This document shows positions 1 to 64,000 of a stretch of DNA of 64,000 nucleotides, in pieces. The stretch spans positions 74,793 through 138,792 of the forward strand of contig CAYQRE010000006.1 in NCBI GenBank assembly GCA_964420075.1, read 5' to 3'. The position numbers and the translations under genes are program-made. The notes below the pieces were generated by a model. That model had not been told where the DNA came from. It searched no databases and worked only from the letters and a program-made list of their open reading frames with translations. Source of the DNA: an uncultured Thermoanaerobaculia bacterium (GTDB lineage Bacteria; Acidobacteriota; Thermoanaerobaculia; Multivoradales; SZUA-115). How positions within the stretch are numbered: position 1 is the stretch's first letter; every line of letters starts with the position of its first letter.

Positions 1-3000
1 GGCGGGCGGGGCGAGCGGAAACCAGGCACCGCCGAAGGCGCGGGAGGCCTGCCAGCGGTCGAAGCGGCGGCGACCCGGGGCCACGGGCGCCGCGGAGCGC
101 GCCGGCCGCTCGGGGACGGCCTCGGGGCGGAAGCGGCCGGCGATCCCCTGGCGCACCACGGCGAAGGCTTGGTTCGAGGCCCGGCCCTGCCAGGCGAGCT
201 CCCAGAGGCGGCGGCTGACCTCGCCGGAGGCCAGGCCGGTGGCGCGGGCGATCTCGCCCAAGTCCCGCCGCACGCTGTCCCGCCGGGTACCGTCCTGCCG
301 GGCGCTGCTGCCCGCGAAGAGAAAGTCGATCTCTTCCGCCGTGCCGGCGCTCTGCGGCTCGAGGCCCAGGAGGTCGAGGTCGGAGGCGAAGGCGAAGGTG
401 AGGCGCTCAGCGCCCGTCCCCACCCAGAGGAGCTCGCTTTCGAGCAGCAGGCTGTCGAGCCACGCGGGGTAGTAGGGCACCAGGCGGGCCGGCAGGAAAT
501 CCGCCTCCCAGGCGGCGGCCGGCGCCGGAAAGCCGAGGAGCTGCTCCAGGCGGTCCTTCAAGGCCTCGAGGTCGTCCCCGGAGTCGGTCAGGCCCTGGTG
601 AGCGGCCAGGAAGAGGGGGAGACGCGCCAGCGGCAGGGCCTCGAAGGCCGGCCGGCGGGCGGCCCGCAGGCGGCGCAGCAGCCGCTCGAGGTTCTCGGTG
701 TCGCAGATCTCCAGCAGCTCCGCGCCCTCGCGCAGGCGATCGATCACCCACAGCTGGCGGCGTTCTAGCTCGGCGAGCACCCCCGCGCCGCGCCTGGCGT
801 CGAGGCAGAAGGTGGCGGCGAGACGATCGGCCGGGAAGGGGCCATAGAAGCGCGCCCACTCGGCGAGCACGCCGGTGAGCTCGGCGTTGCCGGCCGGCCC
901 CGCCACGAGGAGCTGCGTGACGACCGCCGCCTGCCCACGGCCCAAGCGACCGCCGCCGAGCGCCGTGAGCGCCACCTCCGCCTGGCCGAGACCGAGGGCA
1001 GCGAACAGGCGAGGCAAGACATCGAGGGCCACCACCGCCGGCCCGGCGGCCGCCGGCAGCGTGACGCGGACCAGGCGCCGTTCGGCCTCGGCAAGGGTGG
1101 CGTCGAGGGAGAAGCCCTCCGTCAGACCACCGTCGCGCTCGATGGCGGCGACCAGCGCCTGCCACTCGCTTTCCGGCAGCAGCAGGCGTTCCTTCACCCA
1201 CTCGACGAGCTCCGCCGCCTCGCGCGGCGCGTAACCGGGGGCCAGGCGTTGCAGGCGAGCTTCGAGGTCGGCGACGAGGCCGGCTGGAAGAGGCGGCCGG
1301 TGGCCGGCGGAGAGCGCCACCTCCCGTAGCAGGTCGGGCCGCAGGCCGGGGCCGCGGGCGGCAAGCGGCGTGTCGTCGTCGTACATCGCCGTGTTGGTCT
1401 GCTTCCAGACCAGGCCGGCGGCGAACGGCGAGGGGGCGGCGGTGGTGGCGCGGGCCACCTGGATCTCTCCGCTCGCCAGCTCACCCAGCAGGCGCCGCAG
1501 GGCGGGCAGGTCGAGCTCGTCTTCGAGGCAGGTGCGCCAGGTCTCGACGACGAGCGGGAAGTCCCCGTAGCCGGCCACCGCCTCGAGCAGCTTCTTCGCC
1601 CGCTGGCGGTTGAGCCACAGCGGCGTGCGGTGGCGAAAGCCCGCCCGCGGCAGCAGCAGGGCGCGGCCGGCGTTCTCGCGGAAGCGGGCGCCGAAGAAGC
1701 CGGTCGACTCCAGCTTGCTGCGCAGCAGGCCCTCGATCGCACCGGGGCCCACCAGGCCGAGGAGCTCGTCGGGGTCGGCCTCGGCCGGCAGGGCAACGGC
1801 CACACAATCGTCGTCGTGCAGCACCTCGATGGGGGCCATGGGGTAGCGCTCGCTCCACGCCGCGGCGAGGGCGAGGGAGAACGGCCGGTTGACGGCGCCG
1901 CCCCAGAAGGTGTGGAGGTAGAGCTCCAGGCGATCGGGGGCGGACGGCCCGGCGAGGCGCTCGACGACGAGGCGGTAGCGGTGCGGCAACACGCCGGTCG
2001 CCGCCCGCTGGCGTTCGAGCAGCTGGACGAGCTGCGCCGCCGCCCCCTCCTCCATCGCGAAGCTCTCGACCAGGGTGGCGAGGAAAGCGGGCTTGCCGAG
2101 CTCGGCGTCCGCCAGGGCGAGGAAGCGGGCGATGCGCTCCGAGAGGTGGAAGCCGCGGTCCTGCTCGTCGGCCCGCCAGAAGGGGGCCATCGGCGCCGCG
2201 CCGCGGGCCGGGGTGACCAGCACGTCGTTGTGGGTGATCGCCTGGATGCGCCAGCTCTGGGCACCGAGCGAGAAGACGTCGCCCAGCGAGCGCTCCCAGA
2301 CAAACTCCTCGTCCAGCTCGCCGAGGCGGGCCATCGAGTCCTGGATCCGCAGGGTGAAGTAGCCGCGGTCCGGGATGGTGCCGCCGGAGAGGTAGAGCAG
2401 GCGGTCGACGCCAGGGCGGGCCCGCGCCGTGCCGGCGACGCCGTCGACGGCGATCCGCGCCTTGAGCTCGCGCAGGCGACTGTCGGCGTAGCGGCCGGCG
2501 AGCATCTCGATCACCAGGTCGAAGGCGCGGCGCGACAGGTTGCGGAAGGGGTAGGTCGAGCGCAGGAAGGCGAAGAGGGCGTCGAGCCGCCAGCTCTCCC
2601 CCACCAGCATCGAGAGCACCACCTGGGCGAGCACATCGAGAGGGTTGGCGATCGGCCGCACCTCCTCGATGTCGCCGTCGAGGACGGCGCGGGCCACCAC
2701 CGCGGCAGAGAGGAAGTCGCGTGCGAAGGTCGGGTAGATCATCCCGTGGCTGACCTCGCCCACCCGGTGGCCGGCGCGGCCCAGGCGCTGGATGGTCGAG
2801 GCGATGGTCTTCGGGGTCTGGATCAGCACCACCTCGTCGAGGTCGCCGATGTCGATCCCCAGCTCGAGGGAGCTGGTGGCCACCAGGGCCGGCAGCTCGC
2901 CGCGTTTGAGCCGCCCCTCGACCACCTGCCGCACCTCCTTGGCGAGCGAGCCGTGGTGGGAGTAGGCGAGGTCCGAGCCCTCGGCCTCGTTGACGAAGCG

Positions 3001-3882
3001 GGTGACCTTCTCGGCCAGCCGCCGGCTGTTGGTGAAGAGGAGCGTCGAGCGGTGGCGGCGGATGCGCTCCACCAGCTGCGCCGAGAAGCCCTCCCAGAAG
3101 GCCGGCGGCTCGCCCTCGGCGGCGAAGCCGGCGGGCAGCCCCACCCGCACGTCGTAGCGCTTCGGCACCGCCGAGCGCACCACGGTGATCGGTCGCGGCC
3201 GGTAGCTCGCCGCCTCGCCCTCGCCCATCATCTGGAAGCCGGCGACCAGCTGGGCGACCGTCTCGGCCGGCCGCACCGTTGCCGAGAGGGCCACCCGCTG
3301 GAACTCTCCGGCGGCGAGCCCGAGGCGATCGACGGCGGTCACCAGGTGGCTACCGCGCTTGCTGCCGGCGACGGCGTGGATCTCGTCGAGGATCACCGTC
3401 TGGAGGCCCGCGAAGAGACGACGGCCACCCTGCGAGGTGAGCAGGATGTTGAGGCTCTCCGGGGTGGTGATCAGGACCTCGGGCGGCTGGCTCAGCAGGC
3501 GGCGGCGCTCGGCGGCCGGTGTGTCGCCGCTCCGGGTGAGGGCGCGGATGCCGGGCTGGCCGGTGCCGGCGGCGGCGAAGCGCCGCGAGAGCTCGGCGAG
3601 CGGCGTGCTGAGGTTGCGCTCGATGTCGGCGTTGAGGGCCTTGAGGGGCGAGACGTAGAGCACCCGCACCCGCCCGGCCTCCCAGGCCCCGGAGAGCAGA
3701 CGGTCGAGGGCCCAGAGGAAGGCGGTCAGCGTCTTGCCGCTGCCGGTGGGCGCCACCACCAGCACATGGCCGCCGGCGGCGATCTCCGGCCAGGCGCGTG
3801 CCTGGGCGTCGGTGGGCGTGCCCACCCGCTCGCGGAACCAGGCGGCGACCAGGGGATGGAAGGCGGCAAGGGGATCGGCCAC
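1..3882 (-). CDS. lhr: Large ATP-dependent helicase, Lhr family (partial; C-terminus lies beyond the left window edge)
   Basis: Minus-strand translation gives 'AFHPLVAAWFRERVGTPTDAQARAWPEIAAGGHVLVVAPTGSGKTLTA' (Walker A), 'LITTPESL' and 'VILDEIHAV' (DExH box), and the frame stays open to position 1. The frame is absent from the ORF track, presumably because it has no stop inside the window. Start is a GTG at 3880-3882, preceded by an in-frame TAA. Confidence 0.88.
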   Translation of the reverse strand, partial: MADPLAAFHPLVAAWFRERVGTPTDAQARAWPEIAAGGHVLVVAPTGSGKTLTAFLWALDRLLSGAWEAGRVRVLYVSPLKALNADIERNLSTPLAELSRRFAAAGTGQPGIRALTRSGDTPAAERRRLLSQPPEVLITTPESLNILLTSQGGRRLFAGLQTVILDEIHAVAGSKRGSHLVTAVDRLGLAAGEFQRVALSATVRPAETVAQLVAGFQMMGEGEAASYRPRPITVVRSAVPKRYDVRVGLPAGFAAEGEPPAFWEGFSAQLVERIRRHRSTLLFTNSRRLAEKVTRFVNEAEGSDLAYSHHGSLAKEVRQVVEGRLKRGELPALVATSSLELGIDIGDLDEVVLIQTPKTIASTIQRLGRAGHRVGEVSHGMIYPTFARDFLSAAVVARAVLDGDIEEVRPIANPLDVLAQVVLSMLVGESWRLDALFAFLRSTYPFRNLSRRAFDLVIEMLAGRYADSRLRELKARIAVDGVAGTARARPGVDRLLYLSGGTIPDRGYFTLRIQDSMARLGELDEEFVWERSLGDVFSLGAQSWRIQAITHNDVLVTPARGAAPMAPFWRADEQDRGFHLSERIARFLALADAELGKPAFLATLVESFAMEEGAAAQLVQLLERQRAATGVLPHRYRLVVERLAGPSAPDRLELYLHTFWGGAVNRPFSLALAAAWSERYPMAPIEVLHDDDCVAVALPAEADPDELLGLVGPGAIEGLLRSKLESTGFFGARFRENAGRALLLPRAGFRHRTPLWLNRQRAKKLLEAVAGYGDFPLVVETWRTCLEDELDLPALRRLLGELASGEIQVARATTAAPSPFAAGLVWKQTNTAMYDDDTPLAARGPGLRPDLLREVALSAGHRPPLPAGLVADLEARLQRLAPGYAPREAAELVEWVKERLLLPESEWQALVAAIERDGGLTEGFSLDATLAEAERRLVRVTLPAAAGPAVVALDVLPRLFAALGLGQAEVALTALGGGRLGRGQAAVVTQLLVAGPAGNAELTGVLAEWARFYGPFPADRLAATFCLDARRGAGVLAELERRQLWVIDRLREGAELLEICDTENLERLLRRLRAARRPAFEALPLARLPLFLAAHQGLTDSGDDLEALKDRLEQLLGFPAPAAAWEADFLPARLVPYYPAWLDSLLLESELLWVGTGAERLTFAFASDLDLLGLEPQSAGTAEEIDFLFAGSSARQDGTRRDSVRRDLGEIARATGLASGEVSRRLWELAWQGRASNQAFAVVRQGIAGRFRPEAVPERPARSAAPVAPGRRRFDRWQASRAFGGAWFPLAPPA

Positions 3883-4069
3883 CGGGGGATCTTAGCGCCC
3901 CGGCGGCCGGCGCCCGCCTGTGCGCATTCGGTCGCGGCGCGTTCCGAAAGCGGACAGCCGGCGCTCCTCCCGCAGCGGCCGGCCACGGAACGATGGGGGC
4001 CTGGCGGCGCAATCCAGCCGCAAGCGTCGCCCCCCCTCCTGGCACAGGCCTTGCCATTCTCGCCTGGCC

Positions 4070-6487
4070 ATGGCCATCTTCCAAGACCTCCGCTTCTCGC
4101 TCCGCAGCCTGGCGAAGAGCCCGGGCTTCACGCTCGCCGCGGTCCTCACCCTGGCGCTCGGCATCGGTGCCAACACCGCCGTCTTCAGCTTCGTCAACGG
4201 AGTGCTGCTGCGGCCGCTCGCCTACCGTGATCCGGGCCGGCTCTACACCCTCTGGCTCAATCTCGAGAAGCGCGACGGGCCGCGGGCGGAGTGGGCGGGG
4301 AGGTCGCTGTTCAGCGACTGGCGGCGCGAGAACCGCAGCTTCGCCGGCCTCGCCGCCTGGGGAGGCTTCGGCGCCGAGCTCACCGGCGACGGCGAGCCCG
4401 AGAGCCTGCCGGGCCTGCGGGTCTCCCCCGCGCTGTTCGACCTCCTGGGCGTGCGGCCGGCCCTCGGTCGCAGCTTCAGCGCCGAAGAGGAGACGCCCGG
4501 TCGCGACCAGGTGGTGATGCTCACCGACGGGCTGTGGCGCCGGCGTTTCGGCGCCGACCGCAGCTTGCCGGGTAAGACGATCGAGATCAACGGCCAGTCC
4601 TTCACCGTCGCCGGTGTGCTGCCGCCGGGGTTCCGCTTCGAGCTGGAGCCGGACGCGGCGCTCTTCGCGCCCCTGCCGATCGACCCTGCTCGGGAGGACT
4701 ACGGCGCCTTCTACATCCGGGTGGTGGGCCGCCTGCGCGACGGCGTCAGCCCACTGCAGGCCCAGGCCGACCTCGACCGCGTGGCGGCCCTCCTCGGCAG
4801 CCAGCACCCCGAAGACCTCGCCGACACCGGCATCACGCTCACGCCCCTCAAGCAAAGCGTGGTCGGTGACAGCCAGGCTCTGCTCATCGCCCTCTTCGCC
4901 GCCTCCCTCTTGGTGCTGCTGATCGCCTGCACCAACGTCGCCAACCTGCTCCTGGCGCGGGCCGGGGGCCGCGAGCGCGAGCTCGCCCTGCGCAGCTCGC
5001 TCGGCGCCAGCCGCGGCCGCCTGGTGCGCCAGCTGCTCACCGAGAGCTTGCTCCTCGCCCTCGCTGGAGGCCTCGCCGGCCTGCTCTTGGGCGGCTGGGG
5101 GATGGACCTCCTGCGCTGGCTCGCCCCGCAAGGCACGCCGCGGCTCGACGAGGTGTCGCTCAACCTGACGGTGCTGGCCTTCACCTTCGCCGCCGCGCTC
5201 ACCACCGGCCTCGTCTTCGGCCTGGCACCCGCCTCAGGCCTGGTGCGCCGGCAGAGCCCGAAGAGCCTCCGCGAGGGGAGCCAGGGCGGCGGCACCCCGG
5301 GGCGCTCACGCCTGCGCTCCCTGCTCGTCGTGGGCGAGGTGGCGCTCGGGCTGGTGCTGCTGGTAGCCGCCGGCCTCCTGATCCGCTCGCTGGGAGCGCT
5401 CAGCCACGTCGATCCGGGCTTTCGCCCCCAGCAGGTGGTGAGCGGCACGCTGCTCTTCCCCAGCGCGCGCATCCCGGACGAGGCCGACCTCGTGCCACTC
5501 CTCGACCGCATGCTCGCGCGGCTGGCCGCGCGGCCGCAGGTGGAGGCGGTGGGCGCCGTTTCCGTGCTGCCCCTCTCGGGCTCGCAGACCGACATCAGCG
5601 TCGCCGTCGAAGGACGCCTGCCCAAGCCGGGCCAGGAACCGGGGACCGACTACCGCATCGTCAGCCCCGGCTACTTCGCCGCCATGGGCATCCCGCTGCT
5701 CCAGGGTCGGCTCTTCGCGGCCGAGGACGGCCCCACCGGGACCCGCACGGTGGTGGTGAGCGAGCGCTTCGTCGAGCGCTTCCTGCCCGGCGAGGACCCT
5801 CTCGGCAAGCGCGTCCGCCTGGGCGAGGTGCAGAGCGCGGAATCGCCGTGGTGGACCATCGTCGGCGTGGTAGGCGGTGTGCGCGACAACCAGCTCGACC
5901 GCGCGCCCGACCCGGAGATCTACACCTCCTTCCAACAGTTCCCCGTGCGGCGCATGACCCTGGTGGCACGGGTCGCCGGCGCCCCGGCAACGGCCCTGCC
6001 GCTGCTGCGCCAGGCGGTGGCCGATGTCGATCCCAGCCGCCCCCTCGCCCACCTCGACACCCTCGAGAACCTGGTGGCCCGCTCGCTGGCACCCACCCGC
6101 TTCGTGGCCTACCTGCTGGCGAGCTTCGCCGCCCTCGCGCTGGTGCTCGCGGCAGTGGGCATCTACGGCGTGGTGGCCCATGCCGTGGGCGAGCGCCGGC
6201 GGGAGATCGGCATCCGCATGGCGGTGGGGGCGGAGATCGCGAGCATCCTCCGCATGGTGCTCGCCTGGGGCGGGCGCTTGCTCGCCATCGGCCTCGGCCT
6301 GGGATTGCTGGCCGCCCTCGCCGCCTCTCGTCTCCTGGTGAGCCTGCTCTACGGCGTCGGCCCGGCCGACCCGGCGACCCTGGCCGTGGTCACCGGGCTC
6401 CTCGGACTCGTCGCCCTGGGGGCCTGCTACCTGCCGGCCCGTGCCGCCTCGCGGATCGATCCGGCGCTGACCCTCAAGGCCGAGTAG
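4070..6487 (+). CDS. ABC transporter permease, duplicated FtsX/MacB-like (ADOP family)
   Basis: Internal ATG of ORF 3920..6487. N-terminus 'MAIFQDLRFSLRSLAKSPGFTLAAVLTLALGIGANTAVFS' is the hallmark of acidobacterial duplicated orphan permeases. Two FtsX-type 4-TM blocks separated by large periplasmic domains. Confidence 0.85.
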   Translation: MAIFQDLRFSLRSLAKSPGFTLAAVLTLALGIGANTAVFSFVNGVLLRPLAYRDPGRLYTLWLNLEKRDGPRAEWAGRSLFSDWRRENRSFAGLAAWGGFGAELTGDGEPESLPGLRVSPALFDLLGVRPALGRSFSAEEETPGRDQVVMLTDGLWRRRFGADRSLPGKTIEINGQSFTVAGVLPPGFRFELEPDAALFAPLPIDPAREDYGAFYIRVVGRLRDGVSPLQAQADLDRVAALLGSQHPEDLADTGITLTPLKQSVVGDSQALLIALFAASLLVLLIACTNVANLLLARAGGRERELALRSSLGASRGRLVRQLLTESLLLALAGGLAGLLLGGWGMDLLRWLAPQGTPRLDEVSLNLTVLAFTFAAALTTGLVFGLAPASGLVRRQSPKSLREGSQGGGTPGRSRLRSLLVVGEVALGLVLLVAAGLLIRSLGALSHVDPGFRPQQVVSGTLLFPSARIPDEADLVPLLDRMLARLAARPQVEAVGAVSVLPLSGSQTDISVAVEGRLPKPGQEPGTDYRIVSPGYFAAMGIPLLQGRLFAAEDGPTGTRTVVVSERFVERFLPGEDPLGKRVRLGEVQSAESPWWTIVGVVGGVRDNQLDRAPDPEIYTSFQQFPVRRMTLVARVAGAPATALPLLRQAVADVDPSRPLAHLDTLENLVARSLAPTRFVAYLLASFAALALVLAAVGIYGVVAHAVGERRREIGIRMAVGAEIASILRMVLAWGGRLLAIGLGLGLLAALAASRLLVSLLYGVGPADPATLAVVTGLLGLVALGACYLPARAASRIDPALTLKAE

Positions 6488-6585
6488 GGGCACCCCGCCG
6501 CCGGGCAGAGTTCCGCCCGGACACCATCGTAGGGGCGAATGATCACCCGCCCCGCGATGTTCGCCCCGACACCATCCTTCGGACC

Positions 6586-7209
6586 CTACTCGCCGGGGTG
6601 CTGGAGGCGAAAGACCTGCGCCGCCAGAAAGCCGGCGATCAGCTGGGTGACGATGTAGATCGCGAGGTTGGTGCCGTTCAAGACGCCGAGAATGGTGATG
6701 CCGAGGCCGACGGCCGGGTTGAAGACACCGCCCGAGATGCTCCCCACGGCGTAGGCACCGGCGAGCACGGTGAAGCCGATGGCGAGGCCGTAGAAGGAGT
6801 TGTTGGCCGTGCCCTTGGCGGTGGCGACGTTGAGCACCACGTAGGCGAGGGCGAAGGTGAAGAGAAGCTCCGCGACGACCACGGGCACCAGGTCGACGGC
6901 GAGCGGCGTGGCGGCCTTGACCTTGAAGACGCCCGAAGCGAGCCCGGCGGCGAGGCCGGCGCCGACGAACTGCGCGACCCAGTACTTGACCATCTCGCCG
7001 GCCGAGATCTTGCCGCGGGCGAAGACCGCCATGCTCACCGCCGGGTTGTAATGCGCCCCGGAGATGTGGCCGCCGGCGAAGATCATCACCATCAGCACCG
7101 AGCCGATCGCCAGACCAGCCAGGGTCCCGGCGCCACCCGCGACGGCGGCCATCGACACCGTGAAGACGAGGAAGAACGTTCCGATCAGCTCTGTCACATA
7201 GTTCCGCAT
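6586..7209 (-). CDS. aqpZ: MIP-family channel (aquaporin/aquaglyceroporin)
   Basis: 207-aa hydrophobic ORF with two NPA boxes ('HYNPAV', 'FNPAV'). N-terminus 'ELIGTFFLVF' is typical of AqpZ/GlpF. Confidence 0.85.
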   Translation of the reverse strand: MRNYVTELIGTFFLVFTVSMAAVAGGAGTLAGLAIGSVLMVMIFAGGHISGAHYNPAVSMAVFARGKISAGEMVKYWVAQFVGAGLAAGLASGVFKVKAATPLAVDLVPVVVAELLFTFALAYVVLNVATAKGTANNSFYGLAIGFTVLAGAYAVGSISGGVFNPAVGLGITILGVLNGTNLAIYIVTQLIAGFLAAQVFRLQHPGE

Positions 7210-8139
7210 CGCTGAGCTCCTCCGTAAATCGACGAAAAAGGTGATATTCGGAGGAGCCTAGCACGAGGCCGGCGGGCCGGCTCGGTTCCCTGCGGCGAGC
7301 CTCCGCGGTCCAAAGACAGGCGTCCGCTGCGATGGCACTGTTCTTGCCCCCGCAGCGCTCCATCCACCACCTTGCCTCGCGCCGCATCGCGCACCCAAGG
7401 AGGACCGATGCGCTTCCGCTGGAGACGATCCAAGACCGCCCGCGCCACCCTCGGTGAACAGGGGCTGCACCGCAGCACCCTCTCCGCCGGGCTTACTCTC
7501 GCGGCCCTTCTCGCCGCCTGGCCCTTGCGGCCCAGCAGGTCGAGCTGGGCCTCGACCGCTTCCAGGAGCTGTGGGAGAGGGCCCATCCCGCGGCCGCTCC
7601 GCTGCCGCCGTCGCCACCCATCCTTGCCCTCGAAGGTGCCGAGTGTGCCCTGACCGTCGCCGGGGACACCGCACGGCTCACCACCGCCCGAGGTCCAGGA
7701 CGTCCGGGCGCTCTCCGGCGGCCTCGTCCGCGCCGAAGGAGAGCAGCGCTGGAGCTTTAGACGACCGCAGCGTCCACACCGGCACCGCGATCAGGCAGGA
7801 AGATAACGACAAGATCCCCGCCGCGCGGGACCCCTGGGCGCAGCTCCAGGCGGCGCCGGGAGTGCGCACCGACCAGATCAACGTCGGCGGCAACGAGGCC
7901 AACCAACAATCGAGCTACATCTCACCCGGCGCCAAGGTGCAGCTGCGGCCGGCGGGCTCCGGCGCCGCGGCGCGGCTGGTCCTCACCGCCGCTCTGCCAC
8001 CTCCCGAGGTGGGTGTCGAGGTGGCGATCCAGCAGCCCAAGGAGCGCAAGGGGCGACGGCGCTAGGGCGTCCGCTCACCCCGGAACGAGAAAACGGCATC
8101 GAGTAGCCTACGACCATCAACCACAAAGGGACCGTCCTC

Positions 8140-9192
8140 ATGCGCGCTCGCTCGACTCGGCCTTCGTTCTCCGCCCTGCTCCTCGCAGGGTCGCTCTTCG
8201 CCGCCGGCTGCGCCAGCGCTCCGCAGGCGCCGCCAGCAGCTGCCGGCCCCACCCTCGAAGCCAGTGCCCGGCTGTGCAACGAGGCGACGCGGGCCCTCTT
8301 CTTCGACCAGGCGGGCGTGCCGGCGAGCGACGAGCCCGTCGACCTGGTGCTCACCCCAGACGCGATCTGGGTGCTCTTCGAACCGGCAAGGCTGCTGCGC
8401 GTCGAGCGCGGCAGTGGCTCGACCGAGCTGCGCATGCTCACCGGTGACGCCGCAGAGCACTGGACGGCCCTCGCCCTCGACCCGCTCGACGGCAGCCTGT
8501 GGATCGCCGCCTCGCCGTTCCACCTCAAGCACCTGACGACCCAGCAGAGCCTCGAGACGGTGCGCCTGCCGCAGATCCTCGGCGAGGGCAGCTTCACCCA
8601 GCTGGGCCTCACCCGCGACGAGATCTGGGCCCATCCGCCGCTCGCCGAGCACGAGCTGTGGCGCTTCGACCGCACCGGCAAGCTCCTCGGCGAGGCCTTC
8701 CCCAGGAGCGCCTCCGGTGAGCAGCCGGTGACCAGCGGTGAGCTGCTGCTCGGCTCGCTGCGCCTGGAGCTCGGCCGCGACGGCCAGCTCCTCGCCTGGC
8801 GCTGGAGCGACGGCGCCGTGTTCGCAGCCGTGGGCAGCGGCGACTGGCAACCGGCCGAGGAGCCCCTCCTCGCCGCCGCGCCCCGCTTCAGTGGCATCGC
8901 CGGCACGGCCGTGGGGACTCAGCACGAGCAGTGGTTCTTCCCCAACCGCGTCCACAACCTCTTCTACCTCGGCGACGAGGCGGCGCTCCTCGGCGACGCC
9001 ACCATCCCCGCCGGCCGCGGCTGGCCGCAGACCGTCGTCTGGCTGCGCCGCGACGGCGAGGTCAAACCGGTGCTCGAGAGCTGTGCCGGCGCCGGCCGCC
9101 GCGGCCTGCTCGCCGTGCGGGCGGACGGGCGCGGCTTCGCCGGGCTCACCGACCAGGCGTTGATCGTCGGCAGCCTGGCGGCGGGTTCGTAG
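8140..9192 (+). CDS. Hypothetical lipoprotein
   Basis: ORF with signal peptide and lipobox ('LLLAGSLFAAGCASA'). AAGGGA RBS 8 nt upstream. Non-repetitive, protein-like composition. Confidence 0.6.
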   Translation: MRARSTRPSFSALLLAGSLFAAGCASAPQAPPAAAGPTLEASARLCNEATRALFFDQAGVPASDEPVDLVLTPDAIWVLFEPARLLRVERGSGSTELRMLTGDAAEHWTALALDPLDGSLWIAASPFHLKHLTTQQSLETVRLPQILGEGSFTQLGLTRDEIWAHPPLAEHELWRFDRTGKLLGEAFPRSASGEQPVTSGELLLGSLRLELGRDGQLLAWRWSDGAVFAAVGSGDWQPAEEPLLAAAPRFSGIAGTAVGTQHEQWFFPNRVHNLFYLGDEAALLGDATIPAGRGWPQTVVWLRRDGEVKPVLESCAGAGRRGLLAVRADGRGFAGLTDQALIVGSLAAGS

Positions 9193-9202
9193 AACGAGGC
9201 GC

Positions 9203-10765
9203 TCAAGGCAGCGCGATCGCCGGCGCCTGCGGCCACCTGGCAAGGAAGCCGGCAGCGGCCTCGCTCGCCGTCATTCCAGGCGCCGCTGGCCACTGCGCGG
9301 CGGCGAGGGCTCGCAGCTCGTCGACGCGCAAGCCGTGCTCGCGGCCTCGCTGGAAGAAGGCGCGGAGGATGGCCTCGAAAGCCGCGTCCGACCCTGTTGG
9401 GCCGCCGCGGAGGGCTCGGCGCAGCTCTTCGAGGGCGAGGCCAGCCTTGGCGGCGAGGAGGTCGCCAACGACCGCGGATGGGGTGGCCGCCGCCGCTTCC
9501 GCGTGCGCCCGGCGGGCGAGCTCGGGAAGCGCCAGATCGGCGAGCGGTGACGCGGCCACGTACGCGCTGGCTCGCTGCCAGTGTGCGGCTCCTGCCTCCG
9601 GCCCGCTGAGGTGCTCCGCGCAAAGTGCCGCGGAGAGCTCTGCCAAGCCCTCGACCAACCAATCGTCCTCCGCCGACGCGGCAGGCGCGCCAAGCCCCCA
9701 CCACTGGCGCGCCAGCTCGCTGACTGCGCCGCGGGGGAAGCGGTCTTCATTGCCGCTCGCCGGCAGCACCACGACGCTCGGTAGGGAGCTCGCGGGGCGG
9801 GCCTCCGCGCTCCGCACGACCACCAGCCGCTCGAGGGGTAGCGGTCCTAGCACGCTCGCCAGCCAGCCGCCGGCGGCGCTCAGCTCCTCGGGTGCTAGCA
9901 ACCGGCGGGGCGGCGGACTGCTTCCCTGCGCCTGTGGGCGGCTCACCGATTGCGCGCCCGTGAACTCTCCTCCGCCGCTCACCGGCACCTGGATGCCCGT
10001 CGCGGAGCTGCCGCGACGACCGCCCCCATCCGCCCACGCGAAGCCGCCGGCACCCGGTGTGGCGTCCCGCGAAGAGAGCGAATGCGCTGCCCCTGGGGCC
10101 TGCAGCTCGCCCACGACGAGCCCGGAGCGAGGGTCGCGGCTCGGAACGTAGGTCCAGGAACCGATCAGCAGCACACCTCCCGCACCCCCGCGGCGGATCT
10201 CTTGCTTCCAACGCACCTGCTGCCCGTCGCGCTCCTTGCCGAGAAGGCGGTCGGGGCCAAGAAGCCGGGTACCGAAGAGGGTCAGGACCTCGAGACTGAA
10301 TCGCGGCTGAGTAGTCTCGGGGAGAAACCGCGGGTACCAAAGGTCCTCTGGGCCGGCGACCCAGACCCTCCTGTCGAGCTTCCTCAGGACCTTGTCCACC
10401 CGGTAGGCGAAGCGTAGGGTGAGGTCGGTATTCGGCTCGACCAGGGTCGGCAGTGTCACCTCGCACTCCCCTGAGGCCGCGCAGCGGGGGTTGAGCTCGT
10501 GCCCGCCCCTGGGCTCGACGAGCTTCACCGTCAGCCTCTTGGTCTGCGCTGCGAGACGAAAGGCAAGGGTCTGAGCCTGGATCGCTGCCCGCAGCCGCAC
10601 GTCACCGCTGACCTCCAGGCCGTCCTTGCCGCGGACCTGCACTTCGAGCTGGTAGTCGAGGGCGGATGCGGCCGCCGCGTCCGGCGTCGCCGGCACATCC
10701 GCGACAGCTGGGCGCACCGCAGCGAGGAGGAGCATCGGGATCGTGAAGGAGGTGAGAAGGTTCAT
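9203..10765 (-). CDS. Secreted protein with a degenerate (probably inactive) M1/gluzincin peptidase-like domain
   Basis: Trimmed to the internal Met 'MNLLTSFTIPMLLLAAVRPAVA' (signal peptide) of ORF 9203..10873. 'AVSELARQWWGLG…DDWLVEGLAELS' aligns with the M1 motif HExxHxW…WLNEGFA, but both His zinc ligands are replaced (SExxR). The middle third is low-complexity. Confidence 0.5.
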   Translation of the reverse strand: MNLLTSFTIPMLLLAAVRPAVADVPATPDAAAASALDYQLEVQVRGKDGLEVSGDVRLRAAIQAQTLAFRLAAQTKRLTVKLVEPRGGHELNPRCAASGECEVTLPTLVEPNTDLTLRFAYRVDKVLRKLDRRVWVAGPEDLWYPRFLPETTQPRFSLEVLTLFGTRLLGPDRLLGKERDGQQVRWKQEIRRGGAGGVLLIGSWTYVPSRDPRSGLVVGELQAPGAAHSLSSRDATPGAGGFAWADGGGRRGSSATGIQVPVSGGGEFTGAQSVSRPQAQGSSPPPRRLLAPEELSAAGGWLASVLGPLPLERLVVVRSAEARPASSLPSVVVLPASGNEDRFPRGAVSELARQWWGLGAPAASAEDDWLVEGLAELSAALCAEHLSGPEAGAAHWQRASAYVAASPLADLALPELARRAHAEAAAATPSAVVGDLLAAKAGLALEELRRALRGGPTGSDAAFEAILRAFFQRGREHGLRVDELRALAAAQWPAAPGMTASEAAAGFLARWPQAPAIALP

Positions 10766-10956
10766 CGGCAGAGCCTCTCTCTGGCCAAACAGACATCCGA
10801 GCCGTGCAGGAAGCCGCTCGTTGCGCAAGGACTCTACCAAGGACCCGGTTGGATTCGAACCACAGGGGCCCACAGCAGCTCGCCGCCGGCCGATCCAGGG
10901 GGGCAGGCGCGCCCGTAGAAGCCGATGTCGAGCGCCTGCGAAAGGAGCCCCCTACG

Positions 10957-11946
10957 ATGCCGTCCGTCCACCGCCGCCCCAGCTGGTACCTCCCCGAGCG
11001 GCTCGCCACCCCGGAAGCCGTGTTCGTCAACCGCCGCGAGATCCTCGCCGGGCTCGGCCTGGGGGCGCTCGCCTTCTCGCTGCCGCAGCTCGCCTGCGCC
11101 GCCACGCCACCGCCGGCGAGCATGCTCGCGCCGGCGGTCGGCGGGCGCTTCAAGGAGCGCTTCCCGGCCAAGCGCAACCCCGCTTTCAGCTATGGGGACG
11201 ACCGCGCGCAGACCGCCGAGGAGATCGCCGGGGGCTACAACAACTTCTACGAGTTCACCACCACCAAAGACGAGGTATGGAAGCTCGCCCAGGGCTACCA
11301 GGTCGATCCCTGGACGGTCGACGTCAAGGGCCTGGTGAAAAAGCCCTTCACCCTCGACCTCGACGCGCTGTTCAGCCGCTTTCCCTTGGAGGAGCGCCTC
11401 TACCGCCATCGCTGCGTCGAGGCCTGGGCGATGCAGGTCCCGTGGACGGGCTTCCCGCTGCGCGCCCTGATCGACGCCTGCGAGCCCCTGTCGACGGCCA
11501 AGTACGTGCGCTTCCTGAGCTTCCTCGACCGCAAGGGCCTGCCCGGCCAGAAGGAGGCCAGCTGGTACCGCTGGCCCTACTACGAGGCGCTGCGCCTCGA
11601 CGAGGCGCGCAACGAGCTGGCCTTCGTGGTGGTGGGTAGCTACGGCCACCCACTGCCGATGCAGCACGGCGCGCCGCTGCGCTTGGCGATCCCATGGAAG
11701 TACGGCTACAAGAGCCCGAAGTCGATCGTCGAGATCGTGCTCACCGACGAGCTGCCGGCGACCTTCTGGAACGACAGCGAGCCCAACGAGTACGGCTTCT
11801 TCTCGAACGTCGACCCCAAGCGGCCTCATCCCCGTTGGAGCCAGGCCACCGAGCGGGACATCGGCACCGGCCAGCGCCGCCTCACCCTGCCCTACAACGG
11901 CTACAGCGAGCAGGTGGCGGCGATGTACACCGGCAAGGAATATTGA
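10957..11946 (+). CDS. msrP: Protein-methionine-sulfoxide reductase catalytic subunit MsrP (YedY-type molybdoenzyme)
   Basis: Internal ATG 'MPSVHRR'. Twin-arginine signal 'NRREILAGLGLGALAF'. Strong end-to-end similarity to E. coli MsrP ('GYNNFYEF', 'RCVEAWAMQVPWTGFPL', 'PWKYGYKSPKSIVEI', 'HPRWSQATER'). Confidence 0.9.
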   Translation: MPSVHRRPSWYLPERLATPEAVFVNRREILAGLGLGALAFSLPQLACAATPPPASMLAPAVGGRFKERFPAKRNPAFSYGDDRAQTAEEIAGGYNNFYEFTTTKDEVWKLAQGYQVDPWTVDVKGLVKKPFTLDLDALFSRFPLEERLYRHRCVEAWAMQVPWTGFPLRALIDACEPLSTAKYVRFLSFLDRKGLPGQKEASWYRWPYYEALRLDEARNELAFVVVGSYGHPLPMQHGAPLRLAIPWKYGYKSPKSIVEIVLTDELPATFWNDSEPNEYGFFSNVDPKRPHPRWSQATERDIGTGQRRLTLPYNGYSEQVAAMYTGKEY

Positions 11947-12004
11947 CGTCGAGACGGGTTGACGGCAGACAGGGCGGGTTTCAAACCCGCCCCCAAACCC
12001 GCCC

Positions 12005-14164
<2,160 letters not shown>

Positions 14165-14261
14165 GGCAGACCTCCGCGAGCGATGGGCTGCTGAAGGATA
14201 GCGCGAGGCCGCCGGGGCGGCGGACTCTCGCCTGCCGGAGGTCGCCGGCCGGGTCGCCAGC

Positions 14262-15494
14262 TCAAGGCCCGGGCACTGGATAGGGAGTGCCGAGCAAGAC
14301 CCAGTCGGGCACGCAGTAGACCGTCTCGCTTAGTCGTTGGACGGCGGATCCACGGTAGACGACGACGCCGCCGCGATACTTCTCGCCTAAGAGCCCGCGG
14401 GCCCGCTCGATGCGTCTGGCGTCCCGTTCCTGGACCGTCGCCCGCGACTTGAGCTCGCAAGCCACGATGCCACCATCCTCCCCTTCCAAGAGAAGGTTGA
14501 TCTCCAGGCCGCCGGCTGTGCGCAGGTAGCTGGCGTTGAAGCGGACCCCCAGGCTCCACAACGTGGTCAGGATCTGGGCCGTGATCAGGTTCTCGTACTG
14601 CTCGCCACTCAGCCCGGACACCTGCCCGGAGAGTGCTCGCTGCACCCCGGCATCGACCCAGATCAGCTTGGGTGCCTTGATCAACCGAGCACCGGCGTTG
14701 GTGGACCAGGGAGGCAGCCGCAGGCTCTGGTACGAGAGCTCCAGATAGCGCAGGTAGCGCCTGACGCTGGTCACCGGCAGCGAGGCGTCGCGCGCCAGGT
14801 CGGCAAGGTCCCGCTGCAGATGGGACTGCTGGTAGGAGTCGAGCCAGGGCAGCCGTTCTGCGGGAGGGTACTCGAGCTGGGGGGGCATGCCCCCCAGCGG
14901 GTGAGATGGTCCACGCAAGCCCCGGCGGCCCCAGCCTCGGGACCCACGACACCACTCGTCAGTGGCGAAGGCATCTCGCCGAAGCTGCCAGGAGCCAGGA
15001 GCCGGGCGAGGACTGGAGGCACCAGAGGACCTGCCGCGAAGAAGGGCGCCAGCTCCGCGACGGTCAGTGGCCAAAGCTCCTGGAGGAAGACCCTACCGGC
15101 GAGCGTCTCCCGGACCTTCTCGAGCAGCAGGATGCGGGATGAGCCGAGGAGCGCCGGATCTACCGTCCTCGCCCAGCCGTCCTCGCCCAGCCGTCCTCGC
15201 CCAGCCTTCCGCCGGAACGCCGCGTCGCCGGTCGCTCTCCCCAGGCGAGTCGAGGTTCAGATAGCGCAGCTCGCGGCCGTAGGTGGCACGGGCGAGAGTG
15301 GTCTTGCCCACCTGGCAGGCACCGGTGAGGACCGCCAGGCGCCGCGGACCCGTGGGCCGTGGCAGACGGGAGGCCAGGAAGCGCTCAAGCACCACAGAAA
15401 CCTGGCTAGTCGACCATGTAGTGGTCAAATTACCCTGCAAATCGACCAAGCAACGGTCGATCTGCAGGGTTGAGCTACCTCTCGGGACGCTCAT
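14262..15494 (-). pseudogene. Degraded AAA+ ATPase gene (AAA_14 + DUF4143 family), with frameshifts and an internal deletion
   Basis: N-terminal piece (ORF 15093..15494) carries the P-loop 'LAVLTGACQVGKTTLA…YLNLDSP'. A second frame carries 'RILLLEKVRETLAGRVFLQELWPLTVAEL'. A third frame (ORF 14262..15074) carries the DUF4143 body 'LPWLDSYQQSHLQRDLADL…LPPWSTNAGARLIKAPKLIWVDAGV'. The Walker-B segment between P-loop and 'LLLEK' is missing, and a 3×14-bp tandem repeat sits at the junction. Confidence 0.7.
15163..15204. repeat. Perfect tandem repeat, 3 × 14 bp (CCGTCCTCGCCCAG) inside the DUF4143 pseudogene
   Basis: Read directly from the sequence, with a partial fourth copy. A 14-bp unit shifts the reading frame per copy. 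Confidence 0.9.
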
Positions 15495-16179
15495 CCGCGA
15501 ACCAGACCGCCACCTCTTCGAGGCCCTTGCGGCGCAGGTCGGGCACCTGGACGTCGGCGGCGGGATAGCCGACCGGGAAGAGGATCGCCGGCTTCTCGTT
15601 GGCGGGGCGGCCGAGGATCTCGCTCAGGAAACCCATCGGGCTCGGGGTGTGGGTGAGGGTGCACAGGCCCATATGGTGGAGGGCGGCGACGAAGAGGCCG
15701 CAGGCGATGCCGACGCTCTCCGGGGTGTAGTAGTTCTTGCGCCGGCTGCCGTCGGGATTGAGCCCGTAGCGTTCCTCGAAGACCACGACGATCCACGGCA
15801 CGACCTCGAGGTAGGGCTTCTCCCAGGTGGTGCCGAGGGGCGCCAAGGCCTCCAGCCAGTCCGGCGGCATGCGCCCGCCGAGGTAGGACTTCTTCTCCTC
15901 GGCCTCGGCCGCGATGCGAATGCGCTGCTTGGTCCCCGGCTCGCTCACCGCGACGAACCGCCAGGGCTGGCGGTGGGCGCCGGAGGGCGCCGTCGAGGCG
16001 GTGCGGATGGCGAGCTCGATGAGCTCGCGGGGCACGGGGTCGGCGGAGAAGTACCGGACGCTGCGCCGGCGGTCCATCTCCTGGTAGAACTCGCTCGCTC
16101 TGGCCCGCATCTCGGCGGTGGGCCGCCGGGTGAACGGATAGGGCACGAAGCGCGGCGCCGGAACTCGCTCGCGGCTCAT
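15475..16179 (-). CDS. Nitroreductase-superfamily flavoprotein (iodotyrosine deiodinase-like)
   Basis: Internal ATG 'MSRERVPAPRF…' of ORF 15475..16842. 'RRSVRYFSADPVP…APSGAHRQPWRFVAV' is the FMN-binding signature of nitroreductase/IYD-type proteins. 234 aa. Overlaps the upstream decarboxylase by 4 nt. Confidence 0.75.
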   Translation of the reverse strand: MSRERVPAPRFVPYPFTRRPTAEMRARASEFYQEMDRRRSVRYFSADPVPRELIELAIRTASTAPSGAHRQPWRFVAVSEPGTKQRIRIAAEAEEKKSYLGGRMPPDWLEALAPLGTTWEKPYLEVVPWIVVVFEERYGLNPDGSRRKNYYTPESVGIACGLFVAALHHMGLCTLTHTPSPMGFLSEILGRPANEKPAILFPVGYPAADVQVPDLRRKGLEEVAVWFADERPER

Positions 16180-17639
16180 CGGGCGGCCTCCGCGGCCAGC
16201 GTTGCGCGCAGCGAGGCTGCCGCCTCGGCGATCTTCTGCCAGGCCGCGCGGAGGTGGCGCTCCTCCGTGCGCAGATTGCCCACCACCACCCGCAACACGA
16301 TCCGCCCGCCGAGCTTGCTGTGCGACAGGAAGGCGGTGCCATCGCGGTTGACCGCGGCGAGGACTTCCTCGTTGAGGCGGTCGTCGGCTTCGTCGCCCCG
16401 GCCGCTCAAGGCGCGGAAGGCGACGATCGCCAGGGTGATCGGCGCCGCCAGCTCGAAGCCCGGCTCCGCCTCCACCCAGGAGGCGACCAGGCGAGCGAGC
16501 CGTAGGTGCTCTTCGATGCGCGCTCGGATGCCCTCGACACCGAAGCTGCGCAGAACGATCCACAGCTTGAGCGAGCGGAAGCGGCGGCCGAGTTGAATGC
16601 CGTAGTCCATCAGGTGCGAGACCCCCGCCTCGGGGGTGCGCAGGTACTCGGGGAGGACCGAGAAGGACTGCTTCAGGAGCTCGGGGTCGCGCAGGAAGAG
16701 GAGCGAGCAGTCGATGGGCACGAAGAGCCATTTGTGGGCGTTGATCACCACGGCATCCGCCAGCTCCCACCCCGCAAACTGGGAGCGCAGGCGAGGTACC
16801 ACGGCGGCACCGCCGCCGTAGGCGGCATCGACGTGGAACCACAGGCCGTGCCGCCCGCAGATCGCCGCCACCTCGGCGAGAGGGTCGATCGCTCCCGTCG
16901 AGGTCGTGCCGGCCGTCGCCAGCACGGCGAGCGGACGCCGGCCCTCAGCGAGGTCGGCGTCGATCGCCGCCGCGAGGTCCTGCGGTCTCAGGCGGCAGTC
17001 GGCCCCGGTGGGCAGACGTCGTAGCTGGTCGAGACCCAGGCCGAGAGCGATCATCGCCTTGTCGACCGAGGAGTGCGCCTGGTCGGAGGTGTAGACGACG
17101 GCCCGTGGCAGCTCGGGATGGCCGAGGAGGCCGTGGCGGCGGACCTCCGGGTAGGCCCGTTCGCGCGCCGCGGCGAGCGACAGGAAGACGCTGATCGAGG
17201 CGGTGTCGTTGATGTGGCCGCGGAAGCTGGGATGCAGCCCGACCATCTGCCGCACCCAATCGCAGCTCACCTCTTCGAGCTCGGTGGCCGCTGGCGCCGT
17301 CCGCCACAGCATGGCGTTGACGTTGAGCGCGGCAGCCAGGGTCTCGCCGACGACCCCCGCCGCCGAGCCGCTGATCGCGATGTAGGCGAGGAAACCGGGG
17401 TGGTTCCAGTGGGTGAGGTTGGGCTCGATCAGGCCCTGGTAGTCGGCGAGGATCGTCGCCAGGGGCTCGGCGGCTTCCGGTGGCGAGGCGGGGAGGGCGG
17501 CGCGGACGGCACCGGGCTCCACGCGCGGGAGCACCGGGAAGCGTTCCATGCCGGTGAGATAGTCGGCTGCGAGGTCGGCCGCCCGGTGGAGGGCGGCCCG
17601 CAGCTCGTCGTCGGGCCAGTCGCCGGTGCGTCGCATCAC
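16176..17639 (-). CDS. PLP-dependent group II amino-acid decarboxylase (aromatic/tyrosine/DOPA decarboxylase-like)
   Basis: 487 aa. PLP-lysine motif 'VVINAHKWLFVPIDCS'. 'FHVDAAYGG' and the overall architecture match the group II decarboxylases. Confidence 0.8.
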   Translation of the reverse strand: MMRRTGDWPDDELRAALHRAADLAADYLTGMERFPVLPRVEPGAVRAALPASPPEAAEPLATILADYQGLIEPNLTHWNHPGFLAYIAISGSAAGVVGETLAAALNVNAMLWRTAPAATELEEVSCDWVRQMVGLHPSFRGHINDTASISVFLSLAAARERAYPEVRRHGLLGHPELPRAVVYTSDQAHSSVDKAMIALGLGLDQLRRLPTGADCRLRPQDLAAAIDADLAEGRRPLAVLATAGTTSTGAIDPLAEVAAICGRHGLWFHVDAAYGGGAAVVPRLRSQFAGWELADAVVINAHKWLFVPIDCSLLFLRDPELLKQSFSVLPEYLRTPEAGVSHLMDYGIQLGRRFRSLKLWIVLRSFGVEGIRARIEEHLRLARLVASWVEAEPGFELAAPITLAIVAFRALSGRGDEADDRLNEEVLAAVNRDGTAFLSHSKLGGRIVLRVVVGNLRTEERHLRAAWQKIAEAAASLRATLAAEAAR

Positions 17640-17723
17640 GCCCTGCAGTTTCTCACAGGCGTTCGGCGGCGAAACCAGCCGGGGCAGGCCCAGCGGCCTG
17701 CCCCGTGCGGAGGCATGTCGGCG

Positions 17724-18782
17724 CTAGCGACCTGCTTCGCGGGTCAGCTCGTCGTCGATGATGTTGGTGAAGTCCTGCAGCCCGGCGGCACCGGAGACCA
17801 TGCGCCCGTTGATGAACGTGGCCGGCGTGCCCGACACGCCCACCTTCTGGCCGTCGGCGATGTCCTCGGCCACCTTCTGGGCGTACTTGCTGGAGTCGAG
17901 GCACTGGTTGAACTGGTCGGCGTTGAGGCCCATCCCCGCCGCCCGCGCCTTCAGCTGATCGACCCCCAGCTCCTGCTGGTTGCCGAACATCGCGTCGTGC
18001 ATCTCCCAGAACTTGCCCTGCTCGTTGGCGCACAGCGAGGCCTCGGCGGCCTTCTGGGCGAAGGGATGGAAGGAGAGCGGGAACTGCCGAAAGGCGAACC
18101 GCACCTTGTCGCCGTACTTGGCCACCACCTCATGGAGAGTGGGAGCGACGCGGCTGCAGTAGGGGCACTGGAAGTCCGAGAACTCGATGATCGTCACCGG
18201 AGCGTTGGCCGGGCCCTTGGTGGGCGCGCCGGCGATCTCCACCTTCTCGCGCGGGGGCTCGAGGAGGACCTTCACCTTGTGCTTCTGCTTCAGGCTGCCG
18301 AGGAAGGCCTCGCGGGCCTCACCGGTGCGCTGCTGCTCCAGGAAGGCCTTGATCTGGCTCACCACCTGCTCCTTGGGCTGCCGCACGCGGGCCTTGTTCT
18401 CCTCGTACCAGGCGTCGACGTCGGCGTCGGTCACCTGGGCGACCTTGCCATCGACCTCGGCGGCCATCAGGTCCTCCGCCTTCATGCCCCGGCTCGCCGC
18501 CTCAGCCTCTACCAGGCGGTCTTCGATCAGCTGCCCAAGCACGCCCTCGAGGATCTTCTGCCGCTGCGCCTCGATCTGCTTGAGCTGCGGGGCCGCGGCC
18601 GCTTCGAGGTCGGCCTGGGTCACGGGCTTGCCGTCGACCTCGGCCACCACGGAGGGGGCCGGCTTGGCCTCGGCGCCGCCGCCCTGGGCCGAGCAGGCCG
18701 GCAGCAGGCCGACGGTCATGGCCAGAATGGCACCGAGGGCCAGGCCGCGGGAGAGCGTCTGGAAATGGGTTTTGGCGTTCAT
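17724..18782 (-). CDS. DsbA-family thiol:disulfide oxidoreductase lipoprotein
   Basis: Internal ATG 'MNAKTHFQTLSRGLALGAILAMTVGLLPACSA' (lipobox). Thioredoxin active site 'FQCPYC'. C-terminal DsbA-like helical insert. Confidence 0.8.
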   Translation of the reverse strand: MNAKTHFQTLSRGLALGAILAMTVGLLPACSAQGGGAEAKPAPSVVAEVDGKPVTQADLEAAAAPQLKQIEAQRQKILEGVLGQLIEDRLVEAEAASRGMKAEDLMAAEVDGKVAQVTDADVDAWYEENKARVRQPKEQVVSQIKAFLEQQRTGEAREAFLGSLKQKHKVKVLLEPPREKVEIAGAPTKGPANAPVTIIEFSDFQCPYCSRVAPTLHEVVAKYGDKVRFAFRQFPLSFHPFAQKAAEASLCANEQGKFWEMHDAMFGNQQELGVDQLKARAAGMGLNADQFNQCLDSSKYAQKVAEDIADGQKVGVSGTPATFINGRMVSGAAGLQDFTNIIDDELTREAGR

Positions 18783-18931
18783 CGCGTGCTCGACTCCTTC
18801 TTTGGTGCTGCGTTGTTGGAACTGGCAAGATCGCGACAAGCGGTGCGACTGGGTCCGATCTTGAGGCTCGCGCCGGCAGAGAGCAAGCCCCATGCCCGGC
18901 GCCGCTGCTAGCCGCGCCGGGCCTCTAGGGC

Positions 18932-19789
18932 TCAAACCGCCGCCAGCGACGGGCCGGCGAGATGCCGCGCAACGAGCCCCTCGAGGATGCGCTCCGCGCT
19001 GATCGAGCGCAGGCGTAGCGGCAAGGCATCGAGCAGCGCCGCGGCCAGGGCCAGCAGCCGGCGATTGAGCTCGCTCGGCAGCTCGCCCCGCCGTACGCTC
19101 TCGGTCACCATGGCGGCGGCGCTCGCCCACGGCCGGCTGGAGCGTGGATCGTCCCAATGACCCGCTCCCTCCTTGAGAGTGTCGGCTGCCGCCAGAAGGT
19201 AGACGCCGGCGCCGGTGGCGGCGAACCGGCGGACGCACTCGGCGAAGCGCTCGCTGGCGGCGGTGATCGCCGCCGCGTCGAGGCCTTCGGCAGCACCGAG
19301 ATACAGCGACAGAGAGCGGCTGCGCAGGGTGGCGAGGAGGTCCAACCGGGACGGTGCCAGCAGGAGGAAGTGCCGCGGCGAGGCGTCCGGGGGCTCTTCG
19401 AGGGTCTTCAGCAGGCTGTTGGCCGCCTCGGCGGTGAGCGTCTCGGCGTTGGCCACCACGAAGACCTGGCCCCGGGCCTCGAACGGCGAGACCTGCGCCA
19501 CCCGCAGCAGGGCCCGGGCGGACTCCACGGAGGTCGCCGTCTTGAGGTCGCGCTGGAGGACGTGGAAGTCAGGATGGAAGCGCTCGCCGGCCTCGCCGTC
19601 TGGCCAGAGGATGCGCCGGCAATGGCGGCAGTGGCCGCAAGGTCGTGCCGCCGGCGCCGCCTCACAGAGCAGAGCCCGGGCGAGGCTCACCGCCAGCTCG
19701 TTGCGCTCCTCCTGGGTGCCGCCGTGGAGGATCACCGACGGGTAGAGCTGGCCCCGGCGGACCAGGTTGATGGCTTCTTCGTGCTTCAC
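18932..19789 (-). CDS. holB: DNA polymerase III subunit delta-prime
   Basis: 285 aa. 'HGGTQEERNELAVSLARALLC…PCGHCRHCRRI' (degenerate P-loop plus zinc module) and 'SRLDLLATLRSRS' (sensor-2-like) are typical of HolB. Overlaps tmk by 4 nt. Confidence 0.8.
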   Translation of the reverse strand: MKHEEAINLVRRGQLYPSVILHGGTQEERNELAVSLARALLCEAAPAARPCGHCRHCRRILWPDGEAGERFHPDFHVLQRDLKTATSVESARALLRVAQVSPFEARGQVFVVANAETLTAEAANSLLKTLEEPPDASPRHFLLLAPSRLDLLATLRSRSLSLYLGAAEGLDAAAITAASERFAECVRRFAATGAGVYLLAAADTLKEGAGHWDDPRSSRPWASAAAMVTESVRRGELPSELNRRLLALAAALLDALPLRLRSISAERILEGLVARHLAGPSLAAV

Positions 19790-20481
19790 GGCGCAGGCGC
19801 CAGGGCCGCAGGCCCCGTGGGCTCGGCGAGGCCCGGTGCCACCAGCTCGGCGAGCACCGCCCGCACTTGCCGGCTGGTCGCTTCCGCCGTACCGGCCGAG
19901 TCGATCACCCGGAAGCGCTCCGGCTCGGCGGCCGCAAGAGCGAGGAAGCCCTGCCGCGCTCGACCGTAGAAGGCGAGGTCTTCGGCATCGAGGCGGTCGA
20001 CCCCGCCGCGCTCGATCCGGCGCGGCGAATGGCCGCGCTGGCGGGCGACTTCGGCCGGCAGGTCGAAGAGCAGGGTGAGGTCGGGCCGCCGGCAGCCGGT
20101 GGCTACCCGGTCCACCATCTCGATGGCGGAGCGCTCGACCCCGCGGCCGGCTCCTTGATAGGCGAGAGTCGAGTCGGTGAAGCGATCACAGAGCACGAGC
20201 TGGCCGGCAGCCAGGGCAGGGTCGATCACCTCCAGCAGGTGCTGGCGACGGCTGGCGAAGACGAGCAGCAGCTCGACCAGGCCGTCGGCGGGCCGCAGAC
20301 CGGTGTCGAGGAAGATCCGTCGCAGCTCGTCGCCGACCGGCGTGCCCCCCGGCTCCTTGGTCGTCAGCACCGAGAACCCCATCGCGCCGAGCCAGCCGGC
20401 GGCCCGTCGCAGGTGGGTGGACTTGCCGCTGCCGTCGAGGCCCTCGAAGGTGATGAATCGGGGCGGATTGCCTTTGCCCAT
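19786..20481 (-). CDS. tmk: Thymidylate kinase
   Basis: Internal ATG 'MGKGNPPRFITFEGLDGSGKSTH' (P-loop), 'VLCDRFTDSTLAYQG' and the LID region. 231 aa. Confidence 0.88.
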   Translation of the reverse strand: MGKGNPPRFITFEGLDGSGKSTHLRRAAGWLGAMGFSVLTTKEPGGTPVGDELRRIFLDTGLRPADGLVELLLVFASRRQHLLEVIDPALAAGQLVLCDRFTDSTLAYQGAGRGVERSAIEMVDRVATGCRRPDLTLLFDLPAEVARQRGHSPRRIERGGVDRLDAEDLAFYGRARQGFLALAAAEPERFRVIDSAGTAEATSRQVRAVLAELVAPGLAEPTGPAALAPAP

Positions 20482-20615
20482 CGAGCCCGGGACGATAGCA
20501 CGGCGTCGATGCTCGGCTTGCTGGCAGGACGCCTCGCCTCGAAATGTCAATGTAACATGGGTCAACAGGGAACGTGGACCGGGTCTTGCTCGTAGGAGTC
20601 GCCAGGAGGCAAGCC

Positions 20616-23600
20616 GTGAGAAGTCTTGCAGCCGGGGCACACCATTGGTGGACCACGTCTCGCCGCGCCGTCGCGCTGCTGCTCCCCATCGCGGCCGTGA
20701 CCTGCGGGGCGCCGGTCGAACCGGCCGGGATCACGCTGCAGCGGCTCGAACGAGGCTCGGTCGCCGCCGTCGCGGGCCTGGAGGCCGGTGACGTGCTTCT
20801 CGCCTGGGCGAGGCATGACGAGGCGGGCGTCGACGGCCCGGCCACGCCCCTCGTCGCGGCTCGCGAGGTCGCCTCGGTGCTGCTGGCGGAGCTGCCGCGA
20901 CACGCCATCGTCCTCTTGGGAGAACGCCAGGGACGCGCCGCGAGGTGGCTGCTCCCCGCCGGCGGCTCGTGGCGCGAAGGGGCGATCGAGGTCCGCGCCC
21001 GCCCCGCCGCCAGCGCCGACAAGGCCACCACCGACAATGCCCCGACCGACGAAGCCACGAGCGACGGCCCTACGGGCAGCCTGGTCGAGGCCCTGCTCGC
21101 TGCCCGGGCGCACCGCGACCACGGTGACCTCGACCAGGCCGCTGCGGCGCTCACCGCGGCCCTGGCCACGCCGGCGAACCAGCCGACGGTGCCACAGCGA
21201 CTGGTGGCGGCGGCGCTCGCCAGCGAGCTCGCCGCCGTGGAGCTCGAGCGCGGCGGGCTCGCCGCGGGCCGCCGGGCCGCCGACACCGCCAGCCGCGTCT
21301 TCAGCGAGCTCGCGCCTCGCAGCCTCGACCTCGCCGAGGTCCTCACCCTCCAGGCCCGCCTCGCCCGGCGCCAGGGCGAAACGGCGGTGGCCGGCGAAGC
21401 CATCGAGCGGGCCGTCGCTCTCGCTGCGGCAGCTGGGCGAGAGAGCACCACCTGGGGGCGAGCCCTGGCGACGGCCAGCGGCCTGCGCCGGCTGCTGGGC
21501 TCACCCGCGGAGGCGGCGAGCGCGGGTCGCCAGGCGGCGGTCGTCCTCGAGCACCTGGCGCCCCGTTCCCGTGACCTCGCGGACGCCCTCCACCGCCAGG
21601 GAATCATTGCTGTCGATGACAACCGTCTCGACGAGGGCGAACAGCTGTTCCGGCGTGCCGCAGCGCTCGCCCAGGCCGAGTGGCCGGACGGACCCGAGAT
21701 GGCCCGCGCCTTCCACAACCTCGGTCTGATCGCCCTGCAGCGCAACGACGCCGATGTCGCTCAGCTGCAGCTCGCCCGCTCGGCGCGCCTGTGGCGACGC
21801 CTGGCACCGCGCTCGATCGACCTCGCCGTCAATCTCAACGCTCTAGCGACGGTGAAGATGGACCTCGGCGACTACCCCGGCGCCGAACGGGCGCTGCACG
21901 AATCGCTCGCCATCTATCGCGCCGTCTCGCCCAAGCACCGGCTGATCGTGCAGACCCTGCAGAACCTCGCGATGGCCACCCGCGACGGCCGGGGGGACCT
22001 GGTGGCAGCCGAGACCTACCTGCGCGAGGCCTTGATGCTCGCCGGCGAGCAGGAGCCCAACAGCCTGCTCTACGCCACCACCCTCAGCCATCTCGGTGAG
22101 CTGGTCGCCCGCCGCGGTGACCTCGGCCGCGCCCTGGTGATCCAGCGCCAGGCCCTGGCGATGGGCCAGCGGATCAGCGAGCGTGATCCCTTCCTGGTCG
22201 ACCTGCTGACCAACCTCGCCGAGACCGAGCGGCAGAGCGGCCAGCTCGCAGCCTGGGCTGAGCATGCCTGCGCCGCCATCGACATCCTCGACGAACGCTT
22301 CGACCACCTCGGCGGCACCGCCAGCCAACAAGCGCTCTTCGCCTCGCAGACGAACGGCGCCTACCGCTCTTGCGTCGCGGCCCTCGCCACTCTCGGGCGG
22401 GCCGAGGCGGCCTTCTCGGCCCTCGAACGGGGCCGGGCCCGGTCGCTGCTCTCTCTGCTCGCCACCCGTCGGCTGACCAATCGCGATCTGCCGCCGGCGA
22501 TCAGCCGCGAGCGCAAGCGATTGGCGACCGCCTACGATGCCACCCAGGACCGGCTGGCCGTCCTCGGGGCGGGCGAAGAGAGCACCGCCGAGGCCCTGCG
22601 AGCTCGCCTCAAGGAGCTGTGGCGCGCCCAGGAGGAGATCTCGGCCACGCTGCGGGACGCCCTGCCGCCGCCGACCTTGGCGGACTCGGCCAGGCCGCTC
22701 GACACCAGCGGCGCGCTTGCCGTCCTCGACCCCGGGACGCTCCTCCTGGCCTTCAGCGTCGGACGGGACGCCTCGTGGGTGCTCGCGCTCTCTCCCGGCC
22801 AGCGCCCCCTGGCGCGCCGCCTGGAGATCGGTGAGCGGGAGCTGCGCCAACGCGTGCGGGAGCTGCGCCAGGGCCTCGAAGACCCCAGCGCGGACCCCGT
22901 GGCCCTCGACCGCCAGGGCCAGGAGCTCTACGCGCTCTTGCTGGCGCCGATCGAGCCGCAGCTCGCCTCTGCCGAGCGCCTGCTGGTCTCCCCGGATGGA
23001 CCGCTCCACAGCCTCCCCTTCGCCGTGCTCGGCCCGCGGTCGGCCCCGCTGGTGTCCCGCTTGCCCATCCATACCGTGCTCTCGGCCTCGGTCTACGCGC
23101 AGCTGCGCCAGGGTCGCGGGGGGACCACGGCGGATCGCCGTGATCAGCTGATCGCCTTCGGCGACCCCAGCTACCGCGCGCCGCGCGGGACGGCTGGCGA
23201 TGCGGAGCCGGTGCTGCGCCTCGCCCTACCGCTCGAGCTGGCGCTCCAGCGCGGCCTGCGCCTGACCGCCCTGCCCGGCAGCCGGCGGGAGGTCGCGGCC
23301 ATCGCCCAGCTGGTCCCCGACGCCAAGGTCTTCTTCGGCAGCGAGGCCAGCGAGGCGCGGGCCCGCAGCGTGGCGCCGCAGGCCCGCTGGCTCCACTTCG
23401 CCTGTCACGCGCTGCTCGACGAGCGACTGCCCCTCAACTCCTCCCTGGCCCTGGCCCAGCCCGACCGCCTGCGCCCGGGGGAGGACAACGGTCTGCTGCA
23501 GGCCTGGGAGATCTTCGCCGGCCTGCAGCTCGACGCCGACCTCGTCACCCTCTCGGCCTGTAACACCGGTCTGGGGCAGGAGGTCTCGGGGGAGGGCTTG

Positions 23601-23834
23601 ATCGGCCTCAGCCGCGCGTTCCAGTATGCCGGGGCGAGGTCCGTCCTGGCCTCCTTGTGGTCGGTCTCCGACCGTGCGACGGCGCGCCTGATGCCCATCT
23701 TCTACCGCCGGCTGCTCGCCGGCGCCGCCAAGGACGAGGCCCTGCGCGAGGCACAGCTGGCGGTCGCGGCGGACCCCGAGACGCGCCATCCATTCCATTG
23801 GGCCGGCTTCGAGCTGCTCGGAGACCGGCGGTAG
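20616..23834 (+). CDS. Lipoprotein with PDZ-like domain, TPR repeats and C-terminal CHAT (caspase-like) protease domain
   Basis: GTG start with AGGAGG RBS 6 nt upstream. N-terminal 'LLLPIAAVTCG' lipobox, then a PDZ-like 'ITLQRLERGSVAAVAGLEAGDVLLAW'. Many TPR-like helical repeats. CHAT His/Cys dyad 'WLHFACHALLD…LVTLSACNTG'. Confidence 0.8.
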   Translation: MRSLAAGAHHWWTTSRRAVALLLPIAAVTCGAPVEPAGITLQRLERGSVAAVAGLEAGDVLLAWARHDEAGVDGPATPLVAAREVASVLLAELPRHAIVLLGERQGRAARWLLPAGGSWREGAIEVRARPAASADKATTDNAPTDEATSDGPTGSLVEALLAARAHRDHGDLDQAAAALTAALATPANQPTVPQRLVAAALASELAAVELERGGLAAGRRAADTASRVFSELAPRSLDLAEVLTLQARLARRQGETAVAGEAIERAVALAAAAGRESTTWGRALATASGLRRLLGSPAEAASAGRQAAVVLEHLAPRSRDLADALHRQGIIAVDDNRLDEGEQLFRRAAALAQAEWPDGPEMARAFHNLGLIALQRNDADVAQLQLARSARLWRRLAPRSIDLAVNLNALATVKMDLGDYPGAERALHESLAIYRAVSPKHRLIVQTLQNLAMATRDGRGDLVAAETYLREALMLAGEQEPNSLLYATTLSHLGELVARRGDLGRALVIQRQALAMGQRISERDPFLVDLLTNLAETERQSGQLAAWAEHACAAIDILDERFDHLGGTASQQALFASQTNGAYRSCVAALATLGRAEAAFSALERGRARSLLSLLATRRLTNRDLPPAISRERKRLATAYDATQDRLAVLGAGEESTAEALRARLKELWRAQEEISATLRDALPPPTLADSARPLDTSGALAVLDPGTLLLAFSVGRDASWVLALSPGQRPLARRLEIGERELRQRVRELRQGLEDPSADPVALDRQGQELYALLLAPIEPQLASAERLLVSPDGPLHSLPFAVLGPRSAPLVSRLPIHTVLSASVYAQLRQGRGGTTADRRDQLIAFGDPSYRAPRGTAGDAEPVLRLALPLELALQRGLRLTALPGSRREVAAIAQLVPDAKVFFGSEASEARARSVAPQARWLHFACHALLDERLPLNSSLALAQPDRLRPGEDNGLLQAWEIFAGLQLDADLVTLSACNTGLGQEVSGEGLIGLSRAFQYAGARSVLASLWSVSDRATARLMPIFYRRLLAGAAKDEALREAQLAVAADPETRHPFHWAGFELLGDRR

Positions 23835-23851
23835 CTGGCGGGAGGTGCACC

Positions 23852-26800
23852 TTGTCGCGACCCTGGAGCAGCCACCTTCGCCGCGCGCTCCCCGGCCTTG
23901 TCGCCGTGCTCCTCGCCATCGTCGCCGGGCGCGGTATCGGCGAGCGAGAGCGGGCCCTGGAAGCCGCTGCGTCGGCTCCTCGCCTGGGGCTCCTCGTCGA
24001 GTCCTGCCGGCCGCTGTCGGCGATCGCCGAGGTCGGGATCGCCGCCGGCGACCGCCTCCTCTCCTGGCAGGAGGAGGGCCACCCCGCCGCGACGCATCCG
24101 CTCGGCACGCCCTTCGACTGGTGGGCGCTCGCCATCGAGGTCCTCCCCCGCACGGCCGTCGTCCTCACCGGCGAACGGCACGGCAAGCCGCAGAGCTGGC
24201 CGCTCGCCGCCGGCCTGGAGCTCGCCGTGGACGATGCGGTCCTCAGCCCGTCCCTGCCCACCGTCCTCGCTGCCCTCGACCGCCAGGCTCGCGCCGCCTT
24301 GGGGGACCGCAACCAGGCGCAGGCCGAGCAGGCCTGGACGCTGGCGGCCGAGGTCGCGAGCGAGCGCGGGCAGCCCCGCCTCGGCGCCTGGCTGCTCGCC
24401 GGAGGGGCCGAGCTGGCGGCGCGCCAGCGCAACGGGCCGGCGGCAGACGCCCTCTATGCAGCGGCGGCCGCGGCCCTTGCCGCCCAGCAGGACGCGGCGA
24501 CGGCGGCGCTGTTACGCCGCTGGGCACGCGCGCTCTTCCAACAAGGTGACCTCAGCCGGGCCCTGAGCACCGCAGAACAGTCGATCACGGCGGCCGAGCG
24601 ACGGGCCTCGCCGGGCCTGGACGAGGCCGAAGGCCGGCTCGCGGCCGGCTACTACCTCAACAAGCAAAGCCGGATCCCCGCCGCCGAAGAGCAGTACCGG
24701 GCCGCCCTCGCGACCTTCGAAAGCCTCGCCCCGGACTCGGCCGGGCGGCTGCTCACGCTCTCCCGGCTCGCCGGCCTGGCGCTGCGCCGAGGAGACCTCG
24801 CGGCCGCCAAGGCCACCCTGGCGCAGGCCAAACCGGCCCTGCCGAGGCTCGCTCCCGGTTCGCCTGTCGCCTCGGCCCTGTTCACCAACCTTGGAGTGGT
24901 GGCGGACTACAGCAGCGACTTCCCCCAGGCCGAGGCCTTCGCTCGGCGGTCGATCGCCATCGACGAGCGCATCGACCCGCAGGGGACCGAGGTCGTCTCG
25001 GGGCTGCTCAACCTCTCGGTGCTGACCCAGCTCAAAGGAGATCTGGGCGAGACCGAGGCGGTGCTGCGGCGGGCCCTGGCGATCCTCGAGCGGCGCGGCA
25101 CCCAGGAGATGTTGCAGGCCCTGGTGCTCAACAACCTGGGGATGCTGAGCAAGGAGCTGGGGGACATCGACGAGGCCGGCCGCTGCTTCCAGCGGGCGGC
25201 CGATCTGCTGCAGGTGCTGGCCCCGGATAGCCCCGAGAGGGCCTTGATGCAGAGCAACCTCGGGGTGATCGCCCTGCGGCGGGATGACTTCGAAGGCGCC
25301 TTCCAGGCCTTCCGCACCGCCGCCGACGACGTCGCGAGGCAAGACCTGCGGGGGCCCGTGGCAAGTCAGCCGCTCATCCACCTGAGCCTCCTCGAGCTGC
25401 GCCGTGGCGAAGACCTCGGGGCTGCCGAGCGCTACCTCGCGAGGGCCGAGGCCATCCACTTCGAGGGCCAGAGCCCGCAGGACCGCGAGCGCCTGCTCGG
25501 CAACGAGATCCGCGCCGAGATCGCCTTGCGGCGCGGCGAGGTGGCCCGGGCGCGCCAGGCGCTCACCGATGCCCTGCGCTTCACCCGCAAGGCCTTCCCG
25601 GGGACCACCAACGAGGCGACGATCCTCGCTCAGACGGCGCGGCTCGAGCGCGATCATGGCAATCCGCACCGCGCCGCCGAGCTCTACTGCGAGGCGACCC
25701 GCGTGCTCGACCACCAGCGCACCCGCCTCGCCGACAGCGACACCCAGCGCCTGCTGTTCAGCGCCACCTACGCCGAGATTTACCAGGACTGTGCCGAGGC
25801 CCTGCTGGCGATCGGCGAGCCCGAGGCGGCCTTTCAAGCCGTCGAACGCGGGCGGGCTCGGCGCTTCTTGAGCCTGCTGCGCGAGCGCGACCTGCGCTTC
25901 GCCGACCTGCCGCCGGAGCTCCTCGCCGAGCGCCAGCGCCTCGACCAGCTCTTCGACCTCACACAGCGCAGCCTCCTCGGCCTGCCCGCCGGCAGCCCGG
26001 AGGCAGCGTCGACGATCGAGGAGCTGCGCGACCTCGAGCGGCAGCGCGAGGTGATCGCCCAGCGCGTCCGTGCCGCCTCGCCCCGCCTCGCCGCGCTCGA
26101 AGACCCCACACCGCTCGACGCCGTCGGTGCCCGCCAGGCCCTCGACCCCGGCACTCTGCTCCTGAGCTTCGTCGTCGGCAAGGAGGCGACGCTGCTCTTC
26201 GTGGTCGCCGGGCCCGGGAGCGGAGGGGCCGCGGCCACCAACCCGGCTGGCCTCGACGCCTACCGCCTGCCCGTCGGCGCGGCGGCGCTCAACGACAGCG
26301 CTCGCCACCTGCGCCAGCTGGCCGAGGACCCCGCCTCCTCGACCGCCGAGCTCGACCCCTTGGCGAGCGAGCTCTACGACCAGCTCCTGAAGCCCGCCGA
26401 GGCACGGATCGCGGCTGCCGACCGCCTGTTGATCTCCGCCGACGGCCCCTTGGCTGGCCTGCCGTTCGCCGTGCTCCGTCACAACGGCCAGTACCTCGCT
26501 CTGAGCAAGCCTCTGCACCGCGCCGCCTCGGCCACCGTCTACGCCGAGGTGCTGCGGCAGCGGGCGGCCCCCAGCGCGGCGCCGCTCGCCGCCTTCGGCG
26601 ACCCCAACTACAGCGGCCTGCGCCACTCGACCCTGGCGCAACAAGACCCGACCCTCACCCGTGCCGCCGCCAACGGCCTCCGTCTCGACCCCTTGCCCGG
26701 TACCCGCAGCGAGGTGGAGGGCATCGCAGCCCTGTTCCCCAACGCCGAGGTCTTCCTGGGCTCGGCCGCTACCGAGGAGGAGGCCCGGCGTGCCTCGCCC

Positions 26801-27256
26801 ACCTCACGGATCATCCACTTCGCCTGCCACGCCGTGCTCGACGAGCGCCTGCCCCTCAACTCGGCGCTGGTCCTCAGCCAGCCCGCGGGCAACACCAGGA
26901 GCGAGAACAACGGTCTGCTCCAGGCCTGGGAGATCTTCGAGAGCCTGCGTCTCGACGCCGACCTGGTGACCCTCTCGGCGTGCAACAGCGGCCTCGGCAG
27001 GGAGCTCAGCGGCGAGGGGATGATCGGCCTCACCCGCGCCTTCCAGTTCGCCGGCGCGCGCACCGTGCTCGCCTCGCTGTGGGCCGTCTCCGACCGCTCG
27101 ACGGCCAAGCTGATGCCCCGCTTCTACGCCCGCCTGCGCGACGGACTGCCGAAGGACGCGGCGCTGCGCGAGGCGCAGCGGGCGCTCGCCGCCGAGCCCG
27201 CTACCGCCCATCCCTTCCACTGGGCGGCCTTCGAGCTGGTGGGGGACTGGCGCTAG
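23852..27256 (+). CDS. Second PDZ–TPR–CHAT protein (tandem paralog)
   Basis: TTG start 18 nt after the stop of the first gene, with GGAGG 7 nt upstream. Same architecture (PDZ-like 'VGIAAGDRLLSW', TPRs, CHAT 'IIHFACHAVLD…LVTLSACNSG'). C-terminal ~250 aa nearly colinear with gene 1. Confidence 0.78.
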   Translation: MSRPWSSHLRRALPGLVAVLLAIVAGRGIGERERALEAAASAPRLGLLVESCRPLSAIAEVGIAAGDRLLSWQEEGHPAATHPLGTPFDWWALAIEVLPRTAVVLTGERHGKPQSWPLAAGLELAVDDAVLSPSLPTVLAALDRQARAALGDRNQAQAEQAWTLAAEVASERGQPRLGAWLLAGGAELAARQRNGPAADALYAAAAAALAAQQDAATAALLRRWARALFQQGDLSRALSTAEQSITAAERRASPGLDEAEGRLAAGYYLNKQSRIPAAEEQYRAALATFESLAPDSAGRLLTLSRLAGLALRRGDLAAAKATLAQAKPALPRLAPGSPVASALFTNLGVVADYSSDFPQAEAFARRSIAIDERIDPQGTEVVSGLLNLSVLTQLKGDLGETEAVLRRALAILERRGTQEMLQALVLNNLGMLSKELGDIDEAGRCFQRAADLLQVLAPDSPERALMQSNLGVIALRRDDFEGAFQAFRTAADDVARQDLRGPVASQPLIHLSLLELRRGEDLGAAERYLARAEAIHFEGQSPQDRERLLGNEIRAEIALRRGEVARARQALTDALRFTRKAFPGTTNEATILAQTARLERDHGNPHRAAELYCEATRVLDHQRTRLADSDTQRLLFSATYAEIYQDCAEALLAIGEPEAAFQAVERGRARRFLSLLRERDLRFADLPPELLAERQRLDQLFDLTQRSLLGLPAGSPEAASTIEELRDLERQREVIAQRVRAASPRLAALEDPTPLDAVGARQALDPGTLLLSFVVGKEATLLFVVAGPGSGGAAATNPAGLDAYRLPVGAAALNDSARHLRQLAEDPASSTAELDPLASELYDQLLKPAEARIAAADRLLISADGPLAGLPFAVLRHNGQYLALSKPLHRAASATVYAEVLRQRAAPSAAPLAAFGDPNYSGLRHSTLAQQDPTLTRAAANGLRLDPLPGTRSEVEGIAALFPNAEVFLGSAATEEEARRASPTSRIIHFACHAVLDERLPLNSALVLSQPAGNTRSENNGLLQAWEIFESLRLDADLVTLSACNSGLGRELSGEGMIGLTRAFQFAGARTVLASLWAVSDRSTAKLMPRFYARLRDGLPKDAALREAQRALAAEPATAHPFHWAAFELVGDWR

Positions 27257-29199
27257 CGCACTGGCGCCCGGCGCGCCCGCAGGCGCTCGATGCCCTGCTG
27301 CGCCGCGGCCGCCAGCGCCACCCACACCAGGGGCTCGATCATCATGCGGAAGCGGTTGTTCTCGCCGTACTCGCCGAGGTTGGCGACGACGGCCACGTAG
27401 AGCACGTTGAACAGGATGAAGAGCAAGGTCGAGTGCGCCGGCTCGCGGGGTTGGCGTAGGGCCCGCCAGGCCGCCGCCGGCAGGAGGGCGAGCACCAGGC
27501 CGAGCCAGAGCCACGACACCCGGCCCAGAAGGTCACGGGTGGGCAGCCAGCGCGAGCGGTGGGAGTGCGTCCCTGGCCACGAAGCGTCGGGAGCACCGTA
27601 GACGAAGCGGCTGTAGAGACGCTCCCAGCCGGCGATCGCCTGGCGCTTGACCCGGAAGGTCGGGTGCTCGGCCGGCGGCGCGAGGAAGATCAGCCCCGCC
27701 CGCAGGACGGCGCGAAGATAGAGGCGAGGGTGGTGCCGGATCACCCGCCAGGCGTCGCGCTCGTACTCCTGCATCACGCGAGCCATCAGCCAGTGGTTCA
27801 GGTTGGGGCCGCCGTCGCGGCGGACGATCCGGCCCGTGGCCCCTTGCCTCTCCAGCAAGGACCGCAGCTGCTCGCTGCCACTGGCGACGGCCGGCAGCCG
27901 GATCGCCGGCTCGAGCTGGAAGCCCAGCCAGCGGACCGCGAGCTGGCGCGAGTCCGGCCCCAGCCCCACGTCGACCGGTGCCGCGGTAGCGGCGTAGCGG
28001 AAGCTCAGCAGGTTGAGCGGCCGGTCGAGCGCTCCCGCCGGCAGGTCGAGCCGCGGCTGGGAGACACCGGCGGGGACTCCCAGACGCGCTACCTCGTGCC
28101 CGTTCACCCGCACCTCCACCCGCTGGGGCGGCGCTCCGGGGTACTCGAACGGCGCCCAACGCAGGGCGAGCGTATGCGCCGCGGCAGAGGGGCCCGGGAG
28201 CACGAACACCGAGACCGGCCCTCTCGACCACAGGGACGGGCCCTCCACCGAGCCCTCGACCTCTTTGCTCCAACCGAGCGGCAGGAAGGCCCAGGCGTTG
28301 CGGTCCGCGAGATCGAGCCCGCCGACCTCCCGTAGGCCCCGCTCCGGCAGGCCCAGTGGATAGCGATCGATCGCCTGGTTGACCGGAAAGAGGGCGAACG
28401 GCGACAGCTCCCCCGCCTCGGCCTCGCGCCACCGCTCCTCGGGGGGCAACAGCTCGGTCGAGATCCGGTAGAGGTTGAGGCCCACGAGGCTCGAGCCGCC
28501 GAACGGGCCGAAGAGCACGGCGTTCTTGAGGTAGAGCCCACCGACGAGGACGACGGGCAGAGCGAGCACCAGGGCTTGGCGCCGGCGCGGCCGGCGTAGC
28601 CCGGCCACCACCACCACGGCCGCCACCACCCACAGCAGGTGAAAGAGGCTCCGGGTCAGGGCCACCGCGGCGATCAGCAGCGCCGTCGCCACCAGCGCGC
28701 CGCGAGCGGCATCCGCGAAGAAGCGGTGCGCCACCGCGGCGAGGGCCAGCAGGAGCACCGCCGTCGGGTAGGTGTACATCGTGTACGTCTCGTAGAGCAG
28801 GCAGGCGGGCCCGACGATGAAGAGCAGCGTCACGAACGCCGCAGCGATGGCGTTGACCCCCAACCGCCGCTGCAGGTGGAACATCAGCCAGGTCATGGCG
28901 AGGCCGAAGGACCAGTAGACGGCCGACATCGCCAGCGAAAAGTCCTCGCCGCCGAGCTTGACCACCAGGCCCACCAGGGCATTGAACAGCGGCGGCTGCG
29001 AGTGCAGCAAGAAGAGGCTCGGGAGCAGGTCCGAGGCCAGCAGGTCGCGGTCCAGCAGGTGCATGGCCGGCAGCTCCTGTGAGCTGCGCACGCCGAGGGC
29101 ATAGACGAGCGCCCGGGTGAAGGCGAAAGCGAGGAAGAGGATCGCGAGGAAGTGCCTGTCGCTCCGCGCGGAACGCAGCGGCCCTCTCGAGGGGCTCAT
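27253..29199 (-). CDS. Hypothetical polytopic membrane protein with large C-terminal extracytoplasmic domain
   Basis: 648-aa ORF with about 9 N-terminal hydrophobic helices, then a soluble domain. Convergent with the CHAT gene and overlapping it by 4 nt. No recognised catalytic motif. Confidence 0.55.
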   Translation of the reverse strand: MSPSRGPLRSARSDRHFLAILFLAFAFTRALVYALGVRSSQELPAMHLLDRDLLASDLLPSLFLLHSQPPLFNALVGLVVKLGGEDFSLAMSAVYWSFGLAMTWLMFHLQRRLGVNAIAAAFVTLLFIVGPACLLYETYTMYTYPTAVLLLALAAVAHRFFADAARGALVATALLIAAVALTRSLFHLLWVVAAVVVVAGLRRPRRRQALVLALPVVLVGGLYLKNAVLFGPFGGSSLVGLNLYRISTELLPPEERWREAEAGELSPFALFPVNQAIDRYPLGLPERGLREVGGLDLADRNAWAFLPLGWSKEVEGSVEGPSLWSRGPVSVFVLPGPSAAAHTLALRWAPFEYPGAPPQRVEVRVNGHEVARLGVPAGVSQPRLDLPAGALDRPLNLLSFRYAATAAPVDVGLGPDSRQLAVRWLGFQLEPAIRLPAVASGSEQLRSLLERQGATGRIVRRDGGPNLNHWLMARVMQEYERDAWRVIRHHPRLYLRAVLRAGLIFLAPPAEHPTFRVKRQAIAGWERLYSRFVYGAPDASWPGTHSHRSRWLPTRDLLGRVSWLWLGLVLALLPAAAWRALRQPREPAHSTLLFILFNVLYVAVVANLGEYGENNRFRMMIEPLVWVALAAAAQQGIERLRARRAPVR

Positions 29200-29267
29200 T
29201 TTTCGATTTTACTCGACGTCGTAATTCTAGTCAGGCAGGACGCGCCGCAGCCGGCGCCACGCTTCGC

Positions 29268-30851
29268 TCAGCGCAGCAGCGCCGGCAAGCGCGCTTCGAC
29301 CTCGGCGCGCGAGAGCCCGAGGAGATCGGCGTGGGCGAGCAGGGGGGCGAAGTCCACTGGGTAAAGATTGCCGCGCGCCGGATCGGCGAGGCCGGCGACG
29401 TTGCGGGGCGCGATCGCCGCCGCGACCCACTCTTCGAAGGCAGCGAGAGCAGCCGGCAGCGGGGCAGCGCCCAGCACGGTGAGCCGGTCGTGGGCGGCGT
29501 GAGGCCAGCTGGCCACGAGCTCGTCCGTCGCTCCCAGGAAGCCCCGCCAAGCCCAATCATCGGCCTCGGGATGGAGGCGCCGCAGGGCCTCACCGAAGCT
29601 CGCCGCCGCGAAGTAGAGCTGGGCGTAGGCGGCGAATGCCCGGAAACTACGGCGGGCGCGGTAGGCGCCGGCGATCAGGCGGTCGAGGTGGTCGGCCTCG
29701 CAGGCGAGCTGCTGCTGGTAGCGCGCGAGGGCGGCCGCGGAGGGCAGACCGCGCTCGAAGAGCCGGCCGATCCGCTCGACGCCGGCGAGGCTCCAGGCGA
29801 TCCCGGTCGAGAAGAGGGGATCGCTGAAGGCGTAGGTGCTCGGCAACAGCAGCCAGTGCTCCCCCACGGCGCGGCACAGGCGGTGCTGCACCCGCGGCAC
29901 GAAGCCCAGAGGCCGGACGGCCTCGGCGGCCTCGAATTGGGCAGCGAGCGAGGGGTAGCGGGCGAGGAGCCGGGCCCAGAGCTCTGCAGCCGCCCCGCCT
30001 TCGGCGAGGAGCCCCGCCGCCGCGGGCTCGTCGAGGTCGAGCAGGAAACCAGCGCTCGTCACCCCGTCGTCGAAGGGGAGCACGTACATCCAACCGAGGT
30101 CGGTCAGGTGGTGGTTGGCCGCCCAATGCTCGGGGTAAGGAGGCGCGGGCAGCGGCGCTCCCTCCGCCGTTGCCACCTCGGCGAAGGGGTGCACACCAGT
30201 GAAGTGGCCGTAGACCAGCGCCGAGCGAACGGCCGAGGGCTCCGGCGCGACGATCCCCGGCACGACGGAGGCGTACAGGCCACGGCCACCGCTGGCATCG
30301 AGGACGAAGTCGGCGCTGGCGGCGAAGTCGCGGCCGTCCTGCCGGCCCTGGATCTGCACGCCCTGGGGACGGCGGCACACGGCCGTCACCTCCACCCGCT
30401 CGTGGACCTCCACGCCTTCCTCCGCGGCGCGGGCGACGAAAAAGGCGTCGACGTCCTCGCGCAGCCAGTGGCTGTCGGCCACCGCGTCGCTCGGGCTCGC
30501 CGCCACCAGCAGCCGGGCCAGCGGCGCGTCGGCGAACTTCCGGCCCGGCTGGTGGCCGTAGAAGCTGAAGCCGCGTTTGAGGCCACGGCGCAGCGCCGGA
30601 TAGGCCGCCAGCCAGCGGCCGTAGGCGGCCAGGGCGCGGAGATCGGGGAGGTCGTAGCGCGCGGCGAGGGCTTCGAGGGCGATCGCCGCGAGCGGCGTCG
30701 ACGACTCGCCGAGGGCGAAGCGCGGGTGCTGGCCGCGCTCGAGCAGGAGGACGCGGTACTCCAGCCGGTGGAGCACGCGGGCAGCGAGAGTGCCGGCGAA
30801 GCCGGAGCCGACCACGGCGACGGTCGCGCTCACGCTCCGCACTCCGCACAC
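29268..30851 (-). CDS. FAD-dependent oxidoreductase, tryptophan-halogenase-like family
   Basis: Rossmann motif 'VAVVGSGFAGTLAAR' at the N-terminus. 'GWMYVLPF' resembles the halogenase WxWxIP block, and 'FSDPLFSTGI' resembles the FxDPxxSxG motif. GTG start. Overlaps the radical SAM gene by 22 nt. Confidence 0.6.
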   Translation of the reverse strand: MCGVRSVSATVAVVGSGFAGTLAARVLHRLEYRVLLLERGQHPRFALGESSTPLAAIALEALAARYDLPDLRALAAYGRWLAAYPALRRGLKRGFSFYGHQPGRKFADAPLARLLVAASPSDAVADSHWLREDVDAFFVARAAEEGVEVHERVEVTAVCRRPQGVQIQGRQDGRDFAASADFVLDASGGRGLYASVVPGIVAPEPSAVRSALVYGHFTGVHPFAEVATAEGAPLPAPPYPEHWAANHHLTDLGWMYVLPFDDGVTSAGFLLDLDEPAAAGLLAEGGAAAELWARLLARYPSLAAQFEAAEAVRPLGFVPRVQHRLCRAVGEHWLLLPSTYAFSDPLFSTGIAWSLAGVERIGRLFERGLPSAAALARYQQQLACEADHLDRLIAGAYRARRSFRAFAAYAQLYFAAASFGEALRRLHPEADDWAWRGFLGATDELVASWPHAAHDRLTVLGAAPLPAALAAFEEWVAAAIAPRNVAGLADPARGNLYPVDFAPLLAHADLLGLSRAEVEARLPALLR

Positions 30852-31783
30852 GAGACGGCCGGCTCCCCTGCCCCCGCGAGGTTGATCCGTGCCAGCCGCT
30901 TACGCCGAGCCGCGAAGCAGCACGGGCAGGCGGCGAGGCGTTCGAGGTCCCAGAGGTCGGCCGTCACCACACCGCCGCCGAGCGCGAGGGCGCCGTCGAG
31001 GGCCGCCTCCAGCTGAGCGAGGTTCGGCGGCACGAACTGCCCACGCGCAGCCAGCGCGTCGAGGCCGCCACCACCGCGCACGGGGATGAGGCTCACCACG
31101 CCGACCCCCTGTGCAAAGGCGAGCTCCGCCGAGCGCACCGCCCAGGCCACCGCCTCGGCGGGCGGCACGAACGGCGCCCCCACCAGCACGAAGGCCCGCA
31201 TCCCCACCCCCGCACCGCGCAAGGTACGCGCAGCGGCCGCGAAGTCCCCGAGCGTCATCCCCTTACCGGAGCGGGCGAGCGCCTCGGGATGCGCCGTCTC
31301 AAGCCCCATCGCCACCTCCAGCCGCCCCGCGAGGCGCTCCGCGAAGGCGAGGCAGCGCCGGCCGACCAGGCGGGGATGGCTCTCGACCACCACGCCGAGA
31401 AAGGGCCGCGCGAGCTCGGCGAGCGCCGCGTCGTCCGCCTCCGGCACCGCCCGGTGGTCGAAGAAGTTGCTGGCGTTGTAGAGCTTGAGGAGAGTTCCCG
31501 CCCGTTCCCTGGGCGGCACCCCGGCGAGCGCGCTCGCGAGTTGCGCCGGCAAGGCCCCAGGCGGCGTGGGGCCGTCGAGGGTGTGCTGCCAGAGGTCACA
31601 GAACACGCAGGAGAAGGGGCATTCGGCACCGGTGAGAAAGACCGTGAGCGCCGCCACCTGCCCTCCTCCCGGCCGGCGCTCCTCCTCGCGCAGCACGCCC
31701 TGCGCCCGCCAATTATCGAGCGCGGGCTTGGGCGGGCGGTGCATGGGCCAGAGGATAGCCCCACAACGGAGCGAGCGGTCCAC
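30830..31783 (-). CDS. Radical SAM domain protein (about 300 aa, Cys-rich C-terminus)
   Basis: CxxxCxxC cluster 'TGAECPFSCVFCD' about 55 aa from the N-terminus. C-terminal 'CPCCF…SCAEC' suggests a zinc ribbon or auxiliary cluster. Start ambiguous (GTG at 31783 or ATG at 31744). Confidence 0.65.
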   Translation of the reverse strand: MDRSLRCGAILWPMHRPPKPALDNWRAQGVLREEERRPGGGQVAALTVFLTGAECPFSCVFCDLWQHTLDGPTPPGALPAQLASALAGVPPRERAGTLLKLYNASNFFDHRAVPEADDAALAELARPFLGVVVESHPRLVGRRCLAFAERLAGRLEVAMGLETAHPEALARSGKGMTLGDFAAAARTLRGAGVGMRAFVLVGAPFVPPAEAVAWAVRSAELAFAQGVGVVSLIPVRGGGGLDALAARGQFVPPNLAQLEAALDGALALGGGVVTADLWDLERLAACPCCFAARRKRLARINLAGAGEPAVSCAECGA

Positions 31784-32175
31784 CTGCGCGGACGCACTCG
31801 CCCGCAGGAACGCCGATGAGGTGATGAGATCGGGGCCTTCTACGAGGGGACGCCTTCGACGGTCGAGGGCTGGCGGTCAGCGCCAGGCCCGAGGTGGCGC
31901 CTTGGCCGGGGCGATGCGGAAGGGCGGTATGAAAGAGATGCCGCTCTTGGCCCTCGACGACGAGCAGGCGCGCTACTTCCGCGGGGCCGCGGAAGAGCAG
32001 ATCGTGGTCAGCCGCCCCGGCCAGCGGGCAGGCACATCGGTTTCGGCTCCGAGGACGCCTGGTTCGACTGCCGGCTGGACTACGAACCGCACTTCACCAG
32101 CGCGGCGAGAGCGTCCGCGCCAGGTAGCGCGCAAAGCGACGAGTGAGGCTGGAGAACCGGCCGCCGGAGGCCCCC

Positions 32176-33531
32176 TCACGCCACCTGGCAGTAGAGGTCG
32201 AGGAAGTGGCGGCGGTAGGTCTCCGCATCGTGGCCGAGGCGGCTCATGCGGGCCTCGTCCGAGGTCGCACCGTCCTGGAAGCGCCGCTTCTCGTAGACCG
32301 GCATCTCGAGCCCGGTGACGGCGGCGACGCCGCGGCGGACCACCTCGCCCTTCAACGCATAGAGCTGGGCGTGCGAACCGCCGGTCAGCGCCGCGAAGGG
32401 GATGGCCTCGGCCACCGCGATCACCGCCGGCCGGGTGTAGGGCGAGAAGCCCACGAAGCCATGGCGGGCGGCCGGAGCGTAGGTGCGCACGGTGCCCCGC
32501 GAGAGGCCGCCGCTGTAGGTCAACGAGTGCTTGATGCAGTCCACTCCCCAGCCCTCGTGGTAGAGCATTCGGTTGTTGACCACGCTGCGAATCGTCAGCT
32601 CAGCGTTCTCCTCGATCGGGTAGTCCTTGAGGTTCTCGTCGCCGCCGTCGCCGTCGACCAAGAGCTGCCAGTCCGGGTAGCGCTGGCGCAGCGCCGCCAG
32701 CAGCGCCAGGTTGACCGCCGCGCATTCGACGTCGAGGGGCTTGTAGTCCTCGATCACCTCGACTGCCGCCAGCGGGTCGACGGCAGAAGCCGGCACCTCG
32801 ATCACCTCGTGGAAGAGCCCGAGGTCCAGCCGCGAGAGGAAGTCCCGTGCCTGTGCCGCGTCGGCGCCGCCCTCGACGGAGAGCGTGAAGGCCTTGAGCC
32901 GCGCCGGGCTCTGGCCGAGATCGAGCAGAGCGCGGTAGAGGCAGAGGAAGACGGCGCCGCTGTCGATGCCGCCGGAGAGCAGGACGCCGATCGGCGCCCC
33001 GGGGTCGACGCTGCCGAGCCAGCTGCGCACTTCGTCCATCAGGGCGCCGACATACTGCCGGCCGATGAGATCGAGGTCGGGCGGCAGCACGGCCCGCTGG
33101 GGATCGAAGAAGCGGCGGTAGACGGGGTTCGGGTCCGGGCAGCCGACGAGCCGCAGCTCGGTCACGTGGTGCGCCGGCACCATCCGCGTGTAGGAGGGAT
33201 GGAACTGCGCCGCCTTGCCCTCGCCGGCGAGGAAGTCGCGGATCTCATCGATGCGCTCCGCCACCACCAGCATCGGCCCCGCGACCTCCTTGGCCAGGAA
33301 GTAGCGCAAGGGACGGTCGAGGCTGCGAGCGAGGTAGACCTTCTCGCCCCCGCGGGCCACCAGCGCGAAGGAGCCCTGCAGGCCGAGCACCGCGGCTGGC
33401 TCGCCGCTCACCAGCCGGCGGCGGGCCTCGGCGAGATCGACGCCCGGCAGCCGCTGGCGGGCCGGGTCGGTGAGGTCGACAAGGCGGGCGATGGTGCGCT
33501 GGTGGGGCGGCGGGGCGAGGGTGGTTTCCAT
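32176..33531 (-). CDS. Asparagine-synthetase-B-family amidotransferase homolog lacking the N-terminal glutaminase nucleophile region
   Basis: Internal ATG 'METTLAPP' with GGAGG 4 nt upstream. PP-loop 'GVLLSGGIDSGAV', 'LLVDGDGGDE' and AsnB-like 'GSFALVARGGEKVYLARSLDRPLRYF'. About 100 N-terminal residues of canonical AsnB, including Cys1, are absent. Confidence 0.7.
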   Translation of the reverse strand: METTLAPPPHQRTIARLVDLTDPARQRLPGVDLAEARRRLVSGEPAAVLGLQGSFALVARGGEKVYLARSLDRPLRYFLAKEVAGPMLVVAERIDEIRDFLAGEGKAAQFHPSYTRMVPAHHVTELRLVGCPDPNPVYRRFFDPQRAVLPPDLDLIGRQYVGALMDEVRSWLGSVDPGAPIGVLLSGGIDSGAVFLCLYRALLDLGQSPARLKAFTLSVEGGADAAQARDFLSRLDLGLFHEVIEVPASAVDPLAAVEVIEDYKPLDVECAAVNLALLAALRQRYPDWQLLVDGDGGDENLKDYPIEENAELTIRSVVNNRMLYHEGWGVDCIKHSLTYSGGLSRGTVRTYAPAARHGFVGFSPYTRPAVIAVAEAIPFAALTGGSHAQLYALKGEVVRRGVAAVTGLEMPVYEKRRFQDGATSDEARMSRLGHDAETYRRHFLDLYCQVA

Positions 33532-33700
33532 GGGGCCTCCTGGCGGGTCGCGTCCGCACCCGAGCTTACCGCGGCCGGCGCCGTGGCGGCTTTCGCCGCG
33601 GGATGACGCCAAGTCCTCCGGGGGGACTCTGCCGCCCGCCGGTTCGGCGGCGCGGCCGGCCTCGGCCCGATCCACCGCACCCGCCCCGGAGGACTGCCCC

Positions 33701-35947
33701 ATGCGAACGACCGCTCATCGATCCCGCCCGGCCGCCCGCCGTGGCCTCGCGGCGCTCCTGGCTCTGGCCGCGCAGCTGGGCCTCGCCGTTGCCGCCCACC
33801 CCGACTTCCTGCCCGGCTGGAGCCAGCCCAAGGGGGCCTGGAGCTTCTCGGTCGCCCTCGGCGACGTCGACGGCGACGGCGATCTCGACGCCTACGTCAC
33901 CGACTTCTTCACCGGCGACACGCTGTGGCTCAACGACGGTACCGGCACCTTCACGGACAGCGGCCAGTCCCTCGACACCGGCATGGGCAGCCTCGCCCTG
34001 CTGGCGCCCCTCGACAGCGGCACCTCCCTCGACCTCTGGCTTTCCCGCCACCTGGCGAGCAACCGCGTGTGGTTGAACGACGGGCTCGGCACCTTCACCG
34101 ACACGGGCCAGTCGATCGGCGGTGCGGAGAGCCGCCGCGGCGGCGCCCTCGGTGACCTCGACGGCGACGGCGACCTCGACGCCTGCGTGCCCACGAGCTC
34201 GCCGACCAATCCCAACCGGGTGTACTTCAACGACGGCACCGGCACCTTCACGGACAGCGGCCAGTCCCTCGGCAGCTATTCCAGCCTGGGGGTCGCCCTC
34301 GGCGACGTCGATGCCGATGGCGACCTTGACGCCCTGGTCGCCAACAACGGTGCCAACAAGCTCTGGCGCAACGACGGCCACGGCGTCTTCGCCGACACCG
34401 GCCAGACACCCGGCACGGGCGGCACCTTCGGCGTCGCCCTCGGCGACCTCGACGGCGACGGCGACCTCGACGCCTTCTTCGCCAACGGCAGCAACGGCGG
34501 CGAGGCCAACGAGGTCTGGCGCAACAACGGCAGCGGCGCCTTCACGAGCGGCGGCCAGTTCCTCGACGACGACTACTCGTGGTCCCTCGTCCTCCTCGAC
34601 TGCGAGGGGGACGGCGACCTCGACGCCTTCGTGGGCAACAACGCCGGCCAGCCCAACCGCCTCTACCTCAACGACGGCGCCGCCCACTTCAGCGACAGCG
34701 GCCAGCCGCTGGGCGTGGGCGGCGGGATCTCGGTGGCCGCTGGCGACCTCGACGGCGACGGCGACAGCGACCTCTTCGTAGCCAACGCGGCGCAGCCCAA
34801 CCAGGTGTTCTGGAACGATGGTGCCTGCCACTTCACCGACTCGCTGCAGCTCCTCGGCGGCAGCCGCGGCATCTCAGCGGCGCTCGCCGACCTCGACGGC
34901 GACGGTGACCAGGACGCCCTGATCGGCTCCACCGCCGGCATCGTGCGGGTGCTGCTCAACGACGGTGTGGGCGGCTTCACCGACAGCCACCAATGGCTCG
35001 CCAACGGCTACGGCAGCCTCAACAACGTGCTCTTGGTGGCCGATCTCGACGGCGACGGCGATCGCGACCTCTGGGTGGGCGACGGCGGGCGGACGGCGAG
35101 CGACGACGACCCGGCCGATCGCCTGTGGTGGAACGACGGTGCCGGCACCTTCACCGACAGCGGCCAGCGACTGGGCAGCGAGAGCACCACCGACGGGGCC
35201 TTGGGGGACGTCGACGGCGACGGTGACCTCGACCTCGTGGTGGCCAACTACCCGTCGCTCTTCTCGCCGGGAAGCAACGTCCTCTACCTCAACCAGGGTG
35301 GCACCTTCACGGCGAGCGGCACGAACCTGGGCCTCGGCAACACCACGGCCGTGGCCCTCGGCGACCTGGATGGCGACCAAGACCTCGACATCTTCTTCGC
35401 CAACCGCGGCGAGGGCAGCAAGGTCTGGCGCAACGCCGGCGGCGGCAGCTTCACGGACAGCGGCCAGTCCCTGGGTAGTGCCCAGACCTTCTGTCTCGCC
35501 CTCGGCGACCTCGACGGCGACCAGGACCTCGACGCCTTCTTCGGCAACGGCGGCGGCAACACCGTCTGGCTCAACGACGGCACCGGGGCCTTCACCGACT
35601 CCGCACAATCCTTGGGAACGCTCAACACCGTCGCCGTCCATCTGCTCGACGTCGACGGCGACGGCGACCTCGACGCCTGGACCACCAACGGCAGCGGCGG
35701 GCCGGAGCCGGCGCAGGTCTGGCTCAACGACGGCAGCGCTCGCTTCACGGACAGCGGTTGGCTGCTGGCGAGCAGCCTGGCGGCCGACAGCGCCCTCGGC
35801 AACGTCGACGACGACACCGACCTCGACGTATTGGTGGTGAGCGGTGACGGCGATCACCAGCTGTGGGTGAACCAGTACTCGGGGCCGCTCTTCGCCGACG
35901 GCTTCGAGAGCGGTGACACCACCGCCTGGACCCTCACCGAGCCGTGA
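33701..35947 (+). CDS. Secreted FG-GAP/VCBS (integrin-alpha-like β-propeller) repeat protein
   Basis: Internal ATG with GGAGG upstream. Tat-like signal 'RSRPAARRGLAALLALAA'. More than 12 repeats of 'LGDLDGDGDLDAF…N…W.NDG.G.FTDSGQ.LG'. Confidence 0.8.
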   Translation: MRTTAHRSRPAARRGLAALLALAAQLGLAVAAHPDFLPGWSQPKGAWSFSVALGDVDGDGDLDAYVTDFFTGDTLWLNDGTGTFTDSGQSLDTGMGSLALLAPLDSGTSLDLWLSRHLASNRVWLNDGLGTFTDTGQSIGGAESRRGGALGDLDGDGDLDACVPTSSPTNPNRVYFNDGTGTFTDSGQSLGSYSSLGVALGDVDADGDLDALVANNGANKLWRNDGHGVFADTGQTPGTGGTFGVALGDLDGDGDLDAFFANGSNGGEANEVWRNNGSGAFTSGGQFLDDDYSWSLVLLDCEGDGDLDAFVGNNAGQPNRLYLNDGAAHFSDSGQPLGVGGGISVAAGDLDGDGDSDLFVANAAQPNQVFWNDGACHFTDSLQLLGGSRGISAALADLDGDGDQDALIGSTAGIVRVLLNDGVGGFTDSHQWLANGYGSLNNVLLVADLDGDGDRDLWVGDGGRTASDDDPADRLWWNDGAGTFTDSGQRLGSESTTDGALGDVDGDGDLDLVVANYPSLFSPGSNVLYLNQGGTFTASGTNLGLGNTTAVALGDLDGDQDLDIFFANRGEGSKVWRNAGGGSFTDSGQSLGSAQTFCLALGDLDGDQDLDAFFGNGGGNTVWLNDGTGAFTDSAQSLGTLNTVAVHLLDVDGDGDLDAWTTNGSGGPEPAQVWLNDGSARFTDSGWLLASSLAADSALGNVDDDTDLDVLVVSGDGDHQLWVNQYSGPLFADGFESGDTTAWTLTEP

Positions 35948-36416
35948 GCAGGGCCGCTCGGGCGAGGGCCCAGCGGGCGGCGAGCGCGATGGGAAGACCG
36001 ATCAGGAACATGTGAACGAGGAGGCCCGAGATCAGCACCGGCAAGGGAAAGCGCAGCGGCGTGGGGAAGCGCGACAGCGGCACCACGACGAGGTTCATCA
36101 CGGCGTAGATGCCGGCGCCGTAGAGGGGTCCCAGGATCCCCGGGCGACGCGCGAGGGCGGGCCAGGCGCGGCTCGCCAGCACGAAGGCCGCGGCGAAGGT
36201 GAGGGCGATCCCAAAATGGAGGGCGAGGCCGAGGGCGGCGGTCGCCGCGCCGCCACCGTAGGCCTCCCGACCGAGGAGCCCGCTCGCCACCGACTGCAGC
36301 ACTCGCGCCGGTGGCACGGCACGGCGCAGCCACGAGAAGACGACCGCGTAGGTGATGTCGAAGGCGCCGGCGACGAGGCCTCCAACGGCGATGGCAGTCA
36401 GGGTGCGGGCGCGCAT
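35934..36416 (-). CDS. Small hypothetical membrane protein (4 TM)
   Basis: Internal ATG 'MRARTLTAIAVGGLVAGAFDITYAVVF…'. Uniformly hydrophobic 160-aa product. Confidence 0.5.
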   Translation of the reverse strand: MRARTLTAIAVGGLVAGAFDITYAVVFSWLRRAVPPARVLQSVASGLLGREAYGGGAATAALGLALHFGIALTFAAAFVLASRAWPALARRPGILGPLYGAGIYAVMNLVVVPLSRFPTPLRFPLPVLISGLLVHMFLIGLPIALAARWALARAALLTAR

Positions 36417-36694
36417 GGTTGCGCCCAGAAGCTTACCCGAGAGTCGTCTGCGACCTGGCCTCCTGGCGCTCTGCCGCACCGGCCTCGGGGAGGAGACGGC
36501 CGCCGGACGGCCCTGACGGTTCTCGCGCCGCCGCCAGCAGTCCACAGGAGCGGCCCTCGCTGGCCAGCGGCCTACCCGTCCGTGTGTGGAAGGCCGCCCC
36601 GCCGGCGAACCAGGATCGCCGTTGTAGGATTCCTCCGCTCATCCGAGCGAACAACGCCGAGTATCGGCTGGGAAGGGAGCCCGGACCCACCGCC

Positions 36695-37804
36695 ATGCCC
36701 AAAGTCTTCGTCCCCAAAGAGACCCGCAGCGGCGAGACCCGCGTCGCCGCGACCCCCGAGACCGTCAAGAAGCTCATCAAGGCCGGCCTCACCGTCGCCG
36801 TCGAGGCCGGTGCCGGTGCCAGCGCCTCGATGGCCGATGCGCAGTACCAGGCCGCCGGCGCTGAGATCCTCGACGTGGCGACCGGCTACGCCACGGCGCA
36901 GATGGTGCTCAAGGTGCAGCCCCCCACCGCCGCCGAAGCTGCCCGGCTGACGGCCGACACGGTGCTGATCGCCTTCATGGCCGCCCACCGCAACGCCGAC
37001 GTGGTGAGCCAGCTGGCCCAGGGCCGCGTCAGCAGCCTCGCCATGGAGCTCATCCCGCGCATCACCCGCGCCCAGGCGATGGACGCCCTGTCCTCTCAGG
37101 CGTCGATCGGCGGCTACAAGGCGGTGCTGGTCGCCGCCGCCCGCCTCGGCAAATACTTCCCCCTGCTGATGACCGCCGCCGGCACCATTCCTCCCGCCAA
37201 GGTGGTGGTGATGGGAGCGGGGGTCGCCGGCCTGCAGGCGCTCGCCACCGCCAAGCGGCTGGGGGCCGTGGTCGAGGTGTCGGACGTGCGCGCGGCCGTC
37301 AAAGAGCAGGTGCAGTCCCTCGGTGGCAAGTTCATCGACCTGCCGCAGACCGAGAGCGGCGAGGGCCAGGGCGGCTACGCTCGCGAGATGGGCGAGGACT
37401 TCCTGCGCCGCCAGCGCGAGATCGTTCAGCAGCGGCTGGCCCAGGCCGACGTTGCGATCACCACCGCGCTCATCCCCGGCAAGCCGGCGCCGCGCCTGAT
37501 CAGCCGCGAGATGGTCGAGGCGATGAAGCCGGGGGCGGTGATCGTCGACCTGGCGATCGAGCAGGGTGGCAACTGCGAGCTGTCGCAGGCGGACGTCGAG
37601 GTCAATCATGGCGGCGTCATCATCCTCGCCCCCTCGAACCTGCCAGCGAGCGTACCGATGGATGCTGCCACCCTCTACAGCCGCAACGTCCTCGCGCTTG
37701 TGCAGACGCTGGTCAAGGATGGCGCGCTCCAGCTCGACCTCGCCGACGAGGTCGTCGCCGGTGCCCTCCTCACCCACGCCGGCGAGGTCTGCAAGGCCGG
37801 CTGA
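36695..37804 (+). CDS. pntAA: NAD(P) transhydrogenase alpha subunit part 1 (dI, NAD(H)-binding domain only)
   Basis: 'MPKVFVPKETRSGETRVAATPETVKKL', 'IPRITRAQAMDALSSQASIGGYKAV', 'VVVMGAGVAGLQA' and 'TTALIPGKPAPRLISREMVEAMKPGAVIVDLA' track E. coli PntA dI closely. The ORF stops right after dI (369 aa). No pntAB or pntB follows. Confidence 0.8.
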   Translation: MPKVFVPKETRSGETRVAATPETVKKLIKAGLTVAVEAGAGASASMADAQYQAAGAEILDVATGYATAQMVLKVQPPTAAEAARLTADTVLIAFMAAHRNADVVSQLAQGRVSSLAMELIPRITRAQAMDALSSQASIGGYKAVLVAAARLGKYFPLLMTAAGTIPPAKVVVMGAGVAGLQALATAKRLGAVVEVSDVRAAVKEQVQSLGGKFIDLPQTESGEGQGGYAREMGEDFLRRQREIVQQRLAQADVAITTALIPGKPAPRLISREMVEAMKPGAVIVDLAIEQGGNCELSQADVEVNHGGVIILAPSNLPASVPMDAATLYSRNVLALVQTLVKDGALQLDLADEVVAGALLTHAGEVCKAG

Positions 37805-37843
37805 AGAGCGGTCAACCACCCACTCAGCTCCCCTCTGCGCTCA

Positions 37844-37864
37844 CCCCACCCATCCGCCGCTGCC
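37844..37864 (+). terminator. GC-rich hairpin downstream of pntAA (putative intrinsic terminator)
   Basis: Perfect 9-bp stem CCGCCGCTG/CAGCGGCGG with a CCA loop, 40 nt after the pntAA stop. No U-tract, as is common in high-GC genomes. Confidence 0.4.
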
Positions 37865-37981
37865 ACAGCGGCGGCGTGGTGAGCGCTGTGCTAGCCTCGA
37901 CGCATCTTCTGGGGTCTCCATGGGCTCTCGGTGGCTCGCCCTGCCGCAGGCGGCGGGTCGCCGGCGATGGGAGGTGCGGGC

Positions 37982-39934
37982 ATGCGATCAGCGGCGGAGC
38001 GGGCCAGCGGTCCGATCATTGAGCTCACCCTGCGTTCGGCCCTCGCCGGCATCGTCTTCGGCGTGCTCTTCGGGGCGGCCAACGCCTACCTCGGCTTGCG
38101 CGTCGGGCTGACCGTCTCGACCTCGATCCCCATCGCCGTCCTCACGGTTGCCTTCTTCAGGCTGCTGCCCAGCCGCCGCGGCAACACGATCCTCGAGGCC
38201 AACCTCTCGCAGACCATCGGCTCAGCGAGCTCGTCGCTCGCCTCGGGCACGATCTTCACCATCCCAGCCCTCTTCTTGTGGGGGATCGCGCCGCCGCTCT
38301 GGCAGGTGGCCACCCTCGCCTTCCTGGGCGCCATCCTCGGCATCGCGGCGATGGTGCCTCTGCGCCGGTTGCTGATCGTCGACAGTGCCGCGGAGCTGCC
38401 GTACCCGGAAGGGACGGCCTGCGCCGAAGTCTTGAAGGCCACCTCTCGGGAGGCCAAGGGCGGCCGGCTGATCTTCCTCGGCCTGGCCGTGGGAGCGCTC
38501 ATCAAGCTGACGATCGGCGGCCTCTGCCTGATCTCCCCCGAGCTCGGCTTCCATCTCGCCGCGCTGCCCAAAGCCGAGCTGACGCTCGAGGTGGCACCGG
38601 CGCTGCTGGCCGTCGGCTACATCCTCGGCTACCGGCAGTCGGCGATCATGGTCTCTGGAAGCCTGATCTCCGCCTTGGTGCTGACGCCGTTGATCGCCCT
38701 GGTGGGCGACGGCCTGCCGGCGCCCCTCTTCCCCGAGGCCACGTCACTGATCCACGACCTCTCGGCCGGCCAGATCTGGTCACGCTACGTGCGCTACATC
38801 GGCGCTGGCGCGGTGGCTGCCGCCGGCATCGTGACCGTGCTGCGCTCGCTGCCCACGATGTACCGTTCGCTGGCGGCCGTGGTCGCTGGGCTGCGCCGGC
38901 AGCGCGGCAGCGAGGCGCCGGCCGAGGTGGTGCGCACGGACCGCGACATCCCTGGCTGGGTGGTCCTGGTGGCCCCGATCATCGTGGTCCTGGCGCTGGT
39001 TGGCATCCCGGGCCTCCTGGCCGGCGAGATGAGCTTCGTACCGCGGCTGGCGGCGAGCCTCGGCGTGGGCCTCTTCAGCATCCTCTTCGTGGCCGTCTCG
39101 TCGCGCATCGTGGGCCTGATCGGTGTCTCCTCCAACCCGACCTCGGGAATGACGCTGGTGACGCTCCTCGGCGTCTCGCTGATCTTCGTCCTCTGCGGCT
39201 GGACGGACCCCTCGGCGCGCGCCGCGATCCTCACCGTCGGCACGGTGGTCTGCATCGCCGCCTCGAAGGCCGGCGACATCTCGCAGGACTTGAAGACCGG
39301 CTTCCTCGTCGGTGCCACGCCGGCTCGCCAGCAGGCCGGCCAGTTCCTCGGTGCTGCCTTCGCCTGCTGGGCGGTGGCCGGCACGGTCCTGCTGCTCGGC
39401 CAGGCCTACACCTTCGGCTCGCCGGAGCTGCCGGCGCCGCAGGCCACCCTGATGAAGACGGTGATCGAAGGCGTGATCTCCGGCTCGCTACCCTGGGGCC
39501 TGGTGGGCACCGGCGGCGCCTTCTCGCTCTGCGCCATGCTGGCGGGCCTGCCCGGCCTCGCCTTTGCCGTCGGCATCTACTTGCCGCTCGGCAGCATGAC
39601 GCCGATCTTCGTCGGCGGCTTGGTGCGCGCGCTCGTCGAGCGGCGGCGCCAGGCGGCGAGCGGCGAGGGGGACCCCGGTGTCCTCGCCGCCTCGGGGCTG
39701 ATCGCCGGCGAGGGGCTCGCCGGGGTGGCGATCGCCTTCCTCGCCGTCAGTAAGAAGTGGCCGGGCTCGACCCTCGGTGAGCTGCTGACGTCCTGGCGCT
39801 TCGCCGAACCGGACCTGGTCCGTCTGGCGGCCACGCCGAGCCTATGGTTGGGGGTTGCGCTCGTCGTCGGCGTCTCGGCCCTGCTGTATCGCGCCGGGCT
39901 CGGCGCCAGCGTGACTCCAGCGGAGCCTCGCTGA
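37982..39934 (+). CDS. OPT-family oligopeptide/glutathione transporter
   Basis: ATG with GGGAGG 7 nt upstream. About 16 TM helices. N-terminal 'LTLRSALAGIVFGVLFGAANAYLGLRVGLTVSTSIPIAV' and overall length fit the bacterial OPT family. Confidence 0.75.
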   Translation: MRSAAERASGPIIELTLRSALAGIVFGVLFGAANAYLGLRVGLTVSTSIPIAVLTVAFFRLLPSRRGNTILEANLSQTIGSASSSLASGTIFTIPALFLWGIAPPLWQVATLAFLGAILGIAAMVPLRRLLIVDSAAELPYPEGTACAEVLKATSREAKGGRLIFLGLAVGALIKLTIGGLCLISPELGFHLAALPKAELTLEVAPALLAVGYILGYRQSAIMVSGSLISALVLTPLIALVGDGLPAPLFPEATSLIHDLSAGQIWSRYVRYIGAGAVAAAGIVTVLRSLPTMYRSLAAVVAGLRRQRGSEAPAEVVRTDRDIPGWVVLVAPIIVVLALVGIPGLLAGEMSFVPRLAASLGVGLFSILFVAVSSRIVGLIGVSSNPTSGMTLVTLLGVSLIFVLCGWTDPSARAAILTVGTVVCIAASKAGDISQDLKTGFLVGATPARQQAGQFLGAAFACWAVAGTVLLLGQAYTFGSPELPAPQATLMKTVIEGVISGSLPWGLVGTGGAFSLCAMLAGLPGLAFAVGIYLPLGSMTPIFVGGLVRALVERRRQAASGEGDPGVLAASGLIAGEGLAGVAIAFLAVSKKWPGSTLGELLTSWRFAEPDLVRLAATPSLWLGVALVVGVSALLYRAGLGASVTPAEPR

Positions 39935-40028
39935 GCACTCCTGAGGTGAATCCCGCGACGACCAACGAGACGAAACGATGTAGAACGGACGGTCAGAGCT
40001 AGACGAACCGGGCCAGGTAGGGGGCGCC

Positions 40029-41954
40029 ATGGGCGAGCAGAAAATCGACTCCGACGCTGCAGCAGCCGACCTTCGCCGCTTCATGAAGCAGGTGCTGGCC
40101 GAGGTGCAGGCCCTCGAGAAGATGCTGGCAGGAGACTGGTTCGAGACCGGGATCCGCCGGATCGGTGCCGAGCAGGAGACCTGCCTCGTCGATCGCGACT
40201 TCCACCCGGCGCCGCTCAACCTGCAGATCCTCGAAGACCTCGGCGACCCCCACTTCACCACCGAGCTCGGTCGACACAACGTCGAGATCAATCTCGACCC
40301 ACAAGAGCTCGATGCCGGCTGCCTGGCCCGCCTCGAAGGTCAGCTCAGCGAGCTCCTGGGCAAGCTGCGAGCGGCGGCCACGGCGCGCTGCGCCGAGGTG
40401 GTGCTGACCGGCATCCTGCCCACTCTCGACGTCTCGCACCTCGACTTGAGCTTCATGACCCCGGTGCCGCGCTACTACGCCTTGAACGACGCGATGAACC
40501 GACTGCGGGGCGGTGACTTCCGCCTCTTCGTCAAGGGCCAGGACGAGATTGCCATCCGCCACGACAACGTGATGCTCGAGGCCTGCACCACGAGCTTCCA
40601 GGTCCATCTGCAAGTGGCCCCGGCCGAGTTCGCGCGGCTCTACAACATCGCGCAGGCGATCGCCGCGCCGGTCCTCGCCACCGCCGCCAACTCACCCTTG
40701 CTGTTTGGCCGCCGGCTCTGGCGCGAGACGCGGATCGCCCTCTTCCAGCAGTCGATCGACACCCGCCAGGAAACCAAGTACCTGCGCGAGCAGCTGCCGC
40801 GGGTGAGCTTCGGGGCGAGTTGGCTGCAGGACTCGGTGCTCGAGATCTTCCAGGAGGACCTGGCGCGCTTCCGCCTGCTGATCGCGACGCAAGTCGACGA
40901 GGACCCGGTCAAGGTGATGGCCAAGAAGAAGGCGCCACAGCTCAAGGCGCTGCGCCTGCACAACGGCACCGTCTACCGTTGGAACCGCCCCTGCTACGGC
41001 ATCTCGGCCACCGGCAAGCCGCATCTGCGGATCGAGAACCGGGTCCTGCCGTCCGGCCCCAGCGTGATCGACGAGATCGCCAACGCCGCCTTTTGGATCG
41101 GCCTGCTGCGTGGCGTCGAGCGCGAGTACGGCGACATCACCAAGTCGATGGACTTCGGCACCGCCGCCGAGAACTTCCTCTCCGCCGCTCGCTTCGGCGT
41201 CGGTGCCCAGCTCAGCTGGCCACGCAAGGGCAAGCGCTCGCGCGGCGCGATCCCGGTGCAGACCCTGGTGCCCGAGACGTTGGTGCCCCTCGCTCGTGAA
41301 GGCCTCCGTGACTGGGGAGTGGCGAGCGAAGACGTCGACCGCTACCTTTCGATCATCGAGGAGCGCGCGAGAGAGATGCACACCGGCTCGGTCTGGCAGC
41401 TCGACTCGCTGGCCGCGCTTGCCGGCACCGGCACCAAGGCCGAGAGGCTGGCGGCGCTCACCGGGGCGACGGTCGCCCGCCAGAAGGAAGGCACCCCCGT
41501 GCATCGCTGGGAGCTCGCCTCGATCGATGAGGGCGGCGGCTGGAGCCGTCACTACTCGCGGGTCAAGAACTTCATGACCACCGACCTCTTCACCGTCAAC
41601 GAAGACGAGCTGGTGGACCTGGTGGCGGCGATGATGTACTGGAAGCACATCCGCCACGTGCCCGTCGAGGATACCCAGCACCGCCTGGTCGGCCTGGTCA
41701 CCCACCGCACCCTGCTGCGCCTGCTGTCGACCGGCTCGGGGCAGAGCCGGCCGGTGCCGGTGCGCGAGATCATGGAGACGGAGGTGATCACCATCGGGCC
41801 GGAAGCTTCCACCCTGGACGCCATCGCCCTGATGCGCGAGCACAAGGTGGCCTGCCTGCCGGTGGTGGAGGACGAGCACCTGGTGGGGATCATCACCGAG
41901 CGGGACTTCATGAACGTCACCCGCAAGCTGCTCGAAGCCGAGCTGCGGAAGTAG
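40029..41954 (+). CDS. Glutamate–cysteine ligase family 2 (GCS2/YbdK-like carboxylate-amine ligase) fused to a C-terminal CBS-domain pair
   Basis: The N-terminal ~480 aa has the GCS2 pattern ('RIGAEQETCLVD', 'FQVHLQV', 'RVLPSGPS'). The C-terminal ~130 aa are tandem CBS domains ('VHRTLLRLL…EIMETEVITIGPEASTLDAIALMREHKVACLPVVEDEHLVGIITERD'). Confidence 0.75.
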   Translation: MGEQKIDSDAAAADLRRFMKQVLAEVQALEKMLAGDWFETGIRRIGAEQETCLVDRDFHPAPLNLQILEDLGDPHFTTELGRHNVEINLDPQELDAGCLARLEGQLSELLGKLRAAATARCAEVVLTGILPTLDVSHLDLSFMTPVPRYYALNDAMNRLRGGDFRLFVKGQDEIAIRHDNVMLEACTTSFQVHLQVAPAEFARLYNIAQAIAAPVLATAANSPLLFGRRLWRETRIALFQQSIDTRQETKYLREQLPRVSFGASWLQDSVLEIFQEDLARFRLLIATQVDEDPVKVMAKKKAPQLKALRLHNGTVYRWNRPCYGISATGKPHLRIENRVLPSGPSVIDEIANAAFWIGLLRGVEREYGDITKSMDFGTAAENFLSAARFGVGAQLSWPRKGKRSRGAIPVQTLVPETLVPLAREGLRDWGVASEDVDRYLSIIEERAREMHTGSVWQLDSLAALAGTGTKAERLAALTGATVARQKEGTPVHRWELASIDEGGGWSRHYSRVKNFMTTDLFTVNEDELVDLVAAMMYWKHIRHVPVEDTQHRLVGLVTHRTLLRLLSTGSGQSRPVPVREIMETEVITIGPEASTLDAIALMREHKVACLPVVEDEHLVGIITERDFMNVTRKLLEAELRK

Positions 41955-42134
41955 GCGGGCTCAGCGAGGTTGCCGGTGCCAGCCGGCGACGAGGGCCGAG
42001 AGGTCTGCCCGCAGCGCCGAGAGGTCCTCGGCAGCTGCAGCGGCCCACAGCACGAGGTCGAAGCAAGCCATCGTCACCGGCAGTCCGAGCGCACGGCGCC
42101 AGGCGAGCAGGCCGGGCTAGAATCTCGCCGCAGC

Positions 42135-43730
42135 ATGCATCCCCCTCGCGCCCTCACGGCTCGCGCCCTCGGCATCGGCCTCGCTCTCTCGCTGGTGGTG
42201 GCGGCGTACTCGACCTACGCGGGCCTCAAAGTGGGCGGCGTCTACTGGCCGATCATTACCGCGACGCTGCTGGCCTTGGCCGTCGGCAAGCTCTTCGGCG
42301 GGCTCTCGCCGCAGGAGCTGAGCATCGCCGCCACCGCCGCCTCGACGGGCGGTCTCCTCGCCGCCGGAGTGCTCTTCACCGTGCCGGCGGCATGGCTGCT
42401 TGGGGTGGCCATCCCGCCGCTCGAGGTCTCTCTCGTCGCCATCCTGGGTGGCCTCCTCGGCGTGGCCTTCACCCTGCCCTTGCGCGAGGAGATGCTCGAG
42501 CGGCTCGCCCTGCCCTACCCCGACGGCACCGCCACGGCGGCGGTGATCGCCGCCGGGGATGCCGGCGGCCGGCAGGTACGCCCGCTGCTTGCCGCCGCCG
42601 GGGTGGCGGCGGCCTTCACCGCGCTGCGCGACGGCTTCCGACTGCTGCCGGCGGTGATCAACCTCGAGAGCCTGGGCAGCCGCTACGCCAGCCGGCTCTC
42701 GCTGGGCAGCAGCGTCTCGCTGGTGCCGTTCGCCGGCGGCTTCTTGATTGGCCCCCTGTTCAGCGGCGTCTGGTTCGCCGGTGCCGTCCTCTCCTACCTC
42801 GTCGCCCTGCCGCTGCTGGTCGCAAACGGCCGCTTCGAGAGCAAGCTGGCCGCCGTCCACGGCCTGACCCAGCCGGCCGGCATTGGCGTGATCGTCGGCG
42901 CGAGCGTCGCCTACTTCCTGCTCAAGGGCCTGCCCTCCCTGCACCCGCTGCTCGCCCGCTGGCTCGGCGGTGGCCGCTCACGCGGCAGGGCGGGGCTGTG
43001 GCTGGCGGGTGGTGCGCTCGCGGTGGTCGTCGTCTCCCTCGCCCTCGACCTGCCCCTCTGGTTGACCCTGGTGGCGCTCATCGCCGCCTTCATGGTGGCC
43101 TACATCGCCGCCCGCATCGCCGGCGAGCTCAACATCGACCCGATGGAGATCTTCGCCATCGCGATCCTCCTTCTGGTGGTCCTCTTCGTGCGCCTGGAGG
43201 TCCGCACCGCCGTCGTCTTCGCGGCCCTCCTCTGCCTCGCCGCCGGGATGGCCGGGGACTTCATGCAGGACCTCAAGGCCGGCTCTCTGGTCGGCACCCG
43301 ACCGCGGGACCAGGCCATCGCTCAGCTGGTCTCGGTGGTGCTCGTGGGCAGCGTGCTCGGCCTGCTGCTCGCCGCCATGGATCGCGCCTACACCATCGGC
43401 TCGGTCGAGCTACCCGCCCCCCAGGCGGTGGCCCTCGCCGGCATCGTCGAGGCGGGCTCGGTGAGCGCTCCGCTCGCCTGGGGCGGCCTCGCCGGCGCCC
43501 TGCTCGCCCTCCTCGCTCTCTGGCGCGGCCTGGGGATCCTCCCCGTCGCCCTCGGGATCGGCCTCTACGCGCCGATCGAGCTCTCACTGCCCCTCTTCCT
43601 CGGCGGCCTCATCCGCCTGGCGACGGAACGCCGAGGTCGCGGCGAGCTCGGCCGGCTCCTGGCCGCCGGCGCCATCGGCGGTGAGGGAGTGGTCGGCGTG
43701 GCCCTGGCGCTGGCCAGGATGTGGCGGTAG
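42135..43730 (+). CDS. Second OPT-family transporter (shorter paralog)
   Basis: Internal ATG 'MHPPRALTARALGIGLALSLVVAAYSTYAGLKVGG'. 531 aa, polytopic. Same N-terminal signature as the upstream OPT protein. Confidence 0.7.
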   Translation: MHPPRALTARALGIGLALSLVVAAYSTYAGLKVGGVYWPIITATLLALAVGKLFGGLSPQELSIAATAASTGGLLAAGVLFTVPAAWLLGVAIPPLEVSLVAILGGLLGVAFTLPLREEMLERLALPYPDGTATAAVIAAGDAGGRQVRPLLAAAGVAAAFTALRDGFRLLPAVINLESLGSRYASRLSLGSSVSLVPFAGGFLIGPLFSGVWFAGAVLSYLVALPLLVANGRFESKLAAVHGLTQPAGIGVIVGASVAYFLLKGLPSLHPLLARWLGGGRSRGRAGLWLAGGALAVVVVSLALDLPLWLTLVALIAAFMVAYIAARIAGELNIDPMEIFAIAILLLVVLFVRLEVRTAVVFAALLCLAAGMAGDFMQDLKAGSLVGTRPRDQAIAQLVSVVLVGSVLGLLLAAMDRAYTIGSVELPAPQAVALAGIVEAGSVSAPLAWGGLAGALLALLALWRGLGILPVALGIGLYAPIELSLPLFLGGLIRLATERRGRGELGRLLAAGAIGGEGVVGVALALARMWR

Positions 43731-43744
43731 GGAGAGCCTGCACC

Positions 43745-45247
43745 TCAGAGCGCCCAGAGCGCACGTACCGCGCTCTTGACCACCTTGCCCATGGCGTTCT
43801 TCGGTAGCTCAGCAACGGTGAGGAGACGCGTCGGGAGCTTGTAGGGGGCGAGGCGGTCCCGGGCCCAGGCGCGCAGCGGCTCGAGCTCGAGCGGCTGGTC
43901 GCCTCGCAACACCACCGCGGCCGCCACGCGCTCGCCCCACTCGGCATCCTCGACCCCCACCACGGCGCACTCGCGGACCGCCGGGTGCCCGAGGAGCACG
44001 GCTTCGATCTCCAGGGCCGAAATCTTGTAGCCGCCGCTCTTGATGATGTCGACGCTCGAGCGCCCGAGGAGGCGGTACGAGCCGTCGGCGACCACGGCGG
44101 TGTCCCCGGTGCGGAACCAACCATCGCGGAAGGCAGCGGTAGTGTCGTCCGGCCGGCGCCAGTACTCCTGGAAGACCCCGGGGCCGGCGACCTCGATCTC
44201 ACCGACCTCGGCGGCGGCGACAGGTGTGCCGTCCGGCCCCACCAGCCGCACCTCGACTCCCGGCAGCGGTTGGCCCACATGACCCGGTCGGCGCTCACCG
44301 TGGTACGGGTTCGAGAGCGCCATCCCGATCTCGGTCATCCCGTAGCGCTCGAGGAGGGCATGGCCGGTGATCTCCTGCCAACGCAAGAAGACCGGCGCCG
44401 GCAGGGCCGCCGAGCCCGAGACCATCAGCCGCAGGCGAGCAGCGCCGCGGCTCCAGCCCTCGCGGGTGGCCGCTGGAGCACCCTCCCAGGCCTGGAGCAA
44501 GCGGAAGTAGAGGGTGGGGACGGCCATCAGCACGGTGATCTCACCGCTCGCCAGGCGCTCCCACACGGTCTCGGCCACGAACCGGCTGGCTAGCTCGCAG
44601 CAGGCACCGCTCCACAGGGCACAGCTGAGGACGTTGACGATGCCGTGCACATGGTGGAGCGGCAGCAGGTGGAGGGCGTGGTCCGTCGCCTGCCAACCCC
44701 AGGCCTGGCAGAGCGTCTCGCACTGGAAGGCCAGCATGGCGTGGGTCCACACCACGCCCTTGGGCCGGCTGGTGGTGCCGCTCGTGTAGAGGAGCATCGC
44801 GCGCCGCTCATCGCCCACGGCCGGCAAGGCCACCGGCACCACTTCCGAGCGCAGCAGAGTGTCCGTCGCCAGCAGGGGCAGCCCGCGGTCCGCCACCAAT
44901 TCGGCGAGCGCCGCGCCGCCCGCCGCGTCGCCGACGACGAGCGCCGGATCGCTATCCGCCAGGACGTGCGCGAGCTCCGCCGGGGGGTGTGCCGGGCAGA
45001 GCGGCACGGCGATCCCGCCGGCCCGCCAGATCCCCCACTGCACGGCGACGTGCGCCAGGCCAGGGGCGACGTGGAAGGCAACGCGCTCCTCTGCGAGGTC
45101 GCCGCGATCGGCAAGGAGGGCCGCCGCCACTCGTGCCGAGGCCGCGAGCAGCTCGCCGTAGGTCCAGGCACCGTCGGCGGCGACGAGGGCCGGGCGCTCG
45201 GCCCAGGAACGTGCACGGGCGACAAGGGGAAGCTGCGCTGCGGACAT
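43745..45247 (-). CDS. AMP-dependent synthetase/ligase (acyl-CoA synthetase family)
   Basis: AMP-binding motif 'LLYTSGTTSRPKGV', 'YGMTEIG', 'FRTGDTAVV…GRSSVDIIKSGGYKI'. 500 aa. Confidence 0.82.
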   Translation of the reverse strand: MSAAQLPLVARARSWAERPALVAADGAWTYGELLAASARVAAALLADRGDLAEERVAFHVAPGLAHVAVQWGIWRAGGIAVPLCPAHPPAELAHVLADSDPALVVGDAAGGAALAELVADRGLPLLATDTLLRSEVVPVALPAVGDERRAMLLYTSGTTSRPKGVVWTHAMLAFQCETLCQAWGWQATDHALHLLPLHHVHGIVNVLSCALWSGACCELASRFVAETVWERLASGEITVLMAVPTLYFRLLQAWEGAPAATREGWSRGAARLRLMVSGSAALPAPVFLRWQEITGHALLERYGMTEIGMALSNPYHGERRPGHVGQPLPGVEVRLVGPDGTPVAAAEVGEIEVAGPGVFQEYWRRPDDTTAAFRDGWFRTGDTAVVADGSYRLLGRSSVDIIKSGGYKISALEIEAVLLGHPAVRECAVVGVEDAEWGERVAAAVVLRGDQPLELEPLRAWARDRLAPYKLPTRLLTVAELPKNAMGKVVKSAVRALWAL

Positions 45248-45361
45248 GCCGGCAGTCTACGCGAGCAAGCTCTGCGCGGACCCGCGTCTAGCTTGCGCCG
45301 GGCCGCCGGCTGAGCGAGGCTTGCGCCGCCCACGTTGTCATCCAGATCCCGGAGGTCTCTG

Positions 45362-47059
45362 ATGCGCTTCCGCCGCCTGCTGGCCGTCCTTCTGCTCGTC
45401 ACTCTCAGCTGGCCGCTCGCCGCCGGCGCGCCGCCGGCGCTCCGCGGCAAGGGCGGCGCCGTCGCCTCCGAAGACGCCACCGCCACCGCCGCGGGCTTGA
45501 GCCTGCTGCGCGCCGGTGGCAACGCCGTGGACGCGGCCGTGGCGACCGCCCTAGCCCTCGCGGTGACCTTCCCCGAGGCCGGCAACCTTGGCGGCGGCGG
45601 TTTCGCGGTGATCAAGATGGGGGACACGGTGGCGGCGCTCGACTTCCGCGAGGTGGCGCCGGCGGCCGCGACCCGCAACATGTACCTGGACGCGGCTGGC
45701 GAACCCATCCCGGACGCCTCGCTGGTCGGGCCGCTCGCTGCCGGGGTGCCCGGCTCCCCGGCAGGCCTCTGGGCCCTCCACCAGCGCTTCGGCGCCCGGC
45801 CCTGGCAGGAGGTCGTCGAGCCGGCCCGCCGCCTGGCCGCCGAGGGCTTCGTGGTCGACTCCTCGCTCACCGCACGCCTGGCCGCCGCCCGTGAGCTCCT
45901 CGCCCGTTTCCCGGAGACGGCCGCCCTCTGGCTTCCCGGCAATGAGCCGCTCGCGCCCGGCAGCCGCGTGGTGCAGCCGGCGCTGGCGCGCACCCTCGCT
46001 CGCTATCAGGCGGACGGGCCACCAGCGATCACCCACGGCGAGCTCGCCAACGAGATCGAGGCTGCCTCGCGGCGCTACGGCGGGATCCTCACGGCAGCCG
46101 ACCTCGCCGCCTACCACGCCGAGTGGCGGCAGCCCCTGCTCTTCTCGGCCTTCGGCTGGGAGTGGGCCTCGATGCCGCTACCCTCTTCGGGCGGCATCAT
46201 CCTCGCCGAGAGCTCGGCTCTCCTCGCTCGCTGGGGTTGGGCGGAGATGCCCCGCTTCGGTGCCGACCGCGCCCATCTGCTGGCCGAGAGCTACCGCCGG
46301 GCCTACGCCGATCGCTATCGCCTGGGGGACCCGAGCACCACCGAGGTCGAGCTCGCCGACCTGCTCACCCCCGAGGCCCTGGCCAGCCGGGCCGCAAGCC
46401 TGGACCGTGCTCGCGCCACCCCCTCGGCGCAGCTGATGCCGGCAGCCGCTGAGCCGGCCGAGGTGATGCACACCACCCACCTCTCGGTGGTCGACGGTGC
46501 CGGCAACGTGGTGGCCTTGACCGCTACCCTCAACGGCCTCTTCGGCTGCGGCCTCTATCTTCCCGGGCTGGGCTTCCTCAACAACGAGATGGACGATTTC
46601 GCCGCCGCCCCCGGCCGCCCCAACCTCTTCGGCCTGATCCAGGGCGAGGCCAACGCCGTGCGGCCGGGCAAACGGATGCTCTCCTCGATGAGCCCGACGA
46701 TCGTCTGGCGCGGCGCCGAGGTGATCGCTGCCGGCGGTCGCGGCGGCTCGCGGATCCCCACCAACACGCACCAGGTGCTGCTCAACGTGCTGGTCGACGG
46801 TGATCCGCTGCAGGCGGCGATCAACCGACCTCGCCTCCACCACCAGTGGCTGCCCGATGAGCTCCAGGGCGAATCCGACACCTTTGCACCCGAGACCCGT
46901 CTGGAGCTCGAGCGGCGGGGCCACAAGGTCATCGTCACGCCGGTGACGGCCAAGGTCGAGGCCGTGCGCCGTCTCCCGGACGGCACCGTCGAGGCCGCCT
47001 GCGAGCCCCGCGGCGCGCGGGGGCCCGGCGTCGTCGAGCGCCTGCCGGGGGATGGCTAG
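45362..47059 (+). CDS. ggt: Gamma-glutamyltransferase
   Basis: Internal ATG with signal peptide 'MRFRRLLAVLLLVTLSWPLAAGA'. 'GGNAVDAAVATALALAV' and the autoproteolytic-threonine region 'TTHLSVVDGAGNVVALTATLN' are present, with 'DFREVAP' and 'GSRIPT' blocks. Confidence 0.88.
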   Translation: MRFRRLLAVLLLVTLSWPLAAGAPPALRGKGGAVASEDATATAAGLSLLRAGGNAVDAAVATALALAVTFPEAGNLGGGGFAVIKMGDTVAALDFREVAPAAATRNMYLDAAGEPIPDASLVGPLAAGVPGSPAGLWALHQRFGARPWQEVVEPARRLAAEGFVVDSSLTARLAAARELLARFPETAALWLPGNEPLAPGSRVVQPALARTLARYQADGPPAITHGELANEIEAASRRYGGILTAADLAAYHAEWRQPLLFSAFGWEWASMPLPSSGGIILAESSALLARWGWAEMPRFGADRAHLLAESYRRAYADRYRLGDPSTTEVELADLLTPEALASRAASLDRARATPSAQLMPAAAEPAEVMHTTHLSVVDGAGNVVALTATLNGLFGCGLYLPGLGFLNNEMDDFAAAPGRPNLFGLIQGEANAVRPGKRMLSSMSPTIVWRGAEVIAAGGRGGSRIPTNTHQVLLNVLVDGDPLQAAINRPRLHHQWLPDELQGESDTFAPETRLELERRGHKVIVTPVTAKVEAVRRLPDGTVEAACEPRGARGPGVVERLPGDG

Positions 47060-47092
47060 GGAGCGTAGCCGAGGTCTAGCGAGCCCTTCGTC

Positions 47093-47944
47093 TTACACCT
47101 GCGGCAACGGCACCAGCAGCGAGGTCACCACGGCGACGACGGTCGCTACCAGGCAGAGGACGGCTCCGAGGAGGTGGTCGAGGCGCTCGGGCTTGAGGGG
47201 ATCGAGCACCCGCCCGAGGCCGTAGCCACCGACGAAGCCGCCCAGGTGGGCCCAGTTGTCGACCCGCGGTGCGATCAGCCCGAAGACGAAGAGGAAGATC
47301 GCCCAACCCCAGACCTCACGACCTAGGGCGCTCGCGCCGCCCCGGCGGCTGTAGTAGATGAGCGCCCCGAGAAGGCCGAAGATGGCCGCCGAGGCCCCCA
47401 CCGTCGTACCACCCCCACCCAGGATCAGAGAGACGATCGGCAGGCTCGGCGCGTAGGAGCTGAAGAGAAAGCCGATGGCCGAGCTCAGGCAGTAGAGCAG
47501 GATGGTCCGCGCCGTGCCGTAGGCCTCGAGCATCAGCGGCCCGACCTGCCTGACCCACATCATGTTGAACACCAGGTGGAGCAAGCTGCCGTGGAGCCAG
47601 CCGGCCGAGAGCACCGTCCACCAGCGGTCGAGGGCCCGCACCGGCCAGGCGCCGCTGGCACCGAAGCGCAAGAGCGACTCGTTGCCGGGAGAGAGCAGGC
47701 CGAGCAGCCCGCGCGACGAGATGGCCTCGGGAGCGGCCACCAGTGAGGCGGCGTAGAGGCCGCCACAGACGAGCATCACGAGCTGGAAGAAGCTCACCTC
47801 GACGCCGAGGCGCCGCAGGGCCGGCGCGAAGCCCCAGAGCGCGGGGTTGCGTGCACCGCAGTTGAGGCACTGGGCGTCGTTGACCCCCACGAGCCTGCCG
47901 CAGGACCGACAGATGAAGGCGCCCTGGCGTTGGCGACCAAACAT
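47093..47944 (-). CDS. Rhomboid-family intramembrane serine protease with N-terminal zinc ribbon
   Basis: 'CRSCGRLVGVNDAQCLNCG' zinc ribbon. Catalytic Ser in 'GASAAIFGLLGA' and His in 'AHLGGFVGG'. 6-TM topology. Confidence 0.8.
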   Translation of the reverse strand: MFGRQRQGAFICRSCGRLVGVNDAQCLNCGARNPALWGFAPALRRLGVEVSFFQLVMLVCGGLYAASLVAAPEAISSRGLLGLLSPGNESLLRFGASGAWPVRALDRWWTVLSAGWLHGSLLHLVFNMMWVRQVGPLMLEAYGTARTILLYCLSSAIGFLFSSYAPSLPIVSLILGGGGTTVGASAAIFGLLGALIYYSRRGGASALGREVWGWAIFLFVFGLIAPRVDNWAHLGGFVGGYGLGRVLDPLKPERLDHLLGAVLCLVATVVAVVTSLLVPLPQV

Positions 47945-47996
47945 GACGGCGGGAGCTTATCCGATCCGCCCACCGCCACCAGCGGCCGAAGGGCCT

Positions 47997-49079
47997 CTAG
48001 CCGGCCAAGGGTGGCGCGGCGAAGCCGAGAAAGACCGGCTCCGGCTCCAGGCAAACGCCGAAGCGCGCCGCGACACCGGCGCGCACCTCGGCCGCCAGGG
48101 CGACCAGCTCGGCGCTCGTCCCGCCGCCGTAGTGCACGAGGGCGAGAGCGTGGCACGACGAGATCCCCACGGTGCCACGGCGCAGGCCGCGTGCAAAGCC
48201 GGCCCGCTCGATCAACCAGCCGGCCGAGAGCTTCACGCGGCCACCCTCACCCGCGAAGCGCGGCACCTCGTCGGCCTCGCGCACCAGTCCCTCGCCCAAG
48301 GCCACGCGCACGACCCGGGCCGCCACCTCGGCGCTGACCTGCGGGTTGACGAAAAAGGAGCCCACACTGTGCCGGTTCTCGTCGTCGGGAGTGAGCAGCA
48401 TCGACTTCTGCCGGCGCAGGTCGAGCACCGCTTGCCGCACCTCGGCGAGGCGCGGCAAGGCACCCCCGCCGGCGCCGAGGGCCCGGCGCAGCTCGGGGTA
48501 GCGCAGCGTGGGTGCCCCACCGGGGTGGAGCTCGAAGCGAACCGTGGAGACCGCGAGCGCGCCCGGCCGGCGGCGGAGGACGCTGGTGCGATAGCCGAAG
48601 CCAAGCCCCTCGCGGTTCAGGCACCGACGCTCGCCCGTCGTCGCATCGAGGCCGCTCACCTCGACGAGCCGCTCAGCGACCTCCTGGCCGTAGGCCCCGA
48701 CGTTCTGGATCGGCGTCGCCCCGGCCGTCCCCGGGATCCCGGAGAGGCATTCGAGCCCGGCCCAGCCCTCCTCCACCATCCACGCCACGAGATCGTCCCA
48801 GGGCTCGCCGGCGGCGACCTCGATCTGGACTCGGTCGTCGTGGCGATGGACCCGGCGCCCCCGCAGGCCGACGCGGACGACCAAGCCCCTGACCCCGGCG
48901 TCGGCGACGACGACGTTGGTGCCGCCGCCGAGGAGCGTCACCGGCCAACCTTCGTGCCGGGCCAGGGCGAGGGCCTCGGCGAGCTCCGCCTCGCTCTCCA
49001 CCCGGACGAGCCGCTCGGCAGCACCCCCGAGGCCGAGGCTGGTCCAGGGCGCGAGGGATGCTTCGCTCTCGATCTCCAT
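47997..49079 (-). CDS. murB: UDP-N-acetylenolpyruvoylglucosamine reductase
   Basis: FAD-binding PCMH domain 'LGGGTNVVVAD', 'ECLSGIPGTAGATPIQNVGAYGQEV', and a C-terminal MurB domain. 360 aa. Confidence 0.85.
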   Translation of the reverse strand: MEIESEASLAPWTSLGLGGAAERLVRVESEAELAEALALARHEGWPVTLLGGGTNVVVADAGVRGLVVRVGLRGRRVHRHDDRVQIEVAAGEPWDDLVAWMVEEGWAGLECLSGIPGTAGATPIQNVGAYGQEVAERLVEVSGLDATTGERRCLNREGLGFGYRTSVLRRRPGALAVSTVRFELHPGGAPTLRYPELRRALGAGGGALPRLAEVRQAVLDLRRQKSMLLTPDDENRHSVGSFFVNPQVSAEVAARVVRVALGEGLVREADEVPRFAGEGGRVKLSAGWLIERAGFARGLRRGTVGISSCHALALVHYGGGTSAELVALAAEVRAGVAARFGVCLEPEPVFLGFAAPPLAG

Positions 49080-49153
49080 TGCGGACGAGCATACGGCAGC
49101 GCCAACGCCGCCGCCGGCTCAACCGTATCCACGACCAGCAGAGAGGAGGAAAC

Positions 49154-49708
49154 ATGGCGCAACGTGGCTTGGTGGTCGCTGGCGTCTTCGCCGTCGGAGC
49201 GGGCCTCGTGGGCCTCGCCGCCGCTGGCACGGCCGAGCTCGAACAGGTGTGGGTGCAGAACTTCCCGGAGACCCAGCAGGTCCGCGGCAGCGTGACGGTG
49301 ACGGAGCCGGTGCCCCATGCCGTGTTCCTGCGTCGCGAGGGCCTCATCGTGCCGCAGGCCCGCCGCACGGAGAGCAACGACCTGGTCTTTGCCGGCGTCG
49401 TCGAGAGCGCCGGCTTCACGGGCGCGGTGCTCTCGCTCCAGGGAGAGGTGCAGGACAGCTTCTTTTCGGCGGGCGACGTCGGCGTGCTGCTCATCCCCGA
49501 TGAAGCACCCATCCTCGACGCCCTGCGGCGCCACGGGCGGATCGATCTCGCCCTCGAGGCCGTCGCGGCGGCCGCGCCCAGCGCGGGAGCACGGTTCAGC
49601 TCGGCCCCGACCGCGGCGGGAGTTGCCTTCCCACGCTACCGAGCCTTCCTCTACAACACCACGAACCGGAGCGCCGAGGTGAACCTCTATGTCTACCTGA
49701 CCCACTGA
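49154..49708 (+). CDS. Hypothetical secreted protein
   Basis: Internal ATG preceded by a strong RBS (AGAGGAGGAAAC-ATG). Signal peptide 'MAQRGLVVAGVFAVGAGLVGLAAAGTA'. 184 aa. Divergent from murB. Confidence 0.55.
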   Translation: MAQRGLVVAGVFAVGAGLVGLAAAGTAELEQVWVQNFPETQQVRGSVTVTEPVPHAVFLRREGLIVPQARRTESNDLVFAGVVESAGFTGAVLSLQGEVQDSFFSAGDVGVLLIPDEAPILDALRRHGRIDLALEAVAAAAPSAGARFSSAPTAAGVAFPRYRAFLYNTTNRSAEVNLYVYLTH

Positions 49709-49737
49709 GGAGCGCTCCCGGTTGCTACCATCGCACT

Positions 49738-50553
49738 GTGGCGTTCCTCCACTTCGGGTCCCGCCGGCTGGCCTACGAGCTCCACGGCTCCTCAGGCCCC
49801 CTCGTCGCCCTGGTGATGGGCCTGGGCATGCCGGGCGCCGCCTGGGCACCGCAGATCTCCGCCCTCGGGCCGTCCTACCGGCTGCTGACCTTCGACCACC
49901 CCGGGATCCACGCCTCAGACGCCCTCCCCGGCCTGCCTTCGGTACCCGAGTTGGCCGCCGACCTCGGCACCCTCCTCGCACACCTCGGCGCGCGGACCGT
50001 CCACCTCGTCGGTATCTCGATGGGGAGTCAGATCGCTCTCGCGACGGCCCTCGCGGCGCCGGCGCGGGCTGCCTCGCTCACTCTGCTCTCGACCTGGAGC
50101 GGCCGCACGCTCTGGTTACCGACCCTCGCCAACCTGCGCTGGACGCCAGCCGTCGTCTTGCGAAGCGGTCCACCCCACTACCGGGCGCTCGCCCGCCAGC
50201 TCTTCTCGCGCCGCTTTCGGGCCTCGCTCGCCGAGGCCGAGGTCATCGCCCGCCTCAGCGCCGGCCTCGGCCCTCGGCCGTCGGCGCGCAACACCCTTGG
50301 GCAGTTCTGGTCACTCCTGCGCTACGACGCCGGCCGCCAGCTCGGGGCGCTTGCCGCCGTGCCCACGCTGGTGGTCCACGGTGGGGCTGACTGCTTGGTG
50401 CCCGTCTCGCGAGCCCGCGAGCTGGCACGACGCATCCCCGGCGCTCGCTTCGAGCTCGTGGCCGGCTGCGGGCACGGCTTGTCCATGGAAGCCGCGGCCG
50501 AGGTGAACCGCCTCTTGGCGGAGCACTTCGCCGCCGCCGGCGAGCTGCCCTAG
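49738..50553 (+). CDS. Alpha/beta-hydrolase fold protein
   Basis: Nucleophile elbow 'HLVGISMGSQIA' (GxSxG), C-terminal 'VVHGGADCLVP' and 'GCGHGLSME' (catalytic His region). Alternative-start (GTG) ORF. Confidence 0.7.
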   Translation: MAFLHFGSRRLAYELHGSSGPLVALVMGLGMPGAAWAPQISALGPSYRLLTFDHPGIHASDALPGLPSVPELAADLGTLLAHLGARTVHLVGISMGSQIALATALAAPARAASLTLLSTWSGRTLWLPTLANLRWTPAVVLRSGPPHYRALARQLFSRRFRASLAEAEVIARLSAGLGPRPSARNTLGQFWSLLRYDAGRQLGALAAVPTLVVHGGADCLVPVSRARELARRIPGARFELVAGCGHGLSMEAAAEVNRLLAEHFAAAGELP

Positions 50554-50738
50554 AGGCCGGGTGGGGCCTGGCGCAGCAACCACCAGACCCCGCAACCCAG
50601 CGCGACAAAGAAGGCCAGCACGGTCACGGCGGCCCACAGCGCGAAGCGCCGCCCCTTGGGGCCGACGGCAGCAAGGTAGGCCCCCACCGCGGCGAGCAGG
50701 GCGAAGAGCACGAAGGTAATCAGGGGCAACGTCATCAA
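50550..50738 (-). CDS. Small hydrophobic protein (2 TM, 62 aa)
   Basis: 'MMTLPLITFVLFALLAAVGAYLAAVGPKGRRFALWAAVTVLAFFVALGCGVWWLL' has a clean two-helix hydropathy. Overlaps the hydrolase stop by 4 nt on the opposite strand. Confidence 0.35.
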   Translation of the reverse strand: MMTLPLITFVLFALLAAVGAYLAAVGPKGRRFALWAAVTVLAFFVALGCGVWWLLRQAPPGL

Positions 50739-50906
50739 AGCCTCCCAGGAGGCCGAGCTGCGGGGCCGAAGAGGCCGGCTCGGCGAGCGTCCGATGGAGT
50801 GGACAGGACGCTTCTGGATGTCATGGCGAGAGTACTACGGCCGAGGCGGGGGGAGAGAACAGTGCGGAAGGCGGCGGCTGAGCTGAACGGGCGTTCTGCC
50901 CGGTGT

Positions 50907-50920
50907 TGGCAAGTTTGCCA
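50907..50920 (+). promoter_or_regulatory. Perfect inverted repeat TGGCAA-GT-TTGCCA, a candidate enhancer (UAS) for a σ54 activator
   Basis: Read directly from the sequence, about 125 bp upstream of the σ54-like −24/−12 element, inside a locally AT-richer intergenic island. Confidence 0.4.
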
Positions 50921-51038
50921 GAAGTTCACCACCAATGGGCATTTCTACCACCCAATTTTCCCAGATTCGGGTATGCTACCCGCCAACTTCTCCTGGTGCA
51001 GGCTGCTTGACGTCCCAGAAAAGGCAGCCTCGACGAGC

Positions 51039-51054
51039 TGGCATTTACGTTGCT
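51039..51054 (+). promoter_or_regulatory. Putative σ54 (RpoN) −24/−12 promoter, TGGCAT-N5-TTGCT
   Basis: Matches the consensus TGGCAC-N5-TTGCW with correct GG/GC spacing, about 185 nt upstream of the multiheme cytochrome start codon, in a 0.5-kb AT-rich non-coding region. Confidence 0.5.
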
Positions 51055-51239
51055 AGCAGAGACCCAAGAGAGACAACTTGGAACGCTCGTAGATGCAATG
51101 CACCCAAATTGCACTGACGAGAAGATGTGCGCTAGAATCCCAATCGAAATAGTAATTTCCAAAAGTTGGATTGTTGACTGATTAAGTTCAAAGTGGAGCT
51201 GATCGATGATCCAGGGAGCGACGGGGTGAGAGGGGCCGC

Positions 51240-52571
51240 GTGAGCAAGCAAGCGGATCGAAGCCTCGAGAGCACGCGGCTGCGGAACTGGCTCGTCTCCC
51301 GATTGTGGATGGTCGGCCTGGCCTTGGCACTCACCCTCGGCGGCCTGTTCCTCTCCGGGCATCGGCAGTTCTTCGTGCCCGGAACCACCTCCGACGGGCA
51401 CCACCTCCTTGAGCCATCCTGCAATTCCTGTCACAAGGGCTTCGCCCCGATCGCCAACGACGACTGTGTCAGCTGCCATCGCCCGGAGCTGGCGAGCGAC
51501 ACCCACCCCGTGCGCACCTTCGACGATCCACGGTGGGCGAGCGACCTGAAGGAAATTAACGCCCTTCGCTGCGTCACCTGTCATCACGAGCACAAGGTGG
51601 CCGCCGGTGGCGTCACCATCCGCCGCGAGTTCTGCTACCCCTGCCACGACGACGTGGTTGCCAAGCGGGCCAGCCACAAGGACCTCTCCCCCTCGTCCTG
51701 CGGCGACGCCGGCTGCCACAACTACCATGACAACTCTGGCCTCAACACCGCGGTGCTCACCGCTGCCCTGGGGCAACCCGACCAGCTGGCGGAGCCCGCA
51801 GTGCTGGCACGGCGCCTCGTCCCGGAGCCCGCCGGACCGCACCTGGCTCCCGACGCTCCTGCCGGCGTGACCGCTCCGGCCGCCCTCGTCCAGGCCTGGG
51901 ACGGCAGTGTCCATCGGCGAGCCGGGGTCGGCTGCTCGGACTGCCATGGCAAGGGCGAGGCCTTCGCCTTGCGGCCTGGCTTCGCCGCCTGCAAGACCTG
52001 CCACGGCTTCGAGGTCGATACCTTCGGTGCTGGGCAGCACGGGGTGCGCACACGCCTCGACCTCGAGCCGCTGCGGCCGGCGGACGCGCGATCCCCGATG
52101 GCTGCCGGGGCGTCGCGGCTGCACCCCGAGCATGGCTGTGGCTCCTGCCACGACGTGCACTCGGTCGACACCCGCCACGCGGCCACCGAGGCCTGCCTCG
52201 ACTGTCATGCAGACCGCCACAGCCTGGCCTTCGGCTCCTCTCCCCACGCCCGCGGCGCAACCCAGCTCGATCCTCACGACGGGCGGGCCGTCACCTGCGC
52301 GACCTGCCACCTGCCCCGGGTCGAGGTCGAGGAGAAGGGCGCCGTGAGGGTGGCGACCAACCACAACAACAGCCTGACCATGCGACCGATCGATCGCATG
52401 GCCCGCCTGGTCTGCAACCGCTGCCATGGCTATGAGCTGTCCCTCGCCAGCCTGCTCGACCCGCAGGCCGGGGCCAGCAATTTCGCTGCGAAGCCGTCTT
52501 CCCGGGCGCGCAGCTTCCTGATGGTGGAGGCTGCCCGCCTGGGTCGGCAGCCGGAAGGAGGAGGACGATGA
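51240..52571 (+). CDS. Membrane-anchored multiheme c-type cytochrome (10 × CxxCH + 1 × Cx4CH)
   Basis: GTG start with GAGAGGGG RBS. N-terminal TM helix 'LWMVGLALALTLGGLFL'. Heme motifs CNSCH, CVSCH, CVTCH, CYPCH, CGDAGCH, CSDCH, CKTCH, CGSCH, CLDCH, CATCH, CNRCH. Confidence 0.85.
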   Translation: MSKQADRSLESTRLRNWLVSRLWMVGLALALTLGGLFLSGHRQFFVPGTTSDGHHLLEPSCNSCHKGFAPIANDDCVSCHRPELASDTHPVRTFDDPRWASDLKEINALRCVTCHHEHKVAAGGVTIRREFCYPCHDDVVAKRASHKDLSPSSCGDAGCHNYHDNSGLNTAVLTAALGQPDQLAEPAVLARRLVPEPAGPHLAPDAPAGVTAPAALVQAWDGSVHRRAGVGCSDCHGKGEAFALRPGFAACKTCHGFEVDTFGAGQHGVRTRLDLEPLRPADARSPMAAGASRLHPEHGCGSCHDVHSVDTRHAATEACLDCHADRHSLAFGSSPHARGATQLDPHDGRAVTCATCHLPRVEVEEKGAVRVATNHNNSLTMRPIDRMARLVCNRCHGYELSLASLLDPQAGASNFAAKPSSRARSFLMVEAARLGRQPEGGGR

Positions 52572-53161
52572 TGGCAAGAGCTTGGTGCAGCAAGGGTCGC
52601 GTCGTCGCCGGCGTCGTCGGCCCAGCCCTGATCACCTGCCTGACCGCTTGCGGTGGCAGCGCTGCGAAACCGGCAGGGATCGCGCCCGAGCAGGCGGTCG
52701 ACTACATCCACGCCGTGATCGAGGCTGATCGCAGTGTCTACGCCGAACGCGTGGTGCAACGCCTGCAGAACACCGAGGGCGTGATCAAGGCCAGCGAGCA
52801 TTTCGAGGCCGACAAGGCCCTGCCACTGCCGGCCCAGATGTTGCGCATGGGCTCGCAGGCGGCGGCCGAGAAGGGCGACTTCCGCTACGCCCTGATCAGC
52901 CAGTGGGCGATCAACAAAGCCAACCTGCCGAAGACGGATGCCGAGAAAGCCGGGATGGAGCAGGTGATCGCCGATCCCTCCAAGCCCTATCGCAGCTATC
53001 TGACGGTGAATGGTCGCCGCTACTTCATGGCCATCTACGCCGACCGCGCCGTCTCCCCGGCGTGCGTCAAGTGCCACAACGAGCACCAAGAGAGCCCGCG
53101 CCACGACTTCACACCCGGCGACGTGATGGGCGGCGTCGTCGTCACCCTTCCCCTCGACTGA
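52568..53161 (+). CDS. DUF3365-like (Tll0287-type PAS-like) c-heme lipoprotein
   Basis: ATGA overlap with the cytochrome stop and GGAGGA RBS. Lipobox 'LITCLTACGG'. A single C-terminal 'CVKCH'. About 190 aa, the size and layout of the DUF3365/Tll0287 heme-PAS family. Confidence 0.6.
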   Translation: MMARAWCSKGRVVAGVVGPALITCLTACGGSAAKPAGIAPEQAVDYIHAVIEADRSVYAERVVQRLQNTEGVIKASEHFEADKALPLPAQMLRMGSQAAAEKGDFRYALISQWAINKANLPKTDAEKAGMEQVIADPSKPYRSYLTVNGRRYFMAIYADRAVSPACVKCHNEHQESPRHDFTPGDVMGGVVVTLPLD

Positions 53162-53179
53162 CCTGGAGCGAGATCGGAC

Positions 53180-53767
53180 ATGCGTACGGAAACTCTGCGT
53201 TGGGAATTTCGGGTCCTGCCTTGGCTGGCGTTGCTCGGCGTCATCGTGCTGGCTCTCCTACCCCTCAGCATCTCCCTGCTGGGAGCCTTGCCGTTGTCGG
53301 AGAACATCCGTCTCCTCGGCAAGCTCTCGGAGAGCCACCGCTTCCGCGAGCTTACGGGCTACGGCGCCCTTGCCCTGGTCGCCTTCGAGGGGCTGCTCAT
53401 CCTCCACAAGCGGGGCAAGCTACCGTTCATGCCCGGCAACCGCATTAGCTGGCGTTCGGCGCACATCTTCGTCGGCGCGTCGCTGATCCCGTTGGTCGTC
53501 ATCCATACCGGCGGCCGCTGGGGGAGCAACCTCAACGGCGCCCTGCTGCTGAGCTTGATGGCCGTCGTGCTGATCGGGGTGGCCGGTAAGCTGATCGAAG
53601 CGATTCACTTGCAGCGCAACGTCCAGAGTGCCAAGGCCGAGGCCGGCAAAGAGGGAGGCCGGCGGCGCGCGCCCATGCATACCTACTGGCTACGGCTCCA
53701 CATGATGCTGGCGACGGTGCTGGTCGCCCTGCTGGGCTTCCACATCTTCAGCGTCTACTACTTCTAG
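53180..53767 (+). CDS. Small polytopic membrane protein, probable di-heme cytochrome b (DUF4405-like)
   Basis: 195 aa with 4–5 TM helices and conserved intramembrane His ('LILHKRG', 'SAHIFVG', 'VVIHTGG', 'GFHIFS'). Third gene of the cytochrome operon. Confidence 0.55.
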   Translation: MRTETLRWEFRVLPWLALLGVIVLALLPLSISLLGALPLSENIRLLGKLSESHRFRELTGYGALALVAFEGLLILHKRGKLPFMPGNRISWRSAHIFVGASLIPLVVIHTGGRWGSNLNGALLLSLMAVVLIGVAGKLIEAIHLQRNVQSAKAEAGKEGGRRRAPMHTYWLRLHMMLATVLVALLGFHIFSVYYF

Positions 53768-53805
53768 CCCGCCGCTTCCGCCTTCCGCCACCGCGCCTCG
53801 AGCAA

Positions 53806-53835
53806 GCGAAAGGCCCCCTGCTGGGGGCCTTTCGC
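53806..53835. terminator. Strong GC hairpin, a likely bidirectional terminator between the cytochrome operon and the convergent H-NOX operon
   Basis: Perfect 12-bp stem GCGAAAGGCCCC/GGGGCCTTTCGC with a 6-nt loop, lying between the stop codons of the convergent genes at 53767 and 53881. Confidence 0.6.
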
Positions 53836-53880
53836 ACGAGGCGCATCGGCGCGCCCACGACCGGCAGTGAGCCGGCACCT

Positions 53881-54420
53881 TCAGGCTGACAGGACGCGGA
53901 CACGAATCTGCGTCGAAGGCGCGTCGTCGCCTCCCTCACAGATGATCTCCACCCTCTCGCCGTAGTACCCAGCGACACCGCGCACGATGCCGCGAGCCAA
54001 CGCTGCCATCTTGCGGGGCGACCGATAGAGGATCGTCACCTCGTTGTCGCCGGTGCGCGAGCAGACCAACGCCGGCGGCTTGGCCTGGCGGTTGCGCGTC
54101 CGCACGATGTGGTGGATGGTGCTCTCGACGTTGGTCAGGAACTCGAGGGTCTTCCACTTGGGGTCGATCAACGGCCGGTAGATCGTCACCAGATCAGCCC
54201 CGATGAACTGGCCGAAGTCCTCCAGGATGTTCGGCACCGGGATCCCCGTGATCTTCGAGGCCGTGACGACGATCCCCACCGCCTCCTCGTCCGGGTACAT
54301 GAGGAAGTTCTCGTACTCCTTCTTGCCCAACCCGGCCTGCTCGAGCACTGCGATCCAGGCTTCGCGGCCGAGCTTCGACTCGACGTATTTTTTTATTTCC
54401 GAGAAAATAAATCCGTGCAC
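53881..54420 (-). CDS. hnoX: Stand-alone H-NOX (heme nitric oxide/oxygen-binding) sensor protein
   Basis: 179 aa. Aligns along its length with Tt H-NOX: N-terminal 'MHGFIFSEIKKYVESKLG', proximal-His region 'ESTIHHIV', heme-propionate Y-x-S-x-R motif 'ILYRSPRKMAALARGIV', and C-terminal 'TQIRVRV'. GTG start with GAGGGA RBS. Confidence 0.85.
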   Translation of the reverse strand: MHGFIFSEIKKYVESKLGREAWIAVLEQAGLGKKEYENFLMYPDEEAVGIVVTASKITGIPVPNILEDFGQFIGADLVTIYRPLIDPKWKTLEFLTNVESTIHHIVRTRNRQAKPPALVCSRTGDNEVTILYRSPRKMAALARGIVRGVAGYYGERVEIICEGGDDAPSTQIRVRVLSA

Positions 54421-54460
54421 CGTTGACTCCCTCGGTGGCGAATGATGACCCGGGAGCTGT

Positions 54461-55294
54461 CTAGCTCAGCTCGCCGACGGCGGCCAGCAGCTTGGGCTCG
54501 TACTTCTTCATGATGGCCCGCGCGAGCCCGAGATTGCCACGCCGGCCCACCGCCAGCACGTGGTAGTAGTCCTTGCCCATCGGGCGGATGAGGACGTAGA
54601 TCTTCTCGGTGGAGATCAGGATGTCCTCCGTCGAGCCAGCCCCCATCCCCAGCAGGTCGAGGGCCCGGCCGTTTGCCTTGACCACCTCGGCGTAGGACGC
54701 CGCGGCCACCGAGGCATCGAAGTCCGGGTCGATGGAGCCGCCGCCGATGGACAACCCGCTGTCCACGTTGACGATGTCCGTCGAGACGAACTCAGGGACC
54801 TCCTCGCGAAACGACTCCAGCACCTTGTGCAACGTGTTCATGCTCCCCTCCTCCTTGAGGTCCGTCCACCAGCCATCCTCGATCGGCACCACGGGGGCCA
54901 GCTCGGGACGGTCCTCCGTCTTCTTCCGCTCGTCGTCGCGCCGGCTGCTCTCGAGCAGCAGCATGGTCAGCGAGCACTCGATCCGCGGCGTGCGGTCGCC
55001 GGCAAAGGTCTTGATCTCGATGTCGTTGCTCCGCCAGCCGATGAGCTCGTAGGCGGCGTCCTCCCCCTGGAGATCCCCTACCTCGGCGTCGATCAGGGCA
55101 CCGTCCAGGAAGAAGAGGTGGCCCACCCGATCGGCCGCGTACACGCACACCAGGCACGTGGTCTTCTCGATCGAGACCATCTGCAGCACGGTCGGCAGGC
55201 TGATCCCCTGGACGTAGCCGAGGAAGTCCTGCACCTCGATGCGGTTGCGCAGCTCGAAATTGGAGATCGCCATGCTCAACCTAGGTAGTTTCAT
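54461..55294 (-). CDS. PATAN (DUF4388) domain + Roadblock/LC7 (MglB-like) domain protein
   Basis: N-terminal 'VQDFLGYVQGISLPTVLQMVSIEKTTCLVCV…HLFFLDGALIDA…GEDAAYELIGW' fits the DUF4388/PATAN pattern. C-terminal 'EFVSTDIVNVDSGLSIGG…AASYAEVVKANGRALDLLG…KIYVLIRPMGKDYYHVLAVG' fits Roadblock/LC7. Confidence 0.65.
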   Translation of the reverse strand: MKLPRLSMAISNFELRNRIEVQDFLGYVQGISLPTVLQMVSIEKTTCLVCVYAADRVGHLFFLDGALIDAEVGDLQGEDAAYELIGWRSNDIEIKTFAGDRTPRIECSLTMLLLESSRRDDERKKTEDRPELAPVVPIEDGWWTDLKEEGSMNTLHKVLESFREEVPEFVSTDIVNVDSGLSIGGGSIDPDFDASVAAASYAEVVKANGRALDLLGMGAGSTEDILISTEKIYVLIRPMGKDYYHVLAVGRRGNLGLARAIMKKYEPKLLAAVGELS

Positions 55295-55325
55295 CCCTCA
55301 CGGTTTTCGGGACACACCAAGAAAG

Positions 55326-55913
55326 TCAATCTGCTTCACTCATGACTCGTACGAGTCCTTCGCGGAGTGTGTGCACCAACTCCCGGCGCACCGGCTGGCT
55401 GACCACGAAGCCGAGGATGTAGCGGCCGAGGGCAGTGTCGGCCTGCAGCAGCTCGAGGACCTGGCCGCGATCCAGGTCGATCGAGACCGAACCCAGGATC
55501 GGTGACTCCAGGCAGGAGTGGAGCCGGTCGAGCAGGCTTACGAAGGAAGCCGCCACCGCCACCATCACTGGGTCGGAGTTCTTCTCCATGAGGACGAAGC
55601 CCTCGGCATCCGCCACGAAGAGCCGGCGGCAGCCAGTGAGCTCCAAGATAAACGCGAAGTAGGTCTTCAGGCGGACCTGCAGGGGGGCCCCGCTCGGCAG
55701 GCGAAGGCCCTCGGCCTCACCGGCCATGGCCCCGCGTGGGGCAACCGGCGGGGCCGGCGGCGGCGAGCTCCACAAAGAGCCGGCCGGCCAGGGTTGGAAA
55801 CCGCCATCTCCCGCGACCGGGGCCGGAGACGCCGGCGGCCGCGCCATGAGGCCTGCTCGCGCCAACGTGGCAGCGAGCTCCGCCGGCTCAATCCAGGAGA
55901 GAGATCGGCTCAT
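55326..55913 (-). CDS. Roadblock/LC7 (MglB-like) domain protein with Pro-rich N-terminal extension
   Basis: 'YFAFILELTGCRRLFVADAEGFVLMEKNSDPVMVAVAASFVSLLDRL…GRYILGFVVSQ' fits the Roadblock/LC7 fold pattern. Overlaps the upstream ATPase gene by 26 nt. Confidence 0.6.
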   Translation of the reverse strand: MSRSLSWIEPAELAATLARAGLMARPPASPAPVAGDGGFQPWPAGSLWSSPPPAPPVAPRGAMAGEAEGLRLPSGAPLQVRLKTYFAFILELTGCRRLFVADAEGFVLMEKNSDPVMVAVAASFVSLLDRLHSCLESPILGSVSIDLDRGQVLELLQADTALGRYILGFVVSQPVRRELVHTLREGLVRVMSEAD

Positions 55914-56697
55914 CGGCGCTTTCCTCGCGCAGGAGCCCCAGGCGAGGCTCGAGCTCGGCAGCGATCTGGTCGAAGACGGCCGCCACGGGCGGCGGCCGAC
56001 GGCTGAGCAGCCCGATCGGCACGCCGTAGGCGCTCGCTTTGAGAAAGGCGGGGTCGCGAGGCACGAAGCCGTTGAGCACCAGCTCGGGGGGAAGCGTGCT
56101 CCAGCTCTCCTGGGCCACGGTCAGTGAGACGTCGCTCCGCGAATTGAGCATGCTGACGACAAAGCCCACCACCTCGACGCGCGCGCCGCGCTCGCGCAAC
56201 TGGCCGAGACGATTGAGCAGCTGGGTGATCGACCGCAGCGCCAGTGGTTCCGCCTGCAGGGGCACCAGCGCATGGTCGGCCAGCTCGAGAGCGACGGCGG
56301 CAGGTCCTTGCAGCCCCGAGGGCGTGTCCACCACGACGAGGTCGTAGAGCGGCCGCAGGCTGTCGAAGACTCGCCCCATCTTGTCGCGGTCGGCGAGGAG
56401 CTGGTCCTGCTCGGGGTCGCTCGGCAGGCCGGCCGCGCCGGCCACCGGCAGCACTGCCAGCTCCGGGAGATGGGTCTGGAGGATCGCTTCCTGGAGACCG
56501 ATACGGCCTTCGAGATGAGCGAGCAGGCCCTGCCCGCGGCGGTTGGCACCCTGTACCGACAAGCCCACGGCACCGAGCGGGTCGACGTCCATCACGAGCG
56601 TCTTCCAGCCGCGGCGGGCCAGCGCATAGCTGAGATTGAGAGCGACAGTGGTCTTGCCGACTCCGCCCTTCTGGCTCACGACTGCGAGCAAGGCCAT
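55888..56697 (-). CDS. MinD/ParA-family (SIMIBI-class) P-loop ATPase
   Basis: Internal ATG giving 'MALLAVVSQKGGVGKTTVALNLSYALARRGWKTLVMDVDP' with the deviant Walker A KGGxGK[ST]. 'LVVVDTPSG' is the Walker B. 269 aa. Confidence 0.8.
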   Translation of the reverse strand: MALLAVVSQKGGVGKTTVALNLSYALARRGWKTLVMDVDPLGAVGLSVQGANRRGQGLLAHLEGRIGLQEAILQTHLPELAVLPVAGAAGLPSDPEQDQLLADRDKMGRVFDSLRPLYDLVVVDTPSGLQGPAAVALELADHALVPLQAEPLALRSITQLLNRLGQLRERGARVEVVGFVVSMLNSRSDVSLTVAQESWSTLPPELVLNGFVPRDPAFLKASAYGVPIGLLSRRPPPVAAVFDQIAAELEPRLGLLREESADEPISLLD

Positions 56698-56826
56698 CGT
56701 CCCCTTCCGCGCGGCGAACCGCGAAGCAACATCGATCGGACGCCCGCGTCCCCGTGAATCGAACGTGTGAAAGAGGCTGAATCCTGCCACAGATACGGAC
56801 TTCCGCGCAAGCTTGTTTGTATGTAT

Positions 56827-56844
56827 TTTGTAGGCACGTACAAA
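56827..56844. promoter_or_regulatory. Palindrome TTTGTA-N6-TACAAA in the AT-rich region upstream of the ParA-like/Roadblock/H-NOX operon
   Basis: Read directly from the sequence, about 130 bp upstream of the ATPase start. A candidate operator or promoter element. Confidence 0.35.
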
Positions 56845-56924
56845 GAATATTTGGTCCTGGCTCTAGGCCTTGCGGAGCGCTGCGGAGGCCCCGAGCCGGG
56901 AGTTGGTTCCGGGCTCAGGAAAAT

Positions 56925-56941
56925 ATTTCGGATGCCGAAAT
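56925..56941 (-). terminator. Small hairpin ATTTCGG-ATG-CCGAAAT followed, on the minus strand, by ATTTTCC (possible terminator of the DUF420 gene)
   Basis: 7-bp perfect stem. On the minus strand it lies about 55 nt after the DUF420 stop, with a short U-rich tail. Confidence 0.3.
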
Positions 56942-56995
56942 GAGATAGGGCGGACGATCTTGGCTTCGCGCGGACGCCGAAGGGGGTGGGCCTTC

Positions 56996-57412
56996 CTAGA
57001 GCTTGTACAGCATCCAATACACCACGACGCCCGTCACCGAGACGTACAGCCAGATCGGCAGCGTCCAACGGGCCAGGCGGCGGTGGCGCTCGAAACGCCC
57101 CCGCAGGGCCAGCACGAGCACCATGACGGCGAGGATCGGCACCAACGCCGCGAGAATGGTGTGCGAGGCGAGGATCGCCAGGTAGGCAGTGCGCAGCGCT
57201 CCGGTCCCCGCGAACCGGCGCGAGCCCGTTTCGGCGTGGTAGATGAGATAGGAGATCAGGAACAGGATGGAGCTGGCGAAGGCGGCGGTCATCACCACGC
57301 GGTGCGCCGTGCGCCGACCGCGGCGGATGAGCAGGTATCCGGCGACGAGAAGGAGTGCCGAAAGGCTGTTCAGCAGGGCATTGAGGGCTGGCAGCTGGCT
57401 CGTCGCAGGCAT
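56996..57412 (-). CDS. DUF420-family membrane protein (cytochrome-oxidase-associated)
   Basis: Internal ATG 'MPATSQLPALNALLNSLSALLLVAGYLLIRRG…'. 138 aa, 4 TM. C-terminal 'WLYVSVTGVVVYWMLY' is typical of DUF420. Confidence 0.65.
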   Translation of the reverse strand: MPATSQLPALNALLNSLSALLLVAGYLLIRRGRRTAHRVVMTAAFASSILFLISYLIYHAETGSRRFAGTGALRTAYLAILASHTILAALVPILAVMVLVLALRGRFERHRRLARWTLPIWLYVSVTGVVVYWMLYKL

Positions 57413-57509
57413 GGTGGCGGGAGGAGTTTGCGGCACCGCGCGGCGAAGAGCAATCCCCGGGGCGGCGTTGCCGCGGGGCCAGACCGCTCCGGCCCCGCGA
57501 CGCAGTGGC

Positions 57510-59165
57510 TCACGGGTCAGAGATCGGTGCCGTCCAAATCTCCTCCTTGCCTCCGCTGCGGCGGTCGGTCCAGGAGGGGAAGAACTTGCCGAGGAAACCC
57601 GAAAGGCCGTTGTAGTCGCCGTACTGGTTGCCGAGGTTGGCGCTCGACTGGGTCTCATCGGTCTGCGCGGTGGTGACCTGCAGCGGCGCCGACCAGGTCA
57701 CACCGTCGTTGCTGGAAGACTGATAGTAGACGTGGGTCTTCAAGCGCGCCGAGTCGGCCACCGTGTCGTAGTACATGATGCCGACCGTACCGTTCGATTC
57801 GTCGACCGCCAAGAACTGGTTGAATTGATCGTTCTTCGACGCCTGGTTGTTGATCTTCACCGGCGCCGACCAAGTGGCTCCGCCGTCGGTCGAGCGCGCG
57901 AACCAGATGCGCGTCTTGCAGCTCGAGGCCGCATTCGAGCCTGGTTCGTTGGCGGCAGCGGTGCAGCCGGTCTCGCCGGAGAGGTCGGTCCAGGAGACGT
58001 AGACGTTGTTCTTGGTCGCCGTGCGATAGGCCGCTCCAGAGGTGTAGATCAGGGCACGACGGCTGTTGAACGAAGGCACGCCGATGTCGTAGCCGTCGTA
58101 CATCGTGGCGACGACCACCGCCGTCGACCAGGAGGCCCCGCCGGTGGTCGACTTGCGGACGACGACCCGGCGGTTGCTCGTGGTGGGCCAAAAGGCGAAG
58201 ACGTCGCCACTGCTGTTGGTCTTGATGTCGCAGCCGATCGCCGTGCCCGTGGACTCCGAGCCGCTGACCTGCACGGGCGTCTGCCAACCGGCGCTGGTAC
58301 GCCGTCCGACGTAGGCCGGGTTCCCGTTGTGGTAGCAGACGTAGACGTTGTCGCGGAAGGAGGAGCTGGCGCTGTGGTCGACCCACATCAGCTCCTTGTC
58401 GGTGCTGCGCTGGCTGCCCGACACCGTCCCGTCGAAGGTCCAGGTCACGCCGCCGTCGGTCGATCGGTAGGCCCGGGTCTTGAGAGTGTTGCCCTTGATG
58501 CCGAGGGTCACGGCCCAGGCGGTGCCATCGGAGGTCCAGTCCACGGCGGGGTCCGAGTGGAAGCTGTCCGTACTCGCCAAGGGTAGCTCGGTACGCCCCC
58601 AGGTCGCGCCGCCGTCCGACGAATAGAACTGGGCCTGCCGGCCAGTGCCGCCGATGTTGTTGGAGGCGGCGATGATCTGGTTGGGGGCCAGGAAGTTGAT
58701 CCTGATGTCGGATTCGCTGTGCGGGCTGGGCTGCGCGGTCGAGATCCGGCGATCGGCCGCCACCGAGGCCTTGTCCGCCCCCGCCAGCTCCTCCGCTCCC
58801 GGCTTGCCGGGCTCGAGGTCCTGGTGGGTCAGCATCCACTGGTGGATCTCTTTCAGGACGTGCGGATAGCCGCCCGTCGGGTCGTCCGCCGCGTAGACCG
58901 CTCCCGGGTGCCCCTTGCGCCACCAGACACGCAGCCACAGGGGCAAGCGACGTCCGTCCACGAGCTCATCGGCCCGGAGCAGGGCGAAGTCCTGGTTGGT
59001 GCGCACCAGCTGCGCCAACGCTGTCCCCGGCCGGATCTGATCGACCGCGAGCTGCTCCGTCAACGTGGGAGGGCCCTGGCGGCCTGGAGCAGCCCAGGCG
59101 GCCAGCGAGAGAAGGGACGACCCGAGGCAGCACAGCGCAGAGACCAAGACAAGCTTCGATTTCAT
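57510..59165 (-). CDS. Secreted BNR/Asp-box repeat β-propeller protein (sialidase-like fold)
   Basis: Signal peptide 'MKSKLVLVSALCCLGSSLLSLAAWA'. At least five Asp-box repeats (SSDGGATWG, STDGGVTWT, STTGGASWS, STDGGATWS, SNDGVTWS). Confidence 0.75.
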   Translation of the reverse strand: MKSKLVLVSALCCLGSSLLSLAAWAAPGRQGPPTLTEQLAVDQIRPGTALAQLVRTNQDFALLRADELVDGRRLPLWLRVWWRKGHPGAVYAADDPTGGYPHVLKEIHQWMLTHQDLEPGKPGAEELAGADKASVAADRRISTAQPSPHSESDIRINFLAPNQIIAASNNIGGTGRQAQFYSSDGGATWGRTELPLASTDSFHSDPAVDWTSDGTAWAVTLGIKGNTLKTRAYRSTDGGVTWTFDGTVSGSQRSTDKELMWVDHSASSSFRDNVYVCYHNGNPAYVGRRTSAGWQTPVQVSGSESTGTAIGCDIKTNSSGDVFAFWPTTSNRRVVVRKSTTGGASWSTAVVVATMYDGYDIGVPSFNSRRALIYTSGAAYRTATKNNVYVSWTDLSGETGCTAAANEPGSNAASSCKTRIWFARSTDGGATWSAPVKINNQASKNDQFNQFLAVDESNGTVGIMYYDTVADSARLKTHVYYQSSSNDGVTWSAPLQVTTAQTDETQSSANLGNQYGDYNGLSGFLGKFFPSWTDRRSGGKEEIWTAPISDP

Positions 59166-59338
59166 CTCCAACCTCCGTGATTGAGGCCAAGCGTGCAGGG
59201 GGCGACCCGGCAAGGGGGACGACGCACGAACACCATGACCTCGGTTGAGGAGGAGAAGCTGCCAGACTATCTCCGTGTAGAGATATTACGAACGAAAGAA
59301 AATTTCGATAGTAGTGGCGCAGTATCAATAAGGTGTCG

Positions 59339-59359
59339 CGTGGTTCGGCTCGAACCACG
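59339..59359 (-). terminator. Perfect 9-bp hairpin CGTGGTTCG-GCT-CGAACCACG downstream of the SCO1 gene
   Basis: Read directly from the sequence, 35 nt past the SCO1 stop on the minus strand, in an AT-richer spacer. Only a weak U-tract. Confidence 0.4.
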
Positions 59360-59393
59360 TCGAGACCTCCAGGTCGACGCTAGGGGGTCGAAG

Positions 59394-60029
59394 CTATGGC
59401 TCTGGTGAGTTGCCCTCGCGCTGGACGGCGCGGGCGTCGCGAACCAGGCGGTCGAGGTCGGCGGGCTCGAAGGGATTGTAGAAGCCCCGGAGGCCACCGT
59501 CGCCGTCGACGAGGATCAGTCGCGTGGCGTGGATCACTGGCCCTTGCTCGGGTGGACTGTCGACCCCGGCGGGAGCGACCCCCAACTTGAAACCCGAGAT
59601 CGACAGCTCCCAGATCGCTTGCCGGTCACCCGTGAGGAAGAGCCAATCGTCCCCGGCGCCGAAGCGGCGAGCGTACTCGTCGAGCACGGTCGGCGTGTCG
59701 TGCTCGGGGTCCACGGTGATCGACACCCTGAGCACGCCCTTGGGCAACCGAGGCCCAATCTCGGCCAGTCGCTGGGTCATCAGCGGGCACGGGCCCGGGC
59801 ACCGCGTGTAGATGAAGTCCGCGATCCAGACGACCCCGGCGAGATCGTCGAGGCGCACGTCTCTGCCATCGCGGTTGCTGAGGACAAAGCCCGGCAAGTA
59901 GGCGACGACCTGCGGCGCCGGGCGCCGGGCCTCGGTGCGGCTGCGCTCGAGCGCCACGACGCCGACCACAGCCAGGACCGCCACCAGCACCAGCCAGAGG
60001 AACCCCCGCAGGGCGGTTCGTCGGTCCAT
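59394..60029 (-). CDS. SCO1/SenC-family copper chaperone (thioredoxin fold)
   Basis: N-terminal TM anchor. 'FIYTRCPGPCP' is the SCO CxxxC copper-binding motif, and a conserved His lies in 'DPEHDTP'. Confidence 0.8.
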   Translation of the reverse strand: MDRRTALRGFLWLVLVAVLAVVGVVALERSRTEARRPAPQVVAYLPGFVLSNRDGRDVRLDDLAGVVWIADFIYTRCPGPCPLMTQRLAEIGPRLPKGVLRVSITVDPEHDTPTVLDEYARRFGAGDDWLFLTGDRQAIWELSISGFKLGVAPAGVDSPPEQGPVIHATRLILVDGDGGLRGFYNPFEPADLDRLVRDARAVQREGNSPEP

Positions 60030-60089
60030 CGCTCTCAGAGCTCCTCCGCGCTCGCCAGGTGGCCTGCCGGCACGCCGCCGGCAGCCGAG

Positions 60090-61010
60090 CTAGCCGGCGA
60101 GCAGGCGGTCGATCAGGGTGAGCAGGAAAATCCCCGGCAGGTAGAAGACCGAGGTCAGCAGCACCCGGCGAGCCGTCGGTTGGCCGGGTAGATGGGCGAA
60201 GCGGAAGCAAGCAGTGAGATAGAGGAGTCCGAGGACCAGCGTGCCGGCGAAGTAGGTCAACCCGGTCAGCCGGAGAGCGGAGGGCAGCAGGCTCACCGGG
60301 ATCAGCGCCGCACCCCAGAGCAGCATCTGAAAGGCCGTCGCCCGGCCGTCGCGATCACCGACCGTCAGCAGCGGAAAGCCGCCCCGTGCGTAGTCTTCGC
60401 GGTACATCCAGGCAATCGCCAGAAAGTGCGGCATCTGCCAGAAGAAGAGCAGCCCGAAGAGGGCCCAGGCACCGGGCTCGAGGCCGCCCGTCGCCGCCGA
60501 CCAACCCATCATCGGCGGAATGGCCCCCGGCACCGCACCCACCACCGTGGCGAAGGAGGTCTGGCGCTTGAGCGGCGTATAGACGAAGACGTAGCCGGCC
60601 ACGGTGAGGGCACCGAGCAATGCCGTCAGGGGACGCGCCCAGGTGAGCAGCACCAGCAGGCCAGCGGTCACCAGGGTGAGACCAAAGAGCAGGGCGCTCT
60701 CAGGATCGACCCGCCCCGTTGGCAGCGGCCGCTGGGCGGTGCGTCGCATGCGGGCATCGTGGCTGCGCTCGAGCAGGTGGTTGAAGGTGCCGGCGCCCGC
60801 CGAGAGCAGTCCGGTGCCGAGGACGGCAGCCATGAAGCCGAGCCACCCGGTGTGCTCCGCACCCACTGAGCGCCCGCCGAGCAGGTAGCCAGCCGCGGCG
60901 GTGACCGCGACCATCGAGGTGATCCGCGGCTTGGTGAGCTCCACCCAGTCGGCCAAGCGGGCCGCCGGCACGGAGTCGCCGGGGACGAGATCAGCACGCT
61001 CTAGCTGCAT
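60090..61010 (-). CDS. ctaB: Protoheme IX farnesyltransferase (heme O synthase)
   Basis: UbiA-family motifs 'NHLLERSHDARMRRTAQRPL' and 'YTPLKRQT', with 8–9 TM helices. 306 aa. Confidence 0.85.
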   Translation of the reverse strand: MQLERADLVPGDSVPAARLADWVELTKPRITSMVAVTAAAGYLLGGRSVGAEHTGWLGFMAAVLGTGLLSAGAGTFNHLLERSHDARMRRTAQRPLPTGRVDPESALLFGLTLVTAGLLVLLTWARPLTALLGALTVAGYVFVYTPLKRQTSFATVVGAVPGAIPPMMGWSAATGGLEPGAWALFGLLFFWQMPHFLAIAWMYREDYARGGFPLLTVGDRDGRATAFQMLLWGAALIPVSLLPSALRLTGLTYFAGTLVLGLLYLTACFRFAHLPGQPTARRVLLTSVFYLPGIFLLTLIDRLLAG

Positions 61011-61304
61011 GGGGCGCGCTCGCTGCCGCCGCGTTCACGGCTGGGGTGACGAAGAGGCATGGGCTGGTGGTGGGCTCCGTTCGACACCCCCGACCATCGA
61101 GGGATCGGGCGAGTGTACCGCAGTTGGGTCGCCCACCGTCCTTGCCGACCACCGCAAGCACGGGCGAAGCGCCGGGCTCCTCGCGCCGGGCCCGATCGAG
61201 AGGAGATATCGAGACGCTATAGTGACGAGAGTGCGACGGCAGCCGCCGAACGACGCCGAACCACTGACGCCAACCGGGGAGGGGCGCCCCATGACGAGCC
61301 GCAC

Positions 61305-62054
61305 GTGAGCCGCAGGCACCCGCACCACAAGCCAGCTCATTGCCTGGTCTGTGGCAAGGCAGGGGGCGCGATCGAGCTCGAGCCCGTCGCGCTGCTGCGA
61401 CCGCCGCTCCTCGCCATGCTCAAGGCCGAGCACCCGGACTGCGGAGCGGACTCCTACCTCTGCACCTCCGATCTCAACCGCTACCGGGCTCGCTATGTGG
61501 CCGCCCTGCTCTCCGAGGAGAAGGGTGAGCTGACCGCGATCGAGCGCGACGTGGTGCGGGGCCTCGCCGGCGATGAGCTGCTCAGCCAGGACACCAACCT
61601 CGAGTTCGACCGCCGGCTCAGCTTCGGCGAACGGCTGGCGGACCGCATCGCCACCTTTGGCGGCAGCTGGACCTTCATCCTCGCCTTCGCAGGCTTTCTC
61701 GGCGTCTGGATCGCCGTCAACAGCTGGCTCCTCCTGCACCGTCCCTTCGACCCCTACCCCTTCATCTTGCTCAACTTGATCCTCTCCTGCCTGGCAGCGC
61801 TCCAGGCCCCGGTGATCATGATGAGCCAGAACCGCCAGGAGGCGAAGGACCGCTTGCGGGCCGAGTACGACTACCGGGTGAACCTCAAGGCGGAGCTGGA
61901 GATCCGCTTGCTCTCCGAACGCATCGACCGGCTGCTCACCCACCAGTGGCAGCGCCTGCTCGAGATCCAGCAGGTCCAGGTGGAGCTGATCGAGCAGCTC
62001 GATGCCCGCAATCCGCGCCCTCCGGCGGCCAACCCGCAGCCTCCTCAACCCTAA
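61305..62054 (+). CDS. DUF1003-family membrane protein with N-terminal zinc-ribbon-like region
   Basis: C-terminal 'FGGSWTFILAFAGFLGVWIAVNSWLLLHRPFDPYPFILLNLILSCLAALQAPVIMMSQNRQ' is the DUF1003 core. Start uncertain: GTG at 61305. An upstream ATG at 61291 with a good RBS is out of frame. Confidence 0.55.
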   Translation: MSRRHPHHKPAHCLVCGKAGGAIELEPVALLRPPLLAMLKAEHPDCGADSYLCTSDLNRYRARYVAALLSEEKGELTAIERDVVRGLAGDELLSQDTNLEFDRRLSFGERLADRIATFGGSWTFILAFAGFLGVWIAVNSWLLLHRPFDPYPFILLNLILSCLAALQAPVIMMSQNRQEAKDRLRAEYDYRVNLKAELEIRLLSERIDRLLTHQWQRLLEIQQVQVELIEQLDARNPRPPAANPQPPQP

Positions 62055-62142
62055 AGGGAGCGCGTTTTCGGCGAGCCTTTCCGCCCGCGAGGAGGGGCCG
62101 CTTGCGCCCCTCTCGCGAAGTGGGCTACGATTCGCCGCCGTT

Positions 62143-62158
62143 TGTGAAAGTCGTCACA
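62143..62158 (+). promoter_or_regulatory. Perfect CRP/FNR-family-type site TGTGA-N6-TCACA upstream of the ACIII operon
   Basis: TGTGAaagtcgTCACA read directly from the sequence. Centred about 87 bp upstream of the actA start codon. Confidence 0.5.
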
Positions 62159-62236
62159 AGCTCGCTTGCGACGCGGCGAGCCTCTGCGCTATCCTCGCCG
62201 CCACATTCCGCGGACGGACCTACAGGTTGACGAACG

Positions 62237-62896
62237 ATGGCTCAATTCTTCCATCGCAGTACGAACACGATCGCCAAGGCCTCGATCTATGGAGGCGTGG
62301 TGGTCGCCGCCCTCGTGGGTTGGGGCATGCTCACCCTGTCGCGCTCGACGTATGTCACCAGGCAGGACGTGGTGCGCAAACAGCCGGTGCCCTTCAGCCA
62401 CGACCACCACACAGCGGGCCTGGGGATCGACTGCCGCTACTGCCACACCTCGGTTGAGGAGTCGGCCTTCGCGGGCATTCCGCCGACCCAGACCTGCATG
62501 AACTGCCACAAGCTGATCTGGACCAACGCCGAGATCCTCGAGCCGGTGCGGGCCTCGTGGCGCACCAATCAGCCGCTGCAGTGGGTGCGGGTCAACGACC
62601 TGCCGGACTTCGTCTACTTCAATCACTCGATCCACGTGGCGCGGGGAGTGGCCTGCGTGACCTGCCATGGGGCGGTGAACGAGATGCCCCTGATGCGGCA
62701 GGCCCAGTCACTGCAGATGGAATGGTGCCTCAACTGCCACCGCAACCCGGAGAAGTACGTCGGCTACAAGGACCAGGTGGTCAACTGGGACTGGAAGCCG
62801 ACGTCCCCCGAAGAGCAGCAGGACGTGCTCGGCCCCAAGCTGGTGCAGGAATACGGCATCCAGAGTCTCACCAACTGCTCGACCTGCCACCGCTAG
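62237..62896 (+). CDS. actA: Alternative Complex III pentaheme cytochrome c subunit
   Basis: N-terminal TM anchor. Five CxxCH motifs (CRYCH, CMNCH, CVTCH, CLNCH, CSTCH). Directly followed by an actB-like gene. Confidence 0.8.
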   Translation: MAQFFHRSTNTIAKASIYGGVVVAALVGWGMLTLSRSTYVTRQDVVRKQPVPFSHDHHTAGLGIDCRYCHTSVEESAFAGIPPTQTCMNCHKLIWTNAEILEPVRASWRTNQPLQWVRVNDLPDFVYFNHSIHVARGVACVTCHGAVNEMPLMRQAQSLQMEWCLNCHRNPEKYVGYKDQVVNWDWKPTSPEEQQDVLGPKLVQEYGIQSLTNCSTCHR

Positions 62897-62968
62897 CTGG
62901 GCAGGGTCCGGCGCCAAGAGGTAGGGCTCGCGGTGGACAAAACTCACTCTGCTCGAGACGAGCGTGAC

Positions 62969-64000
62969 ATGAAGCTGGCTTCAGGGAGCTCGCAAGCGAT
63001 GGGAATCGAGGACACGGACCATCAAACCGCGCCGGAGGCTCAGCCAGAGCCTGTCGATATCAAGGCGCTGCGCGAGCGGCTGGCAGGTGCCGAGGGCCCG
63101 ACCTACTGGCGATCGCTCTCGGAGCTGGCCCGGACCCCGGAGTTCGAAGAGGCCCTCCACCGCGAGCTGCCGCGGTTCGCCGCCGAGTGGCCGCAAGGCC
63201 TGAGCCGGCGCGGCTTCCTCGAGCTCTCCGCCGCTTCGCTGGCTCTCGCCGGTCTCACCGCTTGTACCCGCCAGCCCTCCGAGGCGATCGTCCCCTACGT
63301 CAAGGCGCCGGAAGACATCGTCCTCGGTCGCCCGCTCTACTACGCGACCTCCTACGAGCTTTCCGGCCACGGCTTTGGTCTGCTCGCCGAAGCCCACGAG
63401 GGGCGGCCCACCAAGCTGGAAGGCAATCCGGACCATCCCGCTTCGCAGGGTGCGACGGACGTCTTCGCCCAGGCGGAGATCCTCGCCCTCTACGATCCCG
63501 ATCGCTCGCAGACGGTCACTCACCTCGAGCGGATCACCACCTGGAGCGCCTTCGTCGATGCCCTCAAGGCGCGGCAGACGGCGCTCGCCGCCCTCAACGG
63601 CGACGGGCTACGGATCCTCACTCCCACCGTGGGCTCGCCGACCCTCGGCGCGCAGCTCGCACAGCTCGCCGCCAAGTACCCGAAGGCCGTCTGGCACCAG
63701 TGGGAGGCTGCCGGCCGCCACAGCGCCCGCGCCGCCGCCCAGAGGGCCTTCGGCACCGCCGCCGACACTCGCTATGACCTGAGTCAGGCGGACGTCATCG
63801 TGGCGCTCGAGTCCGACTTCCTCACCGCCGGCGCCGACTGGGTGCGGCACGCCCGTGACTTCGCCCGCCGCCGCCGCGTGAGCGACGACCTGGCGCAGGC
63901 CGAGATGAGCCGCTTCTACTGCGCCGAGGCGAGCCCCTCCGCCTCCGGCGCGCTCGCCGACCATCGCCTTGCGGTGCCGCCGGCCGGCGTGCTGGCGGTG
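62969..64000 (+). CDS. actB: Alternative Complex III subunit ActB (Tat-exported molybdopterin-oxidoreductase-like/Fe-S subunit), partial: runs off the right edge
   Basis: ATG at 62969. Twin-arginine signal 'LSRRGFLELSAASLALAGLTAC'. Open frame to the window end ('…GRPTKLEGNPDHPASQGATDVFAQAEILALYDPDRSQ…'). Not in the ORF track because there is no stop inside the window. Confidence 0.75.
   Translation, partial: MKLASGSSQAMGIEDTDHQTAPEAQPEPVDIKALRERLAGAEGPTYWRSLSELARTPEFEEALHRELPRFAAEWPQGLSRRGFLELSAASLALAGLTACTRQPSEAIVPYVKAPEDIVLGRPLYYATSYELSGHGFGLLAEAHEGRPTKLEGNPDHPASQGATDVFAQAEILALYDPDRSQTVTHLERITTWSAFVDALKARQTALAALNGDGLRILTPTVGSPTLGAQLAQLAAKYPKAVWHQWEAAGRHSARAAAQRAFGTAADTRYDLSQADVIVALESDFLTAGADWVRHARDFARRRRVSDDLAQAEMSRFYCAEASPSASGALADHRLAVPPAGVLAV

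Follow-up and report, generated by a model that had tools for sequence, protein, structure and literature searches.

H-NOX proteins in bacteria work with partners of three classes, namely histidine kinases, c-di-GMP enzymes and chemoreceptors. The locus considered here encodes a stand-alone H-NOX next to Roadblock, PATAN and ParA-type ATPase genes, which raises the question of how a signal from this sensor would be passed on. We analyzed the domain content, gene order and conservation of this cluster within a 64-kb window, the whole stretch of DNA under study, and compared it with related loci. The reading that we favor, to which we give a probability of about 50%, is an NO/redox-responsive signaling cassette in which H-NOX would act via a Roadblock platform controlling the ParA-type ATPase and not via a kinase or cyclase.

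Gene order and domain content of the cluster

All four genes lie on the minus strand within positions 53881–56697, in the order ParA-like, P2, PATAN–Roadblock and H-NOX (Table 1). The ParA-like and P2 genes overlap by 26 nt, P2 is separated from the PATAN–Roadblock gene by 31 nt (52 nt if the latter starts at Met8), and a further gap of 40 nt leads to H-NOX, whose GTG start has GAGGGAG ahead of it. The ATG of the ParA-like gene, at 56697, is preceded by a ribosome-binding site, with GGAAGGGG just ahead. The intergenic region upstream, which contains a TTTGTA-N6-TACAAA palindrome and, 3′ of the DUF420 gene, a terminator-like hairpin (56925–56941), is probably the promoter region of the cluster. 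Because no match to the sigma-70 consensus was found in this region, the promoter is one that we infer.

Table 1. Features of the H-NOX cluster and its neighborhood (positions in the window)
Feature	Position	Strand	Evidence or detail
Membrane-anchored multihaem cytochrome c, 10 CxxCH + 1 variant motif	51240..52571	+	Cytochrom_c3_2 6e-14
Tll0287-like (DUF3365 / sCache_haem) stand-alone c-haem protein	52568..53161	+	PF11845 1.7e-17
Membrane protein, 195 aa, four invariant His including HTGGR motif	53180..53767	+	6 orthologues aligned
Stand-alone H-NOX, 179 aa	53881..54420	-	HNOB 1.2e-33
PATAN–Roadblock fusion, 277-aa ORF	54461..55294	-	PATAN ~54914-55225; Roadblock ~54473-54844
P2, 195 aa	55326..55913	-	N-terminal peptide, linker, ~120-aa C-terminal domain
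ParA/MinD-family ATPase, 269 aa	55888..56697	-	Pfam AAA_31 8.5e-27, CbiA 5e-18
Upstream intergenic region	56698..56995	-	Lower G+C than surroundings; putative promoter region

The H-NOX protein matches HNOB with 116.7 bits against a cut-off of 25.5, its residues 2–159 covering profile positions 1–161 of 163. His103, Pro115 and the YxSxR residues Tyr132, Ser134 and Arg136 (Y132-R-S134-P-R136) are invariant in 68/68 homologues. Full-length matches to solved chains include 6ocv (5.7e-17), 2kii/4u9b, the Alr2278 chains and sGC beta1, with the histidine and YxSxR aligned, and His103 falls on the histidine at position 103 of 2kii/4u9b, presumably the proximal haem ligand. Position 141, nine residues past Tyr132, is Leu here and L/V/I in all homologues, a non-polar residue that suggests an H-NOX of the NO-selective type. 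The cluster, the scanned ORFs of the window and the 17 related loci contain no canonical H-NOX partner (histidine kinase, GGDEF/EAL or MCP); a kinase adjoins the Roadblock–H-NOX genes only in a variant from Aminicenantes.

The ATPase carries the deviant Walker A motif SQKGGVGKTT (KGGVGKTT; family pattern K-G-G-x-G-K-[ST]). It is also matched by the ParA and MipZ models in the Pfam search, and its nearest solved chains are ParA 8ray (4e-22), Soj and MinD. Every NCBIfam equivalog model (MinD, ParA, BcsQ and others) falls well short of its cut-off, for example ParA_partition at 80 (cut-off 180) and minD_bact at 70 (cut-off 213), and by these scores the protein is placed in none of the named subfamilies MinD, partition ParA, BcsQ, FlhG/FleN or CpaE/Ssd. 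As read from the sequences of 13 orthologues, its C terminus is acidic and conserved (...EPI[SP]LLD or ...E-x-PI[PS]LLD), and a MinD-type C-terminal amphipathic membrane-targeting helix is absent.

Translation of the PATAN–Roadblock fusion probably starts at Met8 (55273), giving a protein of 270 aa. Its DUF4388 match scores 41.4 bits (gathering cut-off 25) over residues 26–124, and AF2 models PATAN as a confident separate domain at residues 24–127. The C-terminal domain has the alpha-beta-beta-alpha-beta-beta-beta(-alpha) arrangement of the Roadblock fold and superposes on MglB with a TM of 0.85, and its family profile reaches MglC 7ct3 at 3.3e-4. Pfam Robl_LC7 finds no match at E <= 0.1 in the window protein, while a related REC–PATAN protein in locus L038 does have one.

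P2 begins with a conserved peptide (aa 1–21; 55851–55913) of the pattern M-x-x-S-L-S-W-I-[DE]-P..L..L.RAG, which is kept in ~118 of 149 family members and in which no basic residue of the type used by ParA activators is invariant. A variable Pro/Ala linker joins it to the C-terminal domain (55329–55688), which is probably a divergent Roadblock/LAMTOR-like domain. The window protein itself has no Pfam or NCBIfam match. Its family comprises 153 representatives, 149 of which were scanned, with Robl_LC7 matched by five (best 6.9e-5) and LAMTOR5 by three (best 6.5e-6). Comparison with the other Roadblock domain by hhalign gave P = 0.17, profile–profile comparison and a PDB profile search returned nothing significant, and the AF2 model, built from a shallow alignment, had a pLDDT of 41.

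These results agree with much of what an earlier note had read from the window, namely four co-directional, tightly spaced or overlapping genes with no kinase, GGDEF/EAL domain or small GTPase; our scan of window ORFs likewise detected none of these domains. Its calls of a MinD/ParA-like deviant-Walker-A ATPase, a PATAN(DUF4388)–Roadblock fusion and a stand-alone H-NOX are confirmed, the fusion by its DUF4388 score together with its fold and MglB/MglC likeness. Its assignment of the 195-aa P2 to Roadblock/LC7 is only probable, coming from a few relatives and not from the window protein.

Conservation of the cluster and its link to a redox gene trio

The cluster recurs in at least 17 non-identical loci (among them L004, L011, L012, L014, L017, L019, L020, L022, L031, L034, L036, L037, L041, L043, L054 and the P0131 contig), mainly in Acidobacteriota (Thermoanaerobaculia and relatives), with H-NOX identities to the window protein from 73% down to ~48%. 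Orthologues of the ATPase were found in 17 loci, and P2 always lies directly after ParA with overlapping stop and start codons. PATAN is optional, being absent in L019, L020, L022, L031 and L034. Since the cluster recurs with different, unrelated flanks, the juxtaposition is not due to chance, and the conserved arrangement is selected.

What stays constant is the pairing of the Roadblock and H-NOX genes rather than that of H-NOX with ParA. These two genes are adjacent in at least 23 loci with gaps of roughly 15–80 nt, and in L029 the pair is duplicated as Roadblock–H-NOX–Roadblock–H-NOX. H-NOX proteins linked to Roadblock fall into clades from which the orphan H-NOX genes of L005, L008 and L009 are excluded. 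Aminicenantes have the pair without ParA and P2, so the ATPase is not obligatory for H-NOX–Roadblock function; there, REC is fused to PATAN–Roadblock and a histidine kinase and sigma-54 response regulator are encoded alongside, which indicates that phosphorelay input is part of the wider family. A gene for V4R, which is related in fold to H-NOX, follows the REC–PATAN–Robl_LC7 gene in L038, V4R proteins replace H-NOX in one lineage, and Myxococcota relatives of the PATAN-fusion Roadblock subfamily occur without ParA and H-NOX, together with PATAN and PilZ genes. The grouping of H-NOX, Roadblock and ATPase that the earlier note had proposed therefore stands as a conserved cluster, but its invariant part is smaller than the whole. 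Our literature search found no description of an H-NOX–Roadblock–ParA architecture, and the note's statement that it knew of none holds within that literature.

A trio of genes at 51240–53767, which the earlier note did not mention, accompanies the cluster in 11 loci. Its first gene, convergent on H-NOX in the window, encodes the multihaem cytochrome c, whose haem-motif count is conserved in eight orthologues. The second protein scores 64.6 bits against PF11845 (cut-off 24.1), has an apparent lipoprotein signal and carries a single CxxCH, CVKCH, that is conserved in orthologues; this stand-alone Tll0287-like architecture has been associated with redox rather than NO-sensing roles (bioRxiv 10.64898/2026.02.01.703092). 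The third gene always lies directly after the Tll0287-like gene, and its product, which has no Pfam match, has its invariant histidines in predicted transmembrane segments and is possibly a dihaem cytochrome b-like subunit. In L036 and L043 trio and cluster form one co-directional seven-gene string, which, with adjacency in 11 loci, ties the unit to a periplasmic/membrane redox module. The trio is absent from several cluster loci (L004, L019, L020, L022 and L054). DUF420, SCO1 and UbiA-family prenyltransferase genes, the last presumably a haem O synthase, also flank the cluster in the window, and SCO1 lies near the cluster in L037 too.

A proposed route from H-NOX to the ATPase and its alternatives

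In the following scheme the protein–protein contacts, the ligand, the target and the direction in which the signal flows are all our inference. A cytoplasmic H-NOX, most likely NO-selective, would serve as the sensor of the cassette and bind the MglB/MglC-like Roadblock domain of the PATAN–Roadblock protein, a contact that we propose because their genes are adjacent almost without exception. Roadblock proteins are generally homo- or heterodimers, and the Roadblock domain of the fusion would pair with the C-terminal, probably Roadblock-like domain of P2. Control of an NTPase by a Roadblock-fold protein has a precedent in MglB, which regulates MglA and is itself bound by MglC. ParB, MinE and McdB dock on or stimulate their own ATPases, ParA/MinD ATPases being controlled by N-terminal peptides of their partners; P2, translationally coupled to the ATPase, may likewise dock on or stimulate it through its N-terminal peptide. 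Ligand binding to H-NOX would then shift the ATPase between its ATP-bound and ADP-bound (dimer and monomer) states, and the output would concern where a cellular structure is placed, its assembly or its activity. Candidate targets are the often co-encoded membrane complex of decahaem cytochrome, sCache_haem and cytochrome b-like proteins, together with the binding partner of PATAN. A preprint on PATAN regulators reports that they bind the motor of the type IV pilus (bioRxiv 10.1101/2021.06.11.447907). Weighing against the scheme are the Aminicenantes loci, which have a kinase next door but no ParA or P2, the lack of an invariant basic residue in the P2 peptide, the cluster loci without the trio, and the orphan genes of more distant H-NOX family members.

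H-NOX could instead act canonically on a kinase or other classical partner encoded elsewhere, with the Roadblock, PATAN and ParA genes as downstream or parallel elements that merely share its operon. Several lineages do have REC fused to PATAN–Roadblock; in Aminicenantes a sensor-less HisKA/HATPase_c kinase and the sigma-54 response regulator lie divergently beside REC–PATAN–Roadblock–H-NOX, a kinase also adjoins REC–PATAN–Roadblock in L053, and L019, L020 and L031 have histidine kinases no more than a few genes away from the cluster. We nevertheless hold this rather unlikely, as the four-gene unit itself is without a kinase in 17 loci, none is encoded by the scanned ORFs of the 64-kb window, the PATAN–Roadblock protein of the window lacks REC, and the tight Roadblock–H-NOX pairing, including duplicated pairs, argues for direct partnership. 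The link to the trio in 11 loci, along with the DUF420, SCO1 and UbiA-family flank and the SCO1 gene of L037, would fit a cassette for assembly of, or cofactor delivery to, neighboring haem proteins, with a SIMIBI-class ATPase resembling Mrp/NBP35/CooC-type maturation factors in its role and H-NOX as haem carrier, rather than a signaling switch. This we regard as improbable: c-type haem is attached in the periplasm by dedicated Ccm/Ccs systems, the loci without the trio have the cluster without any cytochrome genes, other loci do not share the DUF420/SCO1/UbiA flank, PATAN and REC are signaling and polarity domains, and the gas-sensor motifs of H-NOX are all strictly conserved.

In the usual manner of Roadblock proteins, the two Roadblock-type proteins might instead regulate an unlinked MglA-like small GTPase, with the ParA-like ATPase as a separate effector or target. 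The Roadblock domain is nearest to MglB and MglC in structure and sequence, its Myxococcota relatives sit beside PATAN and PilZ genes without ParA and H-NOX, and PATAN genes are known neighbors of mglA/mglB (PMC4316618). Against this stand the strict coupling of ParA and P2 wherever ParA occurs and the lack of a Ras/MglA-family gene among the window ORFs scanned and in the Pfam-annotated flanks of related loci. Our analysis covered 64 kb and an MglA-like GTPase may be encoded elsewhere in the genome; even so, we find this explanation quite improbable. As for a chance juxtaposition of the four genes, distant H-NOX homologues (<=50% identity) are indeed orphans in unrelated contexts, but the same order is found with different flanks in the at least 17 loci, with overlapping or short junctions kept throughout, and the locus comparison effectively refutes it.

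Relation to known systems and significance

The H-NOX operons of Shewanella, Vibrio and Legionella share with this one a ~180-aa stand-alone H-NOX with the proximal His, Pro115 and YxSxR, a non-polar distal pocket as in NO-selective members, and the placement of the gene beside its presumed target. Those operons contain an HnoK kinase or a GGDEF/EAL enzyme, whereas here the neighbor is Roadblock (with PATAN, P2 and the ParA-type ATPase) and the operon encodes no enzymatic signaling output. The MglA–MglB–MglC polarity module of Myxococcus and Thermus likewise has MglB/MglC-like Roadblock proteins, two Roadblock-type proteins (here P2 is the probable one) being encoded with an NTPase, but that NTPase is a Ras-like GTPase, while the one here is a SIMIBI-class ParA/MinD deviant Walker A protein accompanied by a haem sensor. 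As in MinD–MinE, ParA–ParB, PomZ–PomXY and McdA–McdB, the gene for a deviant Walker A ATPase precedes that of a translationally coupled small partner with a conserved N-terminal peptide, flexible linker and C-terminal dimerization-type domain; unlike in those systems, no equivalog cut-off is reached, the MinD-like amphipathic helix is missing and the domain of the partner is probably Roadblock-like. PatA of Anabaena and PixG-type proteins of Synechocystis also contain DUF4388/PATAN, and REC–PATAN forms are found among relatives of the window protein, which itself has no REC, carries PATAN N-terminal to Roadblock and has a PATAN that is dispensable in some orthologous clusters. The Streptomyces conservon (CvnA kinase, CvnB Roadblock, CvnC and CvnD NTPase) is similarly a four-gene cassette of sensor, Roadblock, small protein and NTPase, but here the sensor is H-NOX and not a membrane kinase, the NTPase is ParA-type and there is no DUF742 protein.

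To our knowledge, Roadblock-fold proteins have so far been described as regulators of Ras-like GTPases. That they control a SIMIBI-class ParA/MinD ATPase, gated by a haem gas sensor, as a bacterial counterpart of the TRAPP/Ragulator core, is a suggestion that we consider unlikely. Eukaryotic and Asgard TRAPP and Ragulator (Bet3/TRAPPC3) also combine the H-NOX/V4R/TRAPPC3 fold class, whose members are structurally akin (PMC10933270), with Roadblock-fold proteins and an NTPase. The likeness is one of parts, with no sequence homology to TRAPP subunits and another class of NTPase, and is seen here in genes alone. If the suggestion were true, NO sensing would end not in phosphorylation or c-di-GMP but in the way a respiratory multihaem cytochrome complex is assembled or spatially organized, and the recurrent pairing of H-NOX/V4R fold and Roadblock would correspond, in bacteria, to the Bet3(V4R-like)–longin/Roadblock core of TRAPP-/Ragulator-type NTPase platforms.

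The four proteins are all small and soluble, which makes the predicted contacts accessible to in vitro work that needs no culture of the organism. A conserved, non-enzymatic fourth class of H-NOX partner would widen the view of NO/redox signal transduction and would extend Roadblock/MglB-type regulators to ParA/MinD ATPases, so that polarity GTPase switches and ParA-type positioning fields would gain a shared, directly testable module. The cluster points to an undescribed route from an NO/redox signal to a cellular response, and its link to the trio suggests a handle on how respiratory electron-transfer complexes are regulated or organized in the poorly studied Acidobacteriota.

Four genes and their recurrence across lineages

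Four ORFs with a third-codon-position G+C bias of the coding type follow one another on the minus strand of the window at 53881-56697, confirming the earlier note's picture of four co-directional, tightly packed genes. These genes are also called in public copies of the contig, and the window is identical to WBZL01003545.1 (assembly GCA_009612995.1). The first gene, encoding a ParA/MinD-family ATPase (ParA-like), starts at an ATG with GGAAGGGG just before it, and the fourth, encoding the haem gas sensor domain H-NOX, starts at a GTG seven bases past GAGGGAG. Scanning upstream of the cluster for sigma-70 promoters gave zero matches. A palindrome, TTTGTA-N6-TACAAA, lies at 56836-56853, ~145 nt upstream of the ParA-like start; related locus L012 has the counterpart CAAGTA-N6-TACTTG at a similar distance, and L011 holds a degenerate copy. 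An operator common to all clusters was rejected, the palindrome not being found in the other loci.

Genes of the cluster and of the adjacent redox trio in the window
Gene	Position	Strand	Features
Gene 1, ParA-like	55888-56697	-	269 aa
Gene 2, P2	55326-55913	-	195 aa; 26-nt overlap with the end of gene 1
Gene 3, PATAN-Roadblock	54461-55294	-	DUF4388/PATAN match
Gene 4, H-NOX	53881-54420	-	179 aa; HNOB match
Cytochrome c, membrane-anchored	51240-52571	+	ten CxxCH and one variant
Tll0287-like stand-alone protein	52568-53161	+	one CxxCH; lipoprotein-type signal
Membrane protein	53180-53767	+	195 aa; four invariant His; HTGGR motif

Related loci came from a genome scan with an alignment of the third gene product, a PATAN(DUF4388)-Roadblock/LC7 fusion (25 loci), a metagenome scan with the same alignment (13 loci, several duplicating genome loci) and twelve look-ups of homologue-encoding contigs, and the window proteins were placed on all of them by tblastn and jackhmmer. 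Co-localisation in relatives had been set beforehand as a test of the cluster, and 17 non-identical loci, the window counted, carry all four genes together, with H-NOX identities to the window protein from 73% down to ~48%. The order ParA, P2, PATAN-Roadblock, H-NOX is found in the window, L004, L011, L012, L014, L017, L037, L041, L043, L054 and the P0131 contig; L019, L020, L022 and L031 keep it with a Roadblock protein that has no PATAN domain, and in L034 and L036 H-NOX has shifted to the front of the cluster. The flanking genes differ between loci: DUF1015/aminotransferase and MscS border the cluster in L004, L019/L020 have pentapeptide repeats and an MFS transporter there, the P0131 contig has Band_7 genes and L054 a beta-helix protein. 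Common descent of a whole region therefore does not explain the recurrence of the cluster, and chance juxtaposition is rejected by its presence in 17 loci with different flanks. The named sources are Thermoanaerobaculia, other Acidobacteriota and Vicinamibacteria, together with two short contigs labelled Chloroflexi and Methylomirabilota.

Individual loci have features of their own. The ParA-like and P2 genes of L037 (5612-6492) are apparently fragmented, with possible frameshifts or a pseudogene, and its H-NOX gene is called at 251 aa. A large protein near the cluster in L020, encoded at 32-2362, and also in L019 and L022, joins a Ser/Thr kinase, a 2Fe-2S ferredoxin, a nucleotide cyclase and a globin domain, a second haem-based sensor in the neighbourhood.

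Identity of the four proteins

The two ends of the cluster proved to be what the earlier note had called them, a MinD/ParA-like ATPase with a deviant Walker A motif and a stand-alone H-NOX. The first product matches the AAA_31 (8.5e-27), CbiA, BcsQ, ParA and MipZ models of Pfam, carries the deviant Walker A QKGGVGKTT and has ParA 8ray (4e-22), Soj and MinD as its nearest solved chains. Because it stays below the cut-off of every NCBIfam curated equivalog, we classify it, as judged by these models, as an unclassified ParA/MinD family member outside all named subfamilies.

The fourth product is a full-length HNOB domain (1.2e-33, Pfam) that aligns end to end with solved chains, including 6ocv (5.7e-17), 2kii/4u9b (which we take to be Shewanella H-NOX), the Nostoc Alr2278 chains and sGC beta1. 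Its His103 aligns with the histidine that occupies position 103 in 2kii/4u9b, presumably the proximal ligand, and its YRSPR with their YxSxR; His103, Pro115, Tyr132, Ser134 and Arg136 are invariant in 68/68 H-NOX homologues. Every sequence criterion tested places it squarely in the H-NOX family. Matches to PF02830 (V4R, a fold relative of H-NOX) occur in many homologues as well; we nevertheless ruled out a V4R hydrocarbon-binding protein, given the invariant haem motifs and the full-length match to solved H-NOX chains. The ninth position after Tyr132, which we equate with the distal Tyr140 of the O2-binding Thermoanaerobacter H-NOX, is Leu, Val or Ile in all 68 homologues, which suggests, rather than proves, that the window protein is an NO-selective sensor. 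Near the C terminus, 52/68 homologues carry C-[ML]-x-x-G-x-x-x-C, a motif reminiscent of zinc or redox sites in V4R/H-NOX proteins; of its two Cys, the window protein keeps the first alone (EIICEGGDDAPST, residues ~160-172).

For the third product, the PATAN-Roadblock/LC7 assignment held through its PATAN half (DUF4388, 1.7e-10, residues 26-124, Pfam) and, by other means, its Roadblock half, in which Pfam detected no Robl_LC7 match. AF2 with a 26-sequence alignment gave two confident domains at a mean pLDDT of 84, the second of which (residues 151-274) runs alpha-beta-beta-alpha-beta-beta-beta-alpha, the order of Roadblock proteins, and the family profile reaches MglC from sequence alone (3.3e-4). 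By its modelled structure, this domain belongs to the MglB/LC7 superfamily.

P2, the second product, is 173 aa in public gene calls. Since the N-terminal peptide MSRSLSWIEP...L..L.RAG is kept in positional orthologues, the true start is the ATG at 55913 (195 aa; region 55847-55913), giving the overlap with the ParA-like gene. A word-indexed homologue search found only 2 matches and an exhaustive HMMER search was needed; queried with the C-terminal 121 residues, it returned 153 cluster representatives, almost all of them ~200 aa long and carrying the domain C-terminally. The N-terminal 21-residue motif is present in ~118/149 relatives, and P2 is therefore a two-module protein of peptide, linker and domain.

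The earlier note had called this protein Roadblock/LC7. The window protein has zero matches in Pfam and NCBIfam; among the 149 relatives scanned, five touch Robl_LC7 (best 6.9e-5) and three LAMTOR5 (best 6.5e-6), and no other fold family recurs. Searching PDB sequences with P2 profiles of 12 and 149 sequences returned noise (E >= 0.3). Aligned with the PATAN-Roadblock family by hhalign, P2 profiles gave no significant match, and the trimmed domains gave P = 0.17 with an alignment spanning the full domain length; an AF2 model built from 3 sequences was discarded at pLDDT 41. Because its own matches are nil, few relatives match, the profile searches are negative and the model is poor, we grade P2 as a probable, not proven, divergent Roadblock-superfamily protein.

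Constant and variable links

In at least 23 loci a Roadblock gene neighbours an H-NOX gene, most often at a distance of 15-80 nt, and ParA and P2 are never apart in the loci compared; PATAN and REC (receiver) domains are present or absent depending on the locus. The constant core is thus the Roadblock-H-NOX pair, and ParA-P2 is a detachable sub-module. Aminicenantes have the pair without ParA or P2, arranged as REC-PATAN-Roadblock, H-NOX, H-NOX, Roadblock in L026 and L028 and as PATAN-Roadblock, H-NOX, Roadblock, H-NOX in L029, and these loci adjoin a sensor-less HisKA/HATPase_c kinase and a sigma-54 response regulator. In a neighbour-joining tree, Roadblock-linked H-NOX proteins form two clades, and orphan H-NOX from respiratory or unrelated contexts (L005, L008, L009) fall outside both. 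In L038 (2013-4957), which belongs to a low-G+C lineage, the genes after a REC-PATAN-Robl_LC7 gene encode a 163-aa protein without a Pfam match and two V4R proteins, and a second REC-PATAN-Roadblock gene 4 kb off is followed by a similar 165-aa protein; V4R seems to stand here in place of H-NOX. Because V4R, TRAPPC3 and H-NOX are also structurally related (PMC10933270), the Roadblock partner may be the H-NOX/V4R fold class in general. In Myxococcota L021, L025 and L027 (~8000-9800), a Roadblock protein of the window's subfamily, with 55-65% identity to the window domain, is encoded ahead of a PATAN protein (~280 aa) and a PilZ protein, with H-NOX and ParA absent.

Directly downstream of the H-NOX gene, convergent on the opposite strand, the window has a redox trio that the earlier note did not list: a decahaem cytochrome c, a Tll0287-like haem protein and a four-His membrane protein. 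It is linked to the cluster's genes in eleven loci: in L036 and L043 it comes after the cluster in the same orientation (seven co-directional genes), in L015, L042 and L044 it directly succeeds PATAN-Roadblock, and in the window, L011, L012, L037, L041 and the P0131 contig its orientation is convergent or divergent. Its composition points to a putative membrane/periplasmic electron-transfer complex. The Tll0287/DUF3365 family is a c-haem Cache domain whose members bind NO like H-NOX/NosP when fused to signalling domains and behave as redox proteins when stand-alone (bioRxiv 10.64898/2026.02.01.703092, 2026 preprint).

Elsewhere in the window, genes upstream on the same strand (56996-61010) encode DUF420, a BNR/sialidase-like protein, SCO1/SenC and a UbiA-family prenyltransferase; by our reading, the prenyltransferase is a haem O synthase and the group serves cytochrome oxidase biogenesis. 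An SCO1 gene is also found near the cluster in L037, and the flank is otherwise not conserved. A smaller multihaem cytochrome (c7/c3-like, 219 aa, 62237-62896) sits beside a DUF1003 protein (61059-62054), two large tandem TPR-CHAT proteins of 1086 and 1199 aa (CHAT ~2e-70 each) have apparently overlapping ORFs at 20574-27256, and adjacent minus-strand DUF4143 (270 aa) and AAA_14 (133 aa, weak) ORFs at 14262-15494 look like a split ATPase gene of AAA_14/DUF4143 type.

A possible route from haem sensor to ATPase

The earlier note read the cluster as a gas-responsive module controlling a ParA/MinD-like regulator through Roadblock/PATAN adaptors, an interpretation that is partly supported by conservation in 17 loci and that we refine to a Roadblock-H-NOX core with detachable ParA-P2 and a linked cytochrome trio. 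Given the strict adjacency, the duplicated pairs and the substitution by V4R, the simplest hypothesis is that H-NOX and Roadblock form a direct complex. Roadblock proteins are dimers and platforms for NTPases (MglB acts on MglA, and MglC binds MglB), and the LAMTOR/Rag C-terminal domains likewise dimerise and serve as NTPase platforms. P2 shares with ParA/MinD partner proteins a layout of conserved N-terminal peptide, disordered linker and dimerisation-type domain, and is translationally coupled to the ATPase gene. On these grounds, we propose that ligand binding to H-NOX would be relayed through the P2/PATAN-Roadblock platform to the nucleotide state of the ATPase, and that this state would then determine where a target is placed, how it is assembled or how active it is. 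The linked cytochrome complex or an unnamed PATAN ligand would be candidate targets; in Synechocystis, the type IV pilus motor is reportedly bound by PATAN regulators. Where relatives carry REC, a phosphorelay would feed the same platform.

We put this overall scheme, whose contacts, ligand and target are all inferred, at about even odds (roughly 0.5), and rate each of three rival readings well below it. Unlike the H-NOX of known operons, that of the window is without the family's usual neighbours, and its canonical kinase partner might be encoded elsewhere. The cassette might instead serve haem-protein assembly. The true Roadblock client might also be an unlinked MglA-type GTPase: PATAN-Roadblock belongs to the MglB/LC7 superfamily by structure, but neither the 64-kb window nor any related flank yielded the small-GTPase partner that defines those systems.

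The claim that the architecture is undescribed stood: the literature searched holds no description of an operon joining H-NOX with Roadblock, MglA, PATAN/DUF4388 or ParA, a mention in a subscription journal being possible. The one co-mention there is a structural remark (PMC10933270), and the PATAN-MglB gene neighbourhood is already known (PMC4316618). All four cluster proteins are small and soluble, and thus directly testable. H-NOX signalling itself is known, and we rate the cluster as a stand-alone H-NOX system whose partner class and output would be new; robustly conserved, the cluster would surprise H-NOX and polarity/ParA specialists alike.
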